This document shows positions 1-64,000 of a stretch of DNA of 64,000 nt, one piece after another (the stretch's first letter is position 1; every line of letters starts with the position of its first letter). The stretch comes from Myxococcales bacterium (GTDB lineage: Bacteria; Myxococcota_A; UBA9160; UBA4427), in assembly GCA_012959805.1 (NCBI GenBank), contig DUCN01000018.1, forward strand, positions 21,415-85,414. Direction: 5' to 3'. Position numbers and translations under genes: made by a program. The notes under the pieces were generated by a model. The model saw only the letters and a program-made list of their open reading frames with translations, had not been told where the DNA came from and made no database searches.

Positions 1-2764
1 AGGGGATCGAAACACCTTGTTCGATCTTGGCTTCCTTGTTGTCGAGGGTCACGATTCGCGGACTCGAAACGACCTTGCCATCACCCGTGGACTCAGCCGC
101 CTGGATCTCGACATCGACCTTGAAGTCCTGATTGAAGATCAAGGCACTCATGGAGGCAACAGCGTTCGGAATCGCGGTAATCGGGTTAGCAAAGGCGAGA
201 CTATTTTGGTCGATTAAGCGGAAATCCTCACCACCAAGATCGGTACGCGGCGTATCCGGATCGAAGGGATCCACGAATTGCTGCGACTGGATTGCCCAGG
301 TTGATCCCAGTTCACGCGAGAAGTCGAGATTCGCCTCGACGATCTTCGCTTCAATCATGACCTGCGGCGTCTGCGTGTCGATGGCAGCGATTAGCGCGCT
401 GGCCTCATCAATGACAGAACTAATGTCCTTGATGATCAGCGTATTCGTGCGCTCATCCAGATTCACCGTTCCACGAGCCGAGAGGAGTCGCTTGACCAAT
501 CCCGCGACGTCCTTGACCGACGCGTAATTCACCGGCATCAGCTTGACTTCGAGATCCTCGAGCTTCTCCTTGTTCCGTCGTTCCTGTAGCCGAAGTTCTT
601 CTTCCGCTTTGAGAACTTCAGAAGGTGCGATTCGCAGTACGTTACCGACTCGAACAAAACCGAGGCCCTTCGTCATCAAGATGACATCGAGCGCTTGATC
701 CCAAGGCACTTCCACCAGACGAATCGTGACATTCCCGTCGACTTCATCACCGGAAATGATATTGAGATCACTCACCTCGGCGATCAGTCGAAGAACATCC
801 GCGATCTCGACATCCTTGAAGTCAAGCGATACTCGGCGACCGCGATACTCCTTGCCGTCGATGAGCCCACCTTCTTCGAGGACTTCAATGGCCGCAGGAA
901 CTTCGACGGCGGCGGGAACCGCGACTGCATCGATCGGAGCATCCCAGACCGTGCCGGCGACTGCCATCGCTGCCGGACCATCCATCTCGGGAAATTCATT
1001 GTCGAAGCCAGGCAATACTTCCGCCTCGTCGTGAATCGCATCGATAAGACCTGCGTCAATCCCCGTATCCGAGGCAAGGTCGACTTCACCCTCCATCGTA
1101 TCCGCGACCGGCTGCACTTCGAAGCCCGTCGCCTCATCCGTATTCATTGCGTCTTCGTCGAAGTTCAACGCCATCTCGGAATCGATCGAGTCCACCGCCT
1201 GAATACTCGGTGCACCGCCTGTATCCACCAGTCCCGCGTTCGGGAATGCCGGAGGCGCAGCGGCTGCAATACCCATGTCTGCAAAGTCGACAAAGATCAT
1301 CGACCCGCGTCGACTCACAATCGGCTCCTGATTTGGAGCACGCGTGAAGACAACCCGAACTTCTGGGACTTCGACGTCGGGCTGCTGAAAGGCATGAACG
1401 AGCGAGATCGGTCCACCCGCGTTCGGAAAGATTCGATCCGAGGCATTGGCACTGATTATTGCACCCGGCAGACTCACGACCAGGGTCGTCGCGTCCGGTG
1501 AGAACACCGTGTAGGGCACGGCTTCATCAGCCAGAATTGCGGTGCGATCCATCTCTTCCGTTCGTTCGTAATGGAGACCGTAGACCTCGGCGAGTTCGAA
1601 GGAAGCTCTCACCACTTCCTCCGGCGCCTGCACAGCAACCAACTCAGTGATCTCTTCTTCGACCACGATCTCCGTCATCGCGATCTCTTCATCTGCGACC
1701 GGAGTCATGTCGATCTCGGAGATATTGGCTTCGGGGGCGACATCATCCGCCGCTTCGAGGAGACTCGCGACCCACGCGGACTCCGATGCCTCAAGGGCCT
1801 CGTTCATCGCGGATTCGAGTGCTTCCCCAGTACCAATGGCTATCCACAATCCCGTGGTTCCGGGCATGACCTGGCGACCCTGAAAGTCATTGGCATTCGG
1901 TCCGCCATCGAGCACGATGCGAACCTTGTCATCATGAGCGCCGAAACGAACCGCAGAAACCAGGTCCGATTCCAGCCCGATATTGGTGATGCCTTGACTC
2001 ACGATGAGGCCCGGAAGATCAACGACCAGGCGAGCCGGGTCGGCGAGCGTAAAGGCTTCGAGACTTCCGATACCCCCGTCGGTCATTAATGAGACCAACA
2101 CCCCGCCGTCGGTCACCTTTGCCGACAGACTGATCAACCGGGTAGCCGCCGGAGGCAGGACGTCGGACAAGCCAACGTTCGTGTCTTCCGAGAACTCGGT
2201 GTCGGAACCCCAGAGTGGCAACTCTTCGGCCCCCAGAGCAGAATCCGTCTCGTCCGCGACATCCATCATCTCGTCACCGAGAATAATTCGAATCTCGAGG
2301 CCATCGCCCGTCGAGAGAACTTCGGCTCGACCTGAGTCCGCCATCACGATCTCGACTCGGGTGAGCGGCGTGTCGCCCTCCTGATCGAAAGTCGCGACGG
2401 AAATCAAGTCAACCACACCGTCGTAGGCCGCGATCTGCCGAGCTTCGTCGCTCACCGCGCCCATCAAATCCTCCGCCGCGGGCTTCCCCACGCCGACTAG
2501 ATCAACGATGACCAGATTCGAATTCGCACTCGCAGACACCGAATAGATCGGATCAATCAGGCCTTCGAGCCAGATGACACTTTCCGCACCATCCCTCGAG
2601 ACGGAAACGTCCCCGATGGTCTGAACCATCGCCACTGATGCATCCGACGACCCGCCCTCTGGCGCGATCGGCGATGCACAACCCACGGCAAAGGCCACCA
2701 CAACAAGCGCTGCGGCCCCGACCTGAATCATACCTTGAAGCCATCCATTATTAGGATAGACCAT
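1..2764 (-). CDS. pilQ: Type IV pilus secretin PilQ, partial (C-terminus lies beyond position 1)
   Basis: Absent from the ORF track because the frame has no stop inside the window. My reverse-strand translation from ATG 2764 gives MVYPNNGWLQGMIQVGAAALVVVAFAVGCAS (signal with lipobox-like AVGC). Three AMIN-like modules follow (..NLVIVDLVGV.., ..ARLVVDLPGL.., ..TLVVSLPGA..), then an acidic linker. Secretin N-domains (VSLDFKDVEIADVLRLIAEVSDLNIISG; VKLMPVNYASVKDVAGLVKRLLS) and secretin core (QVMIEAKIVEA; KVVSSPRIVTLDNKEAKIEQG) follow. Located directly after pilMNOP. Confidence 0.9.
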   Translation of the reverse strand, partial: MVYPNNGWLQGMIQVGAAALVVVAFAVGCASPIAPEGGSSDASVAMVQTIGDVSVSRDGAESVIWLEGLIDPIYSVSASANSNLVIVDLVGVGKPAAEDLMGAVSDEARQIAAYDGVVDLISVATFDQEGDTPLTRVEIVMADSGRAEVLSTGDGLEIRIILGDEMMDVADETDSALGAEELPLWGSDTEFSEDTNVGLSDVLPPAATRLISLSAKVTDGGVLVSLMTDGGIGSLEAFTLADPARLVVDLPGLIVSQGITNIGLESDLVSAVRFGAHDDKVRIVLDGGPNANDFQGRQVMPGTTGLWIAIGTGEALESAMNEALEASESAWVASLLEAADDVAPEANISEIDMTPVADEEIAMTEIVVEEEITELVAVQAPEEVVRASFELAEVYGLHYERTEEMDRTAILADEAVPYTVFSPDATTLVVSLPGAIISANASDRIFPNAGGPISLVHAFQQPDVEVPEVRVVFTRAPNQEPIVSRRGSMIFVDFADMGIAAAAPPAFPNAGLVDTGGAPSIQAVDSIDSEMALNFDEDAMNTDEATGFEVQPVADTMEGEVDLASDTGIDAGLIDAIHDEAEVLPGFDNEFPEMDGPAAMAVAGTVWDAPIDAVAVPAAVEVPAAIEVLEEGGLIDGKEYRGRRVSLDFKDVEIADVLRLIAEVSDLNIISGDEVDGNVTIRLVEVPWDQALDVILMTKGLGFVRVGNVLRIAPSEVLKAEEELRLQERRNKEKLEDLEVKLMPVNYASVKDVAGLVKRLLSARGTVNLDERTNTLIIKDISSVIDEASALIAAIDTQTPQVMIEAKIVEANLDFSRELGSTWAIQSQQFVDPFDPDTPRTDLGGEDFRLIDQNSLAFANPITAIPNAVASMSALIFNQDFKVDVEIQAAESTGDGKVVSSPRIVTLDNKEAKIEQGVSIP

Positions 2765-2769
2765 TAAGC

Positions 2770-3354
2770 TCACCCTCCCTGGCTCAGACGAATTCGCAAC
2801 TCCACGTCCTTCGTCGTTTGTTCACCCGCAAGATTTTCGTAGGTCTCTTTGACCAGGACGAGGTTGTCGCCGATGTGAATCACTTGCCCACTGTTTTTTC
2901 CGATCTGTGAACCCTCATGAACGATGTACGCCCGACCCCCTGGATCGAGAATCAAGGCACGAGGATTCGTCGCATCCCAGATCACCGCGGATAATTCGAG
3001 CTGTGCCAGTTCGAAGTCGCCAAGCGGCCCAAAGCTCTCACCCGTCTGGCGATCATCGTCGGCTTCGGCAAATCGAAAGGACCGGAACGGATCCCGTTTG
3101 TCGCGCGGATCGTAGAAGTAGTCGCTCTCTGCCGACGCATACCCCGTCTCATCGACCTCGGCGGTCCGCTCAGCGACGGCGGCATTCCCAACCGAAGTCG
3201 AAGGCTTGACAGCCTGCCGCGCGGCGAGCGCCTCACGTTCCTTCAGGAACTCCGACGTCGTCGGCGTACCGGTATGGTCTTCCTCCGCACAACCGGTCGC
3301 CATCAAGGCGAGGCCTAGCATCAGGAATGACATTCCCAGCCATCTAGTTTTCAT
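2770..3354 (-). CDS. pilP: Type IV pilus assembly lipoprotein PilP
   Basis: ATG 3354 is preceded by GGGAG 5 nt upstream and opens with the lipoprotein signal MKTRWLGMSFLMLGLALMATGC. The longest ORF would start at 3405. Position between pilO and pilQ, with a beta-rich C-terminal domain. Confidence 0.8.
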   Translation of the reverse strand: MKTRWLGMSFLMLGLALMATGCAEEDHTGTPTTSEFLKEREALAARQAVKPSTSVGNAAVAERTAEVDETGYASAESDYFYDPRDKRDPFRSFRFAEADDDRQTGESFGPLGDFELAQLELSAVIWDATNPRALILDPGGRAYIVHEGSQIGKNSGQVIHIGDNLVLVKETYENLAGEQTTKDVELRIRLSQGG

Positions 3355-3391
3355 TACAGCTCCCGGCCCCTGGGCTCGCTCTCTCATGAAC

Positions 3392-3991
3392 TCACGCCTC
3401 ATCACTGATGAATCTAAAGGTCGTCGCCATTCCGGTGACCTTGAGTCGAGTCAGCTGCCGAGTTTCGTCGACAACATCGATCTTCAATCGACCGATGTTC
3501 ACGATTCGCGGCAGATTTGCGACCACCTCGAAGAAGCGCGCAAGATCGTGGTAACTACCCTCAATCTCGATCTCGAAGGGAACTTCCGCGTAGAAGTCAC
3601 GACGGATCTCCGTATCGCGGTCAATCGACTTGATCGTCACGCCAACCTTCTTGCCGGCCGTGCTGATATCCTGCAGCAGGTCCTCGAACTGCTTCTTGTT
3701 CGGAAGCTGCTTGAGCGCGAGATCCAAGTCTCTCTGCAAACCTGCGACCTCGGCTTCGAAGCCAGGTACGTTGTTCGCAACTGCGCGTGCATTATTCAGA
3801 CTTCTCTGCAGTTCTTGTGAACGAGCAACCATCGCGGTCCGCTTGCTCTGCGCAGGCTGATACGACATGAACCAGTACCCGGCACAGATCGCCACGAGCC
3901 CAGCCACCACCACCGCCAGCCGAATCGGCTTGGGGATCTTGGCGAGTTGTTCGAGCTTCTCGTCGAAATCGACGTTTAGTTCCAATGCCAT
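3392..3991 (-). CDS. pilO: Type IV pilus assembly protein PilO
   Basis: ATG 3991 with GGAGG 5 nt upstream. Single TM (IRLAVVVAGLVAICAGYWF), then a coiled coil and a C-terminal domain. Position between pilN and pilP. Confidence 0.8.
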   Translation of the reverse strand: MALELNVDFDEKLEQLAKIPKPIRLAVVVAGLVAICAGYWFMSYQPAQSKRTAMVARSQELQRSLNNARAVANNVPGFEAEVAGLQRDLDLALKQLPNKKQFEDLLQDISTAGKKVGVTIKSIDRDTEIRRDFYAEVPFEIEIEGSYHDLARFFEVVANLPRIVNIGRLKIDVVDETRQLTRLKVTGMATTFRFISDEA

Positions 3992-4004
3992 TTTTGCCTC
4001 CGAT

Positions 4005-4574
4005 TCAAGACGCTTCGGTCTCTTCGACCGGTGATTCCATATCCGCACGGATCACGAAGTTGACGAGTCGAACACCCCGCACGATCTTGCCGCCGCTCGT
4101 TTTGTCTAGATCAACATTGCTGAAGAAGGGAGATGTGTTCATTCCGCGCAGAAAATCAGCGACGACACCCGTGTCGAGACTCTGTCCCTCAAGTTCAATA
4201 CCCTTGCCCTGAGTCTTGATCGACGTCAGCCAAAGTCGCTCCGGGACATTTGCCGAAAGCTCATCGAGGATTCGAACCGGTCCACTGCGAGCCCGTTCGA
4301 GACTCGCAATGATGTCCAGCTTGTCCTGAAGCTCTTTCTTCTGGGTCTTGAATTCCTGGACGAGTACCTGCTGAGGCTTGTATCGATCGATGTCGGCCTG
4401 AAGCTGGGCAACACTCGCTTCCGCATTGGCCAGATCGCTGCTCACGCTCTTGGCCATGAAGAAGATGCCGGCGGCGACGACTACGAGACCGAGCGCCAAT
4501 ACGGCAAGGGTTTCTCGCAGGTCCGCGGCTCGCCTTGCTTCGCGATGCGGAAGTAGGTTGATTTCCATGATCAT
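4005..4574 (-). CDS. pilN: Type IV pilus assembly protein PilN
   Basis: N-terminal INLLPHRE motif, one TM and a coiled coil. ATGA overlap with the pilM stop. Confidence 0.85.
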   Translation of the reverse strand: MIMEINLLPHREARRAADLRETLAVLALGLVVVAAGIFFMAKSVSSDLANAEASVAQLQADIDRYKPQQVLVQEFKTQKKELQDKLDIIASLERARSGPVRILDELSANVPERLWLTSIKTQGKGIELEGQSLDTGVVADFLRGMNTSPFFSNVDLDKTSGGKIVRGVRLVNFVIRADMESPVEETEAS

Positions 4575-5653
4575 CGATCAAGTCTCCTCGTAGCCAGGCC
4601 AATTCCTACGGCCATCAGCGGCGCCATGGTTTCCAAATACTCGGGCTCAAAGCCGTTGCTTGGCAGCATGTGGGCCAGCGGATTCATCTCGCCCGTTTCG
4701 AGACCTGTTCGCTCGCCGAATGCGGCTGCGAAACCTGCGATCTTCGAACCTCCACCGGAGAGCAGAACCTTGCTGATTCGAGCGTCCGCCGAAGTCGCTG
4801 CAAAGAAGTCGAGCGAGCGTGCAATCTCCCCGATCACGGTGTCGGAAACACTTCGCATGGCCTGTTCGACTTCCTGCGGAATGACGTCTTGGGTCTGGCC
4901 TCCACCCTGGTCGCCACCCATCTTGATCTTTTCCGCTTCGTCGAAAGAAACCGAGAGTGCCTTCTGAATTTCTTCGGTGTACTGCGCGCCCCCGGTCATG
5001 ATGTCCCGAGTGAAGGCGGGAATCCCATTTCGCAGGACGTTGATGTTCACCACCTGCGCGCCAATATTGACAAGCGCCGTGACCGCGTCGGGATCTTGTT
5101 CGTAGTTTACTTCGAAGGCGTTCTGGATCGCGAAGCCCGCCACGTCGATCGCAATAGGATTGAGTCCCGCTTCCGTGATGACCTGATAGTAGTCGTCGAT
5201 CAGATCCTTCTTGGCCGCAACGAGCAGGACATCCATCTGTCCTTCCTCTTCGTTGGAGTCGAGGATCTGGAAGTCCAGATTAACTTCGTTGACATCGAAG
5301 GGAATATACTGCTCAGCTTCCCACTGGATCTGATCCTCGAGTTCCTCGCGACTCATCTGCGGAAGATTGACGCGTTTCACAATGACCGAGTGTCCAGAGA
5401 CCGATGCGGCGACGTCCTTTCCTGAGAATCGACCGCTGTCCATGGTCTCACGAATCGTGTCGACGATCGCGCTCGAGTTGAGAAACGCGCCCTGCACGAT
5501 CGATTCAGGCGGAAGCGTGGCCTGGCCTAGACCACGGAGTTCGAAGCCCTTGTCCCTGCTTTTCATTGCAATTTCGACAGCCTTCACCGAGTTCGACCCA
5601 ATGTCGAGTCCGATGACCGAAGACTTGCCAAAGCTCGGTAGCGAAAATTTCAT
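4571..5653 (-). CDS. pilM: Type IV pilus assembly ATPase-fold protein PilM
   Basis: Actin-like fold signature VIGLDIGSNSVKAVE at the N-terminus. About 360 aa. First gene of pilMNOPQ. Confidence 0.9.
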   Translation of the reverse strand: MKFSLPSFGKSSVIGLDIGSNSVKAVEIAMKSRDKGFELRGLGQATLPPESIVQGAFLNSSAIVDTIRETMDSGRFSGKDVAASVSGHSVIVKRVNLPQMSREELEDQIQWEAEQYIPFDVNEVNLDFQILDSNEEEGQMDVLLVAAKKDLIDDYYQVITEAGLNPIAIDVAGFAIQNAFEVNYEQDPDAVTALVNIGAQVVNINVLRNGIPAFTRDIMTGGAQYTEEIQKALSVSFDEAEKIKMGGDQGGGQTQDVIPQEVEQAMRSVSDTVIGEIARSLDFFAATSADARISKVLLSGGGSKIAGFAAAFGERTGLETGEMNPLAHMLPSNGFEPEYLETMAPLMAVGIGLATRRLDR

Positions 5654-5655
5654 TC

Positions 5656-5907
5656 CTAGAATTCCCTCCGCGACTCAGTAGCCATGTTCTCGCGTTCGTC
5701 TCGTCCGGCAATCAGGTCAAAAACGCGATCCTTGTCCATGACTCGAAGACCGAGCGCGAGCAGGATCTTTCGTTTCGTGTCGAGCCGACACGGCCGACCC
5801 GCCTCGACGCGGTCGATCGTCAATGCCGACAGACCCGCCTTTCGAGCAAGCTCTGCTTTGCTCATCATGAGGTTCTCTCGGAACTGTTGAACTTGATTGC
5901 TGCCCAC
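5656..5907 (-). CDS. Small XRE-family helix-turn-helix protein
   Basis: 83 aa. HTH_3-like FRENLMMSKAELARKAGLSALTIDRVEAG. Stop lies 2 nt before the pilM start, so probably co-transcribed with pilMNOPQ. Confidence 0.7.
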   Translation of the reverse strand: MGSNQVQQFRENLMMSKAELARKAGLSALTIDRVEAGRPCRLDTKRKILLALGLRVMDKDRVFDLIAGRDERENMATESRREF

Positions 5908-6181
5908 TAAATATCCTCCGACACCCGCTCAAATCTGATTCGGTCCGACAGAAGACCTATCGGACCGGAGATTCAGGGACTTGAGGGGCCTTGACGCGTG
6001 TTCGTTGTGCGGCGGATCACATCTAATGAGAGTGCAGTGCTCTCGCAGGCCCTATGACGCGCTGGGGCCAAAACCCAGCATGCAAAATATTTCATTCCCT
6101 CAGCGAATATGCCGATGAGATGCGTTGAGAGTCGCAAGCGAGTCCGCACCACGGCGCCGCGACTCGGAATGGAGTCAGCGC

Positions 6182-7567
6182 GTGTTCCGTCGAATACTGA
6201 TCGTGGACGATGATGATGCCCTTCGTGAGAGCCTCGAGCTTTTGCTCTCAGCCGAGGGATATGGCGTTCTTTCCGCGGATTGCGGTGATTCCGCCCTGAA
6301 ACTGATCGAGCAATCTCCGGTGGATGTCGTGTTATGCGACATTCGCATGCCTGGAATTGATGGCTTCGATCTCATGCCCCAAATTTCGCGCCTGACGCCG
6401 GGAATCCCGATTATCTTGATGTCCGCTCACGGCACCGAAGACCTGGCCATCGAGGCCATCGGTCGTGGCGCATACGACTATCTGTCCAAACCCTTTCAAG
6501 CGGCTGAGATTCGGCTGACGCTCCGCAAGGCCCACGAACGCGAAGAGCTACGCCGAAAGAACGACCTCCTCGAACGCGACATGTCCCGAAGAGTTGGCGA
6601 ACGTGCGATTGTCGCGGCCTCTGATTGCATGATCTCGCTACTCGAGCTGCTCGAACGCACCGCCGCTTACAAGTCGACGGTCCTCATCACAGGCGAAAGT
6701 GGCACAGGCAAAGAAGTCGTCGCTCGCGCCATCCACGCCCAGTCGCCCCGCCGGAATGCGCCTTTCGTCGCCATCAATTGCGGCGCCATTCCTGAAAACC
6801 TGCTCGAAAGCGAGCTCTTCGGTCATGTAAAAGGTGCGTTTACGGGGGCCAGCCGCGCCAAGCGCGGACTCTTTGCGGAAGCCGACAAGGGCACGCTCTT
6901 CCTCGACGAAATCGCTGAATTGCCTTCTTCCCTGCAGGTCAAACTCCTGCGTGCCATTCAAGAAGAAGAAATCAGGCCGGTCGGGGAAACGAAGTCCCAG
7001 GATATTGATGTCCGGGTCATTGCAGCGACTGCACGAAATCTCGAGCAAGAAATTGCCGAAGGCCGCTTCCGCGAAGATCTCTTCTACCGGTTGAACGTCG
7101 TGCGCCTCGAGGTTCCCGCGCTCCGCGAACGTCATCAGGACATTCCTCTGCTCGTCGATCACTTCTTGTCTCGACTCCGGGAGGATCTCGGCAAGAATAT
7201 TCGGAGTGTCTCGGATGAAGCACTCGCGCGGCTTATCGCATATAGCTGGCCGGGCAACGTGCGCGAACTTGAAAACATGATCGAGCGCGCAATGATTCTC
7301 ACCGATGGGGAATCCATCGAGGTGGCCGCCCTGCCGCCGACGATTCAGAGATCCGTTCGAGCCGTCGTTAATGGACGACTGGCGTCAGCGCCGGGAGCCG
7401 ATCCCCAAGGCTTTGCGCTCAAGCCGGCACGTCAAGCATTCGAGGCCGGACTCATCCGACAGGCGCTCGCGCAAACCAATGGCAACCGCACACATGCTGC
7501 GAAACTCCTGGAGATCAGCCATCGCGCACTTCTCTACAAGATCAAGGACTACGGTATTCGGGACTAG
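6182..7567 (+). CDS. Sigma54-dependent response regulator (NtrC/PilR2-like bacterial enhancer-binding protein)
   Basis: Receiver (ILIVDDDDALRE..VVLCDIRMPGIDG), AAA+ sigma54-interaction domain (GESGTGKEVVARAIH, GAFTGA) and a C-terminal Fis-type HTH (NRTHAAKLLEISHRALLYKIK). Probable start is GTG 6182 with GGAG at 6171-6174. The longest ORF starts at 6125. Confidence 0.9.
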   Translation: MFRRILIVDDDDALRESLELLLSAEGYGVLSADCGDSALKLIEQSPVDVVLCDIRMPGIDGFDLMPQISRLTPGIPIILMSAHGTEDLAIEAIGRGAYDYLSKPFQAAEIRLTLRKAHEREELRRKNDLLERDMSRRVGERAIVAASDCMISLLELLERTAAYKSTVLITGESGTGKEVVARAIHAQSPRRNAPFVAINCGAIPENLLESELFGHVKGAFTGASRAKRGLFAEADKGTLFLDEIAELPSSLQVKLLRAIQEEEIRPVGETKSQDIDVRVIAATARNLEQEIAEGRFREDLFYRLNVVRLEVPALRERHQDIPLLVDHFLSRLREDLGKNIRSVSDEALARLIAYSWPGNVRELENMIERAMILTDGESIEVAALPPTIQRSVRAVVNGRLASAPGADPQGFALKPARQAFEAGLIRQALAQTNGNRTHAAKLLEISHRALLYKIKDYGIRD

Positions 7568-9150
7568 GAGCGTGGGATTTCGTTCGTTCTGACCGAAGTC
7601 AGCCGCGAACCGCCCTCTGCTAAATCCAGATCATCAGCCTGGATGCCCGGTTCTCCTTTGGCCATCTGGCTTTCATCCCCGACCGCGCCCAGCACAAACT
7701 CGAAGCGCGCTCCGCCGAGGCTTGAAACCTGATTGTTCAACTCGACGCGACCGCCCATCTCCTCCGCAAGGCGTCTCGCATTGGCGAGTCCCAAACCGGT
7801 GCCTTCACCGGGTGCCTTCGTCGTGAAGAAGGGGTCGAATATTCGTTGAGGGTTCGGCAGTTGAACACCAGGGCCCGAATCTTCGATGCGACAGAGGATC
7901 GCATCGTCACGGAAAGCAAGTGACGGATCGTCATCTGATTCACCTTCGCGTCGGTGTCGAACCGTCCTGCCAATCCCGAATCGGATCATCTTTCGTTCGC
8001 AGTCCTTCATGGCCGACGCCGCATTCAGCGCCAGGTTCAGCAAGATCTGAGAGGCGATACTCGAATCTCCCTGCGCATCGCCAACGCCCTCTTCCACTTC
8101 GATTTCGAATTCGAGCTCGCAATACTCCTTCTGAGCCGAGATGAGATCGATCACTTGACGTGCCACCTCTTCGAGGTCGAAGGGGCGGTGCTGAATCGCT
8201 GGCGGTCGCGAGAAGTCCAGAAGCTGACGAAGAATGATTCGAACCCGTTCGCCCTGCTCGCTGGCGCGATCAAGACATCGCCGACCTTCTTCCCCGAGCC
8301 CAGTATCACGCGAAGCGACGTCGAGAAAGGCCAGCAGCGCGCCCATCGGATTGCCGACTTCGTGCGCGACCCCCGCCGCAAGATGTCCCACCATGGCCAA
8401 CCGCTCTGCCCGATCGAGACCATCACGGGCCTGAATAAGATCGGCATTCACACTGCGTAGTTCGAGGACAGCTTTCTCGAGAGAGCCCGTTCGCGCCGCC
8501 AATGCATTCTGCATCTCGTTGAAGGCCCGGCCCAGTGACTCGATCTCGCCCACGCCCTCGACGGGCACCAACCCCGGAACCAAGCCGGGCCCGATGCCCG
8601 GCAAACCCCGATCACCCATTTCGCGAACCGCATTCGACAGTCTATGCAGGGGTCCGACGACACGACGACGCAAGAGGGTCACCCCAAAGAGTCCGAAGAT
8701 GAGAACGTCGACAACGACTAATGCCGCCAGTACCAGACCCGACGCCGGTGCCTCGATCCGACCCGCTACAACGCCGTCGGGACCCCCATCGGGCGCCGCA
8801 AACCGAATCGCATCCCAGGGCGCACCCGACACAACGACTGCGTCACCCCCTTCCAGCACCTCGAGAGCAATTGAACGTGTTTTGTCGTCGAGGGTTTCAG
8901 CGGAGACGTTCACACCCGATACGCGCCCACCGCGCTCGATGCGCCACCAGAGGCCCCCATCGGTCGGTGAAATCTCAAAGGCCGAGTTCTGGACCTGTGC
9001 GGCAAATCCGCGACCGAGAACGCCATGCAGACTTTCGATTCGGGAATGACTGATATCGAGAAAGACCGCGGCGAGTAGCGCGGTTCCGGTCACCATCACG
9101 AGCGCCAATGAAAGCAGCACTTCGGCCTGCACACCTTGCCGCATAGCCAC
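7564..9150 (-). CDS. Sensor histidine kinase (two TM, HAMP, HisKA, HATPase_c); PilS2-like by position
   Basis: H-box LAAGVAHEVGNPMGALL and ATPase motifs (DSGPGV.., GTGLGL). Directly downstream of pilR on the same strand. Confidence 0.85.
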   Translation of the reverse strand: MAMRQGVQAEVLLSLALVMVTGTALLAAVFLDISHSRIESLHGVLGRGFAAQVQNSAFEISPTDGGLWWRIERGGRVSGVNVSAETLDDKTRSIALEVLEGGDAVVVSGAPWDAIRFAAPDGGPDGVVAGRIEAPASGLVLAALVVVDVLIFGLFGVTLLRRRVVGPLHRLSNAVREMGDRGLPGIGPGLVPGLVPVEGVGEIESLGRAFNEMQNALAARTGSLEKAVLELRSVNADLIQARDGLDRAERLAMVGHLAAGVAHEVGNPMGALLAFLDVASRDTGLGEEGRRCLDRASEQGERVRIILRQLLDFSRPPAIQHRPFDLEEVARQVIDLISAQKEYCELEFEIEVEEGVGDAQGDSSIASQILLNLALNAASAMKDCERKMIRFGIGRTVRHRREGESDDDPSLAFRDDAILCRIEDSGPGVQLPNPQRIFDPFFTTKAPGEGTGLGLANARRLAEEMGGRVELNNQVSSLGGARFEFVLGAVGDESQMAKGEPGIQADDLDLAEGGSRLTSVRTNEIPRS

Positions 9151-9152
9151 GA

Positions 9153-10544
9153 TCAGCCCTCTCGATTGGGATCCTCGATCCCCAGCTTTTCGACCCGGTA
9201 ACGAAATGACCGGAATGACACACCCAGCAGACGCGCCGCACGTTTCTTCACGCCGCCGCTCAGCAACAGTGCCTCGCGCAGGAGCGAACGTTCGTAATCC
9301 GCAACGAGCGTTTCGAGATCAACGCCCTGCTCCGTAATTCGCGTCGTAGGTCGACTCTCGCGCGACCGCGTCACATTCGCGGGAAGCATGTCGCGGCCAA
9401 TAATCGGCACACGTGTCAGCGCCACAGCCCGCTCGATCAGGTTTTCGAGCTCGCGCACATTCCCGGGGAACTCGTAGCCTGCGAGCACTTCATAGACTTC
9501 ATCGTCCATGCCCTCGATGGTTTTCCCCATGTCCTCGGCAAAGACTCGAATGAAATGCTGTGCCAGGAGTGGAATATCCTCGAGTCGATCACGCAGCGGC
9601 GGAAGAGTCAATTGAATCACGTTCAGGCGGTAGTAGACATCCTCGCGGAAGCGCCCGGCTGAAACCTCATCCTCGAGATGCCGATTTGTCGCAGATACGA
9701 TTCGAACATCGATCTTACGGTCCACGATATCGCCGACTCGCCGAATTGAACGCTCCTGAAGTGCCCGAAGCAGCTTCACCTGGAGCGGCTGGGACAACTC
9801 TCCGATTTCGTCGAGAAAGAGTGTCCCCCCAGTCGCAGCTTCGAAAAGGCCTTGCTTGGTCTGAACGGCACCGGTAAATGCGCCCTTCATGTGACCAAAG
9901 AGTTCGCTCTCGAGAAGATTTTCGGGAATCGCGCCACAGTTGATTGCGATGAAGGGCTGGTCGGAACGATCACTCTGCTCGTGAATTGCGCGAGCCACCA
10001 ATTCCTTACCCGTTCCGCTCTCGCCCGAGACGAGCACATTCGTCTTCGTCTCCGCAACCCGCGCAATCAGGTCATACACGGCCTGCATCGCCTGACTGTG
10101 ACCAATGATATTTCGATCCCGGGAATGATTTCGAAGCTCCTGTCGCAGTCGTCGATTTTCATTCGAAAGAAGTTTTTTCTCGAGCGCCTTTTCGATCACG
10201 ATCCGAAGCTCTTCAACTTTGAAGGGCTTCGTCAGATAATCGTAGGCACCTTCCTTCATCGCGGCGATTGCGCTGTCAGTGGTCCCGAAGGCTGTCACCA
10301 CGATTAGAATTGTCTCCGGCGAGATTTCACGCGCAGCCAACAAGAGATCCAGGCCGGTCTTTTCGGGCATCTGCATGTCGGTGACGACGAGATCGATTTC
10401 ATCCGCTTCGAGATGCATGACGGCGGTATCGACATCGGGCGCCGTGACCACGTCATAGCCCTCGCGACGCAAGAAGATCTCGAGAAACTCCCGCATACTC
10501 TGTTCATCGTCGACAACGAGAATTCGAGCATTGAATTCACTCAT
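9153..10544 (-). CDS. pilR: Sigma54-dependent response regulator PilR
   Basis: MSEFNARILVVDDEQS receiver, GESGTGKELVARAIH, GAFTGA and a C-terminal HTH. ATG 10544 overlaps the pilS stop (ATGA). Order pilS-pilR follows pilBTC. Confidence 0.85.
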   Translation of the reverse strand: MSEFNARILVVDDEQSMREFLEIFLRREGYDVVTAPDVDTAVMHLEADEIDLVVTDMQMPEKTGLDLLLAAREISPETILIVVTAFGTTDSAIAAMKEGAYDYLTKPFKVEELRIVIEKALEKKLLSNENRRLRQELRNHSRDRNIIGHSQAMQAVYDLIARVAETKTNVLVSGESGTGKELVARAIHEQSDRSDQPFIAINCGAIPENLLESELFGHMKGAFTGAVQTKQGLFEAATGGTLFLDEIGELSQPLQVKLLRALQERSIRRVGDIVDRKIDVRIVSATNRHLEDEVSAGRFREDVYYRLNVIQLTLPPLRDRLEDIPLLAQHFIRVFAEDMGKTIEGMDDEVYEVLAGYEFPGNVRELENLIERAVALTRVPIIGRDMLPANVTRSRESRPTTRITEQGVDLETLVADYERSLLREALLLSGGVKKRAARLLGVSFRSFRYRVEKLGIEDPNREG

Positions 10545-12313
10545 GAGGAGACCTCTGCCAAAGCCAGGGAGACGCGAAAGCACGCGCCGCCTGAGTCTCC
10601 AGACAAAGCCTCGATCACCCCGTCATGCTGTTCCACGATTCTCCGCACCGTCGCCAACCCCAATCCAGTTCCATCCCGCTTCGTCGTAAAGAAAGGCTCA
10701 AAAATCATGGCCTGTGCATCGGCTGCGATGCCAGGTCCAGTGTCTTCGATTTCGAACCTCGCGATCCAATCTGTGCTCTGAAGGGAATCCGTACCCTCAC
10801 CGGGTTCGTTACGGCGTATCGGCCGATGGTCTTGAGACACGTTCCGACGGACACATCGAACCCGCGCAAATAGCTGGCCAACCCCATCCATAGCCTCATT
10901 GGCGTTATTCCAGAGATTCCAGATCACCGCCTTCAACTGCGAGGGATCCGCCATCACAACAACCTCGGCATCGAGGTCTAATGAGACGCGAATATTGGAC
11001 TCACCCTGGGCCTGGCTCATTTCCGCAATCTCTTCGACCAGGTGCGCGAGGACGACAGGCTCGGGTTTGATCGGCGCAGGACGCGAATAGCGCAGGAAGT
11101 CACCGATCAAGTGGTTCAATCGATCGACTTCCCGCACGACGATGTCCATCAATCTGACTTGTTCGGTGTCGACTTCTTCATCTGTCGCTGAGGCCTTAAG
11201 GACCTGAACCGAACCCGAGATCGAAGCCAGTGGATTGCGAATTTCATGTGCCATCCGCGCGGCCATTTCACCTACTGCTGCCAAACGTTCGGATTGGCGA
11301 AGCTCAAGTTCCATCGAAACCACGTCGGTCACATCCTGAAAAATCACGACGTGTCCGACTTGATTGCCGCCTTCATCCCTCAGGCTCGACGCGGCCATTC
11401 CGAGAAAAACGTCTTCGCCGAGTACGTTCTGATAGGCGATGCGATCCCTCCCGACACTCGCCCCATCTGATAGCTCGCGTTCGGCCCCAGCCAGGATCTC
11501 GACAGCGCCGGGAATCACTCCCCCGAGCGTCCGACCCGATGCGTCCTTCGCGGTGACACCGGTAATGCGCTCCGCTTCCGGATTGAATGATGTGATGCGG
11601 CCTTGATCATCCGTGGTCAGCAGTCCACTGCCGATGCTCTCCACCGTTCGAAGATGCAGGTCGCGCAATCGGCGAAGATCAGTGGTGCGCCGATCCAGAG
11701 CTGCACCCGTTCGACGCAGCTCCGATGCCAATGAATTTGCGAGCATTCCCAACACCAGCAAGGCGCCGGCGTAGAAGCCCCAATACGCACCCAATACCGA
11801 CAGAGGCAATCCCCGCCCCGGCAGCCCCATCGATGGAAGCCAACCCAGCTCGACTCCGAAGAGAACCACGCCGTAGCCCACGGCAGCAAGCCCCGAACTC
11901 AGCACGACTCCATTGCGATCTAGAAAGAGCGCTCCATAAAGAACGACCAGCGCATAGAGAATCGTAAAAACCGATTCACCACCGCCCGAGAAATAAACGA
12001 GCGAAGTGACGATCGTCAGATCCGTCACGACTTGCACCGTGGCAAAGCGAGAGGGGTTGATCGTCCGGCTCACGAGGAGCCCAGAGACGATCGTTGCGAG
12101 AAAGGCTCCGGCGACCGTCCAATATACGCCCCAGATTCCAGCGCCGGTCTCGAAAGCCTCGATGCGATCGAGCGTCACCGCGAGACCGAGACTCAGGCCC
12201 GCAAGGAGAAGGCGGGCTCCGATGAGCCAACCCAGCTCGGTTCGAGTCTTCGCGTCGACGTTTTCTTCCCCTGCGAGAATGACGTCGTTGCTCGTCACAT
12301 TACTTTCCTTCAT
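10541..12313 (-). CDS. pilS: Multi-TM PAS sensor histidine kinase PilS
   Basis: About six N-terminal TM helices, a PAS region, H-box MAARMAHEIRNPLASISGS and HATPase_c (GTGLGLATVRRIV). Immediately upstream of pilR. Confidence 0.8.
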   Translation of the reverse strand: MKESNVTSNDVILAGEENVDAKTRTELGWLIGARLLLAGLSLGLAVTLDRIEAFETGAGIWGVYWTVAGAFLATIVSGLLVSRTINPSRFATVQVVTDLTIVTSLVYFSGGGESVFTILYALVVLYGALFLDRNGVVLSSGLAAVGYGVVLFGVELGWLPSMGLPGRGLPLSVLGAYWGFYAGALLVLGMLANSLASELRRTGAALDRRTTDLRRLRDLHLRTVESIGSGLLTTDDQGRITSFNPEAERITGVTAKDASGRTLGGVIPGAVEILAGAERELSDGASVGRDRIAYQNVLGEDVFLGMAASSLRDEGGNQVGHVVIFQDVTDVVSMELELRQSERLAAVGEMAARMAHEIRNPLASISGSVQVLKASATDEEVDTEQVRLMDIVVREVDRLNHLIGDFLRYSRPAPIKPEPVVLAHLVEEIAEMSQAQGESNIRVSLDLDAEVVVMADPSQLKAVIWNLWNNANEAMDGVGQLFARVRCVRRNVSQDHRPIRRNEPGEGTDSLQSTDWIARFEIEDTGPGIAADAQAMIFEPFFTTKRDGTGLGLATVRRIVEQHDGVIEALSGDSGGACFRVSLALAEVSS

Positions 12314-12373
12314 TGGACGGAGATCGAAACATGCCGAATTGGCCGATCCTCTCGAACCAGTGCCTTCGCCGAT

Positions 12374-13585
12374 CTAGTTGATCGAGTCGGCGATCGTAAA
12401 GATCGGCAGGTACATGGCGATCAAAATCGTGCCGATCGATCCGCCCATAAAAACCATCATGAGCGGCTCGAGCATCGCAGTCAGACCACCCACAGCGCTA
12501 TCCACCTCGTCATCATAGAAGTCGGCGATCTTGTTCAACATGATTTCCATCGATCCGGTTTCTTCACCGACGGCCACCATCTGCACCATCATGCCCGGAA
12601 AGATCTTCGACTCCTGCAGTGGCTCCGCAATCGTCTTGCCCTCCGAAATCGATTGCCGAGTCGACTGCAACTCTTCCTCGATAATCATGTTGCCGGCGGT
12701 CTTCGCCACGATGTCGAGACCGTCGAGAATTGGAACACCGCTCGAAATCATCGTGCCAAGCGTCCGCGTAAAGCGGGCGACGGCAACCTTCTTGATGATA
12801 TTTCCAAAGATCGGAAGGTTCAGAGCCAACTGGTCCGTTCTGTAGTGGAAGGCCAGGCTTCGACTACGCGCCTGTGAAAACGCGGTGAAGAACGCAACCA
12901 CTCCGCCGATCAGGTAATGGATATACGCCTGCAGCCAATTGCTGATCCCGATTACCATCTGCGTTGGGCCGGGCAGTGTTCCACCGAAGTCCGCAAACAT
13001 CTGTTCAAAGACGGGAATGACCTTCACCAGCAAGAGCACAATACAAGCCACCGCGATCGACGAAACCGTTGCCGGGTACACCATTGCGCCCTTCAGCTGC
13101 TTGCGAAGTTTCTCAGCCTTCTCGAGTTGTACCGCCAGTCGATTCAGAATCGTATCGAGGATGCCGCCGACTTCGCCGGCCGCAACCAGGTTGACAAAGA
13201 GGGAATCAAAGACCTTGGGATGCTTTCCAAGCGCCTCAGCAAACGTCGAACCGGATTCGACATCATACTTCACCTTCCGAAGCACGGTCTTCATCGTCAG
13301 GTTGTCTTGTTGTTCAGCCAGGATCTGCAGACACTGCACGAGCGGCAGCCCCGCATCGACCATCACGGCGAATTGACGTGTAAAGACAACCAGGTCCTTG
13401 ATCGTCACCTTCGGTGCAAGAAAGGGAAAAATCTCAGACAGGTCTTTCGGCTTCTCCTTCACCTTGCCGGGAGCCAGCCCCGTATTCTTGAGATAAAGGG
13501 CGACCGCCTCCACTGAGGAGGCTTCGAGTTCCCCGGACTTTTTTTCGCCTGCACGCGTCTTCGCATTCCAGAGATAAAGCGCCAT
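12374..13585 (-). CDS. pilC: Type IV pilus platform protein PilC (GspF family)
   Basis: 403 aa with a duplicated T2SS-F domain and three TM regions. Position after pilT. Confidence 0.9.
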   Translation of the reverse strand: MALYLWNAKTRAGEKKSGELEASSVEAVALYLKNTGLAPGKVKEKPKDLSEIFPFLAPKVTIKDLVVFTRQFAVMVDAGLPLVQCLQILAEQQDNLTMKTVLRKVKYDVESGSTFAEALGKHPKVFDSLFVNLVAAGEVGGILDTILNRLAVQLEKAEKLRKQLKGAMVYPATVSSIAVACIVLLLVKVIPVFEQMFADFGGTLPGPTQMVIGISNWLQAYIHYLIGGVVAFFTAFSQARSRSLAFHYRTDQLALNLPIFGNIIKKVAVARFTRTLGTMISSGVPILDGLDIVAKTAGNMIIEEELQSTRQSISEGKTIAEPLQESKIFPGMMVQMVAVGEETGSMEIMLNKIADFYDDEVDSAVGGLTAMLEPLMMVFMGGSIGTILIAMYLPIFTIADSIN

Positions 13586-13664
13586 TTTCCAGTCTCCTGT
13601 TCATCGCATCGGGGCAAGAGTCCGATCGATAGATCTTCTACTTCTTACTTCTCGTCCGATTGCA

Positions 13665-14774
13665 TCAGGGCTTTTTGACCCGACGTCCACCGGCCGCACC
13701 CATCGCTTCGGGTCCCTTATTGATGAGCTGTTGAAGCTCTTCGATATCGGGGCTACGGCCCTTCGCCATTTCTGGATCCACCAGTCTCCGGGTCACCAGC
13801 GACGCCAGACTCTGGTTCATCGTCTGCATGCCGGATTTACCCTGACCCATCTGCATTTGTGAGTACAATTGATGAATCTTGTCATCGCGCATCAGCGCCC
13901 GAATCGCCGCGTTCGGAATCATGACTTCGAGAGCCAACGCTCGACCCGGCCCATTGGCACGCGGCAGCAGCGTCTGACACATCACCGCCTCGAGTACAAA
14001 GCTCAGCTGCTGACGAATCTGTGACTGTTGATAGGGCGGGAAGACGTCGACGATTCGATTGATCGTCTGCACTGCCGAGTTCGTGTGCAGCGTCGCAAAG
14101 GCGAGATGACCCGTCTCCGCAACCGTCAAGGCGGCCTCAATCGTCTCGAGATCGCGAAGCTCACCGATCAGCACGATATCGGGATCTTGTCGAAGGATGT
14201 ATTTCAAGGCATCCTTGAACGACTCCGTATCTGACCCAATCTCTCGCTGATTGACGATGCAGCCCTTATGCGGATGCAGATACTCGATCGGATCCTCGAT
14301 CGTAACGATATGCTCGTTGCGATCTTGATTGATCCGATCGATGATGCTGGCCAGTGTCGTAGACTTTCCTGAGCCCGTCGGTCCCGTCACCAGAATCAGT
14401 CCGCGCGGCTTTTTCGAGAGTTCCTCGACTATCGGTGGCAATTCGAGTTCGTCGAAGGTCATGATCTTAAAGGGAATGGCTCGGAATGCTCCGGAAACGT
14501 TGCCTCGCTGAACGAAGACATTGCCTCGAAAGCGAGAGAGTTTCTGGACACTGAAGGAGAGATCGAGCTCATTCGTCTCTTCGAATCGATGCTTCTGCGC
14601 ATCCGTGAGAACCGAATAACAAAGCTGCTTCGTCTCTTGAGGAGACAAGGGTGGCATCTTCAAGGGATGAAGCTTGCCGTCGATGCGGAGCTGGGGCGGC
14701 GTCCCGGTCGTGATATGGAGATCACTGGCGCCCTTCTCGATCATCGCCTTTAAGAGCTGATGGATGTTGGCCAA
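13665..14774 (-). CDS. pilT: Type IV pilus retraction ATPase PilT
   Basis: TTG 14774 gives (M)ANIHQLLKAMIEKGASDLHI, the canonical PilT N-terminus. Walker A GPTGSGKSTT and IVTIEDPIEY are present. The longest ORF (to 14843) would overlap pilB. Confidence 0.9.
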   Translation of the reverse strand: MANIHQLLKAMIEKGASDLHITTGTPPQLRIDGKLHPLKMPPLSPQETKQLCYSVLTDAQKHRFEETNELDLSFSVQKLSRFRGNVFVQRGNVSGAFRAIPFKIMTFDELELPPIVEELSKKPRGLILVTGPTGSGKSTTLASIIDRINQDRNEHIVTIEDPIEYLHPHKGCIVNQREIGSDTESFKDALKYILRQDPDIVLIGELRDLETIEAALTVAETGHLAFATLHTNSAVQTINRIVDVFPPYQQSQIRQQLSFVLEAVMCQTLLPRANGPGRALALEVMIPNAAIRALMRDDKIHQLYSQMQMGQGKSGMQTMNQSLASLVTRRLVDPEMAKGRSPDIEELQQLINKGPEAMGAAGGRRVKKP

Positions 14775-14790
14775 GTTCTTCGCCCTCTCT

Positions 14791-16500
14791 CTAGTTCGCG
14801 TCCGAGGTGCTGACACGGAAGACCTCAGAGATCGTCGTGACACCTTGGAGCATCATATTCAGCGCGCTGCGGCGCAATGTGACCATGCCGCCGCGAATGG
14901 CTTCACGCTTGATCTCGGTCCCCGAAGCGCCATTGAGGACAAATTCTTTCAGCTGATCGGTCATCACCATAACTTCGTAGATGGCAACTCGGCCTTTGAA
15001 GCCGGTATCCGAGCAATTGCTACAGCCCTGGCCTTTTCTCGGCGTAAAGCTCTTGACGTCTTCTTCACTCAATCCGGCATCGAGGAGCTGCTGCGATTCG
15101 ACTTCCGGATCGTCGGCCACACATTCCGCGCAGATTCGACGAGCCAGGCGCTGAGCCACGATGCAATTCACGGCCGACGCGACCAAGAAGGGTTCGATGC
15201 CCATGTTCAGAAGACGATTGATCGTCGAAGGCGCATCGTTCGTATGCAGGGTCGAAAGAACCATGTGGCCCGTCAGCGCGGCCTTCACTGAAATCTCAGC
15301 GGTCTCGAAGTCACGAATCTCACCCACCATGATGATGTCTGGATCCTGACGAAGGAAGGATCGGAGAGTGGACGCGAAGTTCAGACCAATGTCTTCGTGC
15401 ATCTGCACCTGATTGATGCCGGCGAGATTGAATTCGACGGGATCCTCGGCGGTCGAAACGTTTTCACTGCTCTGATTGAGCTCCGAGAGGGCTGAATAGA
15501 GGGTCGTCGTTTTACCGGAACCCGTCGGACCCGTGACGAGCACCATGCCAAATGGTAGATGGATAGCTTGTTGAAAGTCGTCGAGTTGATCCTGCTCAAA
15601 TCCCAGCTTCGTCATGTCAAGCTGAAGATTGCTCTTGTCCAGAAGTCGAAGCACAATCTTCTCACCAAAGAGAGTCGGCAGGACCGAGACACGAAAGTCC
15701 ATCTCGCGACCCTTGCCCATCTTCAGCTTGATGCGGCCATCCTGTGGCAGCCGCCGCTCGGCAATGTCGAGTTCCGACATGATCTTGACGCGCGAAGTCA
15801 AGGCGTTCTTGAGCTTCAGCGGTGGCTTCATGACCTCGTAGAGAACACCATCGATGCGGTAACGCACGCGAAAGGACTTCTCGTAGGGTTCGATATGGAT
15901 ATCCGACGCCGTCTTCTTGATGGCATCCGTGAGAATCAGATTCACCAGCTTGACGACCGGGGCGTCCTCCGCATCCTTGGCCATCGCATTGGTGTCTTCT
16001 TCATCTTCTCCCGAGACGAAATCGATCCCATCATCATCGAAGTCCGCCATCACATCTTCGAGAAGATCTTCGTCCGGCTGCGAGTAATATGTCTCGATCG
16101 CCCCTCGAATGGCGTCTTCCGAGGCGACCACCGGCTGAATGTTATAACCGGTGAGAAATTTGATGTCGTCGAGTGCGAAGATATTCGAGGGATCTGCGGT
16201 CGCGAGGATCAGAGTCGATCCCGCACGATTGACCGGCACAACGCTATGTTTTTTCGCGACGTCTTCTGGGATCAGCGCAAGAACTTCGCGCTCGATCGTA
16301 AAATCTTCGAGGTTGATGGACGGAACACCATATTGTTTCGCAACGAACTCGGTGAGTTCGTTCTCGTCCATGAAGCCCAGCGCGGTAATCTGCGCGCCAA
16401 GACGTTTGCCGCCTGTCGCCGCTTCTTCACGAGCCTTGAGCAGCTGCTCGGATGAGAGCAAATTCTCTTTGACTAGCAGCTCTCCGATGCGCTCGTTCAA
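14791..16500 (-). CDS. pilB: Type IV pilus extension ATPase PilB (GspE family)
   Basis: TTG 16500 is preceded by GGAGGAG. N-terminal GSPII_E_N-like (M)NERIGELLVKENLLSSEQLLKA, Walker A GPTGSGKTTT and a CxxC..CxxC zinc motif (CAEC..CSNC). The longest ORF runs to 16602. Confidence 0.9.
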   Translation of the reverse strand: MNERIGELLVKENLLSSEQLLKAREEAATGGKRLGAQITALGFMDENELTEFVAKQYGVPSINLEDFTIEREVLALIPEDVAKKHSVVPVNRAGSTLILATADPSNIFALDDIKFLTGYNIQPVVASEDAIRGAIETYYSQPDEDLLEDVMADFDDDGIDFVSGEDEEDTNAMAKDAEDAPVVKLVNLILTDAIKKTASDIHIEPYEKSFRVRYRIDGVLYEVMKPPLKLKNALTSRVKIMSELDIAERRLPQDGRIKLKMGKGREMDFRVSVLPTLFGEKIVLRLLDKSNLQLDMTKLGFEQDQLDDFQQAIHLPFGMVLVTGPTGSGKTTTLYSALSELNQSSENVSTAEDPVEFNLAGINQVQMHEDIGLNFASTLRSFLRQDPDIIMVGEIRDFETAEISVKAALTGHMVLSTLHTNDAPSTINRLLNMGIEPFLVASAVNCIVAQRLARRICAECVADDPEVESQQLLDAGLSEEDVKSFTPRKGQGCSNCSDTGFKGRVAIYEVMVMTDQLKEFVLNGASGTEIKREAIRGGMVTLRRSALNMMLQGVTTISEVFRVSTSDAN

Positions 16501-16811
16501 CGAAACTCCTCCCCGGCCGGTTCTTGGCGGTCGCAGCGATGCGAACAAGCGGAACCATTGGGCGTCCACGCGTTCGTCCTGCTCCTCGCAAAACAAACGC
16601 AACCTCGCTGAGTTATCGGCGAAAATCGGGATGAGCTTTACTAGTCTCGTGAGCCCTCAGCGGATCTAGGGCATGATTGCCGGACATCATGATGGGGATC
16701 CCCCCCCACGCAGAGGGCTATGGTCGACAAGATCCTTTTTATGGGTCCTGCCCCCACCATCGGCATCGGAAACGGGCCCGGAATCGAAAAGTCGTTTCGA
16801 ATCGGCGAGCT

Positions 16812-17759
16812 TCAGATTTTCAGCGCGACCCTGGCCTCATCGATGTCGCGTACGATCTGCGCACGAAGTGCATCCACTGATTCGAATCGCCGCTCCTCGC
16901 GAAGTCGACCATCGAAGGTCAGATCGACCACGCAGCCATAGAGATCCCCGGAAAAATCGATGATATGGGCTTCGGCGACGAGATCCCGCCCATCATGGAA
17001 CGTCGGCCGATAGCCCACGTTGGTCACCACCGGCATCGACCGACCCACCCACTCGGATTCGCCGTCCAGGCATCGAAGATGACCGAAATAGACACCCGGC
17101 TGGGGGAGAATCTCGGTTTCCGGGCAAAGGTTCGCGGTCGGGAACCCAATCGTCCGACCCCGGCGATCCCCAACAATGATCTCTCCCCGTGCACAAAAGG
17201 GCCGACCAAGCAGAAGCGCTGCCTCCTCGACCTCGCCCTGCCCCAGCAACTCCCGGATCCGAGTCGAATTGACGTCTCGACCTTCGATCTGAACCTCCGG
17301 AACGACTGTGACCGAAAATCCAAGATGCGGCCCTCGCTCGGTCAACATCCGCATCGAACCCTTGCGGTCTCGGCCGAAGTGAAAGTCGTAACCGACATAA
17401 ACTTCAACAGGCCGAATGCTCTTGTGGATGAAATGATCGATGAAATGCTCCGAGCCAATCTTGGAGAACTCGCGATCGAAGGGTTCGGCAATAATCGCAT
17501 CCAGACCGAGCGCTTCCATCGTCTCCACCTTCTGATCGAAGGTATCCAGCAGCCGCAGATCGCCCTGCGGCTGAAGCACGCGTCGTGGATGCGGTTCGAA
17601 AGTGTAAACAATCGACTCACCGCCGAGCGCGCGGGCTCGTGCGATCACCAGATCAAGGATCGCCTGATGCCCGAGATGCACGCCATCGAAATTGCCCAAT
17701 GTCAAAATCGGCGAGCGAAATTCCCGTTTTAACTCCCCAACTCCTCGAAAGATCTCCAA
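16812..17759 (-). CDS. ribF: Bifunctional riboflavin kinase / FMN adenylyltransferase
   Basis: TTG 17759 with GAGGA upstream gives (M)EIFRGVGELKREFRSPILTLGNFDGVHLGHQ. The C-terminal riboflavin kinase domain contains GFPTANL. Confidence 0.85.
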   Translation of the reverse strand: MEIFRGVGELKREFRSPILTLGNFDGVHLGHQAILDLVIARARALGGESIVYTFEPHPRRVLQPQGDLRLLDTFDQKVETMEALGLDAIIAEPFDREFSKIGSEHFIDHFIHKSIRPVEVYVGYDFHFGRDRKGSMRMLTERGPHLGFSVTVVPEVQIEGRDVNSTRIRELLGQGEVEEAALLLGRPFCARGEIIVGDRRGRTIGFPTANLCPETEILPQPGVYFGHLRCLDGESEWVGRSMPVVTNVGYRPTFHDGRDLVAEAHIIDFSGDLYGCVVDLTFDGRLREERRFESVDALRAQIVRDIDEARVALKI

Positions 17760-18944
17760 GTGCTTTCCTCGTTCGCTAGACTGCGTGGCGTGCGGATCTT
17801 GTCGCACTACTTCGTTGTTCGGTTTCTAGGCCTCTTCATGACGGCCCTAGTCGCCGTGTTTTTGATTATCGCGACAGTTGAACTCGTCCTGAATTTCGAT
17901 GACCTATCGAGTTTCGAATCCTTCGAAGCATTAGAAGCTTCTCAGTCGATCGAGCCTCTTCCCTCTGTTGCGACCTCGTCCGCTCCGCCGTCCTTGTTCC
18001 TGGCCATTGCCTACGCCCTTTGGATCCGACTGACCTCGTACTACCTGACAGACGTCATTCCGATCGCAAGCTTTTTGGCCGTCTTCATCACGTTTTCGTG
18101 GGCGGGTCGCCGGATGGAATTGGTTGCCGTTGCTGCTGGTGGCATCCGTCTCGGTCGAATCATCATTCCGGTCATCCTAACGAGCATCATCCTATCGCTT
18201 GCGACAGCGGTTCTCCACGAAACTCTCATCCTCGAAAACCAACAGATTTCGGCGAATCGGCGAGCCGAAAGCCATCGCCAACCGAATTTCGGCCGCAAGG
18301 CCTTCTGGCACCACAGGGGACGCACGATTACGAATATTGCGTTCGCGGATGCAGGATCCCGAACCCTGCATGATGTGGAGATTTTCGAGCGCGGACCGAC
18401 CGGAACGATCGTCCGCGTCATTCGCACAAAATTTGTACAGATCACGACCAGGGGCGTATGGACGATCAATGACGCATCGGTCTGGACTTTCGATCCGGCG
18501 GACCCGACCGCGCAACCGAATCTCGAGACCCACGTCTCCGTCGCGCTGAATCTCGATGCGGTCGGCGGCGACGCGATGCTCCAGCCCGATCCAGCCATGC
18601 TTGCTCTCTCTGATTTGCGTCACTACCTCGCTGCGAACCCCGGCGACCACCCGGCGACCCTCCGGCGGCTCCATGGCCTCTACCACGCTCGTTTGGCCAG
18701 CCCAATTCTCGTGGTGGTCTTCGCATGGCTGGCCTTGCCCTTCGCGCTCCGCATCGATGAGCGGGGTCGATTCGGCAGGCCAGCTGCCGCGGCCATCGCG
18801 ACTCTAGGCGCTTTCTTTCTCTTGCAGAATGCCGGGGCCACTCTCGCACTACGAGATTTCGCACCGCCCGGTGTCACCCCCTGGCTTGCGATTGCGATGG
18901 TCGTTGTCGGATCCTCAATCGCGCTCCGACAACTAAAGTACTAA
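17760..18944 (+). CDS. LptF/LptG-family (YjgP/YjgQ) permease
   Basis: VRILSHYFVVRFLGLF N-terminus typical of the family, with TM helices flanking a periplasmic beta-jellyroll-sized insert. The true start may be GTG 17790. Confidence 0.7.
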   Translation: MLSSFARLRGVRILSHYFVVRFLGLFMTALVAVFLIIATVELVLNFDDLSSFESFEALEASQSIEPLPSVATSSAPPSLFLAIAYALWIRLTSYYLTDVIPIASFLAVFITFSWAGRRMELVAVAAGGIRLGRIIIPVILTSIILSLATAVLHETLILENQQISANRRAESHRQPNFGRKAFWHHRGRTITNIAFADAGSRTLHDVEIFERGPTGTIVRVIRTKFVQITTRGVWTINDASVWTFDPADPTAQPNLETHVSVALNLDAVGGDAMLQPDPAMLALSDLRHYLAANPGDHPATLRRLHGLYHARLASPILVVVFAWLALPFALRIDERGRFGRPAAAAIATLGAFFLLQNAGATLALRDFAPPGVTPWLAIAMVVVGSSIALRQLKY

Positions 18945-18948
18945 CTCG

Positions 18949-19833
18949 TTAGTTCTGCGAAGACACTTTCGGGTCGAGATATTTAAAGAACTCGTGATCC
19001 GGCGGAACGATCATTGTCGTTCGATCACCGAGCGTCTTTCGATACGCAGCCAGACTTCGAACGAATGCGTAGAATTCTGGATTTCGACCGTAGGCATTCG
19101 CGTAGATCCGAGCCGCCTCTGCATCCCCCTCGCCTCGCAAGACCTCCGAATCCGCATTCGCCTGAGCAACGAGCTCTCGCGCCTCTCGATCCGCTTTGGC
19201 CCGAATTTCGCGCGCCTCACGCGCACCCACCGCTCGCTTCTGTCGAGAAATCGCCCTGCGCTGTTCGCGCATCTGCTCGAAGGTCGCGTTCTCCGTAGGC
19301 AGGGGTAGCTCCGTGCGATTGATTCGAACGTCGACCACTCGAATTCCATTCGACGTCAACTCCAAGGTCGCCTGATCATCAAGCGAGTCGAGGGCCTCTG
19401 CACGCGCCAGCAATTCCGCCATCGTGAGCGTGCCCACGGCGTCGCCGACTAGAGAACCGACGGTTCTTTGGATCCGCTTGCGCGCCTCCTCGATGCCCTT
19501 CGGAAAACTTCGCCGAAATTCGAGGGGCGAATCAATCTGCCAAAGAACGTAGTAGTCGATGATCAACCGCTCGTTTCCGGCGATCTCGATCTCGGCGGCA
19601 GCCGCGTTCAGATACTGGATCTTCTTGTCGAAGACCTGCACTTCATCGATCAGCGGAATTCGCAGTTGAGCGATCCCCGGCTCCTCGATCTCCGCGATCG
19701 GATTCCCTAGACGCAAGATCAGCCGATATTCGTCCACTCGGTTGATCACGAGTGGGCCAAAATCAATCTGCGCCCCCCAGATGATTCCAACAGCGGCGGC
19801 CCCTAACACGATCGGCACGAAGAGAAGCCTCAT
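18949..19833 (-). CDS. hflC: SPFH/band-7 protein HflC
   Basis: N-terminal TM, SPFH core and a coiled-coil tail. ATGA-type overlap with the upstream hflK. Confidence 0.75.
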   Translation of the reverse strand: MRLLFVPIVLGAAAVGIIWGAQIDFGPLVINRVDEYRLILRLGNPIAEIEEPGIAQLRIPLIDEVQVFDKKIQYLNAAAAEIEIAGNERLIIDYYVLWQIDSPLEFRRSFPKGIEEARKRIQRTVGSLVGDAVGTLTMAELLARAEALDSLDDQATLELTSNGIRVVDVRINRTELPLPTENATFEQMREQRRAISRQKRAVGAREAREIRAKADREARELVAQANADSEVLRGEGDAEAARIYANAYGRNPEFYAFVRSLAAYRKTLGDRTTMIVPPDHEFFKYLDPKVSSQN

Positions 19834-20876
19834 TGATTCGCCCCCACCGCTGGCACTTGATTTCGCAGAGGCAAGAGCGGCAGCATATTCACGGTATTCG
19901 GCTCGACGATCATCTTCTCGATCCCGGGCAGGATCTCTTCCATCGTTTCGAGATATAGGCGTCGCCGAGTCACCTCGGGCGCACTCTCGTATTCGGTCAG
20001 CAGCGCAACGAAGCGAGTGGCCTCGCCCCGAGCCTCGATAATGCGTGCGCGCTTAAAGGCTTCGGCCTGTTCGCGAATCTCCACCACTTCCGATCGCGCC
20101 CGTTCGAGGATTTCCTGCGCATCACCGGTAGCTTCGAGCGAAGACCGTTTCCCGTCCTGCCCAGCGCTCACAACATCTGCAAAGGCCGCGCGCACCGCGT
20201 CGGGCGCCTGGGGTTTCTCAAGATTGATTCGTCCAACTTCAAAAGCGGGTTCGTAGCCGACCTCTGCCAGGTAGGAACCCAACATGGTCTCTAGAAGGGC
20301 TCGGACTTCGCGTTCAATCTCATTTCGGTCCTGAGACAGAACAGAATCGATCGTCTTTTTTCCGATCACCGTTCGCATGGCCGCTTCGGTTGCGTCATGC
20401 AAGATTGCGCTCGGCTCATCCATCGCGAACCGATAGGCGAAGGCACTACCAACCTTGTACTGCAACTCATATGCGACATTGACGATGTTGCCGTCTCCCG
20501 TCTGGACTGCATCTCGCTTGATGTTGTCGGCAATCTCGAGTTCTTCTTCGTTCACGGGAGCACCCGGGGTCGACTGACTTGGCTGAGCGCCAAAGGACTC
20601 CGTCCGTAGCTCGCTCGTGTTCACGACCTCATGACTCTCAAGCGGCGGCGGCAAATGCCATCCAATACCTTCGATGATCTGTGTTCGTTCGTACGCCCCG
20701 AGGCGAAGGACCACCGCGGATTCGCCGGGGTCGAGCTGGTAAACGCCTTGCCATCCCCAGCCCAGCAGGACTCCAAGCGAAGCCAGAAGGAGCAAAGTAT
20801 TGAAGATCATACGAGTCAATCCCCGCCCCGCCTTCTCCGCGGCGCTCGGATCTCTTTCGCTCTTGCCCTTCGCCAA
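19830..20876 (-). CDS. hflK: SPFH/band-7 protein HflK
   Basis: TM followed by an SPFH domain (VYQLDPGESAVVLRLGAY..). Paired with hflC. Confidence 0.75.
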   Translation of the reverse strand: MAKGKSERDPSAAEKAGRGLTRMIFNTLLLLASLGVLLGWGWQGVYQLDPGESAVVLRLGAYERTQIIEGIGWHLPPPLESHEVVNTSELRTESFGAQPSQSTPGAPVNEEELEIADNIKRDAVQTGDGNIVNVAYELQYKVGSAFAYRFAMDEPSAILHDATEAAMRTVIGKKTIDSVLSQDRNEIEREVRALLETMLGSYLAEVGYEPAFEVGRINLEKPQAPDAVRAAFADVVSAGQDGKRSSLEATGDAQEILERARSEVVEIREQAEAFKRARIIEARGEATRFVALLTEYESAPEVTRRRLYLETMEEILPGIEKMIVEPNTVNMLPLLPLRNQVPAVGANQ

Positions 20877-21689
20877 TTATGCATCCCCGCCGTCGGGCTT
20901 GGAAGCTCCGCTTCCGGGAGTCGATGCTTTTCCGGCCGAGACGTTAGTCAACTGGTCGTAGAAGGGACGGATCAGATCGATCGGAAGGGGAAATATGGTG
21001 GTGGAGCTTTTGTCTCCGCCCGCGATCTCAGCCAGTGTCTGCAGGTACCGTAACTGCAGACCCATGGGTTCGGTTGCGAGCACCGCCGCGGCGTCGGCCA
21101 ATCGCTGTGCCGCCAGATATTCTGCATCGGCCAGGGTAACCTTCGCGCGCTTTTCCCGCTCTGCTTCGGCCTGCTTCGCCATGACGCGCTGCATCTCCTG
21201 GGGCAGATCGATTTGCTTGAGTTCCACGGAACGCACTTTGACGCCCCAGGGCTCTGTCTGAAGATCGATGATCTCCTGAAGCTGCTGATTGATGCGTTCG
21301 CGGTCGGCCAGCAACTGATCGAGTTCCGCCTGTCCACAGACACTTCGCAGCGTCGTCTGAGCAAGTTGGGACGTTCCGTAAAGGTAATTCTCGACTTGAA
21401 TGACCGCCTTCTCCGGATGCAGAACCCGGAAATAGAGCACCGCATTCACCTTGACCGAAACATTGTCGAGTGTGATGACCTCTTGAGCGGGAACGTCCAT
21501 CACGATCTCGCGTAGCCCAATCCGAACCATGCGATCAACGCCGGGGATGATCCATCGAAGACCGGCCGAACGGACACCCGCGTATCGACCCAGGCGAAAG
21601 ACTACGCCGCGCTCGTATTCGGCGAGAATTCGGACACCAAAAAAGAGCAGCGCCATAACGACGCCCAAGAAAATCAGAATTCCCAACAA
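20877..21689 (-). CDS. Stomatin-like SPFH protein (slipin, QmcA/YbbK type)
   Basis: [26 protein letters not shown] signature and a coiled-coil C-terminus. Immediately downstream of nfeD. Confidence 0.85.
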
Positions 21690-21743
21690 AACCTACCCCT
21701 CCCGCGACTGATCTCTAGGAGCCAGCCATTTCGGTTCCACAAC

Positions 21744-23165
21744 TCATGCCTCGGACAAGACTCGACGCACGCGAAGCGTGAGTCCCTTGACTTCAAGGAT
21801 CTCGACCGAATCACCAGCTCGAATCGTCTCATCCGCAACACTATTCCAATACTCACCCCGCACGAACACTTTACCTTTGGGATCGATCGCGGATTCGCAA
21901 CGCCCAACCAAGCCGATCATTTCGTCAACGCCCGCAGTTTGCTCGGCTCGGAAGGTGCGGCCAAGACTGTAGACGATCAAGAGACCAAGAACCGTCATGG
22001 CCGCCGTGATCGGAACCAGGACTTCCCAGAATGAAACAGTCAAGTCAGAGACCTCAGGTCGATCGAAAACCATCGTTCCCCCGACCAGAAAACAAGTTAC
22101 GCCTGCGGCAAAGAGAACGCCGAACGAAGTGATGAAGAGTTCGGCAATCAATAATCCGACGCCAATCAGCACCAGCAACCCTCCCACCCACGAAAAGGGC
22201 AAGATCTGCAACGCGAATCCAAGCAGAACGAACGCGGCGACTCCAGTCGCACCCGGGATGATCATTCCCGGACTCTGGAACTCCATGTAGAGACCGATCG
22301 CGCCGATCGCCAGAAGCAGTGTCGCAACATTGGGATCCGAAAGGAAATTGAATATCGACTGCAGCAGCGTCATCTCTATCGGAACGAGAGTCACATTCGC
22401 AAGATCGAGTTCGCGTTCGACGTCATTGAGCTTCACGATTCGGCCGGAGATCGAGGCAATCAGCTCGGCGCGGCTTCCCGCCATCAAGTCGATGACATTC
22501 AGCTCCAATGCTTCTTCAGCCGTGACTGCGACAGAATTTCGAACTGCCTCACCTGCCCATTCAACGTTGCGGTTTCTCTGCTTCGCAATCGACTCGACGT
22601 AAGCGGCGAGGTAATTCTCGATTTTCTGTTCGACGATGGCCTTGTCCGAAACAGCGCCGCCGTCTTCTCCACCGCCTGGAGCGGACGGCGATTCGCCGCC
22701 GCCGAATAGACTGACGGGATGGGCGGCACCAATGCTGGTGCCCGGCATCATCGCCGCGACATTGGCGGCCAGTGTGATGAAGGTCCCCGCGGAGGTGGCG
22801 GATGCCCCGCGTGGCGTTACAAAAACGATTGTCGGCACGGTCGAATTAAGCATCGCCTTGATGATGTCCTGGGTTGCCGAAACCAAGCCACCAGGGGTGT
22901 CCAATTCAATGAGAACGCCCGCCGCATTTTCCGCTTCCGCGCGTTCGATCGCACCGATCAAATGATCTGCGCTAGCCGGATTGATCGATCCGTCGATCGT
23001 GACGACTAGGAGTTCATTCGCCGTCGCGGCGGTCTGCGCCGTGAACCCGAGAAGAACACAGAGAAAGCCAACCATGACACGACGACGCAAACCGAGCGAA
23101 ACGCTCATCCCGCTTGCTGTCCTCGGATCACACTGATGATTCACGTCGAAATGAAAATCGTTCAC
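21744..23165 (-). CDS. Long-form NfeD membrane-bound ClpP-class serine protease
   Basis: N-terminal ClpP-like domain (LDTPGGLVSATQDI), a multi-TM middle region and a C-terminal NfeD OB domain. Partner of the stomatin-like gene. The signal-like MSVSLGLRRRVMVGFLCVLLG suggests a possible start at 23108. Confidence 0.8.
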   Translation of the reverse strand: MNDFHFDVNHQCDPRTASGMSVSLGLRRRVMVGFLCVLLGFTAQTAATANELLVVTIDGSINPASADHLIGAIERAEAENAAGVLIELDTPGGLVSATQDIIKAMLNSTVPTIVFVTPRGASATSAGTFITLAANVAAMMPGTSIGAAHPVSLFGGGESPSAPGGGEDGGAVSDKAIVEQKIENYLAAYVESIAKQRNRNVEWAGEAVRNSVAVTAEEALELNVIDLMAGSRAELIASISGRIVKLNDVERELDLANVTLVPIEMTLLQSIFNFLSDPNVATLLLAIGAIGLYMEFQSPGMIIPGATGVAAFVLLGFALQILPFSWVGGLLVLIGVGLLIAELFITSFGVLFAAGVTCFLVGGTMVFDRPEVSDLTVSFWEVLVPITAAMTVLGLLIVYSLGRTFRAEQTAGVDEMIGLVGRCESAIDPKGKVFVRGEYWNSVADETIRAGDSVEILEVKGLTLRVRRVLSEA

Positions 23166-24370
23166 TGGGGCGCTCTCAGTTTTTCGATTCGATCAAAGAG
23201 TTCTCGGGAAACCCCGGACTTGGGGAGCAGCGACAGGGCTTCGACCTCACCACTGGGCCACACGAAATGAACCGCGTTCTCATCGACATCGAAGCCCGAA
23301 TCGATTCGCGAGATGTCGTTGGCCACCATCAGATCACAACCCTTGAGAAGTAACTTTCGCTTGGCGCCCGCGATCACATCATGACTCTCGGCTGCGAATC
23401 CCACGATTGTTCGATCTCCTTTGCGCGCGCTGATGTCGGCCAAGATATCCGGGTTCTGAACGAACTCGAGTTGCAGACGTCCTTCCCCGGCCAGTTCTTC
23501 CTTCTTGATCTTTCGCTCGATGGCTTCTGCTGGTCGAAAATCCGCAACGGCCGCCGCCTTGATGACGATCGACGACTGCTCGAATTCGACGAACACCGCG
23601 TCACGCATTTCGATGGCGCTGCCGACATCGACTCGACGAACGCCGATGGGCGTGGGCAGATTCGTCACGCCGGCGATCAAGACAACGTCGGCACCACGAC
23701 GCTGGGCCTCCGCCGCGATCGCAAATCCCATCTTGCCCGAAGATCGATTCGTGATGGCACGGACTGCGTCGATCGGTTCGACGGTTCCACCCGCAGTCAC
23801 CAACACGCATTCGCCGATCAGCGTCTTCGGCGCGAGAAGCGAGTCTACGGCTTCGACTAACACGGCGGGATCGCTCATCCTACCCTGCCCCTCCCAACCA
23901 CACGCAAGCTCACCGGCCTCGGGACCGACAAAATGGATTCCTCGCGTGCCCAGGATTTCGAGATTGGCCCGGGTCGCCGGGTGCTCCCACATGTTGACGT
24001 TCATCGCGGGCGCAACCAGAATGGGAGCGCGAGTCGCGAGCAGCACGGCCGTCACCAGATCATCGGCGTGGCCATGCGCCATCTTCGCCATCAGATTCGC
24101 AGTGCACGGTGCCACCAGAACCACGTCGGCCCAATCCGCCAACCCGATATGGTCGATTTCGCCCTCTTCACCCGGATCGAAGAGATCCTGGCGGACCGAG
24201 TTTCCCGACACCGCCTGGAGCGAAAGCGGAGCGACAAAGCGCGACGCTTCAGTCGACAGCGCACAGCGAACATCGTGGCCAGCTCGACGCAGACCGCGCA
24301 CGATCTCGGGGGTCTTATATGCCGCAATTCCCCCCGAAACCACAAGCAATATTCGGCGCGGATCCTTCAC
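23162..24370 (-). CDS. coaBC: Phosphopantothenoylcysteine decarboxylase / phosphopantothenate-cysteine ligase
   Basis: Flavoprotein N-domain (ILLVVSGGIAAYK) followed by a DFP ligase domain (SSGKMG). Confidence 0.9.
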   Translation of the reverse strand: MKDPRRILLVVSGGIAAYKTPEIVRGLRRAGHDVRCALSTEASRFVAPLSLQAVSGNSVRQDLFDPGEEGEIDHIGLADWADVVLVAPCTANLMAKMAHGHADDLVTAVLLATRAPILVAPAMNVNMWEHPATRANLEILGTRGIHFVGPEAGELACGWEGQGRMSDPAVLVEAVDSLLAPKTLIGECVLVTAGGTVEPIDAVRAITNRSSGKMGFAIAAEAQRRGADVVLIAGVTNLPTPIGVRRVDVGSAIEMRDAVFVEFEQSSIVIKAAAVADFRPAEAIERKIKKEELAGEGRLQLEFVQNPDILADISARKGDRTIVGFAAESHDVIAGAKRKLLLKGCDLMVANDISRIDSGFDVDENAVHFVWPSGEVEALSLLPKSGVSRELFDRIEKLRAPQ

Positions 24371-24571
24371 GGCCGGACCTCCAATGAGTCAATGAGAGCT
24401 CGCATTAAACGTACTCCAGGGTACCGGCTTGCCGGGACGAGGGCCAATTCGCCGCCTTCGCCTTCGATTCGGTCGCTGTCTAGCTGTTGGATCAACGGCG
24501 GGTCCAAACGGTGGTGCGTGACGGTGTCATCGGCTGTTTCGGGGTCATTCTGCAATCCTGCAGTAGGCAGG

Positions 24572-25090
24572 TCAGCTCTGTAGCTTCCGCTTGAGCGCCT
24601 TGGCGACCACGGGGGGAACAAATTCGTCGATGCTCGCCCCGAATCGGACGAGTTCCTTCAAACGCGAAGAGCTGACATACAGATATTCCTGACTCGTCAT
24701 GAAAAAGACGATCTCGACTTTGGGCGCGAGGTGCTTATTCATCAGGGCCATCTCAAATTCGTATTCAAAATCGGACATCATGCGAAGTCCACGAACAATC
24801 GCGCTGGCACCGAGCTCTTCCGCGTAGTGGACCACGAGTCCATCGAAGATGCGGACCGAAACATCGTCCATCTCGCTCGTCACATCGCGAAGAATCTCGA
24901 CGCGCTCCTGCGTATTGAACGTGGCACTCTTTGAAACGTTTTTCGCGACGGCTAGAACGACTTCGTCAAAGAGCAGGCGACTCCTCTGGACGAGATCGAG
25001 ATGTCCGTTCGTGATCGGATCAAAGCTGGCCGGAAAGAGTGCCAGACGATGCTTTCGCTTTGCGTTTCCCATCTCATCCTCGGTCGTCAA
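24572..25090 (-). CDS. coaD: Phosphopantetheine adenylyltransferase
   Basis: ALFPASFDPITNGHLDLV signature. About 165 aa. Conserved rsmD-coaD pair. Confidence 0.9.
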   Translation of the reverse strand: MTTEDEMGNAKRKHRLALFPASFDPITNGHLDLVQRSRLLFDEVVLAVAKNVSKSATFNTQERVEILRDVTSEMDDVSVRIFDGLVVHYAEELGASAIVRGLRMMSDFEYEFEMALMNKHLAPKVEIVFFMTSQEYLYVSSSRLKELVRFGASIDEFVPPVVAKALKRKLQS

Positions 25091-25668
25091 GAGTCTAAAA
25101 CCGGCCTGTCGTGCTTCGAAGCCTCGAGCCAGGTTAACTTTGTGTCACCATAGTCACGCGCATCGAGAAGCGTCCTCCCGGGTTGCGGCGAGAGAGGATG
25201 GCGCTTTGGTCCCTCGACGACCACTCTTGCCCCCTCCTTCAAGAGCGTTGAAGCGAATAGAGCATCCAGGATGCCGGCTCTATCACCCTCCTCGTAGGGT
25301 GGATCGACGAAGACCAGATCGAAGCGTGGTTGGCCCTTTTTTGAGAGACGATGAATCGCCTTCTGCGCATCGCTATTGAGAATTTGTATCGAGTCCCGCG
25401 TTCGATCGAGTCCCAGAGACAGAATTCGCTTTTCGAGTTCCCGGACCACTTGCCGGGAATGATCGACGAAGACCACGCCTTGGGCCCCTCGGGAAATCGC
25501 CTCCAAGCCGAATGCGCCGGTGCCAGCAAAGAGATCGAGGATCACCAGTCCATCCGTCGGCCCGAGAACCGAAAACAAGGACTCACGAACGCGATCGCTG
25601 GTCGGCCGAACGCCCTTGGGCACCGAGCCCAGGTCGCGCCCCCCCAATCTTCCGGCGATGATCCTCAT
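25087..25668 (-). CDS. rsmD: 16S rRNA (guanine966-N2)-methyltransferase RsmD
   Basis: MRIIAGRLGGRDL..RPTSDRVRESLF N-terminus and the DPPY motif (VFVDPPYEE). Confidence 0.85.
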   Translation of the reverse strand: MRIIAGRLGGRDLGSVPKGVRPTSDRVRESLFSVLGPTDGLVILDLFAGTGAFGLEAISRGAQGVVFVDHSRQVVRELEKRILSLGLDRTRDSIQILNSDAQKAIHRLSKKGQPRFDLVFVDPPYEEGDRAGILDALFASTLLKEGARVVVEGPKRHPLSPQPGRTLLDARDYGDTKLTWLEASKHDRPVLDS

Positions 25669-26014
25669 TCGCCAGACCCTACCCAATGCAACTCGAGGCG
25701 CGCAAAGCGATGGTGTAGGCGAAACGTCTATTCCTAAGTTGGATCAGAATGTCACGGCGAGTCCAAGCGAGCCAGCATCGATCGGACACGTGCACGTATC
25801 GTTCTCTCATGACAATGATCTCCAATAGTCGCAGCGATCAGGGTTGATCCGGACGAAGCCGCTGTCTAAGATCAGCGCGTTTCCGAATTCACAAATCAAG
25901 TTTGTCGACGGCGCGATAACGCACTGTTGTGTCGATTCCCTTAAACCTCTCGCTCGGCCACCCAACCGCGACTTTCAATTCATTTCTGCCAATCAAGGAA
26001 AAGGACGACCATTA

Positions 26015-26254
26015 ATGTCCAGTGCCGCCGTAAAACGCATCAAGAAAAAAATCCCGGAACGACTCGCCGAAATACGAGGCGACAGGTCACAGCGGCGGTT
26101 CGCCCGAGAGCTCGGCGTCTTTCAGCAAAACATCAATCGCTACGAGAATGGGACAACCCCTCACACCGATTTTCTCATCACCTTGTCCATCAAGGAGAAT
26201 ATTTCCATCGATTGGCTCTTGTTCGGCAAGGGCCGCATGCGAAAAGGTCGCTAG
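26015..26254 (+). CDS. Phage CI-repressor-type HTH protein (XRE superfamily)
   Basis: ATG 26015 follows an AAGGAAAAGGA purine tract. RRFARELGVFQQNINRYENGTTP..ISIDWLLFGKG resembles the CI-repressor N-terminal HTH. Confidence 0.65.
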   Translation: MSSAAVKRIKKKIPERLAEIRGDRSQRRFARELGVFQQNINRYENGTTPHTDFLITLSIKENISIDWLLFGKGRMRKGR

Positions 26255-26513
26255 ATCGAAGTTGCGCCTGCGCCTGCCGTACTCCGTTCACCGTCCCGCC
26301 CGCTCCCTGAACGTGCCACCGGGCTGAATCGGTCGAGACGACCGAAGCTGCAGGAAGAACCCACAATTGCGCAGGTTCTACTGCGTCCGTGGCGTGAGTC
26401 GTGGACTGGGGATTGTGGGTAGTCTGCTTCCACACCCCTTCTTGAGCGCCCATTCACCCACCGGCAGCTCGATCTCCATTCCTCGGTCGTAGCAAGGCTT
26501 TCCGCTTCGCCGG

Positions 26514-26529
26514 CGGCACCGGGCATGCC
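26514..26529 (+). promoter_or_regulatory. Candidate sigma54 (-24/-12) promoter
   Basis: cGGCAC-cgggc-aTGCc against consensus TGGCAC-N5-TTGCW. The GG and GC dinucleotides are correctly spaced. Lies about 80 nt upstream of ATG 26608. Confidence 0.3.
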
Positions 26530-26607
26530 TCTTGCTCTTCTATCCATCCGATCGCTGCGGATTCCGATTCCGCAAAATCAAGCGATCTGTGGCTGGGAGC
26601 CCATTCG

Positions 26608-26946
26608 ATGCTGCGTATTTTTGTGGTGACAACGATTCTGCTGACCTGTGCAGACCATTGGACCACGTATCTGTGCCTCACTGCGCCGGTCGACGGCTGG
26701 AACGTCGCCGAGGCCAACCCAGTCGCCGAGTGGCTCTTTCAAAAAGCCGGCCTGAATACCGGACTCCTGATCGATTCAGCGCTCACTCTAGGCGCTGTCG
26801 TCTTCCTGGCCACGACACCCGTGTTTGGCCGACAGCTCAAGACGTCATTGCTCGCCGTGATCACGCTCTTCACCGGTTATGCGGTGGTCAACAATCTCGA
26901 CGCGATCTCTCGTATGGGCCTCGCTCCATGGTCGGGGATTGTGTGA
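26608..26946 (+). CDS. Small membrane protein, DUF5658-like
   Basis: Four predicted TM segments. CADHWTTYLCL..EANPVAEWL pattern is typical of DUF5658. Confidence 0.6.
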   Translation: MLRIFVVTTILLTCADHWTTYLCLTAPVDGWNVAEANPVAEWLFQKAGLNTGLLIDSALTLGAVVFLATTPVFGRQLKTSLLAVITLFTGYAVVNNLDAISRMGLAPWSGIV

Positions 26947-26947
26947 G

Positions 26948-27679
26948 ATGTCCATCGCAGCCTACATCGATCGCGTTAGGCTCTTGTTTCTCGTGGCCTG
27001 CGCGGTAGCCGCAAGCACTCTCGGAGATTTCGAAGAGGGTACGGTTGAGCCGATTTCCCAGGCGGCGGCTGTTCTACCTTCGGTATCGAGTCGGACCCCC
27101 GCGGATGTCGTCGCCATAGCGTCGTCAAACGCGACGCTCGAAGCCTTGCCTGCGGAACCCAAACTCATCGACCCCGCCGGGGCGGAAGAAGAACTCATCG
27201 CCGAGATCCTCCGGCGATTGTCCGTACGGCATACCGCCCTCCCGGAGCGGGAACGGGTCGCGCTGGTTCGCACTATTCTCGCAGAAGCACGCCTCTATGA
27301 TCTCGATCCCGGCCTGGTCGTCGCGGTGATTGAAGTCGAAAGTGCGGGCTACCACCTTGCGGTATCACACGTTGGCGCGATGGGTCTGATGCAGCTGCTT
27401 CCCTCGACCGGTAGAGAACTCGCACTGCGCATGGGCATCGAGTGGCATGGCGATGACACGCTCTTCGATCCGATCATCAATGTTCGGCTCGGGACCGCAT
27501 ATCTCAGTCAGCTGCATAAGCGATACGGCAGCGTCCATACTGCACTCGCTGCCTACAACTGGGGACCCGGCCGAATCGATCGTCGCATTCGCCGCGGTGC
27601 CGATGTTCCGACCGGCTATCCGACCAAGGTGATGCGCGCCTTCGATCGCAACGCCGTCGTACTCGTCAGTCGCTCCTGA
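26948..27679 (+). CDS. Lytic transglycosylase (SLT domain)
   Basis: Catalytic region VIEVESAGYHLAVSHVGAMGLMQLLPSTG..AYNWGPG. The ATG lies 2 nt after the upstream stop. Confidence 0.85.
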   Translation: MSIAAYIDRVRLLFLVACAVAASTLGDFEEGTVEPISQAAAVLPSVSSRTPADVVAIASSNATLEALPAEPKLIDPAGAEEELIAEILRRLSVRHTALPERERVALVRTILAEARLYDLDPGLVVAVIEVESAGYHLAVSHVGAMGLMQLLPSTGRELALRMGIEWHGDDTLFDPIINVRLGTAYLSQLHKRYGSVHTALAAYNWGPGRIDRRIRRGADVPTGYPTKVMRAFDRNAVVLVSRS

Positions 27680-29282
27680 GCGACGCAGCCGAAACCGGCT
27701 TCCCATCAAACGCCGGGATCGACGCGGGCGATGCGAAATCGAGCAGGGTCTGGGCGAGTCGATCGACGGCATCCATGGCCGCAGCACTCCCACCACTATG
27801 TCCGTTGACGAGAATCGAGAAGATCCAGGTCTCTCCATCCTCGCGTTCCGCATAGCCGGATAAGGAAGTCACCGCGGCATCTGAAAGTAGTCCAGTCTTT
27901 GCCCGAATCCGACCGCGACCCTGTCTGATCCGTTTTTTCAGTGTCCCGTCTGTCCGCGCAATGGGAAGCGCGGCGACAAACTCAGGCCCGCTTCGAAACG
28001 AAGCACGTCCAACCGCAAGGGCACTCACGAGCATTCTCGGCGCAAGTCGATTCTGGATCGACAACCCAGATCCATCGATCAGCTTCGCCCCGGCAAGATC
28101 GACGCCGAGACGACCCAGTTCCACCCGCAGTGCCCGAATTCCGTCGACCCAATTGCCCTGACGAACGGGACGCTCCTCCAGCGAGGCCCCCTCCCATGCG
28201 GCGAGACTCTTCACCAGGCTCTCGGCGATCGAGTTGTTGCTGTATTTCAGGCACAGCCCGACAGCCTCCGCGACGGTGCGGCCGGGTCGGTCCAAAACCA
28301 ATTGAAATGATTCGGATTCGATCTGCGGCGCGCGACGCACATCGCCTTCGAGATCGATCCCGTTCGCTTCGAGTTGATAGGCGAGCAGCGAACCGGCATA
28401 GAGTCCCGGATCGAGAACACTGCGCGGAAAACGATCAACGGAAGCGCCTTGTCTTGCTACGCCACTCACACGAATGATCTCCTCTGCCGGCCCGTCGGTC
28501 TGACGACCCCGAATCCGGTCGACGACCACTCGCGCACGCGTCTTCGCACGACCCGTCTTAGCCTGATTACGTAGTCGCAAATAGTCGACGGGCGGATCGA
28601 CATCGACTAAGGCTGCCGAGCCCACGGCTGCCTGGGGCCAGATCGAAACGAAGAATGTCCCGTAATTCGCGGTCAGCGCGCCGATGGGTGCATGGTAGGC
28701 CCGCGCCGTCACGTTTCCCCAGCTCGGATGCCAGCCGGGACCGTCGAAGAGTCGATCATCCACCCGCAGATCCCCGCGCACGCCACGCAGGCCGGCGCCT
28801 CGAAGATCCGCGGCGAGTCGCCACCAATCCTCGGAATTCATGACCGGATCGCCCCCGCCTTCAACGATCAATTCCGAGACCATGCCTTCGGCATCGATCG
28901 CCTGCGGTGCCAGAATCCGAGTTGAAAATCGATGCGTCGGCCCGAATCGCTCAAGCGACGCCAGCGCGGTCAAAATTTTCTGGTTCGAGGCCGGAATCAA
29001 CAACCGATCGGCACCGTGTGCGTAGATCGCGCGGCCGTCGCTCGCCCTCTCGACGTAGACGCCAACACTGGCCCGAGCCAGAGGCGCCTGACGCAGCAGC
29101 GCGTCCATTCGCGCGGCAAGATCCGCCGGCCCCTTTCCGCTCGCGCAGGCAGGCATTCCCACGAAGGTGCTCACAATCAATGCCACAACGAGACGCAGCC
29201 CCGCGGCGGGATGCCCGGGCTTCACGCTCCGCGAAACCACAAAGGCCGCCCTTGGCCGAGGAAAGAGCAATCGCTTCAGCAT
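27666..29282 (-). CDS. dacB: D-alanyl-D-alanine carboxypeptidase/endopeptidase (PBP4, peptidase S13)
   Basis: SxxK motif in LLIPASNQKILT, with the family-typical C-terminus. The start is taken at ATG 29282 (MLKRLLFPRP.. signal), which is uncertain. The longest ORF (to 29804) overlaps the divergent gene. Confidence 0.8.
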   Translation of the reverse strand: MLKRLLFPRPRAAFVVSRSVKPGHPAAGLRLVVALIVSTFVGMPACASGKGPADLAARMDALLRQAPLARASVGVYVERASDGRAIYAHGADRLLIPASNQKILTALASLERFGPTHRFSTRILAPQAIDAEGMVSELIVEGGGDPVMNSEDWWRLAADLRGAGLRGVRGDLRVDDRLFDGPGWHPSWGNVTARAYHAPIGALTANYGTFFVSIWPQAAVGSAALVDVDPPVDYLRLRNQAKTGRAKTRARVVVDRIRGRQTDGPAEEIIRVSGVARQGASVDRFPRSVLDPGLYAGSLLAYQLEANGIDLEGDVRRAPQIESESFQLVLDRPGRTVAEAVGLCLKYSNNSIAESLVKSLAAWEGASLEERPVRQGNWVDGIRALRVELGRLGVDLAGAKLIDGSGLSIQNRLAPRMLVSALAVGRASFRSGPEFVAALPIARTDGTLKKRIRQGRGRIRAKTGLLSDAAVTSLSGYAEREDGETWIFSILVNGHSGGSAAAMDAVDRLAQTLLDFASPASIPAFDGKPVSAASLRSD

Positions 29283-29426
29283 CTGAAGACCCTGTTCACC
29301 GTGATCGTATTTGGGGGGTGAAACGTTTGCACGCTTGACGCCGAGGAGCTTATCGGGGAGCCTGCGCTGGAGCAATTGTCGCCAGCCATGGGGGGTTGGC
29401 AACGGGTTTCGGGATCGGGGGGTCCG

Positions 29427-30755
29427 GTGCTCAACGTCATATGGCTCGTTCTCGCCATCAGTGCACTCCTTGTAGCCGCGGCTACCGGGGATGAAGCCGT
29501 ATCGGCTGTCATCGACGCCATCTTCAGTAGCGCGCGCTCCGCCGTGCAACTTGTGATCGGCCTCGTAGGCGTCATGGTCTTTTTTCTTGGACTGATGCGA
29601 ATCGCTTTCGACGCAGGATTCCGCGAGGTGATTGCTCGCTGGCTGACCCCGCTCACCCGACGACTGTTCCCCGAGATTCCCGCCGACCATCCCGCGATGG
29701 GCGCCATGATTATGAACATGTCGTCGAATGTACTCGGCATGGGCAATGCTGCGACACCCTTCGGCCTGAAAGCCATGAGTGAGCTGGCCAAGCTGAACAA
29801 TCATTCGGGCTCCGCATCAAACGCCATGGTGCTCTTTCTCGCCATCAACAGTTCGGCCATCACCTTGCTTCCTCCGCTCGGGACGATCGGCGTTCGCGCC
29901 GCCGCCAACTCCTCTGATCCCTGGGCGATCTGGATGCCGACGCTCTTTGCAACAGCGTGTTCAACCTGCGTCGCGGTGCTGGCCTATTTCGGACTCGGGC
30001 GCCTTCCCATTTTCGCTCATCGCCCGGAATTGAAGGGCGAAGCCAGCGCCTCGAATTGGGCACCCGATGACGCCGATTCCGGGTCGGACGACAATCGAGC
30101 ACGGGATCCCGAGGTCGGTTGGCGCCGAAACGGACGTCTCGGGCTGGTCCTGCTCGGGACGGCGATCTTTCTCTGGAGTGTCGCCGGTTCATTCAATCAT
30201 CAGCTTGGCGAGAATGGAATGAACGCGGCATTCCGGAGCGCCCTGCAGTACTGGACCCTTCCCGCGCTGCTACTCGCCGTCCTGCTCTACGGCTTCGCGA
30301 AGCGAGTCCGGGTCTACGATTCCATGGTGGCGGGCGGGCGCGAGGCGTTAGGCGTGGCCAGCCAGATCGTGCCCTACCTCGTGATCATCCTGGTGGCCGT
30401 CTCTATGTTCCGCGCCTCAGGGGCCTTGGGCTATTTGATCGACCAAGTCGACCCATGGACGAGTCTGATCGGTGTTCCGGCTGAGGTGTTGCCCATGGCC
30501 TTCATCCGCCCACTCTCGGGCTCGGGCGCGCTCGGCGTGATGAGTGAAATCTTGACAACCCATGGCCCGGACTCTTTCATCGGCCTGCTCTCGAGCACTC
30601 TGATGGGATCCACCGAGACGACCTTCTATGTATTGGCGATCTATCTCGGTGCCGCCGGGGTCGTCGACGGGCGCCAGGCACTCTTTGCCTGCCTCGCCGG
30701 GGATATCGCGGGATTCTTTGGTGCCGTCGCGGCCTGCCACTTCTTCTTCGGCTGA
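29427..30755 (+). CDS. Fused SpmA/SpmB-like nucleoside-recognition (Gate) domain membrane protein
   Basis: GTG 29427 gives (M)LNVIWLVLAISALL, a SpmA-like start. Two Gate-domain halves are joined by an acidic linker. Confidence 0.75.
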   Translation: MLNVIWLVLAISALLVAAATGDEAVSAVIDAIFSSARSAVQLVIGLVGVMVFFLGLMRIAFDAGFREVIARWLTPLTRRLFPEIPADHPAMGAMIMNMSSNVLGMGNAATPFGLKAMSELAKLNNHSGSASNAMVLFLAINSSAITLLPPLGTIGVRAAANSSDPWAIWMPTLFATACSTCVAVLAYFGLGRLPIFAHRPELKGEASASNWAPDDADSGSDDNRARDPEVGWRRNGRLGLVLLGTAIFLWSVAGSFNHQLGENGMNAAFRSALQYWTLPALLLAVLLYGFAKRVRVYDSMVAGGREALGVASQIVPYLVIILVAVSMFRASGALGYLIDQVDPWTSLIGVPAEVLPMAFIRPLSGSGALGVMSEILTTHGPDSFIGLLSSTLMGSTETTFYVLAIYLGAAGVVDGRQALFACLAGDIAGFFGAVAACHFFFG

Positions 30756-30758
30756 CCC

Positions 30759-31931
30759 GTGCCGATCCGGGAATCCGCTGCCGGCGACGCAAGCGATAAC
30801 AAGGTCGTGATGAATCGTGACCTCGACATGCTCGCCGAGATCCTCCCCTCCTGCGCAGGCCGCCCGTACTCTTCGATCGAAGGTATCCCCGCCGGCCTTG
30901 GTACCCGACGTTTCTATCGCGTCCACTTCGAAGACGGCCCACCCGAGAGTCTCGTAGCGCGCGTCGAACCCCAAACCGAGGTCAAAGGCCAGGCTGCAAA
31001 GAACGTCGGCGCAACCGAAAACCCGAGTACGCCCGACGAGCCCAGCTGGCTTCCCGAACCTCCGCTCGAACCTCTGCGGCAATTTCTCGAGGACGCCGGC
31101 CTCCGCGTCCCCCATTCCATCGCCCATCTCCGGGAGCGAGGCGTCGATCTACTCGAGGACGTCGGAGGACGAACGCTGATGCACGTCGATGAACCGGAGC
31201 GATCCCAGCGCTATAGCGAGGCCTGCCAGCTCGTGCCTCGACTCCAGAGACTCTCCGCAAGCGCGGAACGCATCCCCGCCTTTGGCCGAATTTTCGATCG
31301 CAGACTCATCGATACGAAAGCCTGGAAATGGCTCCACTGGACGATTCCCGGTCTCCTGCATCGCCCAGCCACCCAAGAAGAATCGCGTTCGTTTCTGGAG
31401 CTTGTCGAAGGATTCTCCGCCCTTCTCGACGAAGCACCGAGGCGCCTCGCCCATCGTGACTTCAAGGCCGAAAATCTTCACCTCGTGCCTAAAAAAGCAA
31501 ACGCCGCGAAAAATGCCACCGGGAAGGAAGAGTGGGAGATCGTCATGATCGATGTTCAGGGTGCGTTCATGGCACCCCCCGAATACGATCTCGTGTGCCT
31601 TCTCTATGACCTTCAGGTCGATCTCGACGAAAAATTTGCCATGGAATGCTTTCGCTCCTCTCTGGCTGACCTTCCCGATTCACCGGACCCGGAGCTGGCC
31701 GCCATGCGCTTTGACGCGATCGCCACGCTCAGGCTCTGCAAGGATATTTCGCATCTCGTCCACGCCCGGCGCTCACGGAATGATGCGCGCCGATGGCACG
31801 AAATTCCAAGAGGCTTGGCCCTTCTCGAATTATCAATGGGGCGACTCTCCCGCGCTTTTCCCGAGACCCGGGCACTCAATTCTGTGATTCATGCACTTAC
31901 CCTGGCCGCAAGTTCGTCCGATAGTGGGTGA
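30759..31931 (+). CDS. amgK: AmgK-like anomeric MurNAc/GlcNAc kinase (aminoglycoside-phosphotransferase fold)
   Basis: Catalytic loop LAHRDFKAENLHL and metal-binding MIDVQGA..PEYDLVCLLYD. Immediately upstream of a MurU-like nucleotidyltransferase, the known AmgK-MurU arrangement. Confidence 0.65.
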   Translation: MPIRESAAGDASDNKVVMNRDLDMLAEILPSCAGRPYSSIEGIPAGLGTRRFYRVHFEDGPPESLVARVEPQTEVKGQAAKNVGATENPSTPDEPSWLPEPPLEPLRQFLEDAGLRVPHSIAHLRERGVDLLEDVGGRTLMHVDEPERSQRYSEACQLVPRLQRLSASAERIPAFGRIFDRRLIDTKAWKWLHWTIPGLLHRPATQEESRSFLELVEGFSALLDEAPRRLAHRDFKAENLHLVPKKANAAKNATGKEEWEIVMIDVQGAFMAPPEYDLVCLLYDLQVDLDEKFAMECFRSSLADLPDSPDPELAAMRFDAIATLRLCKDISHLVHARRSRNDARRWHEIPRGLALLELSMGRLSRAFPETRALNSVIHALTLAASSSDSG

Positions 31932-32069
31932 TGCAGCTCTCGAAATCAGATCGGGAACGATGAAGGATTGGCCAATCGTGCAAATTCATGAGCGCATATG
32001 GCCGGGGCAGCCCGGCGGATCAGCCATTCGCCGCATCGGCCGCGGATGCCCGCCGAGTAACCGAACGAA

Positions 32070-33065
32070 ATGAGAGCCATGATTCTCGCCGCCGGGCTCG
32101 GAACCCGCATGCGTCCACTCAGCGATCTGAGAGCGAAGCCCGCTCTGCCCGTTCGGGGACGCCCCGTCATCAGCCTGCTGCTCGAATTCCTTGCACGCCA
32201 GGGCTGTGAATCCGTCATGATCAACCTTCACCACCGGGCGGAGTCCATTCGCCGGGCGGTCGAACACGATCATCCCCGAGATCTCGAGATCCATTGGTCC
32301 GAGGAAGCCACTCCACTCGGAACCGGTGGCGGAATTCAGCGAGCAGCCAGTTTCTTCATCGACGAGGAGTCGGCCATTGTCCTGGCCGGCGACATGCTTC
32401 TTGACCTACCGCTCAAGGACCTGTTCGAACGTCATGTGGAAGGCGGCATGGACGCGACGCTGCTACTCCGGGACGACGATCGATCGAGCCATTTCGGCTC
32501 CATTGGCATCACGAGCAGCGGTGAGCTCACGCGGGTGGGCAAGAGGACGATCCATCGCGAGAAACATTGCGCCCTCACTGCCGACGACACTGAAGTGACC
32601 CATGGCTTGTTTACGAGCGTCCGATTCTTTCGAACGGAAATCCTGACCGACTGGCCCACCTGCGGATCGGAATCCCCGGAGTCAAAAGACAGCGTCTTTG
32701 AAGACCTGCGCGACTGGCTGATCCCGGGAATTGAATCCAGAGGACTGCGCGTGCGCGGGGAGCTCCTCCCCAAAGAATCTTCCACATGGGAACCCGTCGG
32801 AACGCCCGCAGAATATCTCCGGGCGAACCTTACACCTCCAGATCTACCGACTCTTGGAGGCGCAGCGAAGAACTGGTCTGGGGAAGTCAGCATTCTCGGT
32901 TCGAATCAGAGCGTCATCCTCTCGGATCGAGCTTCCGTCGACTCCAGCGCGAAGCTGAATCGCTGCGTTATATGGGAGGGCGAAAAAATTCCTTCTGACT
33001 TCGTCGGCGAGTCCGGCGTCTACGCAGGCGGCGTATTTGTCCCCTGCTCGGAGAATCTTTCGTGA
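32070..33065 (+). CDS. murU: MurU-like sugar-1-phosphate nucleotidyltransferase
   Basis: MRAMILAAGLGTRMRPLSDLRAKPALPV signature of NTP-transferases. Adjacent to the AmgK-like kinase. Confidence 0.65.
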   Translation: MRAMILAAGLGTRMRPLSDLRAKPALPVRGRPVISLLLEFLARQGCESVMINLHHRAESIRRAVEHDHPRDLEIHWSEEATPLGTGGGIQRAASFFIDEESAIVLAGDMLLDLPLKDLFERHVEGGMDATLLLRDDDRSSHFGSIGITSSGELTRVGKRTIHREKHCALTADDTEVTHGLFTSVRFFRTEILTDWPTCGSESPESKDSVFEDLRDWLIPGIESRGLRVRGELLPKESSTWEPVGTPAEYLRANLTPPDLPTLGGAAKNWSGEVSILGSNQSVILSDRASVDSSAKLNRCVIWEGEKIPSDFVGESGVYAGGVFVPCSENLS

Positions 33066-33799
33066 GCGAGGTCGTTTTCGTCGGCACAAGCGATGCTTTC
33101 GGCGCCGGAGGTCGGCGGCAGTCGGCCGTCTTCGTGCGAGCGGAGCGCGGCGGAATGCTTTTCGATTGCGGCGCGACCACCAATACCGGACTCGCTCAAC
33201 TCGGAATTTCACGGGAGGAGATCGATGTCCTCCTGATCTCCCATTTTCATGGTGATCATTTTGGCGGCATCCCCGCCTTTCTGTATGCCTCCTACTACAT
33301 CGACGCGCGACGCCACCCGATCGAAATTGTCGGGCCACCCGATATCGAAGAGCGCGTACACCAGTTGGCCGACGCTATGGGCCATCATCTGCGAGACCGC
33401 GAATGGCCCTTCCCAATTCGGTTTCGCGAAATTCATCCCGAGGAAGCCCTTTCGGTTGGCCCCGCAGAAATTCAAGCATTCGCCACCCAACATCAACCCG
33501 ATGCCAATCCGCAAGGTTACCGTGTTCGCCTGGGCCGAGAACAAATTGCCTATTCGGGTGATACAGGCTGGTTTGAAGATCTTCCCCGTCAGATCGCCGG
33601 GAGTGATCTCTTCATCTGTGAATGCACGCTTCATCAGGCCGGGCTGGATTTTCATCTCAGCTTGGATGAACTGCGCGAGCATCGCGACGACCTCGATTGT
33701 GGCCGCCTGACCTTGACGCACCTCGGTAACGACATGGCCAATCAGCGAGGACAGCTCGAAATCGAAACTGCAGACGACGGAATGGTCATCAAGCTCTAA
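33062..33799 (+). CDS. MBL-fold metallo-hydrolase
   Basis: HFHGDHFGG (HxHxDH) motif. The GTG overlaps the murU-like stop (GTGA at 33062-33065). Confidence 0.8.
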   Translation: MSEVVFVGTSDAFGAGGRRQSAVFVRAERGGMLFDCGATTNTGLAQLGISREEIDVLLISHFHGDHFGGIPAFLYASYYIDARRHPIEIVGPPDIEERVHQLADAMGHHLRDREWPFPIRFREIHPEEALSVGPAEIQAFATQHQPDANPQGYRVRLGREQIAYSGDTGWFEDLPRQIAGSDLFICECTLHQAGLDFHLSLDELREHRDDLDCGRLTLTHLGNDMANQRGQLEIETADDGMVIKL

Positions 33800-33843
33800 C
33801 CGCGGTGGCCTCGAGATCTACAGAACGAAGTCTCTTCGGCCCA

Positions 33844-33864
33844 GCGCGAGGCCGCGTGTTTTTT
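33844..33864 (+). terminator. Candidate intrinsic terminator
   Basis: GCGCG-aggc-CGCGT hairpin followed by GTTTTTT, about 45 nt after the MBL stop and between convergent genes. Confidence 0.45.
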
Positions 33865-33930
33865 CCTTCAGCACCACGCTCGCAGAGCAAGCAAGGCCCC
33901 AGCCCGCCAATGATCGACACCCTGTCGAAA

Positions 33931-35100
33931 TCATCGGTCGAGCCATTCGCCGCCATGAATCACGCCGAGCACACGCGCTTCGGCCACCCCCGTACACTGG
34001 GGAAGTTGATTGGGGATGCCTAGAATGGTGTTTCGTCCCATGAGTGAAAACGCCATCGCCTCCGCTGCGTCAGCGGGAACTCCGGCAGCGTCCATGCTTT
34101 CGACAACGACGGAGTCGAGGGCGTTCGCGAGCAATTCCATGACGTAGCCGTTTCGAACGCCTCCGCCGCCGACTAACAAGCGACCCTTCAAAGCAAGTCC
34201 GCCGCCCGTGCCCGCCGCCATCGCCTTCCATGCCGTGGCGATCGCCGCCGTCGCCGCGTGAGCAAGCGTGGCCATCAAATCTTCGAGGAGAACTCCCTCT
34301 CGCCGTGACCGATCGAGCCAATCCCGGGCCTGCGACAGGCCATAGCGCTCACGGCCTGTCGACTTCGGTGGCGGCCGATGCAAGTAGGGATCCGCGAGCA
34401 ATTCCTCGAGCCACGGGGCAACGACGCTTCCCGCTCGCGCAAGCGCCCCGTCTCGGTCGAAGCGATCCCGCCCCTCACTCGCAAGCGATACAACGCCGTC
34501 CAGCAGGGTATTCGCGGGCCCTACATCAAAGGCCATCGCAGATTCCGGAGCGCAGCCAGCGGGAAGCCAGGTGAGGTTCGCGATCCCACCCAGATTGAGA
34601 ACACCGCGCGACTCATTTCCGTCCGCGAAGACCGCGTGATGGAAGAACGGAGCAAGCGGCGCACCCTCACCCCCCATTGCCAGATCACGACGCCGGAAGT
34701 CGGCGACCACGGGACGCCCCAGACGTTCCGCGAGTCTTGCTGGACAGCCGATCTGCAGGCTGCCCCCGTGCTCCGGATGATGGGCCACGGTTTGGCCGTG
34801 AGACGCGATCGCATCGACGTCGGCCAGAGAAAAATCGGCCTCCTCGAGAACGGACAAGACGGCATCGGCGAATTGATCCGCGAGCACGCGATCCAGCCGA
34901 ACGAGGTCCTCGAGAACCCGACCCGGTTGCAGCTCGCCCGCAGCCAGTCGATGGATCTCGTGCTGAAGAGACCTGGAATGAGCCACCTCGCGAAAGGCGA
35001 TCAGCTCGAATGGGCGTGCGCCTGCGTCGTCCGGCCAGTCGACGAGCGCCACATCGATTGCGTCGGCTGAGGTGCCCGACATGAGACCAACGATCCGCAT
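33931..35100 (-). CDS. anmK: Anhydro-N-acetylmuramic acid kinase
   Basis: ATG 35100 gives MRIVGLMSGTSADAIDVALV, the canonical AnmK N-terminus. Confidence 0.85.
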   Translation of the reverse strand: MRIVGLMSGTSADAIDVALVDWPDDAGARPFELIAFREVAHSRSLQHEIHRLAAGELQPGRVLEDLVRLDRVLADQFADAVLSVLEEADFSLADVDAIASHGQTVAHHPEHGGSLQIGCPARLAERLGRPVVADFRRRDLAMGGEGAPLAPFFHHAVFADGNESRGVLNLGGIANLTWLPAGCAPESAMAFDVGPANTLLDGVVSLASEGRDRFDRDGALARAGSVVAPWLEELLADPYLHRPPPKSTGRERYGLSQARDWLDRSRREGVLLEDLMATLAHAATAAIATAWKAMAAGTGGGLALKGRLLVGGGGVRNGYVMELLANALDSVVVESMDAAGVPADAAEAMAFSLMGRNTILGIPNQLPQCTGVAEARVLGVIHGGEWLDR

Positions 35101-35192
35101 GGCGCAATCATAGGCCGGTGCAGGGTCGTTGCACGTCCCCTTGTCCACCTTCTCTCGCCTCTCGCTAGGCTTTCGACTCTTTTGGCAAGTAG

Positions 35193-35220
35193 TTGACAGT
35201 CAAGGGGAATTCACGATAAT
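35193..35220 (+). promoter_or_regulatory. Near-consensus sigma70 promoter
   Basis: TTGACA (35193-35198), a 16 nt spacer, then GATAAT (35215-35220), inside a locally AT-richer patch. Confidence 0.5.
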
Positions 35221-35403
35221 GCCGCGGTCTCGAAACTCCCGACCGGAGTTCCCGGGAACGACCGGGCACACATCAGACAGGGTGCCAGGCTCCTTAATAT
35301 TTCCGATTAGTGCGGCGCATTATCGGTATCCTACGAACTCGTTGGAAGCCGTACGCACGACCTGATCACACCACCTCATCCACTGAGAATCCAAGAGGCC
35401 AAA

Positions 35404-35679
35404 ATGAATGAAACCTCCCGCGCCCAGGGCTGGGCGATTTGCGGTAGCGCAGGACTTGCCGCCCTTCTCTTTGTTGTCGGAATTTTGAACGGTCGTTATT
35501 GGGCGATTGCGATCCCCGTTGCCGTCGTCACGCTCTTCGCGCTCGGGCTCGTCGCCTGGGTCGGATTCACCATCGCCACGATTCAGGTCGAGACCGATTC
35601 CGGCCCGGAGATTCTGACGACTGACGAGCCCAGGGTCGCCAGCGCCGCCGAATCCATCAGCGCAGAGGACGCAGCCTGA
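35404..35679 (+). CDS. Small two-TM membrane protein
   Basis: 91 aa with two hydrophobic helices and an acidic tail. First ORF of the glycosyltransferase cluster. Confidence 0.5.
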   Translation: MNETSRAQGWAICGSAGLAALLFVVGILNGRYWAIAIPVAVVTLFALGLVAWVGFTIATIQVETDSGPEILTTDEPRVASAAESISAEDAA

Positions 35680-35732
35680 TGATTCATCGCGGACTGTCCA
35701 CTTCGATCGCAAACGTCTAGAGCCTCGATCCC

Positions 35733-36992
35733 GTGCGAATTGCGCTTCTCACCTACCGCGGAAATATGTTCTGTGGCGGCCAGGGTATCTATGCGGCCTA
35801 TCTGGCCCGCGAATGGAAACGGGCCGGACACGACGTCTATGTTTTTGCAGGTCCTCCCTTCCCCGAACTCGAAGAAGGAATCCCGCTCCACGAGATTCCC
35901 AACGACAACGTCTTCGGCCAAAGCGTGAGCGAGGCCTTCAACCCCGAATCACCATTTTCGATGCTGAAGCCATTATCACTTTGGGAACTGGGCGTCTCTC
36001 GATTCGGCGTCTTTCCGGAGATGCAGACTTTTGGCCTTCGTCTTATGCGGAAATGGGGAGAATTCCAGCGGCGGTATCGCTTCGACGTGGTCTTCGATAA
36101 TCAGACTCTCTCCTGGGGATTGTTAGGCATTCAGGCCATGGGTGTTCCCGTCGTAAGCGTCATCCATCATCCGCTGCACATCGATCGTGAAGCCGATTTC
36201 GCAGTTGATCAGTCGCTCGCCAAACGCGTGAAGCGAACCCTGTATTTCCCGTTGATGATGCAGCAGGCCGTCGCGCCCCGACTCGCAAAGATCGTAACCG
36301 TGTCGGAAGCCTCGCGAACGGCCATCGAGAAGTACTTCAAAATTTCCGAGAAGAAGGTCTCAGTCGTCTACAACGGTACGGACACGGAAATTTTTAGGCC
36401 GATTCCCGAGATCGAGAAAGAAGTCGACATGCTCTTCGTCGGCCGCACCGAAGATCGAAAAAAAGGCATCGGAACCATGTTCGAGGCGCTCTCGATGCTT
36501 CCGGACCATGTCACGCTCAAGATCGTCGATGGTCGCATCCCAACCGACGGCCTCGTACCAAAGCTCATCGCGCAGTTTGGACTCCAGAAACGCGTCTCGA
36601 TCGTCGACCGCATGCTGACCGTGCCCGAACTCGTCGAACAATATTCCACGGCGAGGGTGGCCATCGTTCCCTCCTTCTTCGAGGGATTCGGCTTTCCCGC
36701 CAGTGAGGCCATGGCCTGCGGTCTGTCGGTGATTGCAAATGCCGCTGGCGCGCTCCCCGAAGTGATCGGAACCGACGGCCGCAGTGGTCGATTGGTACCT
36801 CTGCGTAATGCTCGGGCCACCGCCGATGCGATGTGGGAAATCCTGCGAGACCCGGCGGAAACCCAGCGCATGGGCATCGCCGCTCGCGCGCGTGTCCAAC
36901 GCATTTTTCAATGGGACCAGGCGGCTGCGCAACTGGTCGATGTCTTCGAGGAGGTGATTCATGCTGCTGACCGTCGATCTCGAACGGCTTGA
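35733..36992 (+). CDS. Glycosyltransferase family 4 (GT-B)
   Basis: GTG start. YRGNMFCGGQGIY N-terminal loop and a C-terminal E..E-containing GT1 domain (SFFEGFGFPASEAMACG). Confidence 0.8.
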   Translation: MRIALLTYRGNMFCGGQGIYAAYLAREWKRAGHDVYVFAGPPFPELEEGIPLHEIPNDNVFGQSVSEAFNPESPFSMLKPLSLWELGVSRFGVFPEMQTFGLRLMRKWGEFQRRYRFDVVFDNQTLSWGLLGIQAMGVPVVSVIHHPLHIDREADFAVDQSLAKRVKRTLYFPLMMQQAVAPRLAKIVTVSEASRTAIEKYFKISEKKVSVVYNGTDTEIFRPIPEIEKEVDMLFVGRTEDRKKGIGTMFEALSMLPDHVTLKIVDGRIPTDGLVPKLIAQFGLQKRVSIVDRMLTVPELVEQYSTARVAIVPSFFEGFGFPASEAMACGLSVIANAAGALPEVIGTDGRSGRLVPLRNARATADAMWEILRDPAETQRMGIAARARVQRIFQWDQAAAQLVDVFEEVIHAADRRSRTA

Positions 36993-37731
36993 CATTCAGC
37001 CTGGCCATCTCCTCTTGGATGCTGGCTGCGGCGAAGGACGACATTGTTTCGGTGCGATCGCCCGCGGCGCAAGTGTCGTCGGCCTGGATCTCGACCTCGA
37101 CTCGATTCGCATACCGTCGAAGATCATTCGCACGAGGGGCCAGGAACAGAACGTGTTGGGCAGCATTCTGCAGGGAGACGCTTTTCATCTCCCCTTCGCA
37201 GATGCCAGCTTCGATCGAATTATTTGTTCCGAGGTGATGGAACACGTCCACGACTATCCAGCGGCGATCGCCGAGCTGGCACGAATCGCGAAGCCCGGCG
37301 CACGGGTTGCGATCACGATCCCCACTGCCACCAGTGAGCACCTCTATCTCCGACTCGGCGACGAATATTTCGAGAGCCCGGGAGGCCATATTCGAATCTT
37401 TCGCCCAAGGGACCTCGCGAAAGCGATGTTTACAGCGGGTTTTGAAACTCGGGGTTGCGGTTTCGCGCATGGCTTCCACACGCCCTATTGGGTCCTCCGA
37501 TCGGCCATGCATCTGCCAGACGCCGATCAAAGCGCGATGGTGCGTGGGTATCGCGATTTTCTGATTCGCGCGACCGCCTCGAAGCTCATGAATCGCCTCG
37601 AAAGCGTCCTGAATTTCGTCTGCCCCAAGAGCATCATCGTCTACGGCCAGAAGCGGGCCGGAGCCTCTGCAAGTCTCGAGGACTCTCGTCCGACGACGGC
37701 GAACACAGAAACGACCGCGGCGGCCGCCTAA
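36961..37731 (+). CDS. Class I SAM-dependent methyltransferase
   Basis: Motif I LLDAGCGEGRH, plus FDRIICSEVMEHV. Confidence 0.8.
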   Translation: MLLTVDLERLDIQPGHLLLDAGCGEGRHCFGAIARGASVVGLDLDLDSIRIPSKIIRTRGQEQNVLGSILQGDAFHLPFADASFDRIICSEVMEHVHDYPAAIAELARIAKPGARVAITIPTATSEHLYLRLGDEYFESPGGHIRIFRPRDLAKAMFTAGFETRGCGFAHGFHTPYWVLRSAMHLPDADQSAMVRGYRDFLIRATASKLMNRLESVLNFVCPKSIIVYGQKRAGASASLEDSRPTTANTETTAAAA

Positions 37732-37733
37732 CC

Positions 37734-39041
37734 ATGCCGCGCCCTCTGCGCATCGCGTACGTCGCATACCGAGGCAACATGAACTCGGGCGGCCAGGGAA
37801 TCTATCTATGGTTCCTCGCCCGAGAAATGGCCCGGCTTGGGCATGAAGTCAGCATCTTCGTCGGACCGCCCTACCCCGATTCGATGCCCTTTGCGAGAGT
37901 CGAAGAACTGCCCAATCGACAGCTCTGGGCAAAATGGGTTCTCGGCCAGAAGGATCAAATCGTCCGCGCAAGCAAGCCAGGCGAGATTTTCTCGCCCCTC
38001 AACTTTTACGAACTCGGCGCTAGCCGACTCGGCTTCCTTCCGGAACCCTTCGCTTTCAGCCTGCGGGCCTTTCATCGCCTGACTCGAAGAATTCGCGCCG
38101 GCGGTCATTTCGATCTGGTCCACGATGTTCAATGCCTAGGCTATGGACTTCTCGGCCTTCGCGCCCTCGGCCTTCCCGTCGTCACCACGGTGCATCACCC
38201 GCTCACCGTCGATCGCCGTGCATCCTTCATTCGCGACGAGACTTTCGATGACGTACTCGGAACGATGAAATTTTATCCCGTCGGAATGCAGGCCTTCGTC
38301 GCGCGCCAGCTCGACTGCGTTCTCACGTCCTCCGAAGCCAGTGCGCGACAGATCGTTCAAGATTTCGGCGTAAGACCGGATCGGATCAGGAATGTCCGCA
38401 ACGGCCTGGACACCGAGCTCTTCTCCCCCAGCGCTGACTCAATGCGAAGCGAAAGCGAGCTTCTCTGCGTGGGTCGGTCTGCCGACCCTAACAAAGGCAT
38501 CCGCACCCTGATTCATGCCCTGGCCCGTCTGCCCGCACATATCAAGCTGACCCTCGTGGACGATGACAGCCCTGAGAACCAGGTTCGTCGCTGGGCTCGA
38601 GAGGTTGGTGTCGAATCTCGACTTTTGCTCACAGGGCGCGTGGAAGCAGCGGAACTCGTCGAGCTCTATCGCCGGGCCTCCGTCGTTGTCGTCCCCTCAC
38701 GTTACGAGGGATTTGGACTTCCCGCCGTTGAAGCCATGGCCTGCGAAACGCCCGTCATCGCAACCAACGCGGGCGCACTCCCAGAGGTCATCGGCCTAAC
38801 AGAGGGTGGGGTCCTCGCGGAACGCGACGACCCGGCAGCGCTAGCAGCAGCCATCCGAATGCTTCTTGAGAACACGGAAGCACGGGCTGTAATGGGCAAA
38901 CGGGGTCGAGAACGCGTCGTCGAAAAGCTCTCCTGGCCACAGATCGCAGCAGCTACCGCCGCGGTCTACGCGGAGACAGTCGATTCTTCGCGGCGAGGCC
39001 GGCCGACGACGACAATCACATCCGACAGCGTCGGCCACTGA
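37734..39041 (+). CDS. Glycosyltransferase family 4 (paralogue of 35733..36992)
   Basis: ATG 37734 lies 2 nt after the methyltransferase stop. YRGNMNSGGQGIY loop and SRYEGFGLPAVEAMACE. The longest ORF (from 37455) is an out-of-context extension. Confidence 0.8.
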   Translation: MPRPLRIAYVAYRGNMNSGGQGIYLWFLAREMARLGHEVSIFVGPPYPDSMPFARVEELPNRQLWAKWVLGQKDQIVRASKPGEIFSPLNFYELGASRLGFLPEPFAFSLRAFHRLTRRIRAGGHFDLVHDVQCLGYGLLGLRALGLPVVTTVHHPLTVDRRASFIRDETFDDVLGTMKFYPVGMQAFVARQLDCVLTSSEASARQIVQDFGVRPDRIRNVRNGLDTELFSPSADSMRSESELLCVGRSADPNKGIRTLIHALARLPAHIKLTLVDDDSPENQVRRWAREVGVESRLLLTGRVEAAELVELYRRASVVVVPSRYEGFGLPAVEAMACETPVIATNAGALPEVIGLTEGGVLAERDDPAALAAAIRMLLENTEARAVMGKRGRERVVEKLSWPQIAAATAAVYAETVDSSRRGRPTTTITSDSVGH

Positions 39042-39772
39042 CGCGCGATCGCGTCGAGACCTCGGAGCATGACCATCGCCACAGGTTTCGGTAAACGGCA
39101 GACCACGGTTGCCCAGCCCGGCAGACCCCAACCGATTGAAATGCCCTGAACCGATTCAACATCGACGTGCTTCGCCGCCTGTTCACGCATCAGGTCGAGT
39201 TCGTAGCGAGTGAAATGATCGCTGGGGGTATCGTATCCGCGACGTCCACGAAGGGGACCTAGCCCTAGCCAATCTTCCCGAAAACGATCGAGCGCCCGAG
39301 TGACGCGGCACGCCAGAGAATCAAAGTTGGCAATCGCAAGGACGACCCGTCCGTCCGGCTTGGTCACGCGCGCCATTTCGGCGATCGCCGACTCCGGATC
39401 ATCAAAATGATCCATGGCGCCTTTACAAAAAGCGGCGTCAAAGGACTGGTCTCCGAATGGCAGCTCATCCGCCCAGCCACGAACCCAGCTTGGCCTCGCC
39501 TCACCCTCCTGAATGCTCGCGCCGCCAAAGGCCTCGGCCATCGCTGTCATTCTCGCCGAGGGCTCTGCACCCACGACGGTCGCGCCCTCCCGAACCAGTG
39601 CAATTGAATCCTGACCGACCCCGCTCGCGACATCGAGAATCAAGCGCCCCGGGTCGGCGCAGGTCGCCCATAACGTGACTTCCGTCATCCGCGCAAAAAG
39701 AAATTCACTATCCGGTGACATTCCTGTTGGAATGACATCACTCATATCCCGATCCAGATCGACCACTCGCAT
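38966..39772 (-). CDS. Class I SAM-dependent methyltransferase
   Basis: Motif I ILDVASGVGQDS, plus FDAAFCKGAMDHF. Confidence 0.75.
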   Translation of the reverse strand: MRVVDLDRDMSDVIPTGMSPDSEFLFARMTEVTLWATCADPGRLILDVASGVGQDSIALVREGATVVGAEPSARMTAMAEAFGGASIQEGEARPSWVRGWADELPFGDQSFDAAFCKGAMDHFDDPESAIAEMARVTKPDGRVVLAIANFDSLACRVTRALDRFREDWLGLGPLRGRRGYDTPSDHFTRYELDLMREQAAKHVDVESVQGISIGWGLPGWATVVCRLPKPVAMVMLRGLDAIARQWPTLSDVIVVVGRPRREESTVSA

Positions 39773-39861
39773 GGGCGGACTCTAGCAGCGCAAAGCACGC
39801 TCGGAGCACCGGGACATCGCGGATCTGGGCGAAAGTTCCGCCCCCCGGTACACTCCGCCCA

Positions 39862-41199
39862 ATGGATGCTCCGGCCGCCAATTCCGCCCCGAGCGCCAAC
39901 AGCGCCAAGTCCAAGAACGGTCCCTCCGATTTATCAGCCCGAGCTGGCGAAAACGTCGAGAACGACGGCACCGCCAAAACGACCGCTGATCGATTCGGCA
40001 CCTTCTTCGTTGTTTCGATCGGTCTACTCGCACTGTTCGCCAGCTATTTTGGGTCGATTCGACTCGTCGAGATCGCCCTTGAACGCGAGATCCAGGCGCG
40101 AGTCGAGAACGCAATCGTCGTGACCCATTTCAATCGCCCGGTCATCCCGCAGGTCAAGGAACGCATCGACCGCTCCGTTCGTAACTCTCGCTGGATCAAA
40201 TTCGGCGGCCTACGCGTTTCGACCCTTGTACTCGCCCGAGACGGCGTCACCTGGCTCTACGTAGACGGCCACGGCACTCCGCCCACGCCCGAAGGCCTGG
40301 CGCCCACGGATATGATCGGGGAGTGGCTCAACTATCTTCCGGCCACCGCCGAAGTCTCGGTGACGCTCCCACATACCGCTCCGATTTCAAATGCGATCCT
40401 ATTCGTCTTCACAGCCGTGTTCCTTCGATTCGCCTACCTCGCCAATCAGCACCAATCCGGGCAAGAATCCGAACGTCTCGAGGAAGCGCTGAGAGTGCGA
40501 GATCAGGCGGCACGCCGAACAGAGGAAATCGAATTCGAACTCGCGGCGACACGTATGCGCCTTTCTGAAATCGTTCCAATCGAGCGAGAACACGGTGAAG
40601 AGATCGATGCGCTTCAGCAAGAACGCGAGAATCTTCAAAGAAAGCTCATCGACCTGGCCGCACGGGAAGAATCCCTTCGCGGTGAGGCTGACTCCGCCAC
40701 CGAACTGGCCAGCGAGGTTCGAACTCTCGAAGATCTGCTCGAGGAAGCCACCGGAGATCTCGACGCAAGGGATGGCGAGATCGGACGGCTCGAACAGAGC
40801 TTGCGCAAAGCCTCCAAGGCTTCCGATCGCGCGGAGAATGCAAAGGTAAAAGCCGTGGAGCTCATGGCTCGCCGATTTCGAACTCTCTACAAAACGATCG
40901 AGATCGATGATCGAGCCATCACCGACATCAGTTCACTCGGTGACGAATCGCTCCGACTCAAAGCCGAGGAAAGCGTGAAGCGACTGGCCGAGGAAGCCGA
41001 CAATGTGGCGGTTCGACGCAAAGTCGGTGGTCTTCCCGGTTACGTTCAGGTCTTTGAACTCGGTTTCGCGGGCAAGGGTCGTATCTATTACACACGCGGA
41101 AAATCGAAACGATTTCGGATTCTCCTGGTTGGCGCCAAGAACAGCCAGCCCACTGACCTCGAGTATCTATCACGGCTGCCAAAATCAGAGTTCAGCTGA
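39862..41199 (+). CDS. Membrane-anchored coiled-coil protein with C-terminal RelE/ParE/HigB(Gp49)-like domain
   Basis: TM1 FGTFFVVSIGLLALFASYFGSI, an extracytoplasmic loop of about 100 aa, and TM2 ISNAILFVFTAVFLRFAYLA. A heptad-rich segment of about 140 aa follows (ERLEEALRVRDQAARR..LEQSLRKASK). The last ~110 aa carry the toxin-like pattern VGGLPGYVQVFELGFAGKGRIYYTR..RILLVGAKNSQPTDLEYL. Confidence 0.6.
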   Translation: MDAPAANSAPSANSAKSKNGPSDLSARAGENVENDGTAKTTADRFGTFFVVSIGLLALFASYFGSIRLVEIALEREIQARVENAIVVTHFNRPVIPQVKERIDRSVRNSRWIKFGGLRVSTLVLARDGVTWLYVDGHGTPPTPEGLAPTDMIGEWLNYLPATAEVSVTLPHTAPISNAILFVFTAVFLRFAYLANQHQSGQESERLEEALRVRDQAARRTEEIEFELAATRMRLSEIVPIEREHGEEIDALQQERENLQRKLIDLAAREESLRGEADSATELASEVRTLEDLLEEATGDLDARDGEIGRLEQSLRKASKASDRAENAKVKAVELMARRFRTLYKTIEIDDRAITDISSLGDESLRLKAEESVKRLAEEADNVAVRRKVGGLPGYVQVFELGFAGKGRIYYTRGKSKRFRILLVGAKNSQPTDLEYLSRLPKSEFS

Positions 41200-41215
41200 T
41201 CAGCCAACGCCAGCG

Positions 41216-41623
41216 TTAGTCGTTTGCAAGGCCGACGGCTCGCCGCAGAGTCGTTCGCAACTCCATATCATCCCAGGGCTTCGACAACATCCCGAAGAGA
41301 TCCGCGGCATTCAATTCAGCGGCCGGAATTTCGTCCGTCCAGCCACTCAAGAGCATGCGCTTAGTGGAGGGCCAATCCGAGCGAATCATCGTGAGTAGCT
41401 CCACACCGCTCATTCCCGGCATGCAATAATCGGAGATCACCAACGCAATGGTGCCCTCGGCCAATCGTTCGAGGGCCTCCCGCGCATTGCGCGCCGTTTG
41501 AATCGTCACCTTCTCGCGACGCAGCCCACGTCGCAGCGCAGAGAGGACATGTGGATCGTCATCCACGAGCAAGACGACCGGCTCATCCACCACGCTCACC
41601 CCCTCAGCGTCCGGCCGCTTCAT
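41216..41623 (-). CDS. Stand-alone response regulator receiver protein
   Basis: VVLLVDDDPHV..LVISDYCMPGMSG..SKPW. No output domain. Overlaps the 3' end of the upstream kinase gene. Confidence 0.85.
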   Translation of the reverse strand: MKRPDAEGVSVVDEPVVLLVDDDPHVLSALRRGLRREKVTIQTARNAREALERLAEGTIALVISDYCMPGMSGVELLTMIRSDWPSTKRMLLSGWTDEIPAAELNAADLFGMLSKPWDDMELRTTLRRAVGLAND

Positions 41624-43799
41624 CTGGCCCCGGCCCCACCAGCGGCAGTCTCACTTCGAAGGTCGCTCCCCGGCCGACCTCGCTCTCGACCAGAATGCGT
41701 CCGCCATGGCGCTCCACAATGCTGAATGACGTCGAGAGACCGAGGCCTGTCCCGGCACCCACAGGCTTCGTCGTAAAGAAGGGTTCAAAGATATGTGGGA
41801 GGTCGTCTTCTGCGATTCCCAACCCACTATCGATGATCCGAATCACGACTTCGTCATCGACGCTCGAAGTCTCCAGTCGAATTACACCGGGTTCATCCGT
41901 TCCCCGAGACTCGATGGCCTGATAGGCGTTCACGAGCAGATTCATGAAGACCTGCTTGATCTGCATCGGATACGCCGCGATTTTTGGCAACTCTCCGTAA
42001 TCCTTCTCGAACTCGACGCGATGTTTCATCATCGTAAAGACAATATTCGCCGTGGAATCCAAGGCCTGATTGAGATCCGCGGGTGTCCGAGCGGGAAGAT
42101 CCGCGCGAGAGAAATCACGCAGATCTTTCACGATATGGCGAATGCGATCGGCGCCTTCACTCGATTCGAGCAGAGCTTTCTCGAAGTCCGCGCGGACATA
42201 GTCGAGATCGATTTCCCGCGCGAGCACTCGGACATCGTCCGCGGCCGCGCGAATGACTTCGAGATCTCCTTCCATCGCGACCTGGTGAAGTCGGTCCGTT
42301 GCCTCGAAGTACTTGTTCAGGTCTCCAAGATACTCAGACATCTGATGAAGGTTCGCGTGAATGAAACCCATCGGGTTATTGACTTCATGCGCCACGCCTG
42401 CGGCGAGCTGCCCAATCGAAGCCATCTTCTCGGTCTGCCGAACCTGCTGTTCGAGTTCCTTGATCTCCGAGAGATCTTGGAAGACGGCAACCACGCCATG
42501 AGAGACGCCCTGCGCATCAAGACGCGGAGAGCACGACAATCCGATGGGAATCCACTTTCCGTCTGCACGCAGAAGCAGCGTCTCAGCACCGCGACTCCGC
42601 GTGCCGTTCTCGAGACATGCCTCGATCGGGTTAGAATCTTCGTCCTCCGCGGCAAACCAATCGGCGATCTGTCGGCCGCTCACACCATCACTTAACGCTC
42701 CATCTTCTCCAGCAAGGATTCGCTCTGCCGCCGGATTGGCAAAAGAAATTCGTCCCGCTAGATCGACCACGATCAGTGCGCTGTTGATGTTCTCGATAAT
42801 GTCGCGGGTCTCGCGACGAGCAACATCGAGTCGGTCTGTAAGCCATTCACTTTCGGTCACATCCGAAATCAGAAATATCCGTCGAGCGCCCTCTTCGATC
42901 GCGCGGCGCCTGATCTCATAGACCCGGGTCTCGCCCTCGACTTCTTCAACGCGGACGACCTCAGCCGGAGCCCTGGAGGAATCGGTTCCCGAATGGGAAA
43001 CCGATTCTTTTTCGATCCTTTCCGACAACGCGATGGGAATTCGCGCAACCAGGAACTCGGACGCCGCGGCGGGTCCCGAGTTCTGGGGCGGGAACATTCG
43101 CGAGAACTCCGCATTCTCGGCAACGATCAGTCCGCCTGGATCCAACACGACCATGCCCGTTGGCATCTCGGTCACGATCGCCGCGTAGAGACCTTCCAGT
43201 TGTTGAATTCGCTGATCCGAGACGCGCTTCTGACGATGGACTCTCCAGCCACGCACCTGTTCGAGCAAGACGAGGGGAAGGACGCGCTCAAACTCCGGAC
43301 CGAAATAGACACAATCCGAGGCGCCCGCTCGGAACGCTTCCAACGATTCTTCCTCAGCACCATCGGAAACAATCACGACAGACGGAGGTCCTGTGGCTTG
43401 AATTTCGCTCAGCAGGTCGACCATGTCTGCGATGTCTAGCCGATCGAGGAGTACGAGATCGATCGATGAATCTGCGCACAACAGACGAAGCGCGTCAGGG
43501 CTCTGCGCCCGCAACAATTCGACCGGATCCCCGAGTCGAGCCAATCCCGCCGTCGTCTCGACGGCCATCGGTGGCAGTTCCGCCTCATCACTCCGCCCGG
43601 CACCTTGGCCGGGAACAATGACCACAATCCGGATCACGCCGAGGGGAGATTCGGCTTCGAGAATTTTATTCTTATGCATCGCGATGCGAAGCCACTCCTG
43701 CAAACGGATCCATCGATCCGGACTGTATCCGAGGACATGTACAAGCAGGGGCCAGACAGAGTAGCCGATCGCGTGAGTGCGTTCACATCGGCCGATCAT
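41604..43799 (-). CDS. PAS-domain sensor histidine kinase with N-terminal degenerate receiver-like domain
   Basis: Two PAS-like regions, H-box LAAGVAHEVNNPMGFI and HATPase_c (GTGLGLSTSFSIV). The N-terminal ~150 aa have receiver-like topology without the acidic pocket. An alternative start is ATG 43679 (MHKNKIL..). Confidence 0.8.
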   Translation of the reverse strand: MIGRCERTHAIGYSVWPLLVHVLGYSPDRWIRLQEWLRIAMHKNKILEAESPLGVIRIVVIVPGQGAGRSDEAELPPMAVETTAGLARLGDPVELLRAQSPDALRLLCADSSIDLVLLDRLDIADMVDLLSEIQATGPPSVVIVSDGAEEESLEAFRAGASDCVYFGPEFERVLPLVLLEQVRGWRVHRQKRVSDQRIQQLEGLYAAIVTEMPTGMVVLDPGGLIVAENAEFSRMFPPQNSGPAAASEFLVARIPIALSERIEKESVSHSGTDSSRAPAEVVRVEEVEGETRVYEIRRRAIEEGARRIFLISDVTESEWLTDRLDVARRETRDIIENINSALIVVDLAGRISFANPAAERILAGEDGALSDGVSGRQIADWFAAEDEDSNPIEACLENGTRSRGAETLLLRADGKWIPIGLSCSPRLDAQGVSHGVVAVFQDLSEIKELEQQVRQTEKMASIGQLAAGVAHEVNNPMGFIHANLHQMSEYLGDLNKYFEATDRLHQVAMEGDLEVIRAAADDVRVLAREIDLDYVRADFEKALLESSEGADRIRHIVKDLRDFSRADLPARTPADLNQALDSTANIVFTMMKHRVEFEKDYGELPKIAAYPMQIKQVFMNLLVNAYQAIESRGTDEPGVIRLETSSVDDEVVIRIIDSGLGIAEDDLPHIFEPFFTTKPVGAGTGLGLSTSFSIVERHGGRILVESEVGRGATFEVRLPLVGPGPDEAAGR

Positions 43800-43861
43800 T
43801 TGGCGGGTCGACGACGTTCTCCTACACTGAACAGACCCCCTCCGCGAAGCGGAGAACTGCC

Positions 43862-45259
43862 CTGCAGAAATCCTACGTCCTCGTCGTTGACGACGAAGAA
43901 CTCTATCGCCGCGCCATCGGACGCATCCTTCACCGCGTCGGTCGCGAAGTCTTGATGGCCCGTGACGGCGCCGATGCTCTGCAACAAATTGCTGAGCACT
44001 CGATCGATCTCGTGCTGTGTGATATCCAGATGCCCGGAATAAACGGACTGGAACTCGTGCGCCAGATTCACGACGTCGAACCGGATCTGCCCTGCATCGT
44101 CATGACCGGGTACAACACACCCGAGAATTCCGTCGAAGCCCTTCAGGCCGGGGCGTTCTGGTATCTTGAGAAGCCCTTCGAACAAGACCGCCTCGATGTC
44201 GTGCGACAACTCGTCGCGCAAGCCATCGAACACGGCCACCTGAAATCCGAGAATCGACATCTGCAGCGCCAGCTCCGCTCACGCCACAAATTCGACAGCA
44301 TCATTGGCAAGAGCGCCAGCCTCGGCCGAACCCTTGCCATCGTCGAACGCGTCGCGGATACCGAGAGCACCGTCCTCATCACAGGGGAAAGCGGAACAGG
44401 CAAGGAACTCGTCGCTCGCGCCCTGCACTACAACAGTCGACGCGCCGAGCGCAAACTGGTCACCGTCAACTGCGGCGCAATTCCCGAAGAACTACTCGAA
44501 TCCGAACTCTTCGGCCACGTAAAGGGTGCCTTCACTAACGCCGTCAATCATCGCGATGGTCGTTTCACCGTCGCCCACCGGGGTACCATCTTTCTCGACG
44601 AGATTGGTGACATGAGCCCCAATCTCCAGGTCAAACTGCTGCGGGTGCTCCAAGAACGCACGTTCGAGCCGGTCGGCTCGTCCAAGACGATCAAGGTCGA
44701 TGTCCGAATCATCGCGGCCACGCATCAAGATCTCCCCAAGCTCATCCGCGAAGGACGTTTCCGAGAGGACCTCTACTACCGCCTGAATGTCCTTCCGATC
44801 GAAGTCCCAGCCCTTCGAGACCGCAGCGGCGACCTCCCCCTGCTGATTCATCATTTCCTCGACGTGGCCCGCCTTGAGCGCGGTTCTCGCGTCGACGGCG
44901 TCACCGACGAGGCGATGCAGCGACTTATCGACTATCACTGGCCCGGTAACGTTCGCGAGCTCGAGAACCTGATTGAGCGAATGACCGTGCTCGTCGAACT
45001 CGGCGAGATCCAATTGGAAGATCTTCCCGCACACATCATGGCCGAACCCAAAATTCAGGGCTCGGCGCCACGCGTGCCCTCGAGTGGACTCGATTTCAAC
45101 ACCGTCGTCGGCCACTTCGAGTCCGATCTCATCAAACAAGCTCTCGAACACACCCACTGGAACAAAAACCGCGCCGCCGGCCTGCTCGGACTGAATCGAA
45201 CGACCCTGCTCGAGAAGATCAAGAAGCGGGGCATCACACCGCCAGAAGACGCGGATTAG
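43862..45259 (+). CDS. Sigma54-dependent response regulator (NtrC family), probable CTG start
   Basis: In-frame upstream of the first ATG/GTG/TTG (43952) the sequence encodes (L)QKSYVLVVDDEELYRRAIGRIL, the indispensable beta1/acidic pocket of the receiver. CTG 43862 sits 7 nt after GGAG (43851-43854). The AAA+ domain has GESGTGKELVARALH, a GAFTNA variant of GAFTGA, and a C-terminal HTH (NKNRAAGLLGLNRTTLLEKIKK). Confidence 0.8.
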   Translation: MQKSYVLVVDDEELYRRAIGRILHRVGREVLMARDGADALQQIAEHSIDLVLCDIQMPGINGLELVRQIHDVEPDLPCIVMTGYNTPENSVEALQAGAFWYLEKPFEQDRLDVVRQLVAQAIEHGHLKSENRHLQRQLRSRHKFDSIIGKSASLGRTLAIVERVADTESTVLITGESGTGKELVARALHYNSRRAERKLVTVNCGAIPEELLESELFGHVKGAFTNAVNHRDGRFTVAHRGTIFLDEIGDMSPNLQVKLLRVLQERTFEPVGSSKTIKVDVRIIAATHQDLPKLIREGRFREDLYYRLNVLPIEVPALRDRSGDLPLLIHHFLDVARLERGSRVDGVTDEAMQRLIDYHWPGNVRELENLIERMTVLVELGEIQLEDLPAHIMAEPKIQGSAPRVPSSGLDFNTVVGHFESDLIKQALEHTHWNKNRAAGLLGLNRTTLLEKIKKRGITPPEDAD

Positions 45260-45583
45260 GCCGTCCAAGGCGCGCCGGGTAAAGCCACTCGCCCGCTTGC
45301 CGATCGCCTTCCCGGTTTCAGCACGCCCGCGAGCCACGGCGTTCGCTTTCGAACCGCTTTGCTTCATCCTGACTGACCAATGTCGGTGAGTTGACGTTTC
45401 TGCGTGCGAGCTGCCGCCGATGCCACTCCAGGCGGCACCATGGCCTTGAAATTTATTGCGTATTCGCGTGATGACGATCGAATCCGAATCTTTAGGAAAT
45501 TCAAAGACTTTTCGCCTTTTCGGCCAATCGCCTCGCAAGTATTTTTCGAAACTCGGGCCTTCCCTCCAACTTTAAATCATTTT

Positions 45584-45599
45584 TGGCACGCCTCGTGCT
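45584..45599 (+). promoter_or_regulatory. Sigma54 (-24/-12) promoter
   Basis: TGGCAC-gcctc-gTGCTt against consensus TGGCAC-N5-TTGCW. About 90 nt upstream of ATG 45690 and preceded by an AT-rich tract. Confidence 0.6.
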
Positions 45600-45689
45600 T
45601 AGTCATGCGTCTGTCAGGCAACGACATCGCATCGATCGTCGAAGCCACAAACAAAAGCTGCCGATTCATGACACTGGCCGCAGAACAAA

Positions 45690-46499
45690 ATGGGCGGGTC
45701 ATTCATGGCGCAAACGACAGGAGAACGGGTCGAGATGGAAACGCTGTTGCGTGAAGCGAAAATGAAACATGATGAGATTCCACCGGATCTCAAAGAGAAT
45801 ATCATCCTCGAGCACGCACCCCTGATCCGCTACATCGTGAATCGAATCGCTGTCCGCCTGCCCTCTCATATCGACCTCGACGATCTACATAATACGGGCG
45901 TCATCGGATTGATGGATGCCATCGAAAAATACGATCCCGAGAAGAATTGCAAATTCAAAACCTATGCAGAGTTCCGAATCAAGGGCGCCATTCTGGATCA
46001 GCTGCGAAGCCTGGACTGGGTTCCCCGAAGTGTTCGCCAGAAGGGCCGCAAGCTCGAGAATGCGTATGGAGAAGTCGAACAGCGACTGGGACGTTCGGCC
46101 AACGAAGACGAAGTCGCCGATTCGCTCGGCCTGGAACTCGACAAGTTTCACGTCCTGATCAATCAGGTCCGAGGAATCTCACTGGTCAACCTCGAAGAAA
46201 TTCGCGGAACGAATTCGGACGGCGACCGCGCTGGCACCTTCGCCGACATCATCGAAGACGTCCATGCGGAGAATCCGTTCGCCTCCTTGAAGTTGATGGA
46301 GACGAAGCATGTCATCTCGGACACGATCGGTTCCCTTCCCGAGAAGGAACGCCTAGTCGTTTCGCTCTACTACTACGAGGATCTCAACATGAAGGAGATC
46401 GGCAATATTCTCGGCATCACAGAGAGCCGGGTCTGCCAGATTCACACCAAAGCCGTAATGCGACTTCGATCCAAGCTGAAGGGCCTGGTCGATAGATAG
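45690..46499 (+). CDS. fliA: FliA/WhiG-type (sigma-28 family) RNA polymerase sigma factor
   Basis: Region 2 (DLDDLHNTGVIGLMDAIEKYDPEKNCKFKTYAEFRIKGAILDQLR), the FliA-typical DWVPRSVRQK, and region 4 (LPEKERLVVSLYYYEDLNMKEIGNILGITESRVCQIHTKAV). Confidence 0.8.
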   Translation: MGGSFMAQTTGERVEMETLLREAKMKHDEIPPDLKENIILEHAPLIRYIVNRIAVRLPSHIDLDDLHNTGVIGLMDAIEKYDPEKNCKFKTYAEFRIKGAILDQLRSLDWVPRSVRQKGRKLENAYGEVEQRLGRSANEDEVADSLGLELDKFHVLINQVRGISLVNLEEIRGTNSDGDRAGTFADIIEDVHAENPFASLKLMETKHVISDTIGSLPEKERLVVSLYYYEDLNMKEIGNILGITESRVCQIHTKAVMRLRSKLKGLVDR

Positions 46500-46586
46500 A
46501 AGACCGCGAACCCTCGCATTCATCGGTCGCAGAATACGGCCCGCAAGACACAGAGGATTGGGCGTTCAAGTCTATTCGACGAACGC

Positions 46587-47321
46587 TCAGTCCTCTTTTT
46601 CGTATCGAACTAACAGAACAGTCGTATTGTCGGCACCGCCCGCTCGATTCGCCGCATCGACCAACCCGGCAGCCGCTGCCTCGAGATCGGGTTCATCGCA
46701 GACTCTCTGCGCAATTTCTTCGTCTTCCAGATGAGTCGTCAGCCCGTCCGAACAAAGGATGAAAACATCATCGACCTGAGGCGTCATCTCAGCCAGATCA
46801 GGCTCGATTCGAGGTCGCACACCCAGCGCCCGGGTCAGGACATGACGATGGGGATGCTGCCGCGCGTCTTCTTCACTGATCTCCTCGCGCCGCAGAAGTT
46901 CACCGACGATCGAGTGGTCGTCGGTCAGACCGCGAAGTCTCCCGCGACGAATCAAATAGGCTCGACTGTCGCCGACGTGAGCGAGGGCCAGACGCTTCCC
47001 GGCAAACAACAAGCCCACCAGAGTCGTCCCCATCCCGGAGAGCTCGGGCTTGGCGGACGCGGCAGCAATAATCTCCCGGTTGGAGCATCCCACCGCATGC
47101 CGAAGGCGTTCGGCCAGGCTGACGTTTGCGCCCTGCAAGGCCTCGATGTCTCGGATGACGGCTTCCGTCGCGAGCTCGCTCGCGACCTGACCGGCCTTGT
47201 GCCCACCCATGCCATCGGCGACTAGGTAGAGCCCGAGGTCCGGAACGATCGCGTATCGGTCCTCATTGGCCCGTCGGCACATTCCCACGTGGGTACTGGC
47301 AGCGGAGCGGAGCAGCATCAA
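46587..47321 (-). CDS. PP2C-family serine/threonine phosphatase
   Basis: STHVGMCRRANEDRY, VADGMGGHKAG and GGADNTTVLLV motifs. Confidence 0.9.
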   Translation of the reverse strand: MMLLRSAASTHVGMCRRANEDRYAIVPDLGLYLVADGMGGHKAGQVASELATEAVIRDIEALQGANVSLAERLRHAVGCSNREIIAAASAKPELSGMGTTLVGLLFAGKRLALAHVGDSRAYLIRRGRLRGLTDDHSIVGELLRREEISEEDARQHPHRHVLTRALGVRPRIEPDLAEMTPQVDDVFILCSDGLTTHLEDEEIAQRVCDEPDLEAAAAGLVDAANRAGGADNTTVLLVRYEKED

Positions 47322-47549
47322 AGGTCTCCGTGGGGCGTACAGACGGCGCCCTCTCTTATCTTATATCGGATCGGTGGTCCCAGGCTTGACTCCCTGGAGC
47401 CGGTTCCACGTCCGCGCGACGCGGATCCCAGACTTTTCCCTCGCGAACAGGCAAAAAATCATTCAATGATGCGCAAGACCGCGACGATAAGAGCTGTGAA
47501 CGGTACGCTGATGCTCGACGAACCTGAAAGGGTTCAAATGGGGGGATCC

Positions 47550-49433
47550 ATGTCCAAGACGCTTCTCTTGGCCGACGATTCGGTCGTAATCCAAAAACTC
47601 GTGGGACTTTCGTTCGCGAACGAAGACGTCCACATCGTGACGACGGATAACGGCGACGACGCCGTTCTGAAGGCGCGAGAGATCACGCCCGATGTAGTGC
47701 TCGCCGATGTCGTCATGCCGGGCAAGAGCGGCTACGAAGTCTGCCAAGCCATCAAGCAAGATCCGGCCCTTGCTCATATTCCCGTCCTTCTGTTGACCGG
47801 CACGTTCGAGGCCTTCGACAAAGCCCGGGCAGCCGCGGCCGGAGCCGACGGCCAGATCACCAAACCGTTCGAAGCGCAATCTCTAGTCGAGCGCGTCAGC
47901 GAGGTCATGATCGCGTCTGCAGCCGCGGCGCCTAACGCCATCTCCGACACACCCGTTGCCGCATCGATCGGTGAAAGCACGGACAGCTTCGCCGAGTTTG
48001 ATTTCTTTGATCCAAGCGTATCCACGCTTTCCGGTGAAAAGTCGAGTGCGCTGCTCACCGATGCATCGCAGACCTTGGATCAGACTCCGGCGATCAGCAT
48101 TTCAGACGAGCCCCTCTTCGGGGCCCCCGTCGACGGCGCAACCGATGAACTCGATACTCAAGGCCGGGGATGGGCCCTGGACGACTCCGTTGAGGTGGGT
48201 TCTGCGGGCGAATTCGCGGCTGAGAGTCTCCAACCATTGGGGCTCGAGAACCTTGATCGTGACGAGACCATCGTGGCACTGCCCGAGCCCGTCACACCCA
48301 TTCCTCCCAGCAATAGCGATCCTCTGGCGGCTTTCGAGGCCGATCTCGTTGCAGCGGACAGTTCTGTCGCCTCTTCCCTCGCCGTCGATTTCGATTCTAC
48401 GCTGGATGCCGTTCCATCAGATCCCAGTGCGACGATCGTCGCAGGAATCGATGACACGAATGCCTCGACGGCCCCCGACTACGGGTTCGATTCGTCGGAC
48501 AACATGGGGAGCGATTCGGTCGAGCCCACCGACGAGACCTCGTCTTTGCGGCCATCAGCCCCGTCGACGCCGTCCAATCTCATGCACCGAAGGGACAGCG
48601 AGTTCGAAGATTTGACGATACATATGCCTTCAGCCGCAATCGATCAGGCCGTGGCGATGGCTCCGAGCCCGAAGGGCGTCGTGAGCCCTCCCCTTGAAAG
48701 CGCGGGCCAGGGCGATGCAGGCGCCACCGTCACCGCCAATCTCGACGTCCAGCTCTCCGATTCGCCCCAGGTGAGCCACCCTCTCGACCTCGGGCCTTCC
48801 AACGTCTCGGCGGACGAACTCGACTTCACCTTTGATGTTTCCGAGCAAGCATCGCCGGCTGATATCGATGCGGCACTTGGCGATTCTTTTTCATCCCTGA
48901 TGGACATTTCGGAGTCTGAGATCCTCGGTGGCTCGTCGAATTCGGAAGCTGGCTGGGAAGCTGAATTCGCTTCGGCCGAATCCAATCCGGCGCCCGCCGG
49001 CACGGATTCAACCTTCGACGATGTGTTTGCGGCCGGTTATGACGTCTCGATCAGCGACCTCGCCACAGCACCAGCTGCACCCAAAACCTCTGCGGCTGCC
49101 GAGCAGCCCGCCCCTTTCGATCAGCCGGAAACTTCGGCGGGCGGCACATCCATAGATTCCGGGGTCAGCGGTCTCGACATCGATATCGAATTGCCTCGTC
49201 AGACTGTCGGCGATGCTGACAACATTCGAATTTCCGATCTCTCGCCCATGATCGAACAACGCATCCAGGAAACCCTCGAAAAGGTCGCCTGGGAGGCCTT
49301 CTCTGACCTTTCCGAATCCATCGTGAAACAAGTCATTGGGCGAGTCGAGCAGATCGCTTGGGAAGTCATTCCCCAAATGGCGGAGACCCTCGTACGCGAA
49401 GAGATTCGCAAGATGAAGGGCGAGAACGACTGA
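47550..49433 (+). CDS. RomR-like response regulator (receiver, long acidic disordered linker, conserved C-terminal helical tail)
   Basis: The ATG 47550 start follows a GGGGGGA tract. Receiver KTLLLADDSVVIQK..VVLADVVMPGKSGYEV..LLLTGTFEAFD..ITKPFE. About 430 aa of D/E/S/P/A-rich sequence nearly devoid of K/R follows. The C-terminus is IEQRIQETLEKVAWEAFSDLSESIVKQVIGRVEQIAWEVIPQMAETLVREEIRKM. The longest ORF starts at 47289. Confidence 0.55.
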   Translation: MSKTLLLADDSVVIQKLVGLSFANEDVHIVTTDNGDDAVLKAREITPDVVLADVVMPGKSGYEVCQAIKQDPALAHIPVLLLTGTFEAFDKARAAAAGADGQITKPFEAQSLVERVSEVMIASAAAAPNAISDTPVAASIGESTDSFAEFDFFDPSVSTLSGEKSSALLTDASQTLDQTPAISISDEPLFGAPVDGATDELDTQGRGWALDDSVEVGSAGEFAAESLQPLGLENLDRDETIVALPEPVTPIPPSNSDPLAAFEADLVAADSSVASSLAVDFDSTLDAVPSDPSATIVAGIDDTNASTAPDYGFDSSDNMGSDSVEPTDETSSLRPSAPSTPSNLMHRRDSEFEDLTIHMPSAAIDQAVAMAPSPKGVVSPPLESAGQGDAGATVTANLDVQLSDSPQVSHPLDLGPSNVSADELDFTFDVSEQASPADIDAALGDSFSSLMDISESEILGGSSNSEAGWEAEFASAESNPAPAGTDSTFDDVFAAGYDVSISDLATAPAAPKTSAAAEQPAPFDQPETSAGGTSIDSGVSGLDIDIELPRQTVGDADNIRISDLSPMIEQRIQETLEKVAWEAFSDLSESIVKQVIGRVEQIAWEVIPQMAETLVREEIRKMKGEND

Positions 49434-49514
49434 ACCGCCGCCTCCTGCGATAGACTGGCCAGCGATTACGCATCAACACGCCGACAGTCCCAGATCGCCC
49501 GAAGGAGTCGAAGC

Positions 49515-50426
49515 ATGCCCGCAGGTCCAAAGATCGGCGACTGGACCACACTCCTCGACCTCGCCCTATCAGAAGACATCGGCCCCGGTGACCTAACAAG
49601 CACGCTGGTGATCGAAGCCGACCGCGAGGGACAGGCGCGAATCGAAGCGCGCGGCGAAATGATCGTCTGCGGACTCCCGATTCTTCGAGAAGTCTTTGCG
49701 CGCGTAGACCCCGATCTCGAAATCGAGTCCGATGACGCCGCCGACGAGGGCACGCGAGTCGAGGCAGGGCAAGTGCTGATGCGAGTTCGCGGCCGCTATG
49801 CCTCGATCCTCACGGCGGAACGGACGGCGCTGAATTTCCTCGGTCGACTCTGTGGCATCGCGACCCAGACCCGAACCCTGGTCGATCGGGTCGCCGATCT
49901 CTCGGTCGACCTCGTCGACACACGCAAGACGACACCCGGTTGGCGCGTTCTGGAAAAATACGCGGTCGCCACCGGCGGGGGCCTCAACCACCGAGTCGGC
50001 CTCTACGACGCCGTCCTCGTAAAGGACAATCATATCGCCGCCGCCGGCAGCCTTGACCTCGCCGTGGAGCGCGCACTCTCGAAAGCGCCTGATGGTGTGG
50101 CCGTCCAGATCGAGGTCGAATCCGAAGAGATGGCGGACCGGGCCATCGAACTGGGCGCTTCGTTTCTGTTGATCGACAACCTCGACCCGCCAACCACCGC
50201 ACGAATCGTCGCGCGACACGGTCAGAACGTCATTCTCGAGTCCTCGGGCGGCATCGGCCCCGACAATCTCCGCGCCTTCGCCGAGACCGGCGTCGCCCGC
50301 ATCTCGATGGGTGCCCTGACCCATTCCGTTGCCTCCGCCGACGTCGCACTCGAAATCGATCTGCTCCCATCACCGGATGACAGCCCCTCCGCCGGGACTT
50401 CGAAGGAATCTCAGGCGACCGAATGA
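49515..50426 (+). CDS. nadC: Nicotinate-nucleotide diphosphorylase (quinolinate phosphoribosyltransferase)
   Basis: LVDTRKTTPGWRVLEKYAVATGGGLNHRVGLYDAVLVKDNHI. Confidence 0.9.
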   Translation: MPAGPKIGDWTTLLDLALSEDIGPGDLTSTLVIEADREGQARIEARGEMIVCGLPILREVFARVDPDLEIESDDAADEGTRVEAGQVLMRVRGRYASILTAERTALNFLGRLCGIATQTRTLVDRVADLSVDLVDTRKTTPGWRVLEKYAVATGGGLNHRVGLYDAVLVKDNHIAAAGSLDLAVERALSKAPDGVAVQIEVESEEMADRAIELGASFLLIDNLDPPTTARIVARHGQNVILESSGGIGPDNLRAFAETGVARISMGALTHSVASADVALEIDLLPSPDDSPSAGTSKESQATE

Positions 50427-51466
50427 GTGCACTCACCCGCGGTCCAAGCGAAGTCCTCTCGGCCCTGCAAGAAAATCCCGGATCGGATTCGGCACCCGCC
50501 TTGTCTGGCGAATCTCTGTCTGAGCGACTCGGCGTTTCCCGCGCGCAGATCTGGAAACACGTCGGCACCCTTCGCACCCGCGGTTACGAAATTGAAGGCG
50601 AGCCCGGTGGCGGATATCGATTGGTGGGCCGCCCGGACCGTCTCTATGCCGAGGAGATTGCGCCGAGACTCGAAACGAAATGGCTCGCCCAACAGATCCA
50701 ACACTTCGACGAGACGGCATCGACCAATCTCATCGCCTTCGACCTCGGTCGCGATGACGCTCCCGCCGGCACGACGGTGATCGCCGAAAGCCAGAGCGCT
50801 GGCCGCGGACGACTCGGGCGCAGTTTCTATTCGCCGCCCTACAAAAATCTCTACACGTCGATCTTGCTGAGACCACGTGGATCGATCAGCGACGCGCCGA
50901 CCCTGATCCTCGCCGCCGCTGTCGCCGTCGCGGAAACCGTCGCCGAATTCCTGGGCGACGAGTCCAGCGTCGAAATCAAATGGCCAAACGATGTCATGAT
51001 CCACCGCCGTAAGACCTCGGGAATCCTGATGGAAAGCAGTGCCGAAGGCACTCGGCTCGCCTTCGCCGTTCTCGGCATTGGCGTGAACCTGAACGTGGAT
51101 CGCGAGACCTTTCCAGATGAGTTTCGGCACCTTGCGACGAGTCTCTCCAGCGAACTCGGTCATCCCATCGATCGCGTCGCCTTCGCGCGACGACTCTTCA
51201 CACATCTTGAGCACCAGCTCGAGCTCCATGATTCTCAGGGATTCGATGCCATCCGACCGCGATTCGAGTCCTTCTTTCGAATGCGCGGGGAATCGGTCGG
51301 AATCGAGGAAGTCGCGGGCGAGCGAATCGAGTGCCGGGCCCAGGCGATTGCACCCAATGGTGCACTCGAAGTCGAAATCCTGGAAGGACCGCGAGCCGGC
51401 GAGAGCATGAAGGTCATGGCCGGCGATGTGACACTGGCGAAGCCGACCCGAGAAGAGCGATGCTAG
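50423..51466 (+). CDS. birA: Bifunctional biotin-[acetyl-CoA-carboxylase] ligase / biotin operon repressor
   Basis: N-terminal HTH (LSERLGVSRAQIWKHVGTLRTRGYEI) and the ligase motif SQSAGRGRLGRSF. ATGA-type overlap with nadC. Confidence 0.9.
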   Translation: MSALTRGPSEVLSALQENPGSDSAPALSGESLSERLGVSRAQIWKHVGTLRTRGYEIEGEPGGGYRLVGRPDRLYAEEIAPRLETKWLAQQIQHFDETASTNLIAFDLGRDDAPAGTTVIAESQSAGRGRLGRSFYSPPYKNLYTSILLRPRGSISDAPTLILAAAVAVAETVAEFLGDESSVEIKWPNDVMIHRRKTSGILMESSAEGTRLAFAVLGIGVNLNVDRETFPDEFRHLATSLSSELGHPIDRVAFARRLFTHLEHQLELHDSQGFDAIRPRFESFFRMRGESVGIEEVAGERIECRAQAIAPNGALEVEILEGPRAGESMKVMAGDVTLAKPTREERC

Positions 51467-51521
51467 AAGAAGCCCCGGCGCCACGCATGGCGACCGGCGC
51501 AGCTACGAAGGAGCGAAGTCA

Positions 51522-52322
51522 TTGAGCGAACCGACTCTCCTGGTCATCGATATTGGTAACACCAATGTGTCGTTAGGCGTCTACGATTACGAGGCGAGTG
51601 AGAGTCATTTGGCTCATCATTGGCGCCTCTCCACAAATCGCGAACAAACCTCAGATGAGCTCGTCATCTCACTATCGGCACTGTTTGCGAGCGAAGGTCG
51701 CAAGACCACCGAGATCACCGACGTCATCCTGTCGAGCGTCGTCCCTCCAGTCGTTCCAATCTGGGAGCGTGTATCGAGCAAGCTCTTCAATCAGGTGCCC
51801 CAGATCGTTGGCCCGGGCATGAGGACTGGAATGCCGGTTCGCTATGAGAACCCCCACGAAGTCGGTGCCGACCGAATCGTCAATGCTGTAGCGGCCTTTG
51901 AAATCTACGGCGGCCCTGTGATTGCCGTTGATTTCGGAACGGCGACGACTTTCGACTGCATCTCGGAGCGCGGCGAGTACGTGGGCGGTGTCATCTGCCC
52001 GGGCATCCATATCTCCATGGAGGCTCTCTTTGATCGCGCCTCGAAGCTGCACCGGGTCGAGATTGCCAGACCCAAATCCGTGATTGGACGAACCACGACC
52101 AGCGCCCTCCAATCTGGGCTGCTCTATGGCAATTCCGGCATGGTCGATGCGATGGTCAAGCGCATCCGCAACGAACTGGGCAGCAACGCCAAAGTCGTTG
52201 CCACCGGCGGACTGGCCCGTCGAATCGCTAATGAGAGCGAAGCGATCGAGGAAGTCGCGCCCTTTCTGACCCTGGACGGCCTGCGCATCCTCTTCGAGAA
52301 GAATCTCGACGATCGCGACTAG
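51522..52322 (+). CDS. coaX: Type III pantothenate kinase
   Basis: LLVIDIGNTNVSLGVY and AVDFGTATTFD motifs. Conserved birA-coaX pair. Confidence 0.9.
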   Translation: MSEPTLLVIDIGNTNVSLGVYDYEASESHLAHHWRLSTNREQTSDELVISLSALFASEGRKTTEITDVILSSVVPPVVPIWERVSSKLFNQVPQIVGPGMRTGMPVRYENPHEVGADRIVNAVAAFEIYGGPVIAVDFGTATTFDCISERGEYVGGVICPGIHISMEALFDRASKLHRVEIARPKSVIGRTTTSALQSGLLYGNSGMVDAMVKRIRNELGSNAKVVATGGLARRIANESEAIEEVAPFLTLDGLRILFEKNLDDRD

Positions 52323-52480
52323 GCCAGCACGCGCCCCACAAGCGCCAAAGGGAGAAATGGCGGCAGCACAGGCCGTTGGGTTGCCGATACCCTGAGAACT
52401 CCCTTACGGCTGGACTGAGCCGATTTCCGAGCCCTGCCCCGGCGGCTATAGTCGCATCAAGTCGTGGACTTGCGAGGCCG

Positions 52481-53683
52481 ATGCACTCTGCGGAGCGTCT
52501 CCCAACAGCTCGCGTGATCAAGCGACCAATCACCGACCTGAGGGAATTAGCACACGGAAAAATTGAGATCTCACAGGTCTCGAAGAAGCCGGGTCGGAGA
52601 TCACCATTGTCAGAAGACACCTCGAGCCATCGCCGCAAGGTCAAGCTCCAACTCTCTGCCCAGGCCGAGAAATACGCGCGTCCCGACGCCCCGATTGAGG
52701 CCCGGAAAATGGCAGCCCGGGGTGCGCTGCCCCTGGAACCGATCGAGCTCGCCACCGTCCTATTCGTCCTGGCCAGCGATTCCGAACCCCAGGTCAAAGA
52801 CACCGCACGACAGAGCCTCGAGGACCTCCCTCAGCACGTACTCGATATCGTCCTCCGCGGACCCGCTCATCCGGCCCTGCTGTCCTTTCTGGCCCACGTC
52901 CACAAGGAATGCGAAGCCCACTGCGAAGCCATTGCCCTGAATAATCAGAGCGACGATGCCACGATCGCCTGGCTCGCCACTCTGCCCCATAGCCGGGTCA
53001 TCGATATCATCAGCCAGAACCAGCAGCGCATGTTGCGCAACGAAGAAATCGTCGATGCGCTAGGCGGGAATCCACTAACGGGGCGCGCCGTCATCGAACG
53101 CATCCTCAGTTTTCTGGGCCTCGAAGAAAGAGAGACGACAGACGACGAAGATGAGGGGTTGGCCGAAGCGGAGGCTGAGGCCGCCGTGCTGGATATACTC
53201 GGTGGCGATATGGCCGACATTGCCCGACTGCTCGTCTCAGAGCGGAACTCCGATGGCGACGAAGAGGAAGGCAGGAACCTACTCGCAGTCATCGGGAATA
53301 TGTCGGTGATGCAGAAGATCAAGCTTGCCCGACTCGGCGGCAAGGAAGCCCGCTCGCTGCTGATTCGAGATCGAAATCGAATCGTTGCGACCGCCGTCCT
53401 CGCCAGCCCCAAACTCACCGAGACCGAGGTTGTTACCTTCGCGCAGAATCGCTCGATGGGGGACGAACTGCTGCGCATCATTTCGAATAATCGCGAGTGG
53501 ACCAAGAACTACCAGACCAAGCTCGCGCTCACTATGAATCCGAAGACACCCATCCCCCAAGCCATCAAATTCATGAACTACCTTCAGGATCGCGACCTCC
53601 GAGTCTTGATGAAGAGCAAGGATGTGCCGAGCAACATCAGCACTCATGCACGGCGGATTCTGACCAAGAAGGGAAAACTCTAG
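52481..53683 (+). CDS. Alpha-helical repeat (HEAT/ARM-like) protein of unknown function
   Basis: Repetitive helical segments (..EPIELATVLFVLASDSEPQVKDTARQSLEDLP..; ..RNRIVATAVLASPKLTETEVVTFAQNRS..; ..TKLALTMNPKTPIPQAIKFMNYL..) and a central acidic stretch. The start is uncertain (ATG 52481; the longest ORF starts at 52376). Its stop overlaps the next start. Confidence 0.5.
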   Translation: MHSAERLPTARVIKRPITDLRELAHGKIEISQVSKKPGRRSPLSEDTSSHRRKVKLQLSAQAEKYARPDAPIEARKMAARGALPLEPIELATVLFVLASDSEPQVKDTARQSLEDLPQHVLDIVLRGPAHPALLSFLAHVHKECEAHCEAIALNNQSDDATIAWLATLPHSRVIDIISQNQQRMLRNEEIVDALGGNPLTGRAVIERILSFLGLEERETTDDEDEGLAEAEAEAAVLDILGGDMADIARLLVSERNSDGDEEEGRNLLAVIGNMSVMQKIKLARLGGKEARSLLIRDRNRIVATAVLASPKLTETEVVTFAQNRSMGDELLRIISNNREWTKNYQTKLALTMNPKTPIPQAIKFMNYLQDRDLRVLMKSKDVPSNISTHARRILTKKGKL

Positions 53684-54714
53684 TGGCCGATGTCAATGCT
53701 CGAATTCTTCTCTGGGGCATCCAAGGCGCTGGTGCGACAACGAGCCTCCAGACCATCCATGCCAAGCTACGGCCCGACCTGCGTGGCGACATTCAGATGG
53801 AACCGACGCGCCTCGATCCCACCGTTCAGTACGAAATTTTGCCAATCACGCTGGGCGAGTCTGGCTCGGTGGGTCCCCAGTTGGAGATCATCGCGGTCCC
53901 CGGTGCCCCGGATCAGGCCATGACGCGCAAGCAACTCCTCGACGGCGTGGATGGAATCGTCATCGTCTTAGATGCCTCTCCGGAACGCATCGACGCGAAC
54001 TACAAAGCCGTCGATGAATTGCGCGCATCACTCGCCGCCTACGGCGAACGAATCGATTCCTTCCCCATCGTCCTGCAATACAACAAGCGGGATATGGCCG
54101 ATCCATTTGCGATCGAAGAGCTGCACCGAAGAATCGGACTCGACAAAGCCGCCGTTTTCGAAACGATCGCCACCACCGGCCACGGAATCCTGGCCACCCT
54201 TACGACCATCTCCAAGCATGTCGTTCGGACGCGAAGAATGGTCGGGACGACATCCGAAGCAGAGGACGAAGCCACGCAGGACACTGCCCAGGCGGCTACC
54301 GATCTCGAAGATCAGGCTGGCTCCTCTCATGAGATTCTCGAAGCGGCCATCCTTGCCGACGGGGAGGATCACGATGGAGCCGATCTGGCCGAACTCATCG
54401 AACTCGAACCCATCGATACGACCCAGCCGAATTGGGGGTCGACGACGAATTCCGAGATGAGCATCAACACGGACAGCATGGCGGACATCACCCTCAAGAC
54501 GACTGACGCTCACGTCGAGGCAACTCCGAACATCGAATCTAAACCCGAAGCCAGCCTCGGCGAGGCATTTCACATCGTGTCTGCGGGACAAGCCGAAATC
54601 GACCTTACGGGCGGGCTTCGATTGCCCCTCGTGTTAGGTGATGAAGCAGGATCGACTCGGACCGTCGTCCTTACCCTTCGCCTCGACTCCCTCACTCAGG
54701 ACGGCGAGGACTGA
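53683..54714 (+). CDS. MglA-family small GTPase-like protein with degenerate P-loop and acidic C-terminal extension
   Basis: GTG 53683 overlaps the upstream TAG. ILLWGIQGAGATTSL (Ala where the Walker-A Lys should be), AVPGAPDQ (MglA has TVPGQ), LLDGVDGIVIVLDAS, an intact QYNKRD, and TTGHGILATL. About 150 additional C-terminal residues are rich in D/E. Confidence 0.7.
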   Translation: MADVNARILLWGIQGAGATTSLQTIHAKLRPDLRGDIQMEPTRLDPTVQYEILPITLGESGSVGPQLEIIAVPGAPDQAMTRKQLLDGVDGIVIVLDASPERIDANYKAVDELRASLAAYGERIDSFPIVLQYNKRDMADPFAIEELHRRIGLDKAAVFETIATTGHGILATLTTISKHVVRTRRMVGTTSEAEDEATQDTAQAATDLEDQAGSSHEILEAAILADGEDHDGADLAELIELEPIDTTQPNWGSTTNSEMSINTDSMADITLKTTDAHVEATPNIESKPEASLGEAFHIVSAGQAEIDLTGGLRLPLVLGDEAGSTRTVVLTLRLDSLTQDGED

Positions 54715-56993
54715 TGCGGCGCCGGCTCGGAATCTGGGGAGCAAGCGAAGAGTCGCTACGCTTGCTGCGCCTACTGGTGGGAAATCCAGACATCGAAATC
54801 AATCGGATCTACGATGCCGACGTTGCCGCCGCTCTCGAGCGAGCGCGCGCGATCGGCGTCGAGGTCGCTCATCGCATCGCGCCTCTACTAGTCGATGACG
54901 TCAGCGCTTTCTTTGCCGAACAAGACTTCGATGCGATCATCGATTCCGAGGGCGATTTTGCCAGCCATGCACCGGCGGGACCCCGCTCAGCCCTCCAGGT
55001 CGTCACACCTCTCACAGCGCGACTGCTCTGGGGCTACGGCGTCGCTCCCAGAGATCGAAAGGCCGAGCTCCTGCAGGCCCTGCATGAAGTCGTCGAATCC
55101 GTCGATCTTACGATCGAGGCCGACGAACTCTTCGACCGGATGCTCGAGATCGCAGTCGGGGTAACGGGCGCCGAAGGGGGCAGTCTCATGCTGCTCGACA
55201 AGACCGGAGAAGTTTTGCGTATGCGCGTCGCGCGCGGCGTCGAACCCGAACTCTGGCCCAAGATACGAGTCGCCCTGGGTCAGGGCATTTCTGGACGCGT
55301 CGCCGCGCTGGGTCGTCCAATCCAGATTCGAGGTCGGGCGGATCGACGCGATTATGATCTCACCCGCGAACGCGTCGATGTCGAGTCCGCACTCTGCGTT
55401 CCGCTCATTCATAAAGGGCGCGTACTGGGCGTCCTCAACGTTCACCATGCAACGCGCGCCGACGTGTTCGCCGACGAAGACCTACGCTTCATGCAGCAAT
55501 TGGCAGGCCTCGACGCTCAGATCATTGCTCGGGCACAGGAACACACCGCCCTGCGTAGTCAGGCCGCACGCTATGACGCCGTTCGCGAAGTACAAAAACT
55601 ACTCCGCGGTCCCGCCATTCTTTCCGAGCGGCTCGAAGAGTTCTGCGGGTTTGTCGCTGAACAGACGGGCAACGGAATCGTCCATCTCTATCTCAAAGAA
55701 TCGGATGGCTCGCTGCGGCTCTCGGCAACCTCCCTCCAAGGCGGCGGCTTTGGTGACGAGTACCGCCTTCCGCTTGGGGCGGGCATCGACGGCGCGGCAA
55801 TCAAATCCCAGTCCGCACAGATTCTCCAGCACGACAACGGGCGCCTCGGCTACGCCGCCCTTCCCCTTCTTGCGGGCACACAACTGATCGGACTGCTCGC
55901 GATTCAAGTGGGGACAACGGGCGAACTCACCAGCGGCAGTCTCGAGCGCTGGCAGGAAATTGCAGCCGCAGCGGCAGAAACCATTGCGCGAACAGACCGC
56001 GAGAGTCGCTTGGCAACTCGAGCGGAACGCATCAATGCCATCAATGAAACCTCGATTCGGATGCTTTCCTGCACTGAGGCAAACGAAGTCGCCCGACTCG
56101 CTACTTCTTCTGTGGCAATGATCCTTGAAGCCGACCACGCCGTTCTTCGCCTGCAAGACACGACGACTCGACGTTATTCCATCCGGTCCTATTTCGGCGC
56201 CGCCGAAGGCTCCTCCCAGGAGGCACTCTTTCGCCTCGACAAAGCAGTCACAGTGGATGCGATTCGCCGTCGAACCCCACACCTGATTCAGGATGCCAGC
56301 CTCGATCCGAATCTCAGCGAATTCACTGAAGACATGCGTTCAGTTCTCACGGCACCGATCAAGCGGGCCGGCAAGGTCATCGGAGTCGTCTCGATCTACG
56401 ACAAGGTCGCGCTCGACCGATTTTTCGCGAGTCGCTTTGACGACGAGGACTTGCAGGTTTTTGGACGATTCGTCGCCTACGTCGAGCGCGCCCTCGACCA
56501 CGCCTATTCACATCGAGAGAACCAGCAACATCGCAATTTTGATGAAGAAACCGGACTCCCGAATGAGTCGTATCTCGAAAAACGCCTTCTCGAGGAGATC
56601 GCCCGCGCCGCCGGACGCGAAGACGCTCTCGCCCTTTGTGTCTGCCAACTCGAAAATCGAGACGAACTGACTGCCGAAGCCGGAGCAGGTCACGCGGGTC
56701 GAGTGATCACCGCGTTGGCCGAAGCGCTGCGAACGCATTTGCGTGACTTCGACGTGCTCGCAAGAATCAGCCTGGATCAATTCGCCATCATGATGCCGGA
56801 ACCGGGCAGAACACCCGGGGAACGCGTATTCGAACTGGCGCGTGCGGTCGCCGATGCGATTTCCAAAGATGACGCGCTCAACCAGCCGGTCCGCGTTGGG
56901 TTGGCTTTTGGATACGGTGCCCATCCCGCCGATGGCAATGAGAAGGATGCTCTTCTCGCCCACGCCCAGAAACCCCGAATTCGTATGGTCTAA
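54714..56993 (+). CDS. Multi-GAF protein with C-terminal degenerate GGDEF domain
   Basis: The ATG overlaps the upstream TGA. Three GAF-like modules are present (..GGSLMLLDKTGEVLRM..LCVPLIHKGRVLGVLNV; ..IVHLYLKESDGSLRL..AALPLLAGTQLIGLLAI; ..HAVLRLQDTTTRRY..LTAPIKRAGKVIGVVSIY). The GGDEF-fold C-terminus (DEETGLPNESYL..) has SLDQF (56769-56783) in place of GGDEF. Confidence 0.7.
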   Translation: MRRRLGIWGASEESLRLLRLLVGNPDIEINRIYDADVAAALERARAIGVEVAHRIAPLLVDDVSAFFAEQDFDAIIDSEGDFASHAPAGPRSALQVVTPLTARLLWGYGVAPRDRKAELLQALHEVVESVDLTIEADELFDRMLEIAVGVTGAEGGSLMLLDKTGEVLRMRVARGVEPELWPKIRVALGQGISGRVAALGRPIQIRGRADRRDYDLTRERVDVESALCVPLIHKGRVLGVLNVHHATRADVFADEDLRFMQQLAGLDAQIIARAQEHTALRSQAARYDAVREVQKLLRGPAILSERLEEFCGFVAEQTGNGIVHLYLKESDGSLRLSATSLQGGGFGDEYRLPLGAGIDGAAIKSQSAQILQHDNGRLGYAALPLLAGTQLIGLLAIQVGTTGELTSGSLERWQEIAAAAAETIARTDRESRLATRAERINAINETSIRMLSCTEANEVARLATSSVAMILEADHAVLRLQDTTTRRYSIRSYFGAAEGSSQEALFRLDKAVTVDAIRRRTPHLIQDASLDPNLSEFTEDMRSVLTAPIKRAGKVIGVVSIYDKVALDRFFASRFDDEDLQVFGRFVAYVERALDHAYSHRENQQHRNFDEETGLPNESYLEKRLLEEIARAAGREDALALCVCQLENRDELTAEAGAGHAGRVITALAEALRTHLRDFDVLARISLDQFAIMMPEPGRTPGERVFELARAVADAISKDDALNQPVRVGLAFGYGAHPADGNEKDALLAHAQKPRIRMV

Positions 56994-57182
56994 CCAAAAC
57001 GCCAACGAGGCTCGCGAAAAGCTCGACACGCTCGCCTCGATCACCCACCCTTGCGATGAGAATGATCGCAAGGGCGTAGCCGATCGCCGCCTACGACCGC
57101 GCATCCGCTCTTTCGACACGTCGTACCCGTATCGATTGGACGAGCAAGCGACCGCGTACCTGGGAGAGTCAGAGCCGACCTC

Positions 57183-57843
57183 ATGGCGAAAAGTCATTTC
57201 ACGATCATGGGTGCGGGCGAAGTGGGTTGCCACCTAGCACGCACGCTCTCCGCAGACGGCACTCAGTGCCGAAGCAGGCCATTGGACTGCGGGGGCACTC
57301 GGCGACGCACTCTTTCAGATCGTCTCGATCGTTACAACGACTGGCTTCGCCACCGCAGACTTCAATCTTTGGCCCGACTCGACCCGAACGCTTTTGGTTT
57401 CAGTCATGGTGATCGGCGGCTGCGCGGGATCCACGGCTGCCGGATTCAAGATCGCTCGAGCGCTGATTGCTTGGCGAGCCGCAATGCGCGAAGTTCGACT
57501 GACCTACCGGCTGAATTCCGTCATTTCGGTTTCCGTCGATGGAACGTCGGTTCCCGAGGATTCGGTACGAGGCGTCGTCGCGCTCTTCTTCCTTTGGATC
57601 ATCGCCTGGATCGTCGGCGCACTGCTGCTCTCGATCGGTGAGGCTGACATCCTCACAGCCGGCACGGCCTCCATCGCGACGCTTTCCAATATCGGCCCGG
57701 GCCTGGGCATGGTCGGTCCAGTCGGCGATTTCGCATTTTTCAGCGACTGGCAGAAGGCAGTCATGATCCTGCTGATGTGGCTCGGACGACTCGAGTTCTT
57801 CGCCTTGCTCGCCATCATGCATCCGCGATTTTGGAGGCGCTGA
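57183..57843 (+). pseudogene. trkA'-'trkH remnant (internal deletion joining the trkA N-terminus to the trkH C-terminal third, out of frame)
   Basis: ATG 57183 encodes MAKSHFTIMGAGEVGCHLARTLSADG (TrkA Rossmann GxGxxG), then the frame degenerates. From about 57268 another frame reads ..ALGDALFQIVSIVTTTGFATADFNLWP..VMVIGGCAGSTAAGFKI..LSNIGPGLGMVGP..LGRLEFFALL..FWRR, the last ~190 aa of TrkH. That frame has a TAG at 57235-57237. Confidence 0.65.
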
Positions 57844-57867
57844 TCCTCGAGCCCAGTATCCCGACTC

Positions 57868-59133
57868 TTATTCCTTGTACGCTTCGATTAGGATATCGGA
57901 GGTCTCGGGTCGCATGATGCGCGCATCGGGACGCTCGCCCGCTTGGAGCTGAGCCCGAACCTTTGTGCCCGAAATCGCGAACGGCTTCTCGTCCGAATGG
58001 CGCTCCGTGAGATCGACCCGACCGAGCGACTCGTAGAATGCAGCAAACCCGACCTTGCACGGCTGGATATGCAATTCGCCGGGCAGGTTGTCGAAGATTT
58101 CCTGAGCATCGAAATCTCCCCAGATCGCTTCACCATCTTCGAATGGGGCATCCGCATGCTTGCGCCCAATCACGATGTCGGAGAAGCCGTAGTTCTGACG
58201 GTAGATACCATGCATGATGGCTTCCGAAGGGCCTCCGTAGAACATTTTGATGTCGAGCCCCAGGAGCGCGAAGACATCCGAAATGTCGTACCCGGCTTTT
58301 TTCCAAAGCGCTTCGTCCTTGTCGCCTTCTCCCAGAAGCCGCTCGCCATGCAGTTTCCGGTAACAGCGCATGCGCATAGCGGCTGGGACATCGTCGCCCT
58401 TAAGCTCGCCCATCAGCGGATTCAACACTGCGCCCGCGAAATGTCCTTTGGCCGTGAGCTGTTCGATTCCATAGACCAACGCGTATTCGTGGGCACGATG
58501 GAGAGGATTTCGCGTCTGAAATGCCAACGCTCGCTCCCACTTCCTGTCTCGGATGAAGGCCCGAACCATCTGCGGGGATAGCATGAACTCGCCGTACTCC
58601 GCGTTCACAGTCTGAGGCAGAGCGCGAATGGATCCACCGATGAGCTTCCCTCGATCATCATTGTCAACGATTCGCCCGCCGGGATGATCGACTCGCTCGG
58701 TGCCGTAGACTGACTTTAGGTAGGCTGCCTTGTCCCAAGCAAAGACCTCGAGATCTTCGATAATGGCGATGACTTCACCCGACTCGGTGCGCACGGAACA
58801 GGATGTACCCGCCCCCAGAGTTGCGGCCTCGGCATCAGTCACTGGCAACGAAATTGGGATCGCCCAGGCATAACGTCCCCCGCCGGACAACACGACTTTT
58901 TCAGCCAGGACGAGATCGTAGGCCTCTTTCTTCATCGGGCCGACGAGAGGAGACAGTGCACCGTCGGCGATACGATGAATGGTCGAAAGGTCAGCCGAGG
59001 ACACTCTAATCGACGGGAGCCCCTCCGCCTTCTCGAGGAACGCCGCCTTCTCACTAAAGGGAACAATGCGGTCAACGGGTTGAGTGAGCCCGCCGTGAAC
59101 GGGAACGAGATCTTGCTGCGTTGTTGAGCTCAT
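57868..59133 (-). CDS. sat: Sulfate adenylyltransferase (ATP sulfurylase)
   Basis: [15 protein letters not shown] and [17 protein letters not shown] motifs. About 420 aa with no APS-kinase domain. Confidence 0.85.
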
Positions 59134-59237
59134 TTTCTACGAATCCTCTCGATCATCAATGCTTTTGAAAAGCCAATATCGGGATGCAAGCGCGGACTCA
59201 TCTGGAGACGCGCAATATGCCGCTTCGGAACCACTCG

Positions 59238-60365
59238 CTACCAGACGGGAAACTCAGACCATCCGTCTTCGACTAGAAGCCTTTCGCCTCTTCCATCAAA
59301 ACGGCGGACACTGAGTTTTCGGAATCCATTCGCCATCTGAACAAAGACGATGAACTGGCCATCTGGGGACACGGAAGGCATTCGCTCTTCACTGCCCCCG
59401 GGGCTGATCGGCACGCGTGAAGTGCCGTCCGGTCTTATGCGCCGCAGTCGATAGCCCGCCGAAGACGGAGATGCAAACACGATCCACTCTCCATCAGGCG
59501 TTAGCGTCGGTTCCCGCCCACGAAGAAGCAGCCTCTCCTCCGCGCGCTCTTCAATCATCTGGGTCGCAATCATGGATTCATAGACGGTGGGTACACCGCG
59601 GCGAGGTCGCGCTCGAACGTGTTCGTAGACCAAATGTCGCCCGTCGGGCGTGATCCTGATTGCACCGGGCGAAATCGCCTCGGCGATCGGCGCACCCAGA
59701 CGTCCAGCAGCCCCGGTCAAATGGACAGTCTGCTCCGAGGCGCCGCGATGCAGAGGTCGCTGCGATCGCAACAACACAATCTGGTCATCGACCCCATAAT
59801 CGCCGCGGGAATATTCAGCAGGCCCGACCGTCACGGTACGAAGCTCCTCCCGGTCAACGTCGTACTCATAGAGTTGATCCTTGCCACCGCGATGCGCAGA
59901 CACGAATAGAAGCCGCTTATGATCCGAGGACCAGGCGAGTGGCCGTGAACCCAGGGGCGCAGCCTCGAGCCTTTTGACAACACCGGTGTTCGGCCAGACT
60001 AACATGAGTCGGCCGGGTGCCTTCGCAAGCATTGCCTGGAGCCCCACATTTTTCTCGCCCTGCAAGTAGGCTTGAATCTCCGCTTCCTGAAAACGTGCGG
60101 AGTTTCTTCGGCTTGCAGGTGCCCTGGCCGACTCCCCCGACTTCTCGAATAGACCGGATCGCTTCTTCGCGTCCTGCTTTGTCCAATGCACGTACGCGAT
60201 GGGCTGATCAGGAAGTTCGCCGGCCTTCAAGCGCGGCCCAACACAGCCCACAACCAACCCTAGAATCACGGCAGCCAAAATTGGCGCAAGAACAATCCGG
60301 CCAATCCTCATCGACAGAAATCGAGTTCCTGATTCATCATTGCCCTTCGTACCGCGCTTTATCAT
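59238..60365 (-). CDS. TolB-like beta-propeller lipoprotein (PD40 repeats)
   Basis: Signal/lipobox ..ILGLVVGCVG. Repeated ..SPDG..IVF.. PD40-like blades (ITPDGRHLVY, LTPDGEWIVF, VSPDGQFIVF). ATGA overlap with the upstream gene. Confidence 0.65.
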   Translation of the reverse strand: MIKRGTKGNDESGTRFLSMRIGRIVLAPILAAVILGLVVGCVGPRLKAGELPDQPIAYVHWTKQDAKKRSGLFEKSGESARAPASRRNSARFQEAEIQAYLQGEKNVGLQAMLAKAPGRLMLVWPNTGVVKRLEAAPLGSRPLAWSSDHKRLLFVSAHRGGKDQLYEYDVDREELRTVTVGPAEYSRGDYGVDDQIVLLRSQRPLHRGASEQTVHLTGAAGRLGAPIAEAISPGAIRITPDGRHLVYEHVRARPRRGVPTVYESMIATQMIEERAEERLLLRGREPTLTPDGEWIVFASPSSAGYRLRRIRPDGTSRVPISPGGSEERMPSVSPDGQFIVFVQMANGFRKLSVRRFDGRGERLLVEDGWSEFPVW

Positions 60366-60865
60366 GGAATCGCTTTGAGCCGACGTCCTACGAAACGGCT
60401 GTTCGGTTCCTCAGACTTTTCGAAGATACCCACTTCAGTGACTCCATCGCCCAATAACGAGACAACGAATTGAGCCGCGGCGGGAAAGGGGAAGAGAGGG
60501 TGTGCGGCGAACGCCAGGTCGTCTTGGGAGAGATAGCAACCTTGTCCAAAATGCGAATGATAAATCGCGGAGACGAATTCGCCGCGTGTCTCGGCCTCCT
60601 GGGTCGCTCGAAGGTATTCCGTATGGGACATGTAGTAGGCGTGACGCGCATCCCGTGGAAAGGCTTTAGGATCGGCAACATGCATTTTGGTCATGACATT
60701 CGTCACTCGAACGACTCGCGTCCATTCGGTTTCAGTGGATCCTAAAATCAATCCACAACACTCTTCCGGTGCGACGTCCATCGCGTGCTGGCAAATTTCA
60801 TGCAGCACGTCGCTTGAGATCGACCGACTCTCGAGCGTGGGATCCAGATCAATACGTTCGGACAA
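60362..60865 (-). CDS. JAB/MPN (JAMM) metalloprotease domain protein
   Basis: E..CCGLILG followed by the JAMM motif IYHSHFGQGCYLSQDD (HxH-x7-S-xxD). Confidence 0.75.
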   Translation of the reverse strand: MSERIDLDPTLESRSISSDVLHEICQHAMDVAPEECCGLILGSTETEWTRVVRVTNVMTKMHVADPKAFPRDARHAYYMSHTEYLRATQEAETRGEFVSAIYHSHFGQGCYLSQDDLAFAAHPLFPFPAAAQFVVSLLGDGVTEVGIFEKSEEPNSRFVGRRLKAIP

Positions 60866-60982
60866 GGCCCTCGTCCCATCCGCCTCATGTTCAAGCGACG
60901 ATCAATGGGGGATTCGACGCAATCGAATGCTACTCGACACCGCCGCATCGCGCGACGGCTAGCCTTCGTCCTTCGAATCCTT

Positions 60983-61432
60983 CTAGATCTGGAAGTCGAG
61001 TCCGGCGGGCAGGTCGCGGTCGATGGAGCGTCGCGCCGCCTCGCGACAGATATCGGCAACGACGATCTCCGAAAGCATGTCAGCGGTCCGCTGCGCCAGG
61101 CTTTCCCACAAAAAATCTGGGCGGTATTCGGTCGGCGGCCAGTCGCTCTCGTCACGCTCGGAGCGTCTAACCAGAGGGCCCTCGATCGCCTCGACGACGT
61201 CCCGCAGATTGATTTCTTCGGGCCGACGCGTCAGCACATAACCGCCACCCGGGCCCCGTTTACCGACGACTAGATCCGCTTTGCGTAGGCGCTGGAAGAT
61301 CTGTTCGAGAAAACGATGCGGAATGCGATGTCGCAGACCAATCACTTCGACGCGCACCGGTCCAGCGGCCCCGTTATAGGCCAGATCAAATATCCCGCAG
61401 AGCGCGTACTGAACCTGTCTAGAGAGCCGCAT
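60983..61432 (-). CDS. Rrf2-family transcriptional regulator
   Basis: ATG 61432 gives MRLSRQVQYALCGIFDLA.. and ..LRKADLVVGKRGPGGGYVLTRRPEEINLRDVVEAIEGP. Confidence 0.85.
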   Translation of the reverse strand: MRLSRQVQYALCGIFDLAYNGAAGPVRVEVIGLRHRIPHRFLEQIFQRLRKADLVVGKRGPGGGYVLTRRPEEINLRDVVEAIEGPLVRRSERDESDWPPTEYRPDFLWESLAQRTADMLSEIVVADICREAARRSIDRDLPAGLDFQI

Positions 61433-61518
61433 CGGATCGCCAAGCATGCACGACGCGATCATCGATCGCCAGCCAGCTCACACCCACAGCCACGCTAAGC
61501 CGAAGTCTGCCCAGACTT

Positions 61519-63741
61519 TCATTTGCCGACGAGCCTGAATTGGAGCCTGGCGCGATTGGCATCCACCTCGGCGAGTTCGATGCGAACCCGATCAGCCTGC
61601 CCAATGCGCCGACCCGACTCTTCCCCCACCACAGACTCAGTGTCAGGATCGTAGATCCAGAATCCCGGGAGGCTACTCACAGGGATCAGGCCGCTCACTG
61701 CAGGTGAGTCCAAGCGAATGAAGAGACCGAACTCGGTTACGCCCGTGACGCTCGCCTCGAAGCTCTCACCTTCGCGCCCATTCATGAGCGCGCAGCAAGC
61801 CAGAGCTTCGGCTTCGCGTTCGACCTCCGTCGCGACGCGCTCTCGGCCCGAAAGCCAGATCGCGAGCCTGGACAGCTGAGTGCGGTGGGTCTCCGAGTCA
61901 TTTCGAGACGATTCTTGGCCGCGAATCAGATCCTTCAATGCCCGATGGACCTCGAGGTCCGCATAGCGTCGGATGGGCGACGTGAAATGAACGTAGTGCT
62001 CGAATCGAAGCGCAAAATGGCCCTTCGACTCGACTTCATATCGGGCTTGACTCATCGACCGCAGCACCGCCAGATGAATTCGCTCCTCAGAGGGCTCGCC
62101 CTCTACTTGTTCGAGCACATTTGCCAACACACCGGGTTGATCGAGATCGCCGGCAACTTCAATTCCCAACTGCTCGAGCAATACAGCAAGCGCAGACCAC
62201 TTCTGTGGACTGGGCGGCGGATGTGAACGATGGATCGTCGGCCGACCCGAAACATCGAGCGCTTTTGCGACTGCGCGATTCGCCACCAGCATCGCCTCTT
62301 CGATCAGAAGGTGGGCCGGATTTCGCGCGCGCAATCGCGCATCTCTCGGCATGCCCTCTGCGTCCACTTCAATCTCGACCTCCGGCAGTTCGAGAGCAAG
62401 CGCCCCATTCCCATAGCGTGTTCGGGAGAGAGCCTCCGCAATCTCGCTCAGACACAGGAGCGACTTGCCCCATTCGGCTTCGCCGCCCGAGTCCCCGACC
62501 GCATCTGCGCTTGACTCATCCTTCGCCCGGACTTTCTCCGACCCAGCATTTTCCTCGAGCCAGGAGGCAGCCTCTTCATAGGAAAGCCCAACGCGACTGC
62601 GAATCACCGCCTCGTGAAAGAGCGCAGCTAGAACAACTCCATCCGCATCCATGCGGAGCTCGGCCACGAGAACCAGGCGATCCACTCCTGCGCGAAGCGA
62701 GCAGAGATCACTCGACAATCGTTCCGGCAGCATCGGAATCGATCGGTCCGGAAAGTAGAAGCTATTGCCGCGCCGCCGGGCCTCGGCGTCGATCCATCCC
62801 GTAGCCGAGACAAAATGGCTGACGTCCGCAATCGCGACCCAAAGCCGGCAATGCCAGAGTGACGCAGACGGCACGCTCGCGGCGGCGCCTTCGTGACTCG
62901 ATTCTCGGACCAAGCGAAGTGCCGGAGACGAATGATGTTCCGCGAAGACCGCGTCATCGTGATCACGTGCGCTGACCGGATCAATCGTGATGAAGGGCAA
63001 ATGGCGAAGGTCCAGACGGTCTTCGAAATCCTTCGCCGTCAGACGCTCCTCGATCGCATCGACTTCCAACCTGGCGCGTCTCGAGAAAGTCGTCGGCAGT
63101 CGATGTTTCCAAACCAAGGCGGCGTGGTCAGCGTCAGGCAAAAACGGCTGGCCGAGAATCTTCACGACGCGAACGGCAACCTTTCGAGAAGGCCCTCGTG
63201 CATGGGATTTTGCCGCCCCTCGCCCGCGTTGTTCGAGTCGGCGCTCGGAGGGAGTAACGACCACTCTGGCTCCATCGGGGGCCTGTTTTGCGTCTCGCTC
63301 GGTCAGAATCAGTTCCGGCGCGATCACTCCACCAAAGGGCGTGAGTCGGATTGACCCGTGCACTCGCAGAAGCGTACAAACCCAGCGGTCGCGCTTCGCA
63401 TCGAGCAGCCTCAGCATCGATGCTCGACCGCCATCGCGAGATCCCAAGGGCATGAAAGAGATGCGCGCGCCGACCTCTACGGGCTCACCCAGGCATTCCA
63501 CCCGCCATGACTGTCCATCGCGATCCTCGGCAATGACATGCTGGCCGCTCGTGCTAGGCGCCTCGATCTCACGAACGATGGCCTCCTGCCCGCTCACGTT
63601 GGCACCAACCTTGCCCCTTATCTGGCCGGCCTTTGGACTCGAGTGATCGCGCGTGCCCGGGCGGCTGATACGCGGCTTGCCGACGCTCCTCGGCTTTCTT
63701 TGCTTCCCCGATTTCCGGCCGGGACCCGAATGCTTGGCCAA
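61519..63741 (-). CDS. rnr: Ribonuclease R
   Basis: RNB motif I FITIDPVSARDHDDAV, later RNB motifs (HFTSPIRRYADL) and a C-terminal S1 domain (EGESFEASVTGVTEFGLFIRL). The N-terminus is lysine/arginine rich. Confidence 0.85.
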   Translation of the reverse strand: MAKHSGPGRKSGKQRKPRSVGKPRISRPGTRDHSSPKAGQIRGKVGANVSGQEAIVREIEAPSTSGQHVIAEDRDGQSWRVECLGEPVEVGARISFMPLGSRDGGRASMLRLLDAKRDRWVCTLLRVHGSIRLTPFGGVIAPELILTERDAKQAPDGARVVVTPSERRLEQRGRGAAKSHARGPSRKVAVRVVKILGQPFLPDADHAALVWKHRLPTTFSRRARLEVDAIEERLTAKDFEDRLDLRHLPFITIDPVSARDHDDAVFAEHHSSPALRLVRESSHEGAAASVPSASLWHCRLWVAIADVSHFVSATGWIDAEARRRGNSFYFPDRSIPMLPERLSSDLCSLRAGVDRLVLVAELRMDADGVVLAALFHEAVIRSRVGLSYEEAASWLEENAGSEKVRAKDESSADAVGDSGGEAEWGKSLLCLSEIAEALSRTRYGNGALALELPEVEIEVDAEGMPRDARLRARNPAHLLIEEAMLVANRAVAKALDVSGRPTIHRSHPPPSPQKWSALAVLLEQLGIEVAGDLDQPGVLANVLEQVEGEPSEERIHLAVLRSMSQARYEVESKGHFALRFEHYVHFTSPIRRYADLEVHRALKDLIRGQESSRNDSETHRTQLSRLAIWLSGRERVATEVEREAEALACCALMNGREGESFEASVTGVTEFGLFIRLDSPAVSGLIPVSSLPGFWIYDPDTESVVGEESGRRIGQADRVRIELAEVDANRARLQFRLVGK

Positions 63742-63811
63742 TCATCACCTCGGCGTCGAACCCTTTTGGGGTTTGACGCTGTCGCATTGCCCGCGTACCC
63801 TGCGGCGCGCT

Positions 63812-63898
63812 GCCCGGGTGGCGGAATTGGTAGACGCGCTGGACTCAGAATCCAGTGTTCGCAAGGACGTGCTGGTTCGACTCCAGTCCCGGGCACCA
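63812..63898 (+). tRNA. tRNA-Leu (anticodon CAG), CCA encoded
   Basis: Acceptor stem GCCCGGG/CCCGGGC. Anticodon arm CTGGA-CTCAGAA-TCCAG gives anticodon CAG. Long variable arm (GTGTTCGCAAGGACGTGC) and T-arm GGTTCGACTCC. Ends with ACCA. Confidence 0.9.
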
Positions 63899-64000
63899 CT
63901 CTTCATTTTCGCGCGTAAGCGCACAGCGGACGCTCAAGCCGATGACGTCGATGCGACCTGCGCAGTCGACTACACAGAACTCATGCTTGAACTTTGCTCT

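Follow-up and report, generated by a model that had tools for sequence, protein, structure and literature searches.

Three adjoining plus-strand genes of an uncultured myxobacterial lineage together look like a conserved, previously undescribed signalling module, the middle gene of which encodes a protein that sequence and model comparisons derive from MglA. The genes lie in a window of 64,000 nucleotides, the whole stretch of DNA that was analysed, and are referred to here as ORF1 (52607-53683, or 52481-53683 with an upstream start), ORF2 (53683-54714) and ORF3 (54714-56993). A literature search found neither a description of this MglA-derived family nor any bacterial MglA-type pseudoGTPase. 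The best reading, to which we give about an even chance, is a complex under the control of c-di-GMP, with an inert MglA-like protein as its scaffold, in which the G domain has ceased to act as a GTP/GDP switch.

ORF2 encodes a 343-aa protein (plus strand) that phmmer, Foldseek and the family alignment identify as a putative MglA-derived pseudo-GTPase. An alignment with MglA over about 190 aa, claimed in the earlier note from the sequence alone, is borne out: residues 3-184 align with Myxococcus xanthus MglA (phmmer, PDB 5ymx, E 7.5e-30; also 6h17 and 3t12), with about 32% identity over 180 aa. The AlphaFold model superposes on MglA 6h17 with a TM-score of 0.81 on the target, and the best 14 Foldseek matches are all MglA (TM 0.75-0.83 on the target), while Pfam Arf matches only marginally. 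Both phmmer and Foldseek place the protein inside the MglA/Ras superfamily, and its best match in sequence and structure is MglA of M. xanthus and Thermus thermophilus. By alignment and predicted fold, ORF2 arose within the MglA lineage. The G domain (aa 1-185, 53683-54237, pLDDT 80-94) is followed by an acidic variable linker (aa 186-292, 26 D/E against 2 K/R) with a conserved helix motif, SSHEILEAAILADGE, at 54322-54366, and by a conserved C-terminal beta module of about 45 aa (54568-54693, pLDDT 84-93). The D/E-rich tail described earlier is thus acidic but not just acidic, since it ends in a folded module. The family has gained both the linker and the beta module, and these roughly 160 extra residues with their conserved helix distinguish it from MglA.

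The G motifs of ORF2 are partly retained and partly lost. The degenerate Walker-A motif GIQGAGAT (53716-53739) carries Ala18 (codon GCG, 53734-53736) in place of Lys, and switch II (G3) is AVPGAPDQ (53893-53916), with Ala75 where MglA has the catalytic Gln82; a second reading of the sequence agrees with the earlier note on both. In switch I (G2), TRLDPT (53806-53823), Pro46 stands where MglA has its intrinsic arginine finger, R53, while Thr47 is retained, and the G4 guanine-specificity motif NKRD (54082-54093) is intact and invariant among close homologues. An intrinsic arginine finger beside the G2 Thr is conserved in all members of Group 1 of the MglA family, in the grouping of Wuichet & Sogaard-Andersen 2015 (PMC4316618). 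ORF2 shares with this group the Ras-like fold, the xVPGx G3 core that marks it, the G2 Thr and NKxD, and differs from it in the Walker-A motif, the arginine finger and the G3 Gln.

It also differs from MglA in its genetic setting, standing in an operon with two partner genes and without an adjoining MglB gene. An MglB gene beside mglA is usual, not obligatory. As the earlier note stated, no Roadblock/LC7 gene is adjacent: none of the 57 window ORFs scanned against Pfam matches Robl_LC7, and no Roadblock gene was found among the called genes beside six distant homologues. That ORF2 cannot act as a canonical MglA/MglB switch is supported at the sequence level. SofG, which likewise has no adjoining MglB gene (PMC4316618), represents MglA-like proteins that resemble ORF2 in carrying extra regions besides a G domain of the MglA type. 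Extended MglA-like proteins with DRT and TVPGQ, by contrast, retain all catalytic motifs and fall on the opposite side of the tree from the ORF2 clade.

Comparison across the family shows which losses are general. Among 120 close homologues, the arginine finger position is Pro in 119 and the catalytic Gln position is Ala in 113, with the VPG core retained. The Walker-A Lys is kept in 114 of the 120 (about 95%). The earlier view of a pseudo-GTPase centred on a dead P-loop therefore stands only in part: the Ala is real, and the hallmark of the family, as read from the alignment, is the loss of the arginine finger (to Pro) and of the catalytic Gln (to Ala), the two residues on which MglA depends for hydrolysis, and not the loss of Lys. 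In a tree of cluster representatives, the Arg- and Gln-less sequences form approximately one clade, apart from canonical MglA, with 63 of 64 inside it and none of 68 canonical sequences. Lys-less clusters make up 12/64 (19%) of this clade against 0/69 canonical MglA-like clusters (Fisher p 8.6e-5), and the close homologues show four or more independent losses of Lys. In further clusters of the clade, the Mg-binding Ser/Thr is replaced by R, L or Q, or the G4 Lys by H or R; this occurs in 0/69 canonical clusters. Judged from these alignments and the tree, Lys has been lost secondarily and repeatedly within a monophyletic MglA offshoot.

ORF2 could instead be a working GTPase switch, with some GAP supplying Arg and Gln in trans and, in the window's lineage, another residue or the partner protein compensating for Lys. 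Most family members retain GxxxxGK[ST], the G2 Thr and NKxD, and may therefore still cycle with such a GAP, which speaks against an inert scaffold; for Group 1 Rup GTPases, which also lack the G3 Gln, a supply of this residue in trans has been proposed (PMC4316618). However, the recurrent erosion of Lys, of the Mg-binding residue and of the G4 Lys, which canonical relatives never show, makes this reading unlikely. No compensating, lineage-specific gain of Lys or Arg is visible near the P-loop in the window or in one Lys-less locus (L033) compared with a relative (L035), and no Roadblock gene occurs among the 57 scanned ORFs of the window or next to any of the homologues examined. A parallel is offered by eukaryotic pseudoGTPases, such as the Rnd/RhoH class and CENP-M, in which the small-GTPase fold is kept under selection although catalytic residues are lost. 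The ORF2 family resembles them in a fold that is selected after the loss of catalytic and, in some lineages, nucleotide-binding residues, and differs in being bacterial and derived from MglA, and in having lost its motifs by degrees and repeatedly inside a single clade.

ORF3 (759 aa, plus strand) is the probable sensor of the module. Pfam agrees with the earlier description of three GAF modules and a GGDEF fold: GAF1 (55119-55526) matches strongly, GAF2 (55665-55985) weakly (E 0.0017 when scanned alone) and GAF3 (56076-56498) with E 1e-11, followed by a GGDEF domain at residues 608-752 (56535-56969; PF00990, E 6.6e-16; PDB GGDEF matches down to E 5e-10). The N-terminal domain (54714-55088) is unassigned, the first 130 aa of the protein having no match in Pfam or PDB. 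The protein is 73-94% identical in close relatives. Its GG[DE]EF site, SLDQF (56769-56783), is random across homologues, reading DKDEF, GRDEF, EENAF, WPEEF or EGNGF. The conserved DxD..ND positions of the active cyclase PDB 6zxm, whose residues serve in metal and substrate binding, are Q, T and A in ORF3 (56643-56672). Catalytic degeneracy of this domain is thus supported by its motifs. Five residues upstream of the degenerate site, which is the canonical spacing, the RxxD I-site motif RDFD (56742-56753) is strictly kept: every homologue examined, even at 38-55% identity, has R[DEG][FY]D here.

Because the active site is randomised while the I-site is invariant, ORF3 is probably a c-di-GMP receptor that binds through the I-site. 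The earlier note had proposed a receptor or scaffold; degeneracy holds, and the invariant motif turns the generic scaffold into a specific, testable reading. PopA, PelD, SgmT and CdgA are known receptors of this kind, and ORF3 resembles them in its GGDEF fold, lost active site and retained RxxD five residues upstream. The N-terminal domain and three GAF domains, coupled to a gene for a G domain, are found in none of these named receptors.

ORF1 is predicted to encode a 358-aa all-alpha, ARM/HEAT-like solenoid (plus strand). The AlphaFold model is helical throughout, in line with the helical-repeat protein suggested earlier, although the likeness to known repeats is weak: Foldseek matches are of the armadillo/importin type at TM ~0.2, no sequence match was found in Pfam, NCBIfam or PDB, and by sequence ORF1 is not a TPR protein. 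An N lobe (52655-53116, pLDDT >84) is joined by an acidic disordered linker (53117-53278) to a C lobe (53279-53671). The family has a mean column identity of 73% and a typical length of 357 aa. Since TTG 52607 is preceded by GGAG 7 nt upstream and yields a protein of nearly that length, it is more likely the start than the upstream ATG 52481, from which the gene had been taken to begin.

The surroundings of the three genes offer a possible link to cell polarity. A RomR-like response regulator (47550-49433, plus strand; Pfam Response_reg) lies four genes upstream and comprises a receiver, a region of about 450 aa rich in acidic residues, Pro and Ser, and a conserved helical C-terminus of about 60 aa; receiver and C-terminus are conserved at 67-89% in relatives. 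This layout corresponds to that of RomR, with its N-terminal receiver, non-conserved Pro-rich middle and conserved Glu-rich C-terminal tail (PMC2034494, PMC6428892); the likeness is one of architecture, NCBIfam and PDB returning only generic receiver-domain matches. The conserved block runs in the order RomR-like gene, nadC, birA, coaX, ORF1-3, so that the trio always lies downstream of the RomR-like gene with housekeeping genes between. The type IV pilus cluster also pointed out in the earlier note, like the RomR-like gene, is real (pilQPONM, pilS/R, pilC, pilT and pilB, at 1-16.6 kb of the window), yet 36 kb from the trio.

A second possibility is that the module is unrelated to polarity and that its partner is an EF-G paralogue, for instance in translation-linked or stress signalling, which was lost in the window's lineage. 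Such a paralogue precedes the trio in most of the clade, lying between coaX and ORF1 in loci L029, L030, L036, L037 and the contig bearing P0296, and directly upstream in the majority of distant relatives. In L031/L032 its stop overlaps the start of the MglA-like gene, which hints at a different functional context and counts against the preferred reading. Against this stands the window's own subclade, comprising 28 species-level loci, in which the trio is complete and strongly conserved in the absence of an EF-G paralogue. The linkage of the RomR-like gene is equally consistent, and we regard an EF-G partnership as quite improbable.

Evidence that ORF1-3 belong together is found at their junctions. 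ORF1 and ORF2 share the stop/start overlap TAGTG (TAG/GTG, 53681-53685) and ORF2 and ORF3 share TGATG (TGA/ATG, 54712-54716), both noted earlier and seen again on direct reading of the plus strand, with Shine-Dalgarno-like GAAGGGA (ORF2) and GAGGA (ORF3) 5' of the overlapping starts. Of 36 related loci, 32 have the first one-base overlap, and the second recurs in 29 of 33, and the trio with both overlaps is retained down to about 31-44% identity. These patterns support a co-conserved unit that is predicted to be translationally coupled, and neighbourhood conservation of the trio, put forward earlier as a check, is found across related loci. The genes might nevertheless be mere neighbours in a strongly syntenic clade, sharing no complex or pathway. 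Synteny across the clade extends over the whole stretch between a sigma factor gene and the gene for ATP sulfurylase, housekeeping genes included, and genes of unrelated function such as nadC, birA, coaX and sat keep their places equally well in the same loci; taken by itself, gene order therefore says little about a functional link. Beyond gene order, however, the overlaps persist at deep divergence, and the trio stays contiguous while genes on both sides are replaced (trkAH, ald and the EF-G paralogue are gained or lost between loci). The MglA-like gene occurs only in this setting in every locus examined, and ORF1 belongs to no Pfam family. Mere adjacency is accordingly very unlikely. ORF1 is absent from one distant lineage (L031/L032), a point against the preferred reading.

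The Ala in the Walker-A motif of the window is genuine. An independent ENA contig (L034) carries the same GCG together with 3 amino acid differences and synonymous changes, a sister lineage (L033) has Ser (TCG) at this position, and the G domain has a dN/dS of 0.114 at dS 0.69 between two Lys-less lineages (range 0.05-0.16, indicating purifying selection on the fold). Other relatives have AAG (Lys) or, in L005, ACG (Thr). Although most orthologues have Lys, which the earlier note would have taken to mean an assembly error, these observations, with an intact frame and all remaining family-invariant residues retained, rule out an assembly or sequencing error or a decaying pseudogene. In Ras-like proteins, replacing the Walker-A Lys by Ala lowers nucleotide affinity and does not necessarily abolish binding. 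In M. xanthus, MglA K25A is undetectable as a protein and motility is abolished (PMC3000849), and therefore the G domain of the ORF2 family must have become independent of that contact.

For the preferred reading of an inert scaffold under c-di-GMP control, the following mechanism may be proposed. The products of ORF1-3 would form a stoichiometric signalling complex around the MglA-derived G domain, which in most family members would be constitutively GTP-bound, a fixed 'on' adaptor, and in the window's lineage would bind nucleotide weakly or not at all. The Lys-less domain could be held in shape by the ORF1 solenoid, by its own C-terminal helix and beta module, or by both. Control would no longer lie in the nucleotide cycle but in ORF3, which would sense c-di-GMP at the I-site and at least one small ligand through its GAF domains, and thereby alter the binding partners or the location of the complex. 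In the most speculative step, the complex and the RomR-like protein would jointly recruit or position the machinery of the pole as their output.

This output is modelled on the invasive pole of Bdellovibrio, where MglA, the TPR protein Bd2492, the degenerate-GGDEF receptor CdgA and RomR interact and MglB is not present (PMC3983030). The trio and the RomR-like gene present the same cast by protein type, and this hub is the best functional analogy. The two systems differ in that the Bdellovibrio genes are dispersed and its MglA keeps the GTP-binding residues, whereas the trio is one operon; Bd2492 is a TPR protein and ORF1, by sequence, is not; and CdgA (GVNEF) lacks the triple GAF array of ORF3. 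This analogy and the RomR-like gene four genes upstream are the grounds for a conjectured polarity or pilus output of the module.

A bolder interpretation, which we hold only tentatively, is that this is the first described lineage of bacterial pseudoGTPases. Hydrolysis would have been lost once and nucleotide binding repeatedly, with control passing to a c-di-GMP/GAF sensor and a solenoid, and the resulting polarity adaptor would replace the MglA/MglB/RomR-RomX nucleotide cycle. If this is true, a large uncultured branch of Myxococcota would possess a polarity adaptor gated by a second messenger.

ORF1 (52607-53683), ORF2 (53683-54714) and ORF3 (54714-56993) lie head to tail on the plus strand and, as the earlier note described, are joined by overlapping stop and start signals, TAG/GTG at 53681-53685 and TGA/ATG at 54712-54716. 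Read directly in the sequence, the ORF1 stop TAG occupies 53681-53683, the ORF2 start GTG 53683-53685, the ORF2 stop TGA 54712-54714 and the ORF3 start ATG 54714-54716, all on the plus strand, with Shine-Dalgarno-like purine-rich stretches upstream of the ORF2 and ORF3 starts. The previously reported positions of the Walker-A, G3 and SLDQF motifs also proved exact on re-reading. ORF1 had been assigned the start ATG 52481, but its homologues are typically 357 aa long and similarity sets in about 40 residues past that codon; the likelier start codon is TTG 52607, which has GGAG 7 nt upstream and yields a protein of 358 aa. A search for a riboswitch or known RNA 5' of ORF1 returned no Rfam match at E up to 1, and a promoter and terminator scan around the trio gave none exceeding shuffled expectation.

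The middle protein, ORF2, is a homologue of MglA, as had been proposed. Its significant phmmer matches among PDB sequences are to MglA only (E 7.5e-30 to 2.7e-28, residues 3-184), and Pfam gives just a marginal Arf match. The AlphaFold model, based on 28 homologues, is confident for the G domain (pLDDT 80-94), and each of its best 14 Foldseek matches is an MglA structure, at a TM of about 0.8 on the target. Past residue 185 follows a disordered, variable linker whose acidity (26 D/E versus 2 K/R) bears out the D/E-rich tail noticed earlier. This tail is nevertheless not acid alone: the linker holds a short, conserved helix motif, SSHEILEAAILA, and the C-terminus is confidently predicted to form a three-stranded module (residues 296-337, pLDDT 84-93 in the AlphaFold model). 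This module ranks among the best-conserved stretches of the family alignment and has no match in Pfam or PDB.

Loss of catalytic residues is, by alignment to MglA, the hallmark of the ORF2 family. The intrinsic arginine finger of MglA, R53, is replaced by Pro in 119 of 120 ORF2 homologues and Gln82 by Ala in 113 of the 120; the G2 Thr, the VPG core and NKRD are retained. Exhaustive HMMER searching of 1.84 billion cluster representatives yielded 87 proteins below 1e-30, and motifs were counted in the best 150 representatives covering them. Both Arg and Gln are missing from 64 of these, and 69 carry DRT/TVPGQ. A tree built from 138 G domains has a single split that takes in 63/64 of the Arg-/Gln-less sequences and 0/68 of the canonical ones. 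The Walker-A Lys is absent in 12/64 Arg-/Gln-less versus 0/69 canonical clusters (Fisher p 8.6e-5); in yet other members the Mg-binding Ser/Thr has given way to R, L or Q, or the G4 Lys to H/R. The family is therefore a monophyletic MglA offshoot whose nucleotide-binding motifs are under relaxed constraint. A distant member, P0251 (L029 6001-7074), keeps the Arg finger (TRLDRT) but no longer has the G3 Gln (AVPGAAEH). This could be an intermediate state, which would suggest that Gln loss preceded Arg loss.

Loss of the Walker-A Lys, in contrast to this shared pattern, is genuine yet lineage-specific. GK[ST] is present in 114 of the 120 closest ORF2 homologues, which rules out Lys loss as the hallmark of the family. 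The six exceptions are the window protein and a near-identical one from an ENA sample (Ala), the sister protein P0002 (Ser) and three separate Thr/Ser sequences, and a neighbour-joining tree of close homologues implies at least four independent losses. The codons are AAG for Lys, ACG for Thr (locus L005), GCG for Ala (the window and contig L034) and TCG for Ser (L033), all linked by single steps via ACG. That the Ala codon might be an assembly error or mark a pseudogene had to be considered, given that orthologues mostly carry Lys. L034 has the same GCG and, relative to window ORF2, three amino-acid replacements plus synonymous changes, making it an independent observation of Ala. Compared with each other, the two Lys-less lineages give a G-domain dN/dS of 0.114 (dS 0.69), and Lys-bearing pairs give 0.05-0.09; the gene is therefore functional, with constraint at most slightly relaxed. 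The independent contig, the Ser of the sister lineage and this ratio together rule out assembly error or a pseudogene. Further decay of the GGDEF domain is not supported as a correlate of Lys loss: L005, with Thr, has a family-typical GRDEF. The K25A substitution in Myxococcus xanthus MglA leaves no detectable protein (PMC3000849), whereas the ORF2 family tolerates loss of this Lys in several lineages.

ORF1 has no sequence match in Pfam, NCBIfam or PDB. The ORF1 model consists of helices throughout, a disordered acidic stretch dividing it into two lobes, and Foldseek returns only weak armadillo/importin-type (ARM/HEAT) solenoid matches, which leaves no basis for assigning it to TPR or another known repeat family. 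The ORF1 family is very conserved, with a mean column identity of 73%. In ORF3, Pfam places a GAF, a weak GAF, a GAF and then a GGDEF domain after an N-terminal region of about 125 aa, so that two of the three GAF domains claimed earlier are clear and the one between them is weak. The N-terminal region (54714-55088) has no Pfam or PDB match; it may resemble an N-terminal Rossmann domain of the GFO/IDH/MocA type whose glycine motif, GIWGASEES, is degenerate, and in that case the operon would contain a third 'dead' domain. The GGDEF domain is degenerate, as previously suggested: its GG[DE]EF site reads SLDQF, and residues are replaced at the DxD..ND positions that are conserved in active cyclases, where they bind metal and substrate. 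Homologues show an effectively random series of active-site motifs (DKDEF, GRDEF, EENAF, WPEEF, EGNGF); the RxxD I-site is invariant, at its canonical five-residue spacing. A lost active site with a retained RxxD characterises c-di-GMP receptors of the I-site type. CdgA is an example of such a receptor (PMC3983030).

The trio is conserved as a unit. In 28 of 28 loci from species-representative genomes, the order nadC, birA, coaX, ORF1, ORF2, ORF3 is found as far as the contig extends; the hosts are uncultured Myxococcota/'Deltaproteobacteria' MAGs, a few of them labelled Spirochaetaceae. Distant relatives with 31-44% ORF2 identity, including a closed 5.83-Mb contig, ctg322075_19x_c of ERZ25072999, also keep the trio, within a block of FliA-type sigma factor, PP2C, RomR-like receiver protein, nadC, birA, coaX, EF-G paralogue, ORF1, ORF2 and ORF3; the window has this order minus the EF-G paralogue. 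ORF1 is absent in one lineage (L031/L032). Synteny extends over the whole region and takes in its housekeeping genes, and the stop/start overlaps (ORF1/ORF2 in 32/36 loci, ORF2/ORF3 in 29/33) and the persistence of the trio amid changing flanks therefore outweigh gene order alone. Genes 3' of the trio vary by lineage.

The head of the block (window 45690-49433) has the same order in the closed MAG locus L036 and comprises a FliA/WhiG-type sigma factor (45690-46499), a PP2C phosphatase (46587-47321, minus strand) and then the RomR-like protein. The EF-G paralogue, of about 690 aa, lies between coaX and ORF1 (L029 2746-4815, L030 2552-4627, L036 6772-8838, L037 4778-6829); in L031 (3935-6004) and L032, where ORF1 is absent, its stop overlaps the MglA-like start. 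It has been lost in the window's subclade, leaving a coaX-ORF1 spacer of 285 nt (52323-52606), and its presence in relatives suggests another possible context for the trio. Downstream, at 57183-57843, a 5' remnant of trkA (residues 10-35 or so) passes straight into the final third of trkH, residues 335-526, which is in another frame. In the close relatives L001, L002 and L003 (the last to its contig end) trkA directly follows ORF3, with trkH also in L001/L002; either about 2.4 kb has been deleted in the window or the junction was made in assembly. Elsewhere, three consecutive SPFH/Band-7 genes and an NfeD membrane protease gene (18949-23165, minus strand) lie beside coaBC and coaD-like genes.

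Any polarity or pilus output of the trio is inferred. The type IV pilus cluster and RomR-like gene noted earlier are both present, but the cluster is 36 kb from the trio and the RomR-like gene agrees with RomR in architecture alone. Neither NCBIfam nor PDB yielded a RomR-specific model. The complete-looking type IVa cluster (1-16602, minus strand) contains pilQ (cut by the window edge), pilP, pilO, pilN, pilM, pilC, pilT and pilB, as well as two sensor-kinase/NtrC-type regulator pairs, with one regulator on the plus strand. The idea that romR stands beside nadC in M. xanthus was discarded, as its neighbours differ there (PMC2034494). The closest functional analogy to the trio and RomR-like gene is the polar hub of Bdellovibrio, an organism without MglB, which comprises MglA, the TPR protein Bd2492, CdgA and RomR (PMC3983030).

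In the best-supported reading, the three proteins would form a stoichiometric complex around an inert G domain of the MglA type, and c-di-GMP at the ORF3 I-site and GAF ligands would provide the regulatory input. The observations of the earlier note are confirmed, and its pseudo-GTPase-centred module is partly supported: MglA descent, departure from the canonical switch and a conserved trio stand, Lys loss as the defining feature does not, and a polarity or pilus role is conjectural. A literature search found nothing relevant on a pseudoGTPase of the MglA type or an MglA-like/GAF/GGDEF module, and no description of the ORF2 family.

Judged by sequence, ORF2 is a member of the MglA family that has become a pseudoenzyme; the conserved operon of three genes that encodes it is known here only from uncultured organisms. 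MglA is the model for cell polarity set by a bacterial Ras-like GTPase, and the ORF2 family offers a natural experiment in which its fold persists although the catalytic Arg and Gln are lost and several lineages lack the P-loop Lys as well. Matched orthologues with Lys (P0003) and without it (the window protein and P0002) exist within the family, and ORF1 and the ORF2 C-terminal module are two new protein elements without a Pfam family. The system could reveal a route from GTPase to pseudoenzyme and the regulation that succeeded it, for which c-di-GMP, acting through the probable I-site receptor of the same operon, is a candidate. It is of interest for research on cell polarity, on GTPases and on c-di-GMP. 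Should a connection with RomR and type IV pili hold, second-messenger signalling would be tied directly to the polarity machinery in Myxococcota.
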